From: Patescibacteria group bacterium
GTDB lineage: Bacteria > Patescibacteriota > Minisyncoccia > UBA6257 > HR35
Reading direction: 5' to 3'
Assembly (NCBI GenBank): GCA_030550735.1
Contig: JAUQOT010000002.1
Coordinates: 1 to 36,059, forward strand
Length of the DNA: 36,059 nucleotides
Part shown: one piece after another, positions 1 through 36,059 of the stretch
Layout: each line of letters opens with the position of its first letter
How positions within the stretch are numbered: the first letter of the stretch is position 1
Translations under genes and position numbers: made by a program
Notes under the pieces: model-generated
Seen by the model: only the letters and a program-made list of their open reading frames with translations
What the model was told of the DNA's origin: nothing
Database searches by the model: none

Positions 1-1068
1 CGTTTACCTAAACATCTTTTAGATCCTGTTATTGCAAGAATAAAAGTTATGAGTAATCTTCAATTAGATGAACATTTTCGACCTCAGGATGGAAGAATAA
101 AAACAAAAATTGGTGATTTTGAATTTGATATCCGTGTTGCTATTATGCCAACGCTTTATGGTGAAAAAGCAGTTTTAAGACTTCTTTCTGGAGGGATAAA
201 ACCATCTTCATTGGAAGAACTTGGTTTAATTTCACCAGTAAAAGAAATTATTGAAAAATCTATTAAGAAAACATTTGGAATGATTTTAGTTACTGGGCCA
301 ACAGGTTCAGGAAAAACAACAACTCTTTACACTATTATTACTCTTTTAAATAAACCAGAAGTTAATATCGTTACTATTGAAGACCCTATTGAATACGCTA
401 TCCCTTATGTTAATCAAACTCAAGTTAATCCGAAAGTTGGTCTTAATTTTGCTGTTGGTTTAAGAGCATTTTTAAGACAAGATCCAGATATCATTATGGT
501 GGGTGAGATTCGAGATTCAGAAACAGCTGATGTTGCTGTTCAAGCAGCTTTGACAGGTCACCTCGTTCTTTCTACTCTTCATACAAATGATGCTCCAACA
601 ACAATCCCTCGTTTAATTGATCTTGGTGTTCCTCATTATTTAGTTGCTGATAGTTTAACTTTAATTATTGCTCAAAGACTTGTGAGAAAAATTTGTCAAG
701 ATTGTATTGTCTCCGAATCTCTTTCTTCTGCTAAGAAAAAAATAATTTTAGAACAACTAAAGTCTTTAGAAATTCCTCAGGAAGATATCCAAAATTACGA
801 AACCTCATTAGAAAAAGTTACGATTTTTAGAGGGAAGGGATGTCCAAGTTGTGGTTTTTCTGGTTACCAAGGAAGAACAGGTATTTTTGAGGCTGTTTAT
901 GTTACTGAAGAATTAAGAGAATTAATTGCCAGTAAACAATTTACTTTAAATAAGATCAAAGAAATAATAAGAAAAAATGGTTACCGAACAATGTTTGAAG
1001 ATGGCTTGAACAAAGTTTTTCTTGGGACTACAACTGTCGAAGAAGTTTTAAGAGTTATTCATGAATGA
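1..1068 (+). CDS. pilB: Type IV pilus / type II secretion assembly ATPase (GspE/PilB family), 5' end cut by window edge
   Basis: The frame is open from base 1. RLPKHLLDPVIARIKV precedes the listed Met at 49 and aligns with ITRIKIVSNLRIDEHF of the paralogue at 35150. Motifs: Walker A GPTGSGKTT, Walker B/Asp box DPDIIMVGEIRD, His box TGHLVLSTLHTND, tetracysteine CQDC...CPSCG. Confidence 0.9.
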   Translation, partial: RLPKHLLDPVIARIKVMSNLQLDEHFRPQDGRIKTKIGDFEFDIRVAIMPTLYGEKAVLRLLSGGIKPSSLEELGLISPVKEIIEKSIKKTFGMILVTGPTGSGKTTTLYTIITLLNKPEVNIVTIEDPIEYAIPYVNQTQVNPKVGLNFAVGLRAFLRQDPDIIMVGEIRDSETADVAVQAALTGHLVLSTLHTNDAPTTIPRLIDLGVPHYLVADSLTLIIAQRLVRKICQDCIVSESLSSAKKKIILEQLKSLEIPQEDIQNYETSLEKVTIFRGKGCPSCGFSGYQGRTGIFEAVYVTEELRELIASKQFTLNKIKEIIRKNGYRTMFEDGLNKVFLGTTTVEEVLRVIHE

Positions 1069-2303
1069 AAGTATTTAGTTTTAAAGCTTATGATAATTTG
1101 GGAAGACTAAATAAAGGTAGACTCTTTTTTGAAACCAAAGAAGAATGCCTAGCTTATCTTTTAAGAAATGAACTTACCCCTGTTGAAATAAAAGAACTTC
1201 CTCAAACTTTCTTTTATAATCTCTATTTTAAATTTGCTTTTAGAATTTCATTGAATCAAAAAATTTTTTTAGCAAGAAATCTTTATTTAATTTTGAAATC
1301 TGGTTTAGATTTAACCCAAGGTTTAAGAATTCTTTTAAAGGAAACGAAAGGAAGTTTAGCTGATTTTTTATATTATCTTAGTTATAATCTTCAAAAAGGT
1401 GAACCATTTTATAAAACTTTTGCAGCCTTTCCTTCAATTTTTTCTGAAGTTGAAGTTGAAACTATTAAATCAGGAGAGATTTCTGGTAATTTAGCTGAGA
1501 ATCTTCTTCGTTGGGTAGAGAATTTAGAGAAAAAAAGGGAAATAAGATCAGAAATTATAGGAAATCTTATTTATCCGGTTATTGTCCTTATAATGGCTTT
1601 AGGAGTAGTTTTTCTTTTAATAACTTTTGTTTTACCAAAAATAGGTATTTTAATACGTGAACTTTCTGATAACCCACCCCTTTTTACTAAATTTCTTCTT
1701 TTAGTTTCTGATTTTACCAATGCTAATCTTAATTTAATTATTTTCTCAGCCTTAATATTTCTTTTTGTTTTTTTGATTTTAATTAGTTTGAGATCAACAA
1801 GGAAGTATCTTACCTTGCTTCTAATTGAACTCCCAATTTTTTCTAAGATTTATCTTTATTTTGGTTTAAGCGATTCTCTTTTTGTTTTGCATTCTCTTTT
1901 AAAATCGGGAATTTCTCTTCCTCAAGCATTACGTCTTACTTCGAAAACAACTTTCCATCCTAAACTCAAAGAGGCTCTAATTAGTACTGAGAAAAAAATT
2001 GTTGCCGGAAAAAAATTGGGTGAAGCTCTTTTAGAAGAAAAAACAATCCCCTCAATTTTAAGTAGTATTTTAGGAATTGCTTCAGAAACTGGAAATCTTG
2101 AAGAAACTCTTTTAATTATGGAAAATTATTACCGCCAGGAAGTTAGGAATTTAGTTCAGAATTTATTAACTCTTCTCCAGCCGGCTCTTTTAATTTTTGT
2201 TGGAATAGTTGTTGGTTTTGTTGCTTTAGCTGTTCTTATCCCTATCTATCAACAAATATCAACTCAACTTCAAGCACCAGGTGCACCAGGTGGTGGATTT
2301 TAA
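1065..2303 (+). CDS. pilC: Type II secretion system F-family inner-membrane platform protein (PilC/GspF)
   Basis: 412-aa polytopic protein with two T2SS-F-like halves. Its start overlaps the upstream ATPase stop (ATGA), the canonical pilB-pilC order. Confidence 0.85.
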   Translation: MKVFSFKAYDNLGRLNKGRLFFETKEECLAYLLRNELTPVEIKELPQTFFYNLYFKFAFRISLNQKIFLARNLYLILKSGLDLTQGLRILLKETKGSLADFLYYLSYNLQKGEPFYKTFAAFPSIFSEVEVETIKSGEISGNLAENLLRWVENLEKKREIRSEIIGNLIYPVIVLIMALGVVFLLITFVLPKIGILIRELSDNPPLFTKFLLLVSDFTNANLNLIIFSALIFLFVFLILISLRSTRKYLTLLLIELPIFSKIYLYFGLSDSLFVLHSLLKSGISLPQALRLTSKTTFHPKLKEALISTEKKIVAGKKLGEALLEEKTIPSILSSILGIASETGNLEETLLIMENYYRQEVRNLVQNLLTLLQPALLIFVGIVVGFVALAVLIPIYQQISTQLQAPGAPGGGF

Positions 2304-2342
2304 TTGAAAATCTAAAAATTTTAGATAAAATTTATAATAATT

Positions 2343-3821
2343 ATGGATAAAGTTGAAAAATTGAAAATAACCAGAGAATTAGGTTATGATCCTTATCCAC
2401 CAAATTCGCCTCGTTTGATTCAAATAAACGATTTTCTTAAAAATTTTTATCAGTTTTTGAAAAATAAAAAAAAGAAGATTTGGCTTGGAGGAAGAGTAAT
2501 GGCTCTTAGAGAACATGGGGGAATAATTTTTGTTGATCTTAAAGATTTTAGCGGTAAAGTTCAAATAATATTAAAAAAAGATTATACAAAGGAATTTGAA
2601 AATTTTGAAAAAATTGCTGATATTGGAGATTTTTTCTGTTTTTATGGGAATGCTTTCTTACCTCAAAGCAAAGAAAAAAGTCTTTTAGCTTCAAAATGGT
2701 TTTTACTTACAAAATCTCTTAAAAATTTTCCAAAAGAATACTACAAAGTTAGAGATGAAGAACTTCTTGTTAGAAAGCCATATTTGAAAACTATTTTTTA
2801 TGATGAAGAAAAAGAAACTTTTTATTTAAGATTTAAAATTTTGGAAGAGCTTAGAAAAATTCTGTGGAGTTATGGATTTTTAGAAGTTGAAACTCCAATT
2901 TTACAAACTCATTATGGTGGTGCTTTAGCAAGACCATTTGTTACTTATTTAGAAGCTTTAAAACAAAAACTTTATTTAAGAATTGCTCCAGAAATTTATT
3001 TAAAAAAAATGCTGGTAGGTTCATTTGAAAAAATTTTTGAAATAGGTAAAGATTTTAGAAACGAAGGTATTGATAGAGAACATAATCCTGAATTTACGAT
3101 GATAGAACTTTATTGGGCTTATCAAAATATGGAGGGCTTAATGGAATTTACAGAAAAAGTTATTAAGGAGTTGGTTAAAAGAATTAATTTAATCAAAGCT
3201 CAGCTTAAAGGAAAAAAAATTAAAAAATCGGATCTGTATAAAATTGAATTTCAAAATAAAGTAATTGATTTAGGAAAAAAATGGAGGGTTTATGAATATG
3301 TGAGTATTTTAAAGGAAAAAACGGGATTAGATTATTTTAATAATGATCTTAAAGATTTTCTCGAACTCACCAAAGAAAAAAAAATTGAAGTTAATCCCAA
3401 AATAATGACAAAAGGTAAGATTGTAGATGAAATATTCAAAAAATTAATTAGACCCTATTTAATTGAACCAACGTTTGTTATCTATCATCCTAAAGATCTT
3501 TCCCCGTTAGCTAAATCTCACCCCCAGAAGCCTGAATTGACCTTAAGATTTCAAATTTATTTAGCTGGTTTTGAAATTGCTAACGCTTTTGGTGAGCTTA
3601 ATGATCCACTTGATCAAAAGGAAAGATTTTTAAAAGAAGCTGAAGAATTAAAAAAGGGTAATCCTGAAGCTCATCCTTATGATGAAACATTTATTGAGGC
3701 TTTAGAATATGGAATGCCACCGGCTGCAGGCTTGGGAATAGGTTTAGATAGATTAATAACTATTCTTTTAAATAAGTCTTCAATTAAAGACGTGATTTAT
3801 TTTCCGTTTGTTAAGTTTTAA
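2343..3821 (+). CDS. lysS: Lysine--tRNA ligase, class II
   Basis: N-terminal OB fold (GRVMALREHGGIIFVDLKD). Class II core motifs FRNEGIDREHNPEFTMIELY and GLGIGLDRLITIL. Confidence 0.9.
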   Translation: MDKVEKLKITRELGYDPYPPNSPRLIQINDFLKNFYQFLKNKKKKIWLGGRVMALREHGGIIFVDLKDFSGKVQIILKKDYTKEFENFEKIADIGDFFCFYGNAFLPQSKEKSLLASKWFLLTKSLKNFPKEYYKVRDEELLVRKPYLKTIFYDEEKETFYLRFKILEELRKILWSYGFLEVETPILQTHYGGALARPFVTYLEALKQKLYLRIAPEIYLKKMLVGSFEKIFEIGKDFRNEGIDREHNPEFTMIELYWAYQNMEGLMEFTEKVIKELVKRINLIKAQLKGKKIKKSDLYKIEFQNKVIDLGKKWRVYEYVSILKEKTGLDYFNNDLKDFLELTKEKKIEVNPKIMTKGKIVDEIFKKLIRPYLIEPTFVIYHPKDLSPLAKSHPQKPELTLRFQIYLAGFEIANAFGELNDPLDQKERFLKEAEELKKGNPEAHPYDETFIEALEYGMPPAAGLGIGLDRLITILLNKSSIKDVIYFPFVKF

Positions 3822-5101
3822 TGATTAAATCAGAAGAAGTAAGAAAAATATTTTTAGATTTTTTTGCTAGGAGAGGTCATAAAATTGTTTCTTCATCGTC
3901 ATTAATTCCTTATGATGATCCTTCAGTTCTTTTAACTACAGCTGGTATGCAACAATTTAAAAAGTATTACACTCGAGAAAAAGATGCTCTAAAAGATTTT
4001 GGAACGCAAAGAACAACATCTATTCAAAAATGTTTTCGAACAACTGATATTGATGAAGTTGGTGATGAAAGACATTTAACCTTTTTTGAAATGCTAGGTA
4101 ATTTTTCTTTTGGTCCTGTTGGTACTGATGATCCAGAGGATTTTGGTATAGTTGGCTATTTTAAAAAATCAGCTATTTATTGGGCTCATGAATTAATTAC
4201 TAAAGAATTTGGATTGAAAATTGATTATGTAACCGTCTTTGGAGGAGAAGAGAACGTCCCTTTTGATGAGGAAAGTTTTAAGTTTTGGCAGAATCTAGGT
4301 TTTAGTCAAGATAAAATTCTAAAAAAGGGTAGGGAAGACAATTTCTGGGGACCAACAGGGGATGAAGGTCCTTGTGGACCAACAACAGAAATTTATGTTG
4401 ATGGTTTGGAAATATGGAATTTAGTTTTTAACGAATACTATCAAGATAAAAATAAAAATTTAAAAAAGTTAGAATTTCCTGGAGTAGATACAGGAATGGG
4501 GCTTGAAAGATTAATGAAAGTTTTACAAAAAACACCAACGATTTTTGAAACCGATCTTTTTCTTCCTCTAAAAGAAGTTTTAGATAAATTTTCCGATAAC
4601 GAACGAAGAAAAAGAATAATTATGGATCACTTAAGAGGAAGCGTATTTTTAATTGCTGACGGTTTATATCCAAGCAATCTAGAAAGAGGTTATGTTTTAA
4701 GAAGAATTTTAAGAAGACTTAGACTTCACGCTAAATTTTTAAATCTCACTTTTGATATTCTTGAAGAGTTAATAAAAAAAACAATTGAAAAATATAGTGA
4801 GTTCTATCCCGAATTAAAAAATTTTGAAAAAATAAAATCTATCTTTTTTGAAGAACTAAATAATTTCGAGAATACCTTAAACCGTGGTCTAAGAGAGTTT
4901 GAAAAATTAATCAAAGAAAATGATTCTCCAGAAATCTTAGGAGAAAAAGTTTTTCTTCTGTATACTTCATATGGGCTTCCCAAGGAAATTTCTTTAGAAC
5001 TTCTTAAAGAAAAAGGAATTTTATGGGATAATAATTCAGAGAAAGTCTATCAAGAATTATTTAAAGAACATCAATTAATTTCTAAAGGAAATAATGGCTA
5101 A
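3821..5101 (+). CDS. alaS: Alanine--tRNA ligase, catalytic plus tRNA-recognition domains only (no editing or C-Ala domain)
   Basis: AlaRS signatures FLDFFARRGHKIVSSSSLIP, TTAGMQQFK, FFEMLGNFSFG, GPCGPTTEIY, EIWNLVFNEY and VDTGMGLERL. The ORF ends at 426 aa. TAATG junction with lysS. Confidence 0.85.
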   Translation: MIKSEEVRKIFLDFFARRGHKIVSSSSLIPYDDPSVLLTTAGMQQFKKYYTREKDALKDFGTQRTTSIQKCFRTTDIDEVGDERHLTFFEMLGNFSFGPVGTDDPEDFGIVGYFKKSAIYWAHELITKEFGLKIDYVTVFGGEENVPFDEESFKFWQNLGFSQDKILKKGREDNFWGPTGDEGPCGPTTEIYVDGLEIWNLVFNEYYQDKNKNLKKLEFPGVDTGMGLERLMKVLQKTPTIFETDLFLPLKEVLDKFSDNERRKRIIMDHLRGSVFLIADGLYPSNLERGYVLRRILRRLRLHAKFLNLTFDILEELIKKTIEKYSEFYPELKNFEKIKSIFFEELNNFENTLNRGLREFEKLIKENDSPEILGEKVFLLYTSYGLPKEISLELLKEKGILWDNNSEKVYQELFKEHQLISKGNNG

Positions 5102-6647
5102 ATCAAGATCTTACATTTATTTAGAAGGAACAGAAGAACTTGGTGATATTTTAGAGATAATAAGTAAAACTAAAGATGATGAAATAATTTTAGTTGTTCC
5201 TAAAAATTTTAAAGTTCTTAAACACCCGAAAAATTTGGAAATTTTTCAAAGAGAAGTGGAGAGATTAAAAAAAGAAGTTTTCTTAGATTCTGAAGATAAA
5301 GAATTTATCAATTTAGCTTCAAATTTAGGACTAAATATCTTTCTAAAAGATTTTGCTTTGGAGGAACCTAAGATTATTGATGTTAAACCACCAAAGAGTA
5401 AAATTCTTGAAAAAGAATCGATGACAAGTTCAGTTAAAGTATCTTACCAAACTCCCAAACCATTATTTAGAATACACCTTAATTTTAGGCTTTTTAAAAA
5501 ATTAGGTCTTTTTTTGGGTTTTTCGATCTTTATTTATTTTCTTTTTACTTTTCTTTTTGGTCTTATTCAAACTCGAGCGGTTATTAGTATGGTTTTAGAA
5601 AGAAAAACTGAAGATTTTAATGAAATAATTACTCTAAAAGAAAATTTAGTTCAGATTGATTATCAAAACAAAATCCTTCCTGCTAAAAAAATTGTTATTG
5701 AAAAAGCAACTAGCGAAGAAATTGAGACAACAGGATTAACTACAGAAGGAGGTTTTCTTCCTAATCTTAAAGTAGTTTTTTATAACAAACTAAATAATTC
5801 TTTTCCTTTGGTTCAAGGAACAAGACTTGAATATGAAGGAAATGTTTTTAAAACCTTAAATCGCGTAGTTTTAGAAAAAGGATCAGAAGAAAATCCTTCT
5901 CAAACTTTGATCGAAGCAGTTCCCTTTGAAATCAAAAATCAAAATCTTAATCTTCCTAAAGGAACGAAATTGAAAATTGTTGCATTGGAAGGCAAAGAAT
6001 ATGAAAAAGGAAAATTATGGTCTGATATTTTATATGCTGAAGTTTATGAAGATTATAAACCAAATATAGAAAAAGAAACAAAAACAGTTACCCCCAATGA
6101 TTTAACTAATTTAAGACTGACATTAGAAAAGAAAATTAAAGATGTCTTGAAAGGAGAACTTGTAGTTCTTTATCCCAATAAACTTTATTTAGACGATGAT
6201 TCTCTTTATTCTTTTGAAATTTTAAATGTTTCGCATAAAGTAGGAGAAAAAACAAATAAAATTTCTGGTTTAATTCAAGGTAAACTGGAGACGATGGTTT
6301 TTTCTCAGAACGAAATAGAGTCCTTAATAAAAAATATTATTTTTGAAAAATTAGCTGAAGAAAAAGAAATGTTTATGATTAATAAACTTGAGATAAATTC
6401 AATTTCTTTAATTGATTATGATTTTAAACAAAATTTAATGAAGATTTCCGTTAAAGGAAAGGTAGAATTAACTCCAAATTTGAGTGAAGAAATTATTAAA
6501 AATCAAATTAAAGGAAAAACACTTAAAGAAATAACTGATTATTTTTCCAAAATTAAAGGTGTGAAAGAAGCTAACATTAAAATCTGGCCAGCTTGGCGCG
6601 ATAGATTGCCTTTAGATCCTACAAGAATTCAAATTCTTATGAGATAG
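5094..6647 (+). CDS. Hypothetical single-pass membrane protein (about 130-aa cytoplasmic N-domain, one TM, about 350-aa external domain)
   Basis: 517-codon open frame in stop-rich AT-rich DNA. 8-nt overlap with the alaS stop. Hydrophobic segment LGLFLGFSIFIYFLFTFLFGLIQ. I recognised no catalytic motif. Confidence 0.6.
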   Translation: MAKSRSYIYLEGTEELGDILEIISKTKDDEIILVVPKNFKVLKHPKNLEIFQREVERLKKEVFLDSEDKEFINLASNLGLNIFLKDFALEEPKIIDVKPPKSKILEKESMTSSVKVSYQTPKPLFRIHLNFRLFKKLGLFLGFSIFIYFLFTFLFGLIQTRAVISMVLERKTEDFNEIITLKENLVQIDYQNKILPAKKIVIEKATSEEIETTGLTTEGGFLPNLKVVFYNKLNNSFPLVQGTRLEYEGNVFKTLNRVVLEKGSEENPSQTLIEAVPFEIKNQNLNLPKGTKLKIVALEGKEYEKGKLWSDILYAEVYEDYKPNIEKETKTVTPNDLTNLRLTLEKKIKDVLKGELVVLYPNKLYLDDDSLYSFEILNVSHKVGEKTNKISGLIQGKLETMVFSQNEIESLIKNIIFEKLAEEKEMFMINKLEINSISLIDYDFKQNLMKISVKGKVELTPNLSEEIIKNQIKGKTLKEITDYFSKIKGVKEANIKIWPAWRDRLPLDPTRIQILMR

Positions 6648-6654
6648 AAGAATT

Positions 6655-6665
6655 TATGGTAAAAT
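6655..6665 (+). promoter_or_regulatory. Putative extended -10 promoter element TATGGTAAAAT upstream of the KH/trmD operon
   Basis: Same 11-mer as upstream of gyrB, located in the 54-nt spacer before the ATG at 6702. Confidence 0.4.
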
Positions 6666-6701
6666 TTAAAAAAGGTCGTTTTTAAAGAAAAGAAAGCAAA
6701 G

Positions 6702-7028
6702 ATGGCAAATAATAATCTTCCTCCATATCAAAAATTGTTAGAAGAAATTTTAAGATCTTTGGTTAATAATCCAGAATCTGTTCAAATAAATAGAAAAATA
6801 GACGAAATGGGCGTTCTTCTTACTATTAAAGTTCATCCCCAAGATATGGGAATTATTATTGGAAGAAAAGGCTCGACTTTAAATGCAATTAAGCATCTTA
6901 TTAAAGCCGTAGGCATTAAAAATCACGCCCGAGTGAATATTCGGGTTGAAGAACCTTCATTCATCGAAAAATCTACTTTAACAAGTGAAGATGTAATTAA
7001 AAATTTGAAAGAAAAGCTTAATGAATGA
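6702..7028 (+). CDS. KH-domain RNA-binding protein (YlqC-like)
   Basis: 108 aa with the GxxG loop IIIGRKGSTLNAIK. It sits immediately upstream of trmD, as in the bacterial rpsP-KH-rimM-trmD cluster. Confidence 0.8.
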   Translation: MANNNLPPYQKLLEEILRSLVNNPESVQINRKIDEMGVLLTIKVHPQDMGIIIGRKGSTLNAIKHLIKAVGIKNHARVNIRVEEPSFIEKSTLTSEDVIKNLKEKLNE

Positions 7029-7684
7029 TAAGATTTGATATTATTTCTCTTTTTCCTGAAGCATTTTCTTATCTCGAAACATCATTAATTAAAAAAGCTC
7101 AAGAAAAAAATATTCTCAAAATAAAGATTTGGAACCCAAGAGATTTTACTTTTGATAAGCATAAAACCGTTGATGATAAACCTTATGGTGGGGGACCAGG
7201 AATGGTTATTAAGTTTGAACCGATTTATTTAGCTTTAAAAAAAGCTAAAGATGAATTTAAAACAAAGAAAAGAAAAATTATTTTAACTCATCCAGCAGGA
7301 AAAATCTTTGATCAAAAATTAGCTAAAAAATTGAGTAATGAAAAACAAATAATTATTATTTGCGGTCATTATGAAGGTATTGATGCTCGGATAGAAAAGT
7401 TTGTTGATTTAAAAATTTCTTTGGGAAAATTTATGCTTTCTGGAGGAGAAATTCCGGCAATGGCTATTATTGATGCGGTTTCAAGATTTGTTCCTGGTTT
7501 TTTACATAATCCTCTTTCTTTAGAGGAAAAAAGATTCGGTAGGCTTTATTCTTTACCTGTTTATACAAGACCACAAGAAATTAATATAAACGGAAAAAAA
7601 TTAAAAGTTCCTAAAGTTCTTCTTTCGGGTAATCATAAGTTAATTGAAGAGTGGCGGAAGAAACATTTAAAAAAAATTTTGTAA
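7025..7684 (+). CDS. trmD: tRNA (guanine37-N1)-methyltransferase
   Basis: Motifs YGGGPGMV, CGHYEGIDAR and LSGNH. ATGA overlap with the KH gene. Confidence 0.9.
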   Translation: MIRFDIISLFPEAFSYLETSLIKKAQEKNILKIKIWNPRDFTFDKHKTVDDKPYGGGPGMVIKFEPIYLALKKAKDEFKTKKRKIILTHPAGKIFDQKLAKKLSNEKQIIIICGHYEGIDARIEKFVDLKISLGKFMLSGGEIPAMAIIDAVSRFVPGFLHNPLSLEEKRFGRLYSLPVYTRPQEININGKKLKVPKVLLSGNHKLIEEWRKKHLKKIL

Positions 7685-7697
7685 AATTATAATATAA

Positions 7698-7770
7698 GCC
7701 GCGATAGCTCAGTGGTTAGAGCGGGCGTCTCATAAGCGCCAGGTCGTGGGTTCGAATCCCACTCGCGGCA
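7698..7770 (+). tRNA. tRNA with CAT anticodon (elongator Met, or Ile2 if lysidine-modified)
   Basis: Hand-folded cloverleaf: GCCGCGA/TCGCGGC acceptor, anticodon loop CTCATAA, T-arm GTGGG-TTCGAAT-CCCAC. No encoded CCA. Confidence 0.9.
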
Positions 7771-7771
7771 T

Positions 7772-7844
7772 GCCCCTGTAGCTCAATAGGAAGAGCAGCT
7801 CCCTTCTAAGGAGAAGGTTGGAGGTTCGAATCCTCCCAGGGGCA
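7772..7844 (+). tRNA. tRNA-Arg (TCT)
   Basis: Acceptor GCCCCTG/CAGGGGC, anticodon loop CTTCTAA, T-arm GGAGG-TTCGAAT-CCTCC. Only 1 nt separates it from the preceding tRNA. Confidence 0.9.
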
Positions 7845-7852
7845 AAATTTTG

Positions 7853-7923
7853 TGGACCCAGAGGGAATTGAACCCTCATCTCCTCCATGCGACGGAGGTG
7901 TTTTGCCGTTAAACTATGGGCCC
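7853..7923 (-). tRNA. tRNA-Ala (CGC)
   Basis: The reverse complement folds with acceptor GGGCCCA/TGGGTCC, giving the G3:U70 identity pair. Anticodon loop GTCGCAT, T-arm GAGGG-TTCAATT-CCCTC. Confidence 0.85.
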
Positions 7924-8750
7924 TAAAAAGGAAGTTTATATTCTATTAATTTAAATAAATTTTCAAAAAGTTTAGCTACAAGAATTGGCCCAGTTCCTCC
8001 AGGTGTTGGTGTTATTAAATAGGCTTTGTTTTTTAATTTATCAAAATCAGCATCTCCATAAATTTTGTCATTTTCAAATGAGTAACCGAAATCAATTATA
8101 ATTGCTCCCTCTTTACAATCATTAATTAACCTTGATTTACCAACACCAGAGATTATTACATCAGCATCTTTTAAAAAATACTCTAGTTTATTGTTTTCCT
8201 GTAAAATTATTACTCCAGCCCCCTCTTTAGCTAAATAATGCGATATTGGTTTTCCAATTAATCGCCCATAACCAACTACTAAAACAATTTTTCCTTTGAA
8301 TTCAAGATTATATTTTTCTTTTATAAATTTAACAACCTCAACAGATGGTGGATTTATTACGGGCGAATTAGAAAAAAACTTTCCTAAAAGTCTGCTTGAT
8401 AAACAATCAATATCTTTTCGCGGAGGAATAGTATTAAGAATATATTGAGTTGGATATTTTGAAGGAATAGGAAGTTGAATTAAAGCACCATTAATTGTTT
8501 TATGTCTTACAATTTGGCTTATATATTTTCTAATCTTTCGACGGTTAAGGTTTTCATAATTATCGATTTCATAAATTCTAAATTCGATATCTAATTTTTC
8601 CGCAAATGATTTTTTTATTTTTAGAAAACTTTCTTTTTCTTTGTCTTTTCCAATAAGAAAAGCAGCAATTTTAAGTTCATTATAATTTTTTCTTTTTTCT
8701 TTTAATTCTTCTAAAATCTCTTCAGCTAATTTTTTTCCGTCGATTATCAT
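7923..8750 (-). CDS. folD: Bifunctional methylenetetrahydrofolate dehydrogenase/cyclohydrolase
   Basis: N-terminus MIIDGKKLAEEI. Rossmann segment VVGYGRLIGKPISHYL and C-terminal TPTPGGTGP, typical of FolD. Confidence 0.85.
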   Translation of the reverse strand: MIIDGKKLAEEILEELKEKRKNYNELKIAAFLIGKDKEKESFLKIKKSFAEKLDIEFRIYEIDNYENLNRRKIRKYISQIVRHKTINGALIQLPIPSKYPTQYILNTIPPRKDIDCLSSRLLGKFFSNSPVINPPSVEVVKFIKEKYNLEFKGKIVLVVGYGRLIGKPISHYLAKEGAGVIILQENNKLEYFLKDADVIISGVGKSRLINDCKEGAIIIDFGYSFENDKIYGDADFDKLKNKAYLITPTPGGTGPILVAKLFENLFKLIEYKLPF

Positions 8751-10486
8751 TTCTTTTTGATACTTTCCAAATACTTTAAAAATTCTTTAAGAGGAAGAGT
8801 ATTTAAAATATCTTTTCTTGTTGCCCAACCTCTTCTTGCTTGAGCAACACCTAAGTCTAAAAACTGGAGATGTAAAACAGAGTGAGCATCGGTATCAATA
8901 ACCATTTTTACTCCAGCTTCAACACATTTTTTGATATGTTCATCCTTTAAATCTAATCTATCTGGATAAGCATCAATTTCCAAAATTTTATTATTTTTTT
9001 TAGCAAAATCAATTATTTCATCAATATCAACTTCATAAGCAGGTCTTTTGTTAATAATTCTTCCAGTTGGATGAAAAAGACAATGAACATTAGGATTACT
9101 TAAAGCTTTTTTAATTCTCTCAGTTTGTTCTTTTCTTGGTAAATTAAAATGGCTATGTACAGCAACGCCAACAAAATCTAACTTGGCTAAAACTTCATCA
9201 CTTAAATCCAAACTTCCATCTTTATTTATATTAACTTCAGCTCCTTTTAAAATAGTTATCTTACCTCTATATTTTTTATTTAGTTTATCTATTTCTTCAA
9301 TTTGTTTTAGTAATCTTTTTTCATCTAAACCTCCAGCAACCGCTAAAGATTTTGTATGATCAGTAATACAAATATACTCTAAGCCTAATTTAATTGCTTC
9401 TTCGACCATTTCTTCAATTGAATTTTGACCATCACTCCAATTTGTCTGAACTTGTAAATCGCCCCTTATCGATCCATATTCGATTAGTTTTGGTAATTTA
9501 TGTTCGAGAGCCAATTGAATTTCACCTCGATTTTCTCTCATTTCTGGAGGTATCCACTCAAGTCCCAATTTTTCATAAATTTCTTCTTCGGTTCTTCCAG
9601 CAATTCTTTTTTCATTTTTATCAAAAAGTCCATATTCATTAAGCTTAAAACCCTTCTTTATAGCTAGTTCCCTCATTTGAATATTATGATCCTTTGAACC
9701 AGTAAAATAAGCAAGAGCTGCTCCAAAACTTTCTTCAGGAACAACTCTTAAATCAGCATCTAAACCAATTTTTAATCTGACATTTGTTTTTGTTGGTCCT
9801 TTAGCATAAACATGTTCTACACCTTCAAAATTTACAAAATAATCCATTAATTTCTCTGGTTTATCAGAAACAGCTAAAATATCAATATCACCAATTGTTT
9901 CTTTTCTTCGTCTATATGAACCAGCAGGCACAACCTCTTTAGCTAAACCACTTTCTTTCAAATAATTAACCAATTCCTCAACTGCTGGAATAATAAAACC
10001 TAAAATAGCTCGTTGTCCACCCTGTTTATAAAATTGAATCCCCTTTAAAATTTTTTCTTCACTTTTCTCGCCAAATCCAGGAAGTCTTCTAATTTTGTGT
10101 TCTAAGCAAGCTTTTTCTAAATCTTCAATCGTTTTAATTCCTAAAGCTTTATAAAGTTTATAAACTATTTTTGGTCCAACTCCTTCAATACTTGTTAAAG
10201 TTTCAACATCAACTGGCACCTCTTTTTTTAATTCTTCAAGTTCTTTAATTTTTCCAGTTTTTAAATATTCAATAATTTTTTCTGCAATTGACTCTCCAAC
10301 TCCTGGTAAATTTTTCAGCCCCTCTTTTCCTTTCTTTTTTACAAAATCTTCAATATCTTCATCTAAAGCTTCAATAGAATAGGCTGCTTTTTCATAAGCT
10401 TGAGGCTTAAAAGAAACTCCTTTCATCTCCAAATAAATCGCCATCATCCTAAGTAGTTTAGCAACTTCAGGATTTTTCATTTTCAT
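8747..10486 (-). CDS. polX: DNA polymerase X family protein with C-terminal PHP domain
   Basis: HhH motifs (LPGVGESIAEKI, GVGPKIV, LPGFGEKS). Pol beta-like catalytic GSYRRRKETIGDIDIL plus DADLRVV. PHP motifs ICITDHT, VAVHSHF, LFHPTGR and IDTDAHS. 4-nt overlap with folD. Confidence 0.85.
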   Translation of the reverse strand: MKMKNPEVAKLLRMMAIYLEMKGVSFKPQAYEKAAYSIEALDEDIEDFVKKKGKEGLKNLPGVGESIAEKIIEYLKTGKIKELEELKKEVPVDVETLTSIEGVGPKIVYKLYKALGIKTIEDLEKACLEHKIRRLPGFGEKSEEKILKGIQFYKQGGQRAILGFIIPAVEELVNYLKESGLAKEVVPAGSYRRRKETIGDIDILAVSDKPEKLMDYFVNFEGVEHVYAKGPTKTNVRLKIGLDADLRVVPEESFGAALAYFTGSKDHNIQMRELAIKKGFKLNEYGLFDKNEKRIAGRTEEEIYEKLGLEWIPPEMRENRGEIQLALEHKLPKLIEYGSIRGDLQVQTNWSDGQNSIEEMVEEAIKLGLEYICITDHTKSLAVAGGLDEKRLLKQIEEIDKLNKKYRGKITILKGAEVNINKDGSLDLSDEVLAKLDFVGVAVHSHFNLPRKEQTERIKKALSNPNVHCLFHPTGRIINKRPAYEVDIDEIIDFAKKNNKILEIDAYPDRLDLKDEHIKKCVEAGVKMVIDTDAHSVLHLQFLDLGVAQARRGWATRKDILNTLPLKEFLKYLESIKKK

Positions 10487-10544
10487 AATAAAAAATTAAG
10501 AAGTTGATAAAAATCTATGTTTTTAGCAAGTTTTTTGTAATTAA

Positions 10545-12221
10545 CTATTCATTATTAATTGTTGGATCAACCCAAGATAAATTAGCAAAAAATCTTATTA
10601 TTCCTATCTCTTCCTTATCGTAATTTTCTAAAGCTATACCTATTGTTCTTCCTGGTTTTGTCATTTTCATAGCTACTCCAGGAATATTAGAAGCTGTTAA
10701 GAAATCACCCCTTTTTATCTCACCATTAATTGTTGAAACTTTTACTTTGAAATATCCATAGATACCAAGCGGTTTATAAAAATAAGATTTTTTTATTCCA
10801 GAAGCTCCTTTTTCTTCATTTGTCACAACGCCCATTATGAGAGAACTATAAGGTTTATTAGCTTTCTTTAAAACAAAAGGAGCCTCATCATCTTTTATAG
10901 GATTTTCTAATTCACTAATCATAACCACATCTCCTTCTTCAACATTTTCTTCCATTGGTGCATATTCTGCATCTGAACTACAAGTAGAAAGTGCATTGTA
11001 TTGATTGTGACATACGTGGCGAGTAGAAGGAGTAGAAACTAATATGGTTGCTATTCCAGTATCAGCAATTAAAGAAGTATTTCTAAGATGAATACCGGCA
11101 TCAGTAAATGTTTCAATATATTCATTTGGATTATTTGGGTTAACTATAGTAAATACAGAACCAGGATTCTGGGTGTGAATACCAACTCTACCAGAAGGAG
11201 TTAAAACTAGGGGCTGAATCCAGTTAGAACCGTTATAATACCAAAATGCTAAACTCCCTTGCTGATTACTTAGACTACCTCTATAACCTATATGCCAATA
11301 ATTAACCGTTTCATCTGCTTTTAGATTAAAACCAGAGGCAGAATATTGGTTAGTTAAAGAGCCTTTGACTTGAATAAAACTTCTTACATCTAATTTTGCT
11401 TCCGGTGCCGTCGTCCCGATGCCGACGTTGCCAGATTCAATTACGAAAGGATAGTTTCCACCATCACTACCAAAAAATCCAGAGAAACATTTATACCCAG
11501 AAGGACAAGATTTTACCCAACCGACTACTCCATAAGCCCTATTATATGGTCCGCTTTGCTGCGCTAATACTCCACCCAAATACCAATCAGTTTCAGAACT
11601 GTTTACTAATAAACCGTGAACTCCGTTTCTGTAGCCACTGACACTTGTTGCTCCTAATTCTTTAACTGTGCCTTGTATGTTATATAATCTTTTTGTATTA
11701 TCAACCGGAGTAGGATCATAAACCATCAATCCAAAAGCATCATTATTAGCTCCACTACCCCATGGTGAATTTATAGGCGAAACAATCGTATCTTCAACAA
11801 CCAATTTTGCTCTTTGTGGATTCGTCGTCCCGATGCCGACGTTGCCACCTGCTGGATTTATTACTAAATTATTGGGTCCAAAAGCCGAAGAGACACCTTG
11901 TATAAATGGCGCTCCGCCATATGCATCTTCATTACCAATATAGACACCAGTTTTAGAGCCACTAATATATCCAAATACAGATTGTCCAGCCACATGCAAT
12001 TTTTGACCCGGTGCTGTCGTCCCGATGCCAACGCTTCCGGATGTAACTAAAAAATTACCAGAACTAACTCTAGTAGTTGTAATTATATTTAAACCGCTTG
12101 AATCAGTTTGAAGAACGCCACCACCTTGAGGTGGATTTTGAGTTGGATTTACCCAAGCATAAATTAAATAAATACTACTTAAACTTAATCCTAATATAAA
12201 ACCCCAAAAAATTTTTTTCAT
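10545..12221 (-). CDS. Secreted or surface-anchored repeat protein with four (G/S)xVGI(G/H)T motifs (tail-fibre-like fold family), function unknown
   Basis: N-terminal hydrophobic anchor MKKIFWGFILGLSLSSIYLIYAW followed by NPTQNPPQGGG. Repeats SGSVGIGTTAPGQKLHV, GGNVGIGTTNPQRAKLVV, SGNVGIGTTAPEAKLDV and SGRVGIHTQNPGSVFTI. Composition is G/S/N/T-rich and K/E-poor, unlike its neighbours. Confidence 0.75.
   Translation of the reverse strand: MKKIFWGFILGLSLSSIYLIYAWVNPTQNPPQGGGVLQTDSSGLNIITTTRVSSGNFLVTSGSVGIGTTAPGQKLHVAGQSVFGYISGSKTGVYIGNEDAYGGAPFIQGVSSAFGPNNLVINPAGGNVGIGTTNPQRAKLVVEDTIVSPINSPWGSGANNDAFGLMVYDPTPVDNTKRLYNIQGTVKELGATSVSGYRNGVHGLLVNSSETDWYLGGVLAQQSGPYNRAYGVVGWVKSCPSGYKCFSGFFGSDGGNYPFVIESGNVGIGTTAPEAKLDVRSFIQVKGSLTNQYSASGFNLKADETVNYWHIGYRGSLSNQQGSLAFWYYNGSNWIQPLVLTPSGRVGIHTQNPGSVFTIVNPNNPNEYIETFTDAGIHLRNTSLIADTGIATILVSTPSTRHVCHNQYNALSTCSSDAEYAPMEENVEEGDVVMISELENPIKDDEAPFVLKKANKPYSSLIMGVVTNEEKGASGIKKSYFYKPLGIYGYFKVKVSTINGEIKRGDFLTASNIPGVAMKMTKPGRTIGIALENYDKEEIGIIRFFANLSWVDPTINNE
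11402..11432 (-). repeat. GC-rich intragenic repeat copy A (ccggtgccgtcgtcccgatgccgacgttgcc)
   Basis: Read directly from the sequence. The 23-nt core gtcgtcccgatgccgacgttgcc is identical to copy B. It encodes GNVGIGTTAPE on the minus strand. Confidence 0.9.
11824..11846 (-). repeat. GC-rich intragenic repeat copy B (gtcgtcccgatgccgacgttgcc)
   Basis: 23/23 identity to the copy A core. It encodes GNVGIGTT. Confidence 0.9.
12008..12038 (-). repeat. GC-rich intragenic repeat copy C (ccggtgctgtcgtcccgatgccaacgcttcc)
   Basis: 27/31 identity to copy A by hand alignment. It encodes GSVGIGTTAPG. Confidence 0.85.
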
Positions 12222-12280
12222 AACTTAAATTTATTATCATTAAAAATTTTCAAAAAATCAAATTAGAAAACAATCGAAAA

Positions 12281-12291
12281 TATGGTAAAAT
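12281..12291 (+). promoter_or_regulatory. Putative extended -10 promoter element TATGGTAAAAT upstream of gyrB
   Basis: TGnTAAAAT lies 41 nt upstream of the gyrB ATG. The identical 11-mer recurs at 6655-6665. Confidence 0.4.
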
Positions 12292-12332
12292 TAAGTTGAT
12301 AATTAAAAATTTTTTATAAAAATTTTTTTATT

Positions 12333-15300
12333 ATGGTTAATAAAGCTTCCGAAGATTATAAAGCAGAACACATTCAAGTTTTAGAAGGAATAGAAGCTGT
12401 CAGAAAAAGACCAGGAATGTATATTGGTGGTACAGGAATTGAAGGATTGCATCATTTAATTTGGGAAGTTTTAAATAATTCAGTTGATGAAGCTTTAGCT
12501 GGTTATGCGAAAAACATTGAAGTGGTTATTGAAAATGAAAACAGAGTAAGAATTACTGATGATGGGAGGGGTATTCCAGTTGATATTCATCCTAAAACTA
12601 AAAAATCTGCTCTGGAAACAGTTTTGACAATGCTTCATGCTGGAGGTAAATTTTCTCATAAAGTTTATAAAGTTTCTGGTGGTCTTCATGGAGTTGGAGT
12701 AAGTGTCGTGAACGCTCTTTCTAGATATCTTAAAGCAATTGTTAAAAGAGATGGTTTTGAATGGAAGCAAGAGTATAAAAAGGGAAAACCGATAACCGAG
12801 TTAGAAAAAGGGAAAAAAACAGAAGATACAGGAACAACAATTATTTTTGAACCTGATCCAGAAATTTTTGCCGAAATAAAATTTGACAGACAAAAAATTT
12901 TAGAATATATAAGACACCAAGCCTATCTTACACCCAGCGTAAGGTTTAATTTTCAAGACAAAAGAGAAGATCCACCTTTTGTTTATAGTTTTTATTTCGA
13001 ACAAGGGCTGAAAGTTTTTTTAAAGCATCTTTTAAACGGAAGACATCCTTTATTTGAGGAAATCATTTATATTTCTTCGAAAGGAGAAAATTATGAACTT
13101 GATATTGCCTTTACTTATTTAGAACATCAAGAATCAATTGAATATGTTTTTACTAATAATATTATTAATCCCGAAGGAGGAACCCATCTTTTAGGTTTTC
13201 GAAGTGCTTTAGTTAAATCGTTTACAAAATTAGGAGAAGAACTTGGAGTTTTCAAAAACAAGAGCATTAATTTAACAACAGAAGATATTCGTGGTGGTTT
13301 AGTTTTAGTTTTATCTCTTAGAATTCCTGAACCGCAATTTGAAGGACAAACAAAAGCTAAACTTGGTAATCCTGAAATAAAAAGTTTAGTTGAAAATATC
13401 GTTTCTCAAGAATTGGAAGAATGGTGTCATAAAAACATTGAAAAAACAAAATTAATTTTAAATAGAATTTTAACTAATTTTGAAGCAAGAAAAGCTGCTA
13501 AAGAAGCTAAAGAAGCTGTTTTTAAAAAAAGAATTCAAACTGGATTAACGCTTTCAGGAAAATTAGCTGATTGTTCTTCCAGAAATCCAGAAGAAAGAGA
13601 ACTTTTTATTGTTGAAGGAGAATCAGCTGGTGGTTCAGCGAAACAGGGAAGAGATAGAAAATTTCAAGCAGTTTTACCTCTAAGAGGTAAAATTTTAAAT
13701 GTTGAGAAAGCAAATTTAGTAAAAATTTTTAAATCTGAAGAAATTAGAAACTTAATTATTGCTCTCGGAACAGGTTTGGGAAAAGATTTTAATTTAGAAA
13801 ATCTTCGCTATTCAAAAATAATAATTGCCACTGATGCTGATAGTCTTACTCCAGAAATACCAATCTTAATTTATGACAAAAAAGAAAAACTTTTAAGAAA
13901 AGTTAAAATTGGAGAATTTGTTGAGAGTGATTTAAAAGACACAGAAGATTATCAAGTTGTTGCTTATGACTTTAAAAAGAAGAAATTTGTTTTTCAAGAT
14001 GTTTATCAAACAATTAGACATCCCCTAAGAAATTCTCTTTATGAAATTAAAACTCAATATGGTTATACAATTAAAGTTACTGCTGATCATAGCCTCTTTG
14101 TTTATCGTGATGGTAAATTTATAACTTTGCCAACCCATAAAATTAAAAAAGGAGATAGATTAATCTTCCCTCTTGTTTTACCTATTCCTCGGAGAAAAAT
14201 TGTTTTAAATTTAGAAGAAGAAATTAAAAATTCAGAAGAAAAAGAAAGGATTCAAGTTAAATTCAAAACTTATAAATATTTAACTCCTAATTCTTGGGTT
14301 AATTTAAGCTACAGTGATTTTCAAAAATTAAAAGAAAAAAGAATAATGGCTGGAATTTCGAAAGAAAAGATGGCCCAAGTGTTGAATATTTATCCAGCTA
14401 TTTTGCAACAATGGGAAGAAAAAATTGATAACGTAATGCCCAAATTAGACATTTTTCAAAATTATTTGAAGATTCTCGGTGAAGAAAAAATTTTACAAGA
14501 AGCAGAGTTTTTTGTACCTTTAACAGAACTCAAAGAAGAAATAAAAAATGCTGAATATTATTTAAATAATCATTCACGAAAAATTCAAACAAAATTTGTT
14601 TTAGATGAAAAATTAGCTTATCTTTTAGGTTGGTTCATTGGTGGTGGCTGTTTTTCACCGGAGAAAGAAAACCTAAATAGGTTTATGATTTGTTTAGGTC
14701 AAGATAAAGAATTCTATTTAAGAAGAATTAAAAAAATAATTAAAGATGTTTTAAGGGCAAAACCGATTTTAGAAAAAAGAAAAGAAAGCATTAATCTACA
14801 TTTTCACTCTTATGAATTTAAGTTAATTCTTAAAAAATTAAATCTTCTTGGTAAAAAATCTTTTGAAAAATTTATTCCCCCAGAAATTTTAACTTCGCCC
14901 AAAAGTGTTCAAAAAGCATTTCTGAAAGGTTATTTAGAAAGTGATGGCAGTATAATAGCTAAAAACAGAGATTATAAAATTTATTTCACAACTACCTCTC
15001 GAGATCTTCAAGAGGATTTAATTATTCTTTTTAGAAGTTTCGGCATTTTTCCTCGTATTAATTCAAGATTTTCTAAAGATCATTATCGGAAAGATGGAGT
15101 TTTAATTTCAAGTCAAAAACCTAGATATGTTATCACTATTTCTGGAATTGAAAATTTAAGAAAAATTAGAGATATTTGGAAAAATCATAAAAATGCTAAA
15201 AAATTAGAAGAATATCTTAAAAGATTTAGCAAGAATTATAGAAATAAAAAGTTTCTTAAATATTTGGGACCCAATAAGACAATTCTTCTACCAATTGTTT

Positions 15301-15815
15301 CCATTAAAAAAATTAAACCAGATAATCCCTTTGTTTATGATATTTCAGTAAAAGTTAATGAAAATTTTTTAGCTTCACCAGCCGGAATTTTAGTTCATAA
15401 TACTGATGGTTCTCATATTAGAACCCTTCTTTTAACTCTTTTTTATCGTTATTTAAGACCTATTATTGAAAATGGACATCTTTATATAGCTCAACCGCCT
15501 TTGTATAAAATTCAAAAAGGAAAAGAAATTTTTTATGCTTACAGCGATAATGAAAAAGAAGAAATTTTGAAAAATTTAGCAAAAAAAGGAAAAGAAAATA
15601 TTAATGTTCAGCGTTACAAAGGTTTAGGAGAAATGAACCCTGAAGAACTTTGGGAAACAACTCTAAATCCCCAAAAAAGAGTTTTAAAACAAGTTACAAT
15701 TAAAGATGCTGAAGAGGCGGATAGATTATTTACAATTTTAATGGGCGGAGATGTTGAACCACGAAGAAAATTTATTGAAAAATACGCTATCCAGGTTAAA
15801 GATCTTGATATTTAA
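12333..15815 (+). CDS. gyrB: DNA gyrase subunit B precursor interrupted by an in-frame intein (640-aa extein plus 520-aa intein)
   Basis: GHKL ATPase motifs (VRKRPGMYIGGT, NNSVDEALAG, DDGRGIPVD, GGLHGVGVSVVNALS), QTK loop EGQTKAKLGN and Toprim FIVEGESAGGSAKQGRDR. The motif IIIATDAD is separated from TDGSHIRTLLLTLFYRY by 520 aa. Confidence 0.92.
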   Translation: MVNKASEDYKAEHIQVLEGIEAVRKRPGMYIGGTGIEGLHHLIWEVLNNSVDEALAGYAKNIEVVIENENRVRITDDGRGIPVDIHPKTKKSALETVLTMLHAGGKFSHKVYKVSGGLHGVGVSVVNALSRYLKAIVKRDGFEWKQEYKKGKPITELEKGKKTEDTGTTIIFEPDPEIFAEIKFDRQKILEYIRHQAYLTPSVRFNFQDKREDPPFVYSFYFEQGLKVFLKHLLNGRHPLFEEIIYISSKGENYELDIAFTYLEHQESIEYVFTNNIINPEGGTHLLGFRSALVKSFTKLGEELGVFKNKSINLTTEDIRGGLVLVLSLRIPEPQFEGQTKAKLGNPEIKSLVENIVSQELEEWCHKNIEKTKLILNRILTNFEARKAAKEAKEAVFKKRIQTGLTLSGKLADCSSRNPEERELFIVEGESAGGSAKQGRDRKFQAVLPLRGKILNVEKANLVKIFKSEEIRNLIIALGTGLGKDFNLENLRYSKIIIATDADSLTPEIPILIYDKKEKLLRKVKIGEFVESDLKDTEDYQVVAYDFKKKKFVFQDVYQTIRHPLRNSLYEIKTQYGYTIKVTADHSLFVYRDGKFITLPTHKIKKGDRLIFPLVLPIPRRKIVLNLEEEIKNSEEKERIQVKFKTYKYLTPNSWVNLSYSDFQKLKEKRIMAGISKEKMAQVLNIYPAILQQWEEKIDNVMPKLDIFQNYLKILGEEKILQEAEFFVPLTELKEEIKNAEYYLNNHSRKIQTKFVLDEKLAYLLGWFIGGGCFSPEKENLNRFMICLGQDKEFYLRRIKKIIKDVLRAKPILEKRKESINLHFHSYEFKLILKKLNLLGKKSFEKFIPPEILTSPKSVQKAFLKGYLESDGSIIAKNRDYKIYFTTTSRDLQEDLIILFRSFGIFPRINSRFSKDHYRKDGVLISSQKPRYVITISGIENLRKIRDIWKNHKNAKKLEEYLKRFSKNYRNKKFLKYLGPNKTILLPIVSIKKIKPDNPFVYDISVKVNENFLASPAGILVHNTDGSHIRTLLLTLFYRYLRPIIENGHLYIAQPPLYKIQKGKEIFYAYSDNEKEEILKNLAKKGKENINVQRYKGLGEMNPEELWETTLNPQKRVLKQVTIKDAEEADRLFTILMGGDVEPRRKFIEKYAIQVKDLDI
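13842..15401 (+). mobile_element. GyrB intein with LAGLIDADG homing-endonuclease domain
   Basis: Starts with Ser1 (SLTPEIPILIYD). Block B TADH (IKVTADHSLFV), blocks F/G NPFVYDISVKVNENFLASPAGILVHN followed by +1 Thr. LAGLIDADG-like motifs LAYLLGWFIGGGCF and FLKGYLESDGSI. Length is 1560 nt, in frame. Confidence 0.88.
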
Positions 15816-16347
15816 AGAATATACTTATCTTTTCTCTCTTTTTTTTATTCTTTTTCTTTTTGTTTTTAAAAGTTATTCGAATTTTATTTTAATACCCTTA
15901 ATTTTTTTTAGTCTTTTATCTTCTTGGTATTTTCGGGGTTCATTTTTACAAGGTTTTCTTTATCTTTTGTTTGTTTTAATTTTTTATTTTTTTTTAGAAA
16001 ATCTTAATTTTTGGTGGCTATCTTTATTTCTCTTTATATCTTATTTTTATTTCAAAAAAATTAAAAATCTCGAACATTTAATATTTCTTTTCATTATTTC
16101 TTTTCTTTTCGCTTTCCTTTACAATAAACCAACATCTTTTAGTTTTGTTTTAATTTTTATTTTTCTTTTTAATCTTTATTATCTTTTAGTTTTCTTTAAA
16201 AAGAACATATTTTTTTCTTTAATTTTTTCTTTTATTTTTTCCGAGTTTCTTTTGGTTTCTTTTCTTCTTCAATCAGTTTTGCTTTTTATCCCTTTTCTTT
16301 TAGTTTTCTATTTTCTTTCTTTTTTGTTTTTGCCTAAAGGGGTTTAA
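15751..16347 (+). CDS. Hypothetical polytopic membrane protein, extremely F/L-rich; start codon uncertain
   Basis: 198 stop-free codons in roughly 20% GC, T-rich DNA, which is unlikely by chance. About six hydrophobic segments. The only ATG lies 65 nt inside gyrB in another frame. Confidence 0.45.
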
Positions 16348-16351
16348 ATTA

Positions 16352-16360
16352 TGTTATAAT
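16352..16360 (+). promoter_or_regulatory. Putative extended -10 element TGTTATAAT upstream of clpP
   Basis: Its last base lies 16 nt upstream of the clpP ATG. No Shine-Dalgarno sequence lies between. Confidence 0.4.
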
Positions 16361-16376
16361 TAAAATAATTAAAATA

Positions 16377-17000
16377 ATGAAGGAAGAGAATTTTAAAAAC
16401 CAACTTATTCCGATTGTTATTGAAAAAACGCAACATGGTGAGAGAGCATACGATATTTACTCAAGACTTTTGAAAGAAAGAATAATTTTTTTAGGAACCC
16501 CAATTGATGATAATGTTGCTAATTTAGTAATTGCTCAACTCCTTTTTTTAGAACATGAAGATCCAGAAAAGGATATTTATCTTTATATTAATAGCCCTGG
16601 AGGAAGCGTTGAAGCTGCTTTAGCTATTTATGATACGATGCAATTTGTGAAACCGGATGTTCAAACAATTGGTATAGGTTCAGTTGCTTCTGCTGCTGCT
16701 CTTCTTTTAGCCGCTGGAGCTCGTAATAAAAGAGCCTGTCTTCCTAATACCCAAATTTTAATTCATCAAGTATATGTTTCTTCTCCGGGAATAGCTGGTC
16801 AAGTAAAAGATGTCGAAATTACAACTAAGCAGTTAATTAAAATTAAAAATAAAGTTAATGAGATTTTAGCCCAACATACAGGTCAACCATTCGAGAAAAT
16901 TGAAAAAGATACTGAGAGAGATTTTTGGATGTCAGCCGAAGAAGCAAAACAATATGGATTAATTGATAAAATAATTTACAAAAGAGAGATGCGGGCGTAG
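16377..17000 (+). CDS. clpP: ATP-dependent Clp protease proteolytic subunit
   Basis: [19 protein letters not shown], and the catalytic Ser context [14 protein letters not shown]. His is in ILIHQV and Asp in DTERDFWM. The last 10 nt overlap tRNA-Asp. Confidence 0.9.
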
Positions 17001-17064
17001 TTCAGTTGGATAGAACGCCGGCCTGTCACGCCGGAGGTCGCCGGTTCGAGTCCGGTCGCCCGCG
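16991..17064 (+). tRNA. tRNA-Asp (GTC)
   Basis: Acceptor GCGGGCG/CGCCCGC, anticodon loop CTGTCAC, T-arm GCCGG-TTCGAGT-CCGGT. About 70% GC by hand count (52/74). Confidence 0.9.
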
Positions 17065-17069
17065 CAATT

Positions 17070-17141
17070 GGGCAGGTAGCTCAGTGGTAGAGCGCCGTCC
17101 TGATAAGACGGAGGTCGTAGGTTCGATCCCTACCCTGCCCA
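17070..17141 (+). tRNA. tRNA-Ile (GAT)
   Basis: Acceptor GGGCAGG/CCTGCCC, anticodon loop CTGATAA, T-arm GTAGG-TTCGATC-CCTAC. Confidence 0.9.
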
Positions 17142-17150
17142 TAAAATTCT

Positions 17151-17236
17151 GCCCGGGTGGCGGAATTGGCAGACGCAGCAGACTTAAAATCTGCTGGGGC
17201 GAAGTCCCCGTGAGGGTTCGACTCCCTCCCCGGGCA
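17151..17236 (+). tRNA. tRNA-Leu (TAA), class II with long variable arm
   Basis: Acceptor GCCCGGG/CCCGGGC, anticodon loop CTTAAAA, variable arm TGGGGCGAAGTCCCCGT, T-arm GAGGG-TTCGACT-CCCTC. Confidence 0.9.
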
Positions 17237-17255
17237 CAAAATAAATAAACTTTTA

Positions 17256-18011
17256 ATGAAAAAATTTATTTTTCTTTTTCTTTTTATAATAATTATAGGT
17301 CTTTCTTTAATTTTTCTTTTTCGTTTTTCAAAAAGAAAAGAAATGGAATTTGAAAAAGTAAGTTTTTTAACCATAGATGGAGTAAAAATTGTTGGAAATT
17401 ATTATAAGAACAAAGAAGCAAAATTTGCTGGTATTTTAATTCATATGAGGCCTAAAACAAAAGAAAGCTATCATTCTTTAGCTAAATATCTTCAAGAAAA
17501 AGGTTTAAGTGTTTTAGCTATTGATTTGAGAGGTCATGGCGAAAGTATTGAATCTCCCAAGGGTTATTTAGACTATTTAAAAATGAGTGAAAAAGAAGAA
17601 CAAGAATCTATTAAAGACTTAGAAGCAAGTGTGGGTTTTTTAGAAAAAGAAGGTTTTTCTAAAAATAGAATATTTTTAATTGGAGCAAGTATAGGAGCTA
17701 ATTTAGTTTTTGAATATATGTCAGAGAATGAAGAAATAAAAGCTGGAGTTTTACTATCACCTGGTTATAATTATCGAGGAATAATTTTAGAAAATTTTTA
17801 TAAGGAAAGTTTGAAAGATAAATTTTTAATTGTTTCATCTAAAGATGATCAAGAAATGGCTCTTAAAGGATTTGACTGGTTTAAAGAAAAATACCCCTCA
17901 TCGACTTTTATTTTTTATGAAAAAGGTGGTCATGGAACTGATTATTTAGAAAAATATCCTGATTTAAAGGAAAAAATTTATAATTTTATTTTGGAAAAAT
18001 TAAGTTTTTAG
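17256..18011 (+). CDS. Membrane-anchored alpha/beta-fold hydrolase
   Basis: N-terminal anchor FIFLFLFIIIIGLSLIFLF. Motifs DLRGHGES, nucleophile elbow GASIGAN and C-terminal GGHG. Confidence 0.7.
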   Translation: MKKFIFLFLFIIIIGLSLIFLFRFSKRKEMEFEKVSFLTIDGVKIVGNYYKNKEAKFAGILIHMRPKTKESYHSLAKYLQEKGLSVLAIDLRGHGESIESPKGYLDYLKMSEKEEQESIKDLEASVGFLEKEGFSKNRIFLIGASIGANLVFEYMSENEEIKAGVLLSPGYNYRGIILENFYKESLKDKFLIVSSKDDQEMALKGFDWFKEKYPSSTFIFYEKGGHGTDYLEKYPDLKEKIYNFILEKLSF

Positions 18012-18019
18012 TGTATAAT
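18012..18019 (+). promoter_or_regulatory. Putative extended -10 element TGTATAAT
   Basis: It directly follows the hydrolase stop codon and lies upstream of the hairpin and the small ORF. Confidence 0.3.
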
Positions 18020-18028
18020 AAATTAAAA

Positions 18029-18078
18029 CTCCTAAGTATCTTCTCTAAAATTTTGTTTAGAGAGGGTATCTTGAGGAG
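18029..18078. other. Long imperfect hairpin: either a minus-strand intrinsic terminator or a 5' leader structure of the zinc-ribbon ORF
   Basis: Arms ctcctaagtatcttctctaaa and tttagagagggtatcttgaggag flank the loop attttg. About 20 pairs form if G:U pairs are allowed. The T-rich tract GTTTTAATTTATT follows only on the minus strand. Confidence 0.5.
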
Positions 18079-18107
18079 GAAGGTCGATAAAAATAATTAA
18101 AAAATAA

Positions 18108-18263
18108 ATGAGAAATAAAGGATTTAAGAAAAGGCTTTATACTCCTAGGGAAGGAGAATCTTGGATTTGCGCTAAATGTGGAAAACCGATAGATGCTCTT
18201 CCTTTTATCCCTTCTAAAGGAAGACCTGTTTATCATCGTGAGTGCCTTCCTCCTCGGGAATAA
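18108..18263 (+). CDS. Small basic zinc-ribbon protein (51 aa), absent from the supplied ORF track
   Basis: Translates to MRNKGFKKRLYTPREGESWICAKCGKPIDALPFIPSKGRPVYHRECLPPRE. It has CxxC...HxxC spacing and the local GC is higher than in spacers. It fills an otherwise unexplained 255-nt gap. Confidence 0.6.
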   Translation: MRNKGFKKRLYTPREGESWICAKCGKPIDALPFIPSKGRPVYHRECLPPRE

Positions 18264-18266
18264 AGT

Positions 18267-18956
18267 TTATTTAAAATAAATTTTTTGCGGGATTCTTAGA
18301 TCGATTCTTTTGGGATTTATAAATTTTTGTTCTTTTTGATATTCAAGGAAAATATAAAGTTTTTTAATTTGTTCTTCGTGATCTTTATTGGGATCGAACA
18401 AAAATTGTTGATCTAAATTGTTAATAACACTAATATCAAAGTTTGAGTGAATTATTATTTTTTTTATTTTGAAAGAATAAAGATTCGAAAATTCAAAAAG
18501 AAGATCGAAAAAATTTTTTAATTTAGGATTTAGAAGAGCCCCCTCTTTAATTTCTTTATAAGAAATTATTGTTAAAAAGTTTTCATTGCTTTCTGCTTTT
18601 TTTGTAATTCTTCCGTAATTATCTAAATAATAAGATTTTTGATTGAGAGCATCGTAAATAATCGCTAGAGGTTTGGCAATTTTGAAATTGATAATTATTT
18701 TTCTTTGAAAAAAATTTGGTTTTATATTAATTTCCATAATTTCTTTATTTTCTTCAATTAATTTCTTCGAATTTAAAAATATTAAAATCAACGGTTTGTT
18801 TAAAAAATATTTTTCTCCTAAGAAAATTTTTTCTGGTGGAGATACTCTTAAACTCTTGAAATTAAAGAAAAATACTAAGTAAATAAAAGTAATTAAAATA
18901 AAAAAGAAAAAAACATAATCCCAGTTAATATTCTTTATTTTTCTTTTTCTTTTCAT
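18267..18956 (-). CDS. FtsQ/DivIB-like cell-division protein (TM plus POTRA-like domain)
   Basis: Basic N-terminus and TM YVFFFFILITFIYLVFFF. A POTRA-like pattern follows (EINIKPNFFQRKIIINFKIAKPLAII...YYLDNYGRI). Confidence 0.55.
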   Translation of the reverse strand: MKRKRKIKNINWDYVFFFFILITFIYLVFFFNFKSLRVSPPEKIFLGEKYFLNKPLILIFLNSKKLIEENKEIMEINIKPNFFQRKIIINFKIAKPLAIIYDALNQKSYYLDNYGRITKKAESNENFLTIISYKEIKEGALLNPKLKNFFDLLFEFSNLYSFKIKKIIIHSNFDISVINNLDQQFLFDPNKDHEEQIKKLYIFLEYQKEQKFINPKRIDLRIPQKIYFK

Positions 18957-18971
18957 TAAAATAATTTTAAA

Positions 18972-20228
18972 ATGATTGATATAAAAGATCTTTTGAAAAA
19001 TCCTGAAAAATATAAAGAAGGATTAAGGTTAAGAGGTTGGGAAGATGTTTCAATTGTTGACGAAATAGTTTCTTTAAAAGAGAAGATAAATAGATTAATT
19101 GAAGAGAGAGATAATATCAGAGCTTTGATTAATAAAGTTTCCAAAACCAAACCAAGCGATGAAATAATTGAAGAAATAAGAGAAAAAAAGAAGGAATTAA
19201 AGGAAATTGAAACAAAAATAGAAGAATTAGAAAAAATTTTTGAGGAAAAAATTGATTTAATTCCTAATCTTCCAGCCCCAGATGTTCCAAAGGGTAAAGA
19301 TGAAAATGATAATGTTGTTTTGCGAACTTGGGGTGAAATACCAAAATTTGATTTCGAAGTAAAAGATCATTTAGATTTGGGTAAAGAGTACGATTTAATT
19401 GATACTGATAAGGCTGGAGAAGTTGCTGGTTCACGATTTTATTATCTTAAAAACGAGGTTGTTCTTTTAGAAATTGCTTTGATTAAGTTTGTTTTTGATA
19501 CAGTTTTACCTTATGGTTTTATACCAATTATTCCACCTTATTTTATTAAAGAAAAATATTATCGAGGTATGGGAAGAATAACCGGAGCTGATAGGGAAGA
19601 AAGATACTATTTAGAAAAGGATGATCTATTTTTAATAGGAAGTGCTGAACATACAATCGGCCCTTATCATGCTAACGAAATTTTAGATGAGGAAGAGTTG
19701 CCTAAAAGATATCTAGGTTTTTCTCCTTGTTTTCGGCGTGAAGCTGGAAGTTACGGTAAAGATGTTAAAGGAATTTTGAGAACTCATCAATTTGAGAAAG
19801 TAGAAATGTTTAGTTTCACTTTACCGGAGAAATCAGAAGAAGAACATAATTTTCTCCTTTCTTTAGAAGAAAAAATTGTCCAAGCCCTTAAATTACCTTA
19901 TCGAGTTGTTTTTATTTGTACGGGTGATATGGGAAGAACAGATTATAAGCAATATGATATTGAAGTTTGGTTTCCTGGACAAAATAAATATCGAGAAACC
20001 CATTCTTGTTCAAATACGACTGATTATCAAGCTCGAGGAATAAATGCTAGATTTAGGAGAAAAAAAGGTTCCGTTGAATATCTTCATATGTTAAATGCAA
20101 CTGCCTTAGCCATTGGAAGAGCAATTGCCGCCATTTTAGAAAATTATCAAAGAAAAGATTATATTTTAATTCCGGAAGTTCTTGTTCCTTATCTAGGTTT
20201 TGAAAAAATAGAAAGGAAATTTAAATGA
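18972..20228 (+). CDS. serS: Serine--tRNA ligase
   Basis: N-terminal coiled-coil arm. Class II motifs FSPCFRREAGSYGKDVKGILRTHQFEKVE and NATALAIGRAIAAILENYQ. Confidence 0.9.
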   Translation: MIDIKDLLKNPEKYKEGLRLRGWEDVSIVDEIVSLKEKINRLIEERDNIRALINKVSKTKPSDEIIEEIREKKKELKEIETKIEELEKIFEEKIDLIPNLPAPDVPKGKDENDNVVLRTWGEIPKFDFEVKDHLDLGKEYDLIDTDKAGEVAGSRFYYLKNEVVLLEIALIKFVFDTVLPYGFIPIIPPYFIKEKYYRGMGRITGADREERYYLEKDDLFLIGSAEHTIGPYHANEILDEEELPKRYLGFSPCFRREAGSYGKDVKGILRTHQFEKVEMFSFTLPEKSEEEHNFLLSLEEKIVQALKLPYRVVFICTGDMGRTDYKQYDIEVWFPGQNKYRETHSCSNTTDYQARGINARFRRKKGSVEYLHMLNATALAIGRAIAAILENYQRKDYILIPEVLVPYLGFEKIERKFK

Positions 20229-20626
20229 AAAAATATGAGTTTTTAGGGCATACAGCTGATTTTAGAATAAGAGTTTATGGTAGAAATTTTAAAGAAATTA
20301 TTCAAAACTCCCTTTTAGCTTTAAAATCTTTTTGGAAACCAAAATTGACCAAAGAGAAAGAAGAAATATTTTTAGATTTAGAAAATAAAAATCCAGCTTT
20401 TCTTTTGATTGATTTTCTTTCTGAAGTTCTTTCCCAGACATATATTAAAAAAGCAATTTTTTTAAATTTTAACGAAGAAGAGCTTAGCTTAAATAAAATT
20501 AAAGGAAAACTAAATGGTTTCCGGTTTAATTTACTCAAAAAAGATATTAAAGCAATTACTTATCATCAAGCAAATTTCTATGAAAACAAGGGATTATTTA
20601 TTTTTGAGTTTATTATCGATATTTAG
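20225..20626 (+). CDS. Archease
   Basis: N-terminal YEFLGHTADFRIRVYG and C-terminal IKAITYHQ...FIIDI are archease hallmarks. ATGA overlap with serS. Confidence 0.85.
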   Translation: MKKYEFLGHTADFRIRVYGRNFKEIIQNSLLALKSFWKPKLTKEKEEIFLDLENKNPAFLLIDFLSEVLSQTYIKKAIFLNFNEEELSLNKIKGKLNGFRFNLLKKDIKAITYHQANFYENKGLFIFEFIIDI

Positions 20627-20641
20627 ATTAAAATTTAATTT

Positions 20642-21589
20642 ATGAAGAAGATAACAGCTATTGGATCAGTTGTTTTGGATATAATTTTGGTTTCCGATGA
20701 AAAAAAACTTGAATTAGGCTCAAAGATAGAAGTTAAAGATTTTGCTTTTTCTTTGGGTGGAGGTGCCTTCAATGCTTCAGCAACTTTTAAAAAACTTGGT
20801 TTAGATCCAAAAATTTATTTTCATTTAGGTAGAGATTTTTTAGGAAGGATAATAGAATCAGAATTAAGAAAAACAAGAATTAATTATAGAATTTTTAGAC
20901 ATAAAAAAAGTACAACCTTCTCGGTTGTCTTTTTACCAGCCAGAGGAGAAAGGTTGATTTTTGTTTTTCGAGGACCTGAATCAGAGTTCACTTTTAAAGA
21001 ATTAAAATCAATTAAGCCCACCCCTTATATTTATATCACACCGGGGAAAACCCCACCCCACGAGCTTTTAAATTATTTAAAATTAATAAGAAACAAAACA
21101 CAACTAATAGGAATTAATCCATCTAAGGTTTTTCTTCAAGATAAAAATTCTTTTAAGGCTCTTTGTTTAACAGATATTGTTTTTATTAATGAAGAAGAAT
21201 CAAGAATTTTTACGAAAGATAAAAAGAGTGATATTATCACTTTAGGAAGAAAAATTTATAAAAAACTTGGATTAAAGATTTTAGTAATCACTTTAGGTGA
21301 TAAAGGTTGTCTTGTTTTCTTTGGAGATAAAATTTATAAGGCGGGTATATTTAAAATAAAAAAATTGATTGATAAAACCGGAGCGGGCGATGCTTTTAGT
21401 TCTGCTTTTTTTGGTTGTTTAGTCTTAAATGAAAAAATTAACGAAGAAAATGTTATAAAAGCCATAATTTGGGGGACAGCAAATTCAAGTTCAGTTATTC
21501 AAGAATTAGGAGCTCAAAATGGGATTTTAAATAAAGATGATTACAAAAAATTTGAAAATAAAAATTTGAAAATAAAAATTCTTCAATGA
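20642..21589 (+). CDS. PfkB/ribokinase-family carbohydrate kinase
   Basis: N-terminal GSVVLDI, GGGAFNAS, and the ATP/anion-hole motif DKTGAGDAFSSAFFG. Confidence 0.8.
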   Translation: MKKITAIGSVVLDIILVSDEKKLELGSKIEVKDFAFSLGGGAFNASATFKKLGLDPKIYFHLGRDFLGRIIESELRKTRINYRIFRHKKSTTFSVVFLPARGERLIFVFRGPESEFTFKELKSIKPTPYIYITPGKTPPHELLNYLKLIRNKTQLIGINPSKVFLQDKNSFKALCLTDIVFINEEESRIFTKDKKSDIITLGRKIYKKLGLKILVITLGDKGCLVFFGDKIYKAGIFKIKKLIDKTGAGDAFSSAFFGCLVLNEKINEENVIKAIIWGTANSSSVIQELGAQNGILNKDDYKKFENKNLKIKILQ

Positions 21590-22875
21590 TAAAGAGGATT
21601 AAAAATCTTTTGAAATCCCATTTTTCGATTTTAGAAAATACTTTCTGGCTTTATCTTTCAGAAATAACGAGCAGGAGTTTGCATTTAATTTTATTTTTAA
21701 TTATTGCTCGTCTTCTCGGAAAAGAAATTTTAGGTTTATTTTCTTATGTTGTTTCTTTGGCTGGTTTTTATTTTATTTTTTCTGATTTTGGAATATCCCA
21801 GCTTTTGATTCGTGATTATCAACAAAAAGAGAATAAAGAAAATTTAATTAAAAACTCTTTAGTGCTCAAAATTTTAGTGAACTTTTTTATTTTTTTAATC
21901 TCTCTTTCAGGTTATTTAGTTTTGAAAAACAAAGAATACAGTTTTCTTCTTTATTTCATCATGATTCTTTATTTTCTTGTTTATTCTTTGAGGGGTTATT
22001 TTACTTCTTTTTTTATAACAATTCATAAAAGTTTTTTTAATTTTTTGAGTAATTTAATAGAAGGAATAACAATTGTTATTTTTATTTTATTTTTATCTTT
22101 AATTTTAAAAAGTTCACTGGCTATTGGTTTAGCTTATTTATTTAGTTCTCTCGCAGCCTTTTTTGTTGTTTTTCTCTTCTTTAAAAAAAACATCAGTTTT
22201 GAATTAAACATCAAAGAACTTTTTAAAAAAGAAAATCTAAACAAAGCAAATTTTATTTATTATTTTAAAAACGGACTTCCTTTGACTTTTTTCGGACTTT
22301 TGGGTTATATTTTCTTTTCTACTGATCAGTTAATTCTTGGACACTTTCGAAATTTTAAAGAAGTAGGAACTTATGCTGTTGCCTCAAAATTGATTTTAGC
22401 CGTTAGTTTTTTGGGTTATCTTTTTTCAACTGCTATTTTCCCTTTAATCTCAAAATTAATTTCTGACTTAAAGAGATTAAAAAAATATTTCTACGCTTTT
22501 TTGATTTTACATTTTCTTTTGGGTTTTTTTACAAGTTTAATAATGATTCCTTTATCGCCTCTTCTTATCTATATAGGTTTTGGAAAAGAATATCTTGATG
22601 CTCTGCCTTTGGTTTATAGTTTAGTTTGGATTTTAATTTTTATGTTTCAAACTAATTTTTTGGATTATGTTCTTCTTGCTTTTAACCTTCAATGGTTAGA
22701 TTTTTTTATAACTCTTATTCCAGCTGTTTTGAATTTAATTCTTAATTTTATTTTAGTTCCTACGTATGGTGCTTTTGGGGCTATTTTTAGCAGTCTTGTT
22801 TCTCAATTGATTAACTTTTTTTTAACCCTGCTTCTTTCTTTATTTGTTATTGAAAAAACTTCAAAAAAAAGTTAA
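21586..22875 (+). CDS. MOP-superfamily polysaccharide/lipid-linked oligosaccharide flippase (Wzx/MurJ-like)
   Basis: 429 aa with about 12 to 14 hydrophobic segments, the typical length and topology. ATGA overlap with the kinase gene. Confidence 0.6.
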   Translation: MIKRIKNLLKSHFSILENTFWLYLSEITSRSLHLILFLIIARLLGKEILGLFSYVVSLAGFYFIFSDFGISQLLIRDYQQKENKENLIKNSLVLKILVNFFIFLISLSGYLVLKNKEYSFLLYFIMILYFLVYSLRGYFTSFFITIHKSFFNFLSNLIEGITIVIFILFLSLILKSSLAIGLAYLFSSLAAFFVVFLFFKKNISFELNIKELFKKENLNKANFIYYFKNGLPLTFFGLLGYIFFSTDQLILGHFRNFKEVGTYAVASKLILAVSFLGYLFSTAIFPLISKLISDLKRLKKYFYAFLILHFLLGFFTSLIMIPLSPLLIYIGFGKEYLDALPLVYSLVWILIFMFQTNFLDYVLLAFNLQWLDFFITLIPAVLNLILNFILVPTYGAFGAIFSSLVSQLINFFLTLLLSLFVIEKTSKKS

Positions 22876-22889
22876 AATATTTAATTGAA

Positions 22890-23360
22890 ATGCCAAGAAA
22901 AAAGAAAAAACAAAGAAGCTTACTAGTTCTTCTTTTAGAAGATATTCCTCATTTAGGTCAAAAAGGAGAGATCAAAAGCGTTAAACCAGGTTATTTTAAG
23001 TATCTTTTTTCTCAAGGAAAAGTTGCTTTAGCAACTGAAGAAAAATTAAGAAGTGAATTAAAACCACTTCTTTTAGAAACAAAAAAAGAAGAAAGGAAAC
23101 AAGAAATTTTAAAACTAAAAGAAGAAATTGAAAAACTAAGGTTTGAATTTAATTTAAAAATTGGTCCAAAAGGCCAAGTTTTTTCTCCGGTAACAAAAGA
23201 AAAAATTTTGAAAGCTTTTCAAGAAAAGGGTATAAAAATTAATAAATCACAAATTTTATTGAAAGGAAAAATAAAAAATGAAGGAGAATTTGAAATTCCT
23301 ATTAATTTAGGTTATAGCATCCAAACTAATTTAAAAATTATAGTTAAAAGGGGCAGTTAG
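22890..23360 (+). CDS. rplI: 50S ribosomal protein L9
   Basis: LLLEDIPHLGQKGEIKSVKPGYFKYLFSQGKVALAT matches the L9 N-domain, followed by a long helix and C-domain. The last 10 nt overlap tRNA-Val. Confidence 0.85.
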   Translation: MPRKKKKQRSLLVLLLEDIPHLGQKGEIKSVKPGYFKYLFSQGKVALATEEKLRSELKPLLLETKKEERKQEILKLKEEIEKLRFEFNLKIGPKGQVFSPVTKEKILKAFQEKGIKINKSQILLKGKIKNEGEFEIPINLGYSIQTNLKIIVKRGS

Positions 23361-23422
23361 CTCAACGGAAGAGCGCCTCGTTCACAGCGAGGAGGTTAGA
23401 GGTTCGAATCCTCTACTGCCCA
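23351..23422 (+). tRNA. tRNA-Val (CAC)
   Basis: Acceptor GGGCAGT/ACTGCCC, anticodon loop TTCACAG, T-arm AGAGG-TTCGAAT-CCTCT. Confidence 0.9.
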
Positions 23423-23427
23423 ATTTA

Positions 23428-23436
23428 TGATATAAT
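23428..23436 (+). promoter_or_regulatory. Putative extended -10 element TGATATAAT; clpB would be leaderless or nearly so
   Basis: Only 7 nt separate the hexamer end (23436) from the clpB ATG (23444). Confidence 0.45.
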
Positions 23437-23443
23437 TTAATTA

Positions 23444-26053
23444 ATGATACCCAATAACCGCTTTACACTCAAAGCAAGTGAGGCTTTGATGAAAGCTCAT
23501 GACAAAGCCGGCGAACTCCGACATAATGAAGTCAGAGCTCTTCATATTTTATGGGGGGTTCTTTCTGTTGAAGGAGAAATTATTAAAGATATATTTGCTG
23601 AAGCTAAGATAAATCCAGATATAGTTTTAAATGTTATTGAAGATGCTTTAGATAAAATTCCTAGAATTTTTTCGACAGGCGAAATTTCTTCACTTTATTT
23701 AAGTACTGATGCAAGTCAAGTTATTGAAAGAGCTTCTTATTTAGCGAGAAAAATGGGTGATGAGTTTGTTTCTTTAGAGCATCTTCTTTTAGCTTTAGCT
23801 GAAGTAAAAAGTCCAGCAAGAATAGTTTTAGAAAGATTTGGTTTAACAACCGAAAAAATTAATTCAATTTTAATTACTTTAAGAAAAGGTCAAAAAGTAG
23901 TTGATGAAACCCCAGAAGCTAAATATAGAGTTCTTGAAAAGTATAGTATCAATTTAACTGAATTAGCTAAAAAGAATAAACTCGATCCAATTATTGGCAG
24001 AGATACTGAAATTAGAAGAATTATTGAGATTTTATCGAGAAGAACGAAAAATAATCCTGTTTTGATTGGCGAACCAGGAGTAGGGAAAACAGCTATTGTT
24101 GAAGGTTTAGCTCAAAGAATAGTCAAAAATGAAGTTCCCGAATCATTGAAAAATGTAAATATTCTCTCTTTAGATATCGGAGCTTTGATTGCCGGATCAA
24201 AATTTAGAGGCGAGTTTGAAGATAGGTTAAAAGCAGTTATTAAAGAAATTCAATCGGATCCAAGAAGATTTATTCTTTTTGTTGATGAAATGCATACTTT
24301 AGTAGGAGCTGGAGCAGCTGAAGGAGCTATTGATGCTGCTAATCTTTTGAAACCTGTTTTAGCTAAAGGAGAATTAAGAATAATCGGCGCAACAACTTTT
24401 AGAGATTATAAGCTTTATATTGAAAAAGACCCTGCTTTTGCAAGAAGATTTCAACCAGTTATTATTAATGAACCATCAATTGAGGATACAATTGCTATCT
24501 TAAGAGGATTAAAAGAAAAATATGAAATTCATCACGGAGTTAAAATTTTAGATGAAGCAATTGTTGCTGCTGTTAAACTTTCTTCAAGATATATTACTAA
24601 TAGATTTTTACCTGACAAAGCTATTGATGTAATTGATGAAGCTTGTGCAAGTTTAAGAATTCATATTGAAACAACCCCGGCGGAAATAGAAAACTTAAGA
24701 AATGAAATTAAAAAATTGGAAATTGAGAAAGAAGCTTTACTAAGAGAAGAGAAACAAGACAAAGCTAAACTTAAATCAATCGAACAAAAATTAGAAAAAC
24801 TTAAAAAAGACGAAGAAAAAATAGTTACCCGCTGGCAAGCAGAAAAGAAAATAAAAGAAAAATATCAAGATTTAAAAAGAAAATTGGATCTTCTTAAACT
24901 TGAAGTAGAAGCAGCCGAAAGATCAGGAGATTTAACTCGTCTTGCTGAATTAATTTATGGTGAAATACCTGCTTTGGAGAAAGAAATGAAAGAATTAGAA
25001 AATTCATTTAAAAAATCTAAAACAATTTTTATTCGAGATTATGTCACCGCTGAAGATGTAGCCGAAGTGGTTTCTCGTTGGACAGGAATTCCTGTTAAAA
25101 AAATGATGGAAAGTGAAGCCGAAAAGCTTCTTAAAGCTGAAGAAATTTTAAGTCAAAGAGTTGTCGGTCAAGAAGAAGCTATTAGTGCTGTTAGTAATGC
25201 TCTTCGACGTGCTCGTGCCGGTCTTAATGATGAAAATCGTCCAATAGCTTCATTTATGTTTTTAGGTCCAACAGGAGTAGGGAAAACAGAACTAGCAAAA
25301 GCCCTAGCCGAATTTATGTTTAATGATGAAAAAGCGATGATTAGAATTGATATGTCAGAGTATATGGAACCACATTCAGTTGCCAAACTTATTGGTTCAC
25401 CACCTGGTTATGTTGGTTATGAGGAAGGAGGACAACTTACTGAAGCAGTTAAACATAGACCTTATAGTTTAATTCTCTTTGATGAAGTTGAAAAGGCTCA
25501 TCCCGAAGTTTTTAATCTCTTACTTCAAATTCTTGATGATGGAAGATTAACCGATAATAAAGGAACAACTGTTAGCTTCAAAAATACTATAATTATTATG
25601 ACTTCTAATATTGGAACTCATTACTTTAGAAAAATAGGTTCATTAGGTTTTACTACTCAAGTTGGAGAATTTGATAATCTAAGAGAAAAGATAATGTCAT
25701 CACTAAAAGAATTCTTTAAACCAGAATTTCTCAATCGTATTGATGATATTATAATCTTTAAACCACTTTCAAAAGAAGCTCTAACAAAAATTGTTGATCT
25801 TCAGTTAAATAGAGTTAAGAAAAGATTAGAAGAAAAAAATATCTTTGTTGAATTTAGTGATAAGGTAAAAGAACTTTTGATTGAAAAAGGCTTTGATGAG
25901 GTTTATGGTGCTCGTCCTCTGCAAAGAGCTATTCAAAAATATATTCTTAATCCTTTAGCTGAAAAAATTATAGCTCAAAAATTAAAAACTGGTCAAAAAT
26001 TATTAGTTGAAATTAAACAATCAGGCGACTTAGTTCTTTCACCAATAAAGTAA
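23444..26053 (+). CDS. clpB: ATP-dependent chaperone/disaggregase ClpB
   Basis: Clp N-domain, two AAA+ modules ([18 protein letters not shown]), a long coiled-coil M-domain between them, and [10 protein letters not shown]. Confidence 0.92.
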
Positions 26054-26056
26054 AAA

Positions 26057-26245
26057 ATGATGAAAATTTTAAATGATATTAAAGGATATTTAAAAGAATC
26101 CTGGTTAGAACTTAAAAAAGTTAATTGGCTTAGCATCAATGAAACAATTAAAATAACTTCTGATGTTATAATATTTACTACTATTTTTTTAGTTTTTTTC
26201 GCTTTAATAGAAATTATTTTTATAAGTCTAATTTTAGTTAAATAA
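26057..26245 (+). CDS. secE: Preprotein translocase subunit SecE
   Basis: 62 aa, ELKKVNWLS followed by a single TM. It lies immediately upstream of nusG. Confidence 0.8.
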   Translation: MMKILNDIKGYLKESWLELKKVNWLSINETIKITSDVIIFTTIFLVFFALIEIIFISLILVK

Positions 26246-26247
26246 AA

Positions 26248-26793
26248 ATGCCCAAACAAAGATTAAATTTAGGTAGAGGTTGGTATGCAATACATACTGT
26301 TGTTGGTTTTGAAGAAATTGTAGCTCAAAGTATTCTTCAAAGAGCTGAAGATTTTGATGTTAAAGATAAAATTTTTAGAGTTCTTGTTCCTAAGGAAAAA
26401 GTTTGGGAAATTAAACAAGGTAAACGACAACTTGTTGAAAAAAAAATTTATCCAGGTTATGTTTTTATTGATATGATTGTTGATGATCTTTCTTGGTATG
26501 TTATTAGAAACACTCCCAAAGTAACAGGTTTTGTAGGTGTCGGTGCAACCCCTATTCCAATAAACGAAGAAGAGATTAAGGAAATATTGTCGAGGATAGA
26601 AAAAGAAGAACCAACTATTCAAACCGAATTTTCTGTTGGTGATGTTGTTGAAATTGTTCATGGTATTTTTAAAGGCTTGAAAGGAAAAATTGTTGAGATT
26701 GATTATGATAGACAAAAAGCAAAAGTTTTAATTCCTATCATGGGCAGAGAAACTCCCGTCGAAGCTGATTTTCTCCAAATTAAAAAATTGTAA
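26248..26793 (+). CDS. nusG: Transcription termination/antitermination factor NusG
   Basis: NGN domain (WYAIHTVVGFEE, YPGYVFI) and KOW motif GDVVEIVHGIFKGLKGKIVEID. Confidence 0.9.
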   Translation: MPKQRLNLGRGWYAIHTVVGFEEIVAQSILQRAEDFDVKDKIFRVLVPKEKVWEIKQGKRQLVEKKIYPGYVFIDMIVDDLSWYVIRNTPKVTGFVGVGATPIPINEEEIKEILSRIEKEEPTIQTEFSVGDVVEIVHGIFKGLKGKIVEIDYDRQKAKVLIPIMGRETPVEADFLQIKKL

Positions 26794-26801
26794 AAACAAA
26801 A

Positions 26802-27227
26802 ATGGCAAAGAAAGTAAAGATTAAATTGAAACTTATTATTCCTGGTGGAAAAGCAACACCAGCACCACCACTTGGTCCATCATTAGCACCTCATGGTATT
26901 AATATTGTTGAATTTTGTAATAAGTTTAATCAAATGACTAAAGATATGGAAGGAATTGAAGTTCCTGTTTATTTGACTATTTATGAAGATAAAACTTTTG
27001 ATATAAAAATAGGTACTCCGCCAATTAGTACGCTTATAAAAATGGCTCTAAAAATTGAAAAAGGATCACACGAACCGGGAAGAAATTTTGTTGGAAGTTT
27101 GACTAAAGAAGATGTAAGGAAGATAGCTGAAAAAAAATTATCTGAATTGAATACAAGAGATATTGAAAAGGCAATGAAAATAGTTGAAGGAGTTGCTAAA
27201 TCAATGGGTGTTAAAATTATTGAATGA
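26802..27227 (+). CDS. rplK: 50S ribosomal protein L11
   Basis: PPLGPSLAPHGINIVEFCNKFN and TPPISTLIK. Confidence 0.9.
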   Translation: MAKKVKIKLKLIIPGGKATPAPPLGPSLAPHGINIVEFCNKFNQMTKDMEGIEVPVYLTIYEDKTFDIKIGTPPISTLIKMALKIEKGSHEPGRNFVGSLTKEDVRKIAEKKLSELNTRDIEKAMKIVEGVAKSMGVKIIE

Positions 27228-28662
27228 ATTTAAAAATTTCTTTTAAAATAGGGTCTTTAACAAAATAGAGAAAAAGAAAATAGATAATAACAACTAAAAT
27301 TATTTTGAAGATTAAGTGAATTGGTAAGAAATAAACAAGAAAAACAGCAGCAAATGAAGCAAAAAGAGGTTTTATCAAATTAAGCTTTTTTAAATGAAAA
27401 TTTATATATTTTTTTAACAAAAGAAAACCAAACAAGAAAGAAAGAAAAGAAGAAAAAGAAGTTATTAAACTTGAAGCGTATAGTCCATAAAGTGGAACAA
27501 AAATTAAATTAAGAAGAGCATTAATCAAAAGAACAATGAGGTCAAATTTTATGAGTTCTTTTCTTCTATCGAGAGCAATTAAGGTGTCAACAAGAATAAG
27601 AAAGAAAAAATTAAAAGGAATAGAAAACGACAAAAACTTTAAAGCGAGGTTAGCTGATAGATACTCCTTGCCATAAAGAAAATTAATAAGATCATAAGAA
27701 AAAAAGAAAATACCAAAAAGAGTTGGAAGAGAGATTAAAAGAGAAAAGTTAAATCCAAATTCTAAGGCTTCGTGAAATCTTTGTTTATCGTTTAATTCCT
27801 TTGTTAATCTTGGATAAATTGCCATTGCTAATGAAAGAGGTAAGATAAACAAAACTTCGTTTATTTTAACTACCGAATTATAAATACCAACCTCACTTTT
27901 TGCTCTAAAATAGCCCAAAATTAAAGTATCGATATAAGTTATAAGAAGAAAAATAAAATTAGCAATACCTATTGGCCAACTTTTATTTAAAATGATTAAT
28001 GGTTCTTTTAGGCGGATAAATTTAAGATAATTAAAAAATAAATCTTTTCTTAAAAGAAAAAAAGTAAAAATTAAACCTAAAAATGAAGAAAAAAGATAAG
28101 CTAAAGCAAGATTTAAAGGATGGGGATAATTAAATAAAACAAATAATCCGAATGACATCAAAAGAAAATTAGTTAAACTATAACTTAAAGCCTGAAGCTC
28201 CATTTTCTCTTCAGCTCGAAAAAGACTATAGAGAATTTCTCTTAATGTATCAAAAAAAATAAAAGGGATTAAAATTAAAATTATTTTTTGAGCTAGACTA
28301 TCTTTAATAACAAATTTACGAGTTAAAATTATAAGAAAAAAACTAATAAGAAAAAGAAGAAAAAAAGAATAAACAAAATTAGCAATTATTTCCTTTTTCT
28401 TTTCTTTTTCTTGAGTTAAGTTCTTTATAAAAATAGGAACCAAACCGAAATCAGGAATGACAGAAAAAATTAAGATAAAATTCATTGCTAGATAAAAACT
28501 TCCTTGCAAACTTGGTCCAAGAATTCTAAAACTCAGAATTACTAAAGCTGCTCGAAAAATACTTCCTAAGAATCGCGAAAAAAATATCCAAAAAGAATTC
28601 TTAACAATTATTTGTTTAGCTTCAAAATTTTTCAAAAAATATCCTTTAATTTTTTCAAACAT
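27217..28662 (-). CDS. MOP-superfamily flippase (polysaccharide biosynthesis protein/Wzx-like)
   Basis: 481-aa polytopic protein, paralogous in architecture to 21586..22875. 11-nt convergent overlap with rplK. Confidence 0.6.
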   Translation of the reverse strand: MFEKIKGYFLKNFEAKQIIVKNSFWIFFSRFLGSIFRAALVILSFRILGPSLQGSFYLAMNFILIFSVIPDFGLVPIFIKNLTQEKEKKKEIIANFVYSFFLLFLISFFLIILTRKFVIKDSLAQKIILILIPFIFFDTLREILYSLFRAEEKMELQALSYSLTNFLLMSFGLFVLFNYPHPLNLALAYLFSSFLGLIFTFFLLRKDLFFNYLKFIRLKEPLIILNKSWPIGIANFIFLLITYIDTLILGYFRAKSEVGIYNSVVKINEVLFILPLSLAMAIYPRLTKELNDKQRFHEALEFGFNFSLLISLPTLFGIFFFSYDLINFLYGKEYLSANLALKFLSFSIPFNFFFLILVDTLIALDRRKELIKFDLIVLLINALLNLIFVPLYGLYASSLITSFSSFLSFLFGFLLLKKYINFHLKKLNLIKPLFASFAAVFLVYFLPIHLIFKIILVVIIYFLFLYFVKDPILKEIFKFIQ

Positions 28663-28682
28663 TTTTTTAAAATTAAAATAAA

Positions 28683-29180
28683 ATGAATTTGATTGATTTT
28701 TACTATTACTTTAATTTGTTTCGAGATATTTTAATTTTAATTCAAATTCTCTTTGTTTTATCTTTGATCTTTCGAAGAATGAAAGAAAATGTTAATACAG
28801 GTTTAATTATATATGGTAAATTTATTTTTCTAACTCTTGTTATTTCTTTTCTTCTTTTTTTCTTTAAAAATACCTTTCCTTCTTTAAGACCAATAAGCTA
28901 TTTGGTTCCAAACCTAATTTTGAATGATAGTTTTCCTTCAGGCCATGCCCTTTTTTCGTTTAGTTATACATTTTTTGTTATGCCTCTAAGTTTTAGATTT
29001 TTTATTTTCTCTCTAATAATTTCTGTTCTGATTAGTATTTTTAGTATTATTTCTTTTTCTCATTTTTTAATAGATATTATTTTTAGCATCTTTTTAGCTA
29101 TATTTATAGCTATTATTTCTCAAGAGATTTTATATTTTTTCCATAGGTTCTATGTTCACTATTTTAAGAAAAAAACCTAA
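28683..29180 (+). CDS. PAP2-family lipid phosphate phosphatase
   Basis: Motifs KNTFPSLRP (Kx6RP), PSGH and SHFLID (HxxxD), embedded in TM segments. Confidence 0.65.
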   Translation: MNLIDFYYYFNLFRDILILIQILFVLSLIFRRMKENVNTGLIIYGKFIFLTLVISFLLFFFKNTFPSLRPISYLVPNLILNDSFPSGHALFSFSYTFFVMPLSFRFFIFSLIISVLISIFSIISFSHFLIDIIFSIFLAIFIAIISQEILYFFHRFYVHYFKKKT

Positions 29181-30761
29181 AACATCTCTTAGGGTTTTTA
29201 CTAAAAAGAGATCTCTTCTATCAATTTTTTCTTCTTGGATTATTCTTCTTTTTTCATAAAAGTGGTGAATTTCTTTAGCAACATTTAAAAGATAATCATA
29301 ATAAAGATTTGGTTTTAATTCTCTATAGATAATAATACTTAAATCTTTAAATTGATGAAGAATTCTAATTAAATTTTTAATTTCCTCTTCTTTAATATAA
29401 AATTTTGCTAATTTTTGGGGATCAAATTTTTCTGGAATTTTATAACCCCTTTCTTCAGCTCTTTTAAGAATATTATTCAATCTTGCATAAGCATATTGAA
29501 GATACCAAAAAGGATTTTCTTCAGAAACTTTTTGAGCAATTTCCATATCAAAGTTTAAAGTTGTTTCCGGTGTCATACTTAAAAACATTATTCGAACTAC
29601 TCCTGGATTAATAACTGAAAGCAAATCATCAATTGTTACAAAAACTCCTTTTCTTTTTGACATTTTTAATATTTTTTCTTCCTTTTTAAGATGAACATGT
29701 TGATAAGTAATTATTTTTATTTGTGATTCTTTTATTTTTAACACCTCTAAAGCTTTTTTGAGTCTTCTAATATGATCATGATGATCGGCTCCCAGAATAT
29801 TTACTCCTATTTTAAATTTTCTTTCAAAAAACTTATTATAATGATAAAGGATATCAGAAAAAAAATAAGTTGGTTCACCATTAGCTCTTATTAGAAATTC
29901 ATCTTTTATTTCTCCAATTTTGGTTAATTTTAAAATTAAAGCTCCGTCTTTTTCTTCGATAAGAAACATTTTTTTATATAACTCGATAATCTTTTCTAAT
30001 TTATTTTTATCTTGATAGAGACTTTTTTCAGAAAAATAATTGTCAAATGATGTACCAAGTTTTTTTAATGATGGTTTAATATAATTTTCTAAAACATAAT
30101 TACAAGCCATTTCTTCAATTTTTTTTAGATCATTTATGTTTTCAATTTTTTCTTTTAGATCTCTTGCTATTTCTTTGATGTAATCTCCTTTATAAAAATT
30201 TTCTTCTTCGGGAATTTTCCCTAAATTAGCTAAAATCGATTTAACCAAAATTTCAACTTGTGTTCCTCTATCATTTACATAATATTCTTTTGTTACTCTA
30301 AAACCTAAAATTTTAAGAAAATTAGCTAAAGTGTCTCCTAAAACGGCACCACGAATATTGCCTATATGCAGGGGTCCTGTTGGATTGGCAGAAACATATT
30401 CAACAATTATTTTTCTTTTTCTTCCTATATAGCTATAAAAATGTTTTTCGCCTTTTTTAAAAATATTTCTCAAAACCTTGAATAAAACATAATCCGAAAG
30501 ATGAAAGTTTAAATAATTATTAACTATTTCAATTTTTTTAAAATGATTTTTAAGTTTTTTATTAATTTTTTCTAAAATAATCTCTTTTTCATTAGGAGCA
30601 AATTTATCAAGAAGAAAAAGAAGATTAGTTGAATAATCTCCACGATCTAGATTTTTGACTATAAAAAATTGAAGTTTATTCTCTATGTTTTTCCATGAAG
30701 TCTTTTTTAAGTTCTTTCTTAAAATTATTTTTATTTTTCTTTCTAAATCAATAAGTTGCAT
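29130..30761 (-). CDS. argS: Arginine--tRNA ligase
   Basis: SANPTGPLHIGNIRGA (HIGH), KMSKRKG (KMSKS-like) and a C-terminal anticodon-binding domain. Confidence 0.9.
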   Translation of the reverse strand: MQLIDLERKIKIILRKNLKKTSWKNIENKLQFFIVKNLDRGDYSTNLLFLLDKFAPNEKEIILEKINKKLKNHFKKIEIVNNYLNFHLSDYVLFKVLRNIFKKGEKHFYSYIGRKRKIIVEYVSANPTGPLHIGNIRGAVLGDTLANFLKILGFRVTKEYYVNDRGTQVEILVKSILANLGKIPEEENFYKGDYIKEIARDLKEKIENINDLKKIEEMACNYVLENYIKPSLKKLGTSFDNYFSEKSLYQDKNKLEKIIELYKKMFLIEEKDGALILKLTKIGEIKDEFLIRANGEPTYFFSDILYHYNKFFERKFKIGVNILGADHHDHIRRLKKALEVLKIKESQIKIITYQHVHLKKEEKILKMSKRKGVFVTIDDLLSVINPGVVRIMFLSMTPETTLNFDMEIAQKVSEENPFWYLQYAYARLNNILKRAEERGYKIPEKFDPQKLAKFYIKEEEIKNLIRILHQFKDLSIIIYRELKPNLYYDYLLNVAKEIHHFYEKRRIIQEEKIDRRDLFLVKTLRDVLGFFLKIVNIEPMEKI

Positions 30762-33700
30762 TTTTAAAAATTTTATTGAAAAGTTCTTCTAAAATTGTAA
30801 GATAATTAGCTTCGCCACTTTCAACTTTGTCCATATTCTTTTCTAAAATCCTTGTAAATTCCTCATCAATATATTGAAAGTATTTTTCTTTTAGATATTG
30901 ATAAATCGTTTTGCCCCAACTTGTTGGAATTAAATAACCAGATTTATTTAAAATATATTTTCTTTCAAGCAAAGTTGAAATAAAAGTTGCATAAGTTGAG
31001 GGTCTGCCCAAACCTCTTTTTTTCATTTCTTCTATTAATTCACCCTGAGTATAATAAAATTCTTTAGGAACCCTTTGAATTCTTAGATTTTTCACAATGA
31101 ATTCGCCCTCTTCCAATTTTGTTTCTTTAAGATGATAATAAAATTCTAAATAACCCCTTTCTTTAATTTTTTTAATTTCTTCAAAATCTTTTTCTAAATC
31201 TTCTAGATAAATTTTACCATTTATTTTAATAATTTTTGCTTCTTTTACTTGAGAAGCAAGAAAACGATTAACAATTAAACCGTAAAGTTTTAAATGATTG
31301 CTTGTTAAACTTCGATCACCTAAAACAATCATTTCTTCAATTAATTCATCAACAGTTAAAGCTTTTGTTGGTCTTATGCCTTCATGTGTTCCTGGGGAAC
31401 CAAAATGATTGGGTTTAAAAATTTCTATTTTGTTTAAATTTTCTAAAAATTCTCGAGCAACTCTTAAGCCAAAATCAGATATATAAGTTGAATCGGTTCG
31501 ATGATAAGTAATCAAACCTCTTTCAAACAAATCTTGAGCCAATTTCATTGTTTGGTCGGCTCCGAATTTAAAAAAATTAAAAGCATCTTTTAAAAGATTA
31601 CTCGTATCATAAGGCGGTAGAGGTTTTCTAATTTCTTCTTCCTCTTTATTGATTTTTATTCTTACTTTAAGTTCTTTATTTTTAAATTTTTCTCTTATCT
31701 TCTTTACAAAATTTTTATTATCTGTTTCTAATCTAATTAAAGAATCATCAAAACCAACTCTTAAATAATAAATTTTATTCTTAACTTTTTCGGCTCTTTC
31801 TAGAATCCAGCCCAAAATAGGTGTTTGAACTCTACCAGCAGAAAGGTTTAAATTTTTAAAATGATTTTGAATTTTTTCACTTAAAAAAAAGCCAACCCAC
31901 CTATCAGAAATCCTTCGTAAAAGCTGTGCTTCAACTAAGTAAGTATTGATTTCGCGTGGTTCTTTTATTCTTTTCAAAAACTCCTCGCGAGTAATTTCAT
32001 GAAGTTCGATTCTTAAAATATTCTTATTATATGGATAAAGATAATTAAAGAGATCGAAAGCTATTTTTTCACCTTCGGCATCAGGATCAGAAGCTAAATA
32101 AATTTTATCAACCTCCAAGGCTAATTTTTTGAGACCTTCAATTAACTCCTCTTTGGTATAAATTTCTTTACTTCCACAAACGGGACAAAAATTTTCGGTG
32201 TAATTTAGATGACGATCGCAACTTCGACATATTTTTATAAACTGAAAAATAGGTATAAACTGACTATCAATTTTTTTGACCCCATAATAGCCATCTGAGT
32301 AAGTTAAATCAACAAAATGTCCCATTGTTGCGCAAATATTTAAATGTAAATTACCTAAAGAAATTTCATAGAGAGTTAATCCGTTTTTAATTCTTCTTGC
32401 TGGTTTACCAAAAAAATTAGCTATTGTTCTTGCTTTGGTTGGTGATTCAACAATAACAAGAGCGGTTTCAATTGGATCTTTAAATTCTATCTCTTTTCCT
32501 TCGATTACTTTCTTAACAATATTTCTATCTTCGTCAATTTTCTTTAAAATATCTTCCAAATTAACTTCATTTACCTCTTTAAATTTAATTTGATAGCCTA
32601 AGATTTTTAACTTATTGGCTAAATGTTTAAGAAGTTTTTCATTCTCGGCTAATATTAAACTTAATCCCTTAGTTAACCCTAGGGGATAAAGTCTCGAAGT
32701 TCTTCCTGAAGCTTGAAGATAACCACGTGGATCAGAAACAATAAGAATCATTTCGCTGTCTCTTCTTTCTAATATAAGCAATGGATGTGTTTTAATTTTT
32801 TCAATAAAATCTTCTTGTTTTATAAGTTCTTCCCAGAAATTTTTTATAGTTTCTAACTTAGTTTTTAAAGATTCATTTTCTTTAATTGTATCTTCTTTAA
32901 GATAAGATATTTTCTTTAAAAAATTAATCTGTTTGTCAATAAATTTTTTTTCTTTTTCATCCAAAATTTCTCTTAAGGTTAAAGAAATTAAAAAAAGTTG
33001 GAGAGGGCTTAAAGATAATTTGAGAGATAAAATAAATTTGGGAATTCCAACAAAAAGCGCATATCTTACTTTTTGAGGTAAATCAATTCCTCGGGTAAGA
33101 GGATTTCTGATATTAGAAAAACCAACAATCACCTGAATTTTATTTTCTAAGAAGGCTTCAATGTTTTTATTATTAAAATTTTCGTAAGAAACAGCGTTAA
33201 TGCCGTTTTTATTTAGAAAGTGAACATAATTTTTAAGATCATCACGATTGTATTCTGAGCTTAAATAAACAAATCCTCCTTCTCCTAATTTTTTTATCCA
33301 TTTTATTGATTCTTCCCAAAGATTTTCCTTATTTACTAATTTATAAAGTTCTTCGATGTTTCTTAAATAGGTTGATGAAATACCAATCTCAAAACCTAAA
33401 AGTTCCTTAAAAAGATTTATTCTCTTTGTTTTTGGAGTTAGGGTTGCTGAAGCAGCAATAATAATTCCTTTTTCTTTTTTGTTTATTTCAATTTTTAGAT
33501 TATTTTTTTCTTTGTTTTTTCTTTTTAATTCAATGATTTCCAAAGCTTGATTTATTTCTTCCTCGGTGATTTTTGCTAGTTTTAAGACTTTGTCAATATT
33601 TTTAGGTTGTCTAATTAAAGAATCGGCATCATCAATAAAAACTAAATCAAAATTTTTAGGAATAATATCAAAATTTTTGTGGAGAAAATTAGAAGTTGTA

Positions 33701-34230
33701 ACTAAAATATCAAAATCTTCATTTAAAAGTTTTTCTTTATCTTTTGGTTTTTTTATTACAAGAATTTTTTTTGAAGTTTGAAAAATTTTTAATTTTTTTT
33801 CTATTTCATTAAGGAGAATTTTGGACGGAACAAGATAATAAACTTTTCCAGGAAGAAAATGAGAAATAGCAATTCCAAAAGTCGTTTTTCCAATACCAGT
33901 TGGTGCAATAATTGTAAAAGATTCGTGGCGAAAAACTCTTTTTGCCCAATAAAGATTTAATTTGAATGGTTTTGTTTTAAGATTTTTTTCAAAGAAGTTT
34001 ATATATTCATTAAGTTTTTTTAAAAGAAGATAATCTTCTTCAAAAAATTTTAAAAATTTAGGATTAATCTCTTCTTTTTTTATTACTTCTAAGTTCTTGT
34101 TAAAAAATAGATAATCTTGTTCACATATTCCATAGTTATAAATTTCTTCTAAGGAAGCCCTATTTTTATCAATCGGACAAATATCTAAATAAATTATTGG
34201 AAGAGCGTTTATTTTTTTTCTTTTTTGCAT
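30748..34230 (-). CDS. rgy: Reverse gyrase (helicase-like domain fused to type IA topoisomerase)
   Basis: Helicase-like motifs APTGIGKTT, FIDDADS, SAT and QASGRTSR. These are followed by VIVESPTKARTIANFFG (Toprim), CRSCDRHLNYTENFCPVCG, DPDAEGEKIA and the active-site motif GLITYHRTDST. 1160 aa. Confidence 0.88.
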   Translation of the reverse strand: MQKRKKINALPIIYLDICPIDKNRASLEEIYNYGICEQDYLFFNKNLEVIKKEEINPKFLKFFEEDYLLLKKLNEYINFFEKNLKTKPFKLNLYWAKRVFRHESFTIIAPTGIGKTTFGIAISHFLPGKVYYLVPSKILLNEIEKKLKIFQTSKKILVIKKPKDKEKLLNEDFDILVTTSNFLHKNFDIIPKNFDLVFIDDADSLIRQPKNIDKVLKLAKITEEEINQALEIIELKRKNKEKNNLKIEINKKEKGIIIAASATLTPKTKRINLFKELLGFEIGISSTYLRNIEELYKLVNKENLWEESIKWIKKLGEGGFVYLSSEYNRDDLKNYVHFLNKNGINAVSYENFNNKNIEAFLENKIQVIVGFSNIRNPLTRGIDLPQKVRYALFVGIPKFILSLKLSLSPLQLFLISLTLREILDEKEKKFIDKQINFLKKISYLKEDTIKENESLKTKLETIKNFWEELIKQEDFIEKIKTHPLLILERRDSEMILIVSDPRGYLQASGRTSRLYPLGLTKGLSLILAENEKLLKHLANKLKILGYQIKFKEVNEVNLEDILKKIDEDRNIVKKVIEGKEIEFKDPIETALVIVESPTKARTIANFFGKPARRIKNGLTLYEISLGNLHLNICATMGHFVDLTYSDGYYGVKKIDSQFIPIFQFIKICRSCDRHLNYTENFCPVCGSKEIYTKEELIEGLKKLALEVDKIYLASDPDAEGEKIAFDLFNYLYPYNKNILRIELHEITREEFLKRIKEPREINTYLVEAQLLRRISDRWVGFFLSEKIQNHFKNLNLSAGRVQTPILGWILERAEKVKNKIYYLRVGFDDSLIRLETDNKNFVKKIREKFKNKELKVRIKINKEEEEIRKPLPPYDTSNLLKDAFNFFKFGADQTMKLAQDLFERGLITYHRTDSTYISDFGLRVAREFLENLNKIEIFKPNHFGSPGTHEGIRPTKALTVDELIEEMIVLGDRSLTSNHLKLYGLIVNRFLASQVKEAKIIKINGKIYLEDLEKDFEEIKKIKERGYLEFYYHLKETKLEEGEFIVKNLRIQRVPKEFYYTQGELIEEMKKRGLGRPSTYATFISTLLERKYILNKSGYLIPTSWGKTIYQYLKEKYFQYIDEEFTRILEKNMDKVESGEANYLTILEELFNKIFKNATY

Positions 34231-34307
34231 TATATTTTATTATAATTAATATTGATACAATTATCCGATTATCCAAAATGGTCACTTATTAGCGTAATTT
34301 TTACAAA

Positions 34308-35144
34308 ATGCCACGTGGCCGTAAAAAGTCTCAATTGGAAGGTAGTCTGGTTTTTCAAGATCCTTATCATCATCAAAATTTGGAATTGAAAATTATACCT
34401 ATTGAAAACTTATTCGTTGTCCCTCACCAAAGAAAACCAAGCGCTTATCACGTTAAACATCTTGTTAGTTCAATAGAAAGAATAGGTTTTATTGTTCCTA
34501 TAATTGTTATTGCTAGTCAAGACAATAATTATATGATTATTGATGGACAACATCGGTTTTTAGCAGCTAAAGAATTAGGAATAAGAGAACTTCCAGCTAT
34601 TGTTGTTCCTGAAAGATTAGCTCAGCTTATGATGAACTTTAATATTGAAAAAGAATTAAATATCAGAGAAAAATCTTATGTTGCGTTAGCAATTTATCGA
34701 CAACATCTCGAAGCTAATCCAGAAATGTTAGAATCAGATCCAGAACTAGTTGATGCTATTGAACAAGCTTATTATGTTACTTTAGGTATTGGTTATGAAA
34801 AAGTTGAAAAACTTTCTGGTAGTTCTTTTGAGCCAATTCTAAAAAAATGTGATTTCTTCGTTGATGAAAAACTTTCTGAAGCTTTAAAAATTAGAGAGCA
34901 GCGAGCTGAAAAAGTTATTCAGGCAAATAATTTAGTTAAAGAAATTGCTCAAAAACTTAAGGAAATGGATAAGTGGCATCCTTATGTTTATCAACAAATA
35001 ATTTCATGGTCAAATCCTTATAAGAGAAAAAGATTACCAACAGAATTTGACGATCTCTTTAATTCTATAATTGAGAATCTTGAAAAAGCTGTTCAAAATC
35101 CAACTCTTGTTTTAAGCGAAGTATTGGAGGAAGAAAGTTTTTAA
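34308..35144 (+). CDS. ParB/Srx-fold N-terminal-domain protein with a DGQHR motif (DndB-like?)
   Basis: IPIENLFVVPHQRKP...IIDGQHRFLAAKELGIRELPAIVVP follows the ParB N-domain pattern, with GERR replaced by GQHR. The C-terminal half is unassigned. Confidence 0.65.
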   Translation: MPRGRKKSQLEGSLVFQDPYHHQNLELKIIPIENLFVVPHQRKPSAYHVKHLVSSIERIGFIVPIIVIASQDNNYMIIDGQHRFLAAKELGIRELPAIVVPERLAQLMMNFNIEKELNIREKSYVALAIYRQHLEANPEMLESDPELVDAIEQAYYVTLGIGYEKVEKLSGSSFEPILKKCDFFVDEKLSEALKIREQRAEKVIQANNLVKEIAQKLKEMDKWHPYVYQQIISWSNPYKRKRLPTEFDDLFNSIIENLEKAVQNPTLVLSEVLEEESF

Positions 35145-35149
35145 TTATA

Positions 35150-36059
35150 ATGAAATATAATCTCGAGGAAGTTAGAAGTAAAATCGAAGAAGAAATTAAA
35201 AAACCCGTTGAGGTTGCTTCAATTGTTGATATTGTTCAGAATCTAATTATTTTTGGTTTTCTTAGTCGAGCTTCAGACATTCATTTTCAACCACGAGAAA
35301 AATATTTGATTGTAAGATATCGAATTGATGGAATAACCCATAATATTTTTAATATCCCCAAAGAACTTCACGAAGAAATAATTACAAGAATTAAAATTGT
35401 TTCTAATTTAAGAATTGACGAACATTTTGCTGCTCAAGATGGTAGATTCAGGTTTTATTTAGAAAACGAAAATTTAAGTTTTTTCGATGTTAGAGTTTCA
35501 ATTATGCCAACTTATTATGGAGAAAATGCCATTTTGAGACTTTTAGTTAATCCAGGAAAAAAATTTAATTTAGAAAACTTAGGACTTTCCGAAAGAGATC
35601 TAAATGAAATAAAAAAAGCTATTTCTAGACCTTATGGAATGATTCTTGCTACCGGGCCTACAGGATCAGGAAAAACCACAATGCTTTATACAATTTTAAA
35701 TGAACTTAATAAAGAAGGAGTTCATATTATTACAATTGAAGATCCAATCGAATATGCTATAGAAGGAGTAACCCAAATTCAGGTTAACCCACAAACAAAT
35801 TTAACTTTCGGTAAAGGATTAAGAGCTATTTTAAGGCAAGACCCCGATATTATTATGGTTGGTGAAATAAGAGATACCGAAACTGCTGAAATTGCTGTTA
35901 ATGCTGCTTTAACTGGTCATCTTCTTCTTTCAACGCTTCATACTAATGATGCTCCGAGTGCTGCTATAAGATTAATTGAATTAGGAGTCGAACCATATTT
36001 AATTACTTCAACAGTTAATGCAATTATTGGTCAAAGGTTAATTAGAACAATTTGTAATT
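35150..36059 (+). CDS. Second GspE/PilB-family ATPase with a short N-terminus, 3' end cut by window edge; absent from the ORF track
   Basis: ATG at 35150, open to the end of the window. GPTGSGKTT, DPDIIMVGEIRD and TGHLLLSTLHTND. Roughly 60% identical by eye to the ATPase at 1..1068. Confidence 0.88.
   Translation, partial: MKYNLEEVRSKIEEEIKKPVEVASIVDIVQNLIIFGFLSRASDIHFQPREKYLIVRYRIDGITHNIFNIPKELHEEIITRIKIVSNLRIDEHFAAQDGRFRFYLENENLSFFDVRVSIMPTYYGENAILRLLVNPGKKFNLENLGLSERDLNEIKKAISRPYGMILATGPTGSGKTTMLYTILNELNKEGVHIITIEDPIEYAIEGVTQIQVNPQTNLTFGKGLRAILRQDPDIIMVGEIRDTETAEIAVNAALTGHLLLSTLHTNDAPSAAIRLIELGVEPYLITSTVNAIIGQRLIRTICN

What the first reader, a model, noticed from the sequence alone, without database searches (positions are those of the whole stretch)
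30748..34230. Intact reverse gyrase wired into a housekeeping operon of an AT-rich, streamlined CPR-like bacterium
The 1160-aa ORF is a colinear fusion of two modules. The first is an SF2 helicase-like module (APTGIGKTT, FIDDADS, SAT, QASGRTSR). The second is a type IA topoisomerase (VIVESPTKARTIANFFG, DPDAEGEKIA, zinc ribbon CRSCDRHLNYTENFCPVCG, catalytic-Tyr motif GLITYHRTDST). This architecture is diagnostic of reverse gyrase, the positive-supercoiling enzyme regarded as the hallmark of (hyper)thermophiles. Here it sits among bacterial markers (trmD, secE-nusG-rplK, rplI, clpP/clpB) in a genome that looks like an ultrasmall episymbiont, with tiny spacers, a pruned AlaRS and pilus genes. I do not know reverse gyrase to be an expected component of that kind of organism. 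Its stop overlaps the argS start by 14 nt and its composition matches its neighbours, so it looks resident rather than a fresh island. The usual N-terminal zinc finger appears to be missing, with no CxxC pair in the first ~60 residues. gyrB is in the same window, so opposing supercoiling activities probably coexist.
Basis: partly seen in the sequence, partly recalled or inferred. Interest (0 to 1): 0.75.

Follow-up and report, generated by a model that had tools for sequence, protein, structure and literature searches.

The report
Reverse gyrase of thermophilic CPR bacteria
This is a genuine, complete reverse gyrase gene that is a long-standing resident of a lineage of tiny hot-spring Patescibacteria (CPR); that is expected for a heat-loving organism, and the one unusual feature is that two of the four cysteines of its N-terminal zinc finger are replaced by aspartates across the whole lineage.

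Summary
The 1160-aa ORF at 30748..34230 (-) is a bona fide reverse gyrase. It scores 1111 bits on the equivalog model TIGR01054 (cutoff 472) and is colinear over model positions 3-1169 of 1172. All helicase and Toprim motifs and the catalytic Tyr909 are intact, and an AlphaFold model superposes on T. maritima reverse gyrase (TM 0.80/0.84).

The host is a Patescibacteria (Parcubacteria/Minisyncoccia) bacterium, and its proteome composition looks thermophilic. The gene is resident. Its tetranucleotide profile matches the rest of the window (r = 0.991). The rgy-argS pair and up to 19 kb of surrounding gene order recur in independent MAGs whose enzymes are 58-70% identical.

The "missing" N-terminal zinc finger is not deleted. 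Its scaffold is kept in register, but the ligands are C-x2-D-x14-C-x2-D instead of C-x2-C-x14-C-x2-C. This CDCD pattern marks one well-supported clade, with two non-CPR sequences at its base. That topology suggests an old transfer into thermophilic CPR, followed by vertical descent.

Relatives are already annotated as reverse gyrase in public databases, so the occurrence is not new. The Asp-for-Cys variant was not described in any paper I found. Overall this is a largely ordinary finding with one modestly interesting structural twist.

The parts
30748..34230 (-). rgy, reverse gyrase, 1160 aa
   Evidence: TIGR01054 at 1111.5 bits (cutoff 471.7), residues 11-1154 against model positions 3-1169 of 1172. 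PDB 1gl9 at 1e-187 and 4ddt at 3e-175. AF2 model pLDDT 88, Foldseek TM 0.80/0.84 to 7fsf.
34096..34200 (-). Zn1-like Gag-knuckle module (residues 11-45) with ligand positions C18, D21, C36, D39 (C-x2-D-x14-C-x2-D)
   Evidence: MAFFT puts ICPID under the canonical MCPNC and GICEQD under LPCESC. The quartet is CDCD in 45 of 57 clade members against CCCC in 62 of 63 others. pLDDT is 90-94, with a beta-hairpin at 13-26 and helices at 27-33 and 37-43.
32476..34053 (-). SF2 helicase-like module (residues ~60-585): Walker A APTGIGKTT (109-117), motif II FIDDADS (198-204), SAT (261-263), motif VI QASGRTSR (506-513)
   Evidence: Pfam DEAD and ResIII hits. The motifs are invariant or near-invariant in 120 homologues. 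The T. maritima helicase-domain structures 3oiy and 3p4x align to residues 74-398.
32746..33024 (-). Latch-type insertion in H2 (residues ~403-495), between motif V and motif VI
   Evidence: About 100 extra residues lie at the position of the T. maritima latch (Gly389-Pro460 in PMC3553957). They are modelled as helices 409-480 plus strands 486-499 at pLDDT 82-92. The boundaries are inferred.
31993..32460 (-). Toprim domain (residues 591-746) with E595 (VESP) and D715-x-D717-x-E719 (DPDAEGE)
   Evidence: Pfam PF01751 at 1.5e-20. The acidic residues are invariant in 120 sequences.
32176..32229 (-). Zn2 zinc ribbon inserted in Toprim: C668, C671, C682, C685
   Evidence: CCCC in 57 of 57 clade members. 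This matches the published Zn2 consensus C-x2-C/H-x10-C-x2-C (PMC4117796).
30790..31950 (-). Type IA topoisomerase core (residues 761-1147)
   Evidence: Pfam PF01131 at 1.7e-81, profile positions 2-410 of 411.
31504..31506 (-). Catalytic tyrosine Y909 in GLITYHRTDS
   Evidence: Tyr in 120 of 120 aligned homologues. It aligns with the active-site motif of 1gl9.
29130..30761 (-). argS, arginine-tRNA ligase, 14-nt overlap with the rgy stop; the second gene of the rgy-argS pair
   Evidence: TIGR00456 at 312 bits. The overlap sequence was read directly. The same rgy-argS junction occurs in HR35 (14-nt overlap) and in a 556-kb Parcubacteria contig (4-nt overlap).
34308..35144 (+). ParB/Srx-fold gene (278 aa), divergent from rgy across a 77-bp spacer; a conserved neighbour of rgy in CPR loci
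   Evidence: Pfam ParB_N. The best PDB hit is the SbnI free serine kinase at 2e-6. It lies next to rgy in L082, L002, L084 and L037.
12333..15815 (+). gyrB (context: the opposing supercoiling enzyme), interrupted by an intein at nt 13842..15398
   Evidence: NF004189 at 881 bits. Pfam Intein_splicing and LAGLIDADG_3. Insert boundaries come from alignment to intein-free relatives.

Best explanation
The ORF encodes a functional reverse gyrase of a thermophilic, small-genome Patescibacteria (Parcubacteria/Minisyncoccia) bacterium from a geothermal habitat.

Inferred mechanism, from the studied enzymes: the N-terminal SF2 helicase-like module binds and hydrolyses ATP and, with its latch insertion, transiently unwinds DNA. 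The C-terminal type IA topoisomerase cleaves one strand through Tyr909, with Toprim acidic residues holding Mg2+, and passes the other strand. Each cycle raises the linking number by one, which protects the 28%-GC chromosome from thermal denaturation and damage.

The gene is co-transcribed and probably translationally coupled with argS. It has been inherited vertically within this CPR lineage after an old acquisition from another thermophilic bacterium.

Its N-terminal Gag-knuckle module is retained but uses Cys-Asp-Cys-Asp instead of four Cys. I infer that it still folds, probably around a metal ion, and still bridges the helicase and Toprim/Zn2 parts as in T. maritima.

Shown: sequence, architecture, motifs, predicted fold, host assignment, residency and the clade-wide ligand swap. 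Inferred: enzymatic activity, metal binding, growth temperature and the direction of transfer.
For: Family and architecture: TIGR01054 at 1111.5 bits against a cutoff of 471.7, colinear over model positions 3-1169 of 1172. Pfam gives DEAD/ResIII, Toprim and Topoisom_bac in that order. PDB reverse gyrases match at 1e-187 and 3e-175. AF2 gives pLDDT 88 and pTM 0.82. Foldseek TM is 0.80/0.84 to T. maritima and 0.75/0.85 to A. fulgidus over about 1130-1180 columns.

Catalytic residues: Walker A, DDxD, SAT, QxxGRxxR, Toprim E and DxDxE, and Tyr909 are all conserved.

Host: the best named GyrB N-extein hits are Parcubacteria, Patescibacteria and Minisyncoccia. They include the GyrB of the same 556-kb and 634-kb contigs that carry clade reverse gyrases (74% and 66% GyrB identity against 58% and 52% reverse gyrase identity, the same rank order).

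Residency: GC3 is 0.157 against about 0.155 for the neighbours. Tetranucleotide r is 0.991 against 0.965-0.991 for other segments. An independent Logan contig has an identical arrangement. 19 kb of identical gene order occurs in bacterium HR35 at 69% identity. rgy-argS-PAP2-murJ is conserved at 58% identity.

Thermophily: IVYWREL is 0.449 for the window and 0.439-0.454 for clade loci. That lies inside the range of 51 reverse-gyrase-bearing loci (0.421-0.508) and above the median of topA-only loci (0.411).

Zn1: it aligns in register with the published spacing. The module is modelled at pLDDT 90-94 with the published hairpin-plus-helix topology. The CDCD clade has NJ bootstrap support of 96-100%.
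Against: No activity was measured. In T. maritima, mutating Zn1 lowers positive supercoiling, and changing two Cys to Ala in both fingers abolishes it (PMC3553957 and PMC4117796), so the Cys-to-Asp changes could in principle weaken or alter the activity.

Growth temperature is inferred from amino-acid composition only. tRNA G+C (61%) did not discriminate, because a Clostridia control locus also gave 60%. Metadata for the source sample SRR21619488 were not found.

One likely source of close relatives, if GCA_0260045xx belongs to the Katase study as I suspect but could not verify, was a 52 C sediment fed by 84.5 C water, where predicted OGTs were 25-63 C. The host may therefore be a moderate thermophile rather than a hyperthermophile.

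The trees are neighbour-joining with a simple distance correction, not maximum likelihood. The direction of transfer rests on only two or three basal sequences.
Confidence: 0.8

Rival explanations
1. The enzyme is a reverse gyrase by descent, but the Cys-to-Asp changes in Zn1 have altered its activity. It might act mainly as an ATP-dependent relaxase, a DNA renaturase or chaperone, or a repair factor rather than an efficient positive supercoiler. Alternatively it might use a different metal or no metal, which would define a functionally distinct subfamily.
For: Zn1 mutation lowers supercoiling in T. maritima, and Zn1 deletion in T. tengcongensis abolishes supercoiling but not relaxation. The CDCD pattern is clade-wide and absent from 109 of 134 diverse representatives, which are CCCC. 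Cys-to-Asp needs two nucleotide changes per codon, and it happened at both knuckles, so selection for Asp is more likely than drift (genetic code; inference). Variants at these sites are mostly other metal ligands: His at position 3 in 2 sequences and at position 4 in 6.
Against: Everything else needed for supercoiling is intact: the latch-type insertion, Zn2, all ATPase motifs and the Tyr. Asp and His are competent zinc ligands; for example, the last ligand of LIM domains can be Cys, His or Asp (my own knowledge). The module is modelled with high confidence in the canonical topology. One subclade (CTSA/CTSI, 3 sequences) has lost the site altogether yet keeps an otherwise intact enzyme, which suggests the metal site is not critical here.
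Confidence: 0.12
2. The gene sits on a chimeric or mis-binned contig and really belongs to a classical thermophile such as Aquificota or Thermotogota.
For: Reverse gyrase is best known from such organisms. The nearest non-clade homologues are Aquificota, Thermosulfidibacter and Thermodesulfovibrio.
Against: Those homologues are only 38-43% identical. The gene's composition is indistinguishable from its neighbours. It overlaps argS by 14 nt. The same 16-19 kb arrangement recurs in an independent Logan assembly, in HR35 and in an NCBI Patescibacteria MAG.
Confidence: 0.01
3. The gene is a recent horizontally acquired island in this particular genome.
For: Reverse gyrase is known to move horizontally among thermophiles (Catchpole and Forterre 2019, PMC6878951). 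Non-CPR sequences (P0052, P0056, P0381) branch at the base of the clade.
Against: There are no mobile-element genes at the locus. The composition is fully ameliorated. Synteny is conserved across relatives down to 58% identity. Divergence in reverse gyrase follows the same rank order as divergence in GyrB. So a transfer, if any, predates the radiation of this lineage.
Confidence: 0.03
4. The host is a mesophile, and reverse gyrase has a role here that is unrelated to temperature.
For: No sample temperature could be retrieved for the window's source. CPR bacteria are mostly known from mesophilic groundwater. tRNA G+C was uninformative.
Against: IVYWREL at 0.449 and (E+K)/(Q+H) at 4.8 are in the thermophile range, as in all four other clade loci. 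The co-retrieved relatives come from MAG sets dominated by hot-spring and vent organisms. A Paceibacteria MAG from a Kerguelen hot spring is among the MAGs reported with reverse gyrase.
Confidence: 0.04

Closest known systems
Thermotoga maritima reverse gyrase (PDB 4DDT/4DDU/7FSF)
   Same: Same single-chain order: Zn1 module, H1, H2 with latch, Toprim with Zn2, topo IA core. Foldseek TM 0.80/0.84 over about 1180 columns at 31% identity. Same ATPase motifs, Toprim acidic residues and catalytic Tyr. Zn2 has four Cys. The Zn1 ligand spacing x2/x14/x2 is the same as Cys11/14/29/32. It also coexists with DNA gyrase in a bacterium (my own knowledge of T. maritima; gyrB here).
   Different: Zn1 ligands are C-D-C-D instead of C-C-C-C. 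The N-terminal 58 residues are too divergent to align by phmmer. The host is a roughly 0.5-0.7 Mb CPR bacterium at 28% GC rather than a free-living Thermotogota.
Archaeoglobus fulgidus reverse gyrase (PDB 1GKU/1GL9)
   Same: Best sequence match in the PDB (1e-187), colinear in two blocks covering residues 59-439 and 493-1154. TM 0.75/0.85.
   Different: It is archaeal and about 100 residues shorter, with a different latch fold according to PMC3553957. Its zinc fingers are disordered in the crystal.
Aquificota, Thermosulfidibacter and Thermodesulfovibrio reverse gyrases (e.g. Phorcysia thermohydrogeniphila, P0057)
   Same: These are the nearest named non-clade homologues, at 38-43% identity over 93-99% of the length. 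They have the same domain set.
   Different: They carry the Pfam PF17915 N-terminal zinc-finger hit and a CCCC quartet. The CPR clade lacks the Pfam hit and has CDCD.
Reverse gyrases of ultrasmall thermophilic DPANN archaea (e.g. Micrarchaeota ARM-1, 814-kb complete genome; Nanoarchaeum equitans split enzyme, from my own knowledge)
   Same: They set a precedent: strongly reduced, host-dependent cells from hot habitats keep reverse gyrase (L054 and L045).
   Different: They are archaeal, only 33-40% identical, and not of the CDCD type. N. equitans encodes the enzyme as two polypeptides, whereas here it is one.
Bacterial topoisomerase I (TopA)
   Same: The C-terminal half (residues 591-1153) matches topA_bact (306 bits) and E. 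coli and T. maritima TopA structures.
   Different: The score is below the TopA cutoff of 456. TopA lacks the N-terminal helicase module, and the best model by far is reverse gyrase.

Membership tests
Reverse gyrase (NCBIfam TIGR01054 equivalog) | Single polypeptide, colinear with the family model, scoring above the curated cutoff | tested here: met
   1111.5 bits against a cutoff of 471.7; residues 11-1154 on model positions 3-1169 of 1172; one stretch.
Reverse gyrase (NCBIfam TIGR01054 equivalog) | N-terminal SF2 helicase-like ATPase with Walker A, motif II (DDxD), SAT and motif VI (QxxGRxxR) | tested here: met
   APTGIGKTT, FIDDADS, SAT and QASGRTSR are present and invariant or near-invariant across 120 homologues.
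Reverse gyrase (NCBIfam TIGR01054 equivalog) | Latch insertion within helicase subdomain H2 | tested here: met
   An insertion of about 100 residues (~403-495) lies between motifs V and VI, modelled at pLDDT 82-92. The whole chain superposes on latch-containing 4ddt and 7fsf. The latch fold itself was not compared separately.
Reverse gyrase (NCBIfam TIGR01054 equivalog) | C-terminal type IA topoisomerase with Toprim acidic residues and a catalytic tyrosine | tested here: met
   PF01751 and PF01131. E595, D715, D717, E719 and Y909 are conserved in 120 of 120 sequences.
Reverse gyrase (NCBIfam TIGR01054 equivalog) | N-terminal Zn1 Gag-knuckle zinc finger, Cys-x2-Cys-x13,14-Cys-x2,7-Cys (present in most, not all, reverse gyrases) | tested here: not met
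   The sequence is Cys18-x2-Asp21-x14-Cys36-x2-Asp39. There is no PF17915 hit in the window protein or in 55 clade clusters. The scaffold and spacing are retained. Metal binding is unknown.
Reverse gyrase (NCBIfam TIGR01054 equivalog) | Zn2 zinc ribbon inserted in Toprim (variable among reverse gyrases) | tested here: met
   C668, C671, C682 and C685; CCCC in 57 of 57 clade members.
Reverse gyrase (NCBIfam TIGR01054 equivalog) | ATP-dependent positive supercoiling of DNA | not testable with these tools
   This needs recombinant enzyme and 2D chloroquine gels.
Reverse gyrase (NCBIfam TIGR01054 equivalog) | Occurrence restricted to thermophiles and hyperthermophiles | tested here: inconclusive
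   Composition proxies are thermophile-like: IVYWREL 0.449 and (E+K)/(Q+H) 4.8, within the range of reverse-gyrase-bearing loci. No sample temperature was available, and tRNA GC was uninformative.
Host: Patescibacteria / CPR (Parcubacteria = Minisyncoccia) | Housekeeping markers are closest to Patescibacteria genomes | tested here: met
   All named hits among the top ~100 GyrB N-extein matches are Parcubacteria, Patescibacteria or Minisyncoccia (63-80% identity band), apart from one labelled Aenigmatarchaeota. The reverse gyrase clade is labelled likewise. Taxonomy of Minisyncoccia was checked.
Host: Patescibacteria / CPR (Parcubacteria = Minisyncoccia) | Shared gene order with recognised Patescibacteria MAGs | tested here: met
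   L002 (Patescibacteria group bacterium ERB_C1_2), L082 (HR35) and L083 (Parcubacteria, 556-kb contig) share the rgy-argS block.
Host: Patescibacteria / CPR (Parcubacteria = Minisyncoccia) | Small genome with reduced metabolism | tested here: inconclusive
   The window is about 94% coding and almost entirely information-processing plus pilus genes. Relatives sit on 556-kb and 634-kb contigs. The window's own genome size is unknown.
Host: Patescibacteria / CPR (Parcubacteria = Minisyncoccia) | Placement by concatenated ribosomal proteins or 16S rRNA | not tested
   Only L9 and L11 are in the window, and no rRNA was found.
Bacterial topoisomerase I (TopA) | Score above the TopA cutoff and no helicase module | tested here: not met
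   TIGR01051 scores 306 against a cutoff of 456 and covers only residues 591-1153.

The most novel reading that the evidence does not exclude
The Cys-Asp-Cys-Asp Zn1 module defines a distinct reverse gyrase subfamily, found in thermophilic Parcubacteria plus a few other bacteria. In it the N-terminal finger has been deliberately re-ligated, either to a mixed Cys2Asp2 metal site or to a metal-free knuckle. This would have measurable consequences for metal dependence, redox or thermal robustness, or the balance between positive supercoiling and relaxation. It would then be a natural experiment on the still 'enigmatic' role of the reverse gyrase zinc fingers, and a marker of a single old transfer of thermoadaptation into CPR bacteria.
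Probability: 0.25. Interest if true: 0.5.

Novelty: new member of a known kind. Interest (0 to 1): 0.33.

Why it matters
Reverse gyrase is the one gene used as a presence/absence marker of life at high temperature, including in reconstructions of LUCA and of the bacterial and archaeal ancestors (PMC6878951, PMC11383801, PMC13473441). CPR bacteria are often discussed as a deep or fast-evolving bacterial lineage, yet they are absent from the reference reverse gyrase phylogeny.

This window shows three things. A coherent thermophilic Parcubacteria lineage carries the enzyme as a stable, operon-embedded core gene. Its enzyme is nested among bacterial sequences, with non-CPR forms at the base, which points to acquisition rather than ancient inheritance. 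Even genomes of about 0.5-0.7 Mb keep both gyrase and reverse gyrase.

The clade-wide Cys-to-Asp swap offers a ready-made natural variant for testing what Zn1 does. Beyond that, the finding is confirmatory rather than surprising.

Tried and rejected
(1) tRNA G+C as a thermometer: the window's tRNAs are 61% GC against 28.5% for the window, but two tRNAs in a Clostridia control locus gave 60%, so I dropped it.

(2) Promoter and terminator scan of 28.6-35.2 kb: 32 promoter-like sites against 34.8 expected, and 2 terminators against 2.0 expected, so it was uninformative in this AT-rich DNA.

(3) phmmer of the N-terminal 126 residues against the PDB: alignments start only at residue 59-74, so Zn1 correspondence had to come from the multiple alignment instead.

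Only two clade loci came back, so I obtained synteny through the look-up of encoding contigs instead.

(5) Search for sample metadata (SRR21619488, DRR101367, GCA_026004535, HR35, ERB_C1_2): nothing useful. The Katase hot-spring paper probably describes the BPJG, BPJI and BPIS assemblies, but its text gives only project accessions, so the link is unverified.

(6) Literature on reverse gyrase in CPR, using five term combinations: there is no explicit description, only an implicit one in the Kerguelen MAG survey.

(7) Chimera or contaminant and recent-island hypotheses: rejected on composition and synteny.

(8) ORF 5094-6647 as the missing C-terminal half of AlaRS: no Pfam, NCBIfam or PDB similarity, so it stays open.

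Full report
**1. Observation**

All eight quoted motif strings are present. The TGA stop lies inside the first codons of the downstream argS (ATGCAACTTATTGA), a 14-nt overlap. The first 60 residues hold only two cysteines, C18 and C36, and no CxxC.

The neighbours are as described:
- a type IV pilus ATPase and platform protein
- lysS
- a 426-aa alaS consisting of the catalytic domain only
- a KH protein, trmD, folD and polX
- gyrB, clpP, serS and rplI
- clpB, secE-nusG-rplK, a MurJ-like flippase and argS
- seven tRNAs

G+C is about 28% along the whole window.

**2. What the protein is**

- The NCBIfam equivalog model for reverse gyrase (TIGR01054) matches at 1111.5 bits against a curated cutoff of 471.7. 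It matches in one stretch, from residues 11-1154 onto model positions 3-1169 of 1172.
- Pfam finds DEAD/ResIII (about 100-268), Toprim (591-746) and Topoisom_bac (761-1147) in that order.
- The best solved structures are the A. fulgidus (1e-187) and T. maritima (3e-175) reverse gyrases.
- In an alignment of 120 homologues, Walker A, the DDxD motif, SAT, QxxGRxxR, the Toprim Glu and DxDxE, and the catalytic Tyr (Y909) are invariant or nearly so.
- An AlphaFold2 model built on a 50-sequence alignment has mean pLDDT 88 and pTM 0.82.
- That model superposes over its full length on T. maritima reverse gyrase (TM 0.80/0.84, about 1180 columns) and on the A. fulgidus enzyme (0.75/0.85). TopA and Topo III structures match only the C-terminal half.
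- An insertion of about 100 residues between helicase motifs V and VI occupies the place of the latch (T. maritima latch position from PMC3553957).

On sequence and predicted structure, this is an intact reverse gyrase.

**3. The N-terminal "missing" zinc finger**

The published Zn1 is a Gag-knuckle. In T. maritima, a beta-hairpin carries Cys11 and Cys14, and a short helix or loop carries Cys29 and Cys32. The family consensus is Cys-x2-Cys-x13,14-Cys-x2,7-Cys (PMC3553957 and PMC4117796).

In the multiple alignment, the window's I-C18-P-I-D21 sits under the canonical M-C-P-N-C, and G-I-C36-E-Q-D39 sits under L-P-C-E-S-C. The x14 spacer is the same. So the module is not deleted. The second Cys of each knuckle is Asp.

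Ligand quartets across the alignment:

| Group | Quartet | Count |
|---|---|---|
| Window's clade (57 sequences) | CDCD | 45 |
| | CDCH | 4 |
| | CDHD | 2 |
| | CKCH | 2 |
| | CDCS | 1 |
| | CTSA or CTSI | 3 |
| Remaining homologues (63 sequences) | CCCC | 62 |

Zn2 (C668, C671, C682, C685) is CCCC in all 57 clade members. None of the clade clusters has the Pfam PF17915 hit that the Aquificota-type enzymes carry.

The AF2 model gives residues 11-60 a pLDDT of 90-94. It shows a hairpin (13-26) bearing C18/D21 and a helix starting at C36/D39, which is the published topology.

A search of 1.84 billion 50%-identity representatives collapses the whole clade to one representative (P0054, 1181 bits), followed by a gap to 863 bits. 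Among 134 diverse representatives with an N-terminus:
- 109 are CCCC.
- 9 are CCC-.
- CDCD occurs only in the window, P0054, P0052, P0056 and the fragment P0381.
- P0370 is CDCC and P0247 is CCCH.

My inference is that the module still folds and probably still binds a metal. Cys-to-Asp needs two base changes, it occurred at both knuckles, and the alternative residues are mostly His. That looks like ligand replacement under selection rather than decay. Against a strict requirement for the site, one small subclade has lost three of the four ligands at once.

**4. Whose gene it is**

- The closest homologues, about 55 clusters at 49-70% identity, are named (where named at all) Patescibacteria group bacterium, Candidatus Parcubacteria, Minisyncoccia or bacterium HR35.
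- Two GTDB species representatives of the clade are a Patescibacteria and a Paceibacterota MAG.
- An independent marker, the GyrB N-extein, gives the same answer. The best named hits at 63-74% identity are Parcubacteria, Patescibacteria and Minisyncoccia.
- Those GyrB hits include proteins from the very contigs (556 kb and 634 kb) that carry clade reverse gyrases, with the same rank order of divergence.
- Minisyncoccia is the formal class name within Minisyncoccota, the CPR/Patescibacteria phylum.

**5. Resident or island, chimera or not**

- GC3 of the gene (0.157) equals that of its neighbours.
- Its tetranucleotide profile correlates at r = 0.991 with the rest of the window, as high as any other 3.5-kb segment (0.965-0.991). 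For comparison, a Sulfurihydrogenibium rgy gives 0.90 and the P0052 rgy gives 0.74.
- The identical protein lies on an independent 16-kb Logan contig with the same neighbours.
- In bacterium HR35 (69% identity) the order over 19 kb is pilus genes, parB-like, rgy, argS (again a 14-nt overlap), PAP2, murJ-like, tmk, rplK, nusG, secE, clpB, rplI. This is the window's order plus tmk.
- A 556-kb Parcubacteria contig (58% identity) keeps rgy-argS-PAP2-murJ-tmk.
- A 634-kb contig (52% identity) keeps parB-like next to rgy but has a SET-domain gene in place of argS.

Chimerism and recent acquisition are therefore rejected. The gene has been inherited vertically within this lineage.

**6. Origin of the clade**

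- Neighbour-joining trees (Kimura-corrected, 100 bootstraps) recover the CDCD clade at 100%. The CPR-labelled subclade is also recovered at 100%, with P0052 and then P0056 as successive outgroups (83%).
- With extra representatives, the CDCD set including P0381 is recovered at 96%, and the CCCH sequence P0247 is its sister at 100%.
- P0052 lies on a 348-kb, 41%-GC contig among metabolic genes, next to an HSP20 gene. P0056 lies next to lon, dnaG and rpoD in a 35.5%-GC locus. Neither looks like CPR.

The simplest reading is that a variant-Zn1 reverse gyrase arose in other thermophilic bacteria and was transferred once into the ancestor of this Parcubacteria lineage. This rests on distance trees and few basal taxa, so it is tentative.

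**7. Is the host a thermophile?**

- The IVYWREL fraction of the 28 window proteins is 0.448-0.449 (nominal Zeldovich estimate about 85 C), charged-minus-polar is 0.106, and (E+K)/(Q+H) is 4.8.
- The four other clade loci give 0.439-0.454 at 23-30% GC. So the composition is thermophile-like.
- tRNA G+C did not discriminate, and sample metadata were not found.
- A Kerguelen hot-spring survey lists a Paceibacteria MAG among those with reverse gyrase.
- The Katase hot-spring study describes three small Patescibacteria MAGs from a 52 C sediment fed by 84.5 C water. These are probably, though unverifiably, the BPJ* assemblies.

I conclude that the host is a thermophile, with its temperature optimum uncertain (moderate to extreme).

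**8. How it most likely works**

By homology with the studied enzymes (PMC4117796):
1. ATP binding closes the H1/H2 cleft, and with the latch stabilises a small DNA bubble.
2. The type IA module cleaves one strand through Tyr909 and passes the other through the gate.
3. Directionality imposed by the helicase and latch gives a linking-number change of +1 per cycle.

The Zn1-like module would bridge H1 to Toprim and Zn2 near the cleavage site.

Expression is coupled to argS. Promoter scans were uninformative. DNA gyrase is present as well (gyrB), as in T. maritima (my own knowledge), so opposing activities coexisting is normal for thermophilic bacteria. Activity, metal content and temperature optimum are all inferred, not shown.

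**9. Novelty and verdict**

Close relatives are already annotated as reverse gyrase in NCBI and JGI records. DPANN nano-archaea from hot habitats also keep the enzyme. A specialist would therefore not be much surprised that a hot-spring CPR bacterium has it.

However, none of the papers found discusses CPR reverse gyrase. The reference phylogeny does not mention CPR. The clade-wide CDCD Zn1 was not described in any paper I found. I rate it a new member of a known kind with a noteworthy conserved variant in one accessory element, at interest about 0.33.

Noticed in passing
window 12333-15815 (+); intein at nt 13842-15398: gyrB is interrupted by a 519-aa intein (residues 504-1022). It begins with Ser, ends in His-Asn and is followed by Thr. 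It has a LAGLIDADG homing-endonuclease domain and is inserted right after the Toprim ATDAD motif. All 120 best GyrB homologues are about 633 aa and intein-free, so the insertion is specific to this genome or a very narrow lineage. By coincidence the ORF is also 1160 aa.
   Followed up: partly
window 34308-35144 (+); L082 7069-7908, L084 7114-7920, L037 7365-8192: A 278-aa ParB/Srx-fold protein lies next to rgy in four of the five CPR relatives' loci examined. Its best PDB match is the SbnI free serine kinase, with weaker matches to Spo0J, Noc and archaeal SerK. In L037 it accompanies a quite different, 1059-aa reverse gyrase (36% identity). It was not found beside rgy in about 70 non-CPR loci. 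This could be a functional link or simply lineage synteny.
   Followed up: partly
window 3821-5101 and 5094-6647 (+): alaS encodes only the 426-aa catalytic domain (Pfam positions 1-418 of 552). The 517-aa ORF that overlaps its end by 8 nt has no Pfam, NCBIfam or PDB similarity. It could be a very divergent tRNA-binding/editing half of a split AlaRS, or something unrelated.
   Followed up: partly
window 10545-12221 (-): A 558-aa ORF with no family hit is a compositional outlier: 36% GC against about 28%, IVYWREL 0.348, and negative charged-minus-polar. Its segment has the lowest tetranucleotide correlation in the window (0.965). It may be a surface or secreted protein.
   Followed up: no
window 20225-20626 (+): An archease gene (PF01951) is present. 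Archease normally partners the RtcB RNA ligase, and no RtcB is in the window.
   Followed up: no
window 8747-10486 (-): A full-length PolX family DNA polymerase with a PHP exonuclease domain (544 bits) is present. A repair polymerase is a notable thing to retain in such a reduced genome.
   Followed up: no
L037 4137-7316; L021 91-3324: Two MAG contigs labelled 'Candidatus Saccharibacteria' carry reverse gyrases of other types (36-41% identity; the L037 N-terminus is CPVC...C..E). If the labels are right, reverse gyrase may have entered CPR bacteria more than once.
   Followed up: partly
L085 7416-11501: The basal, non-CPR CDCD-type reverse gyrase P0052 sits directly downstream of an HSP20 small heat-shock gene on a 348-kb, 41%-GC contig labelled Deltaproteobacteria.
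   Followed up: no
proteins P0370, P0247, P0381: There are possible intermediates in the Zn1 ligand series: P0247 is CCCH and is sister to the CDCD clade. P0370 is CDCC. P0381 is a CDCD fragment with an Ala/Gly/Arg-rich (high-GC-like) composition.
   Followed up: partly
protein P0104: One homologue is 1663 aa and has intein and homing-endonuclease Pfam hits inside the reverse gyrase, so it is an intein-bearing reverse gyrase.
   Followed up: no
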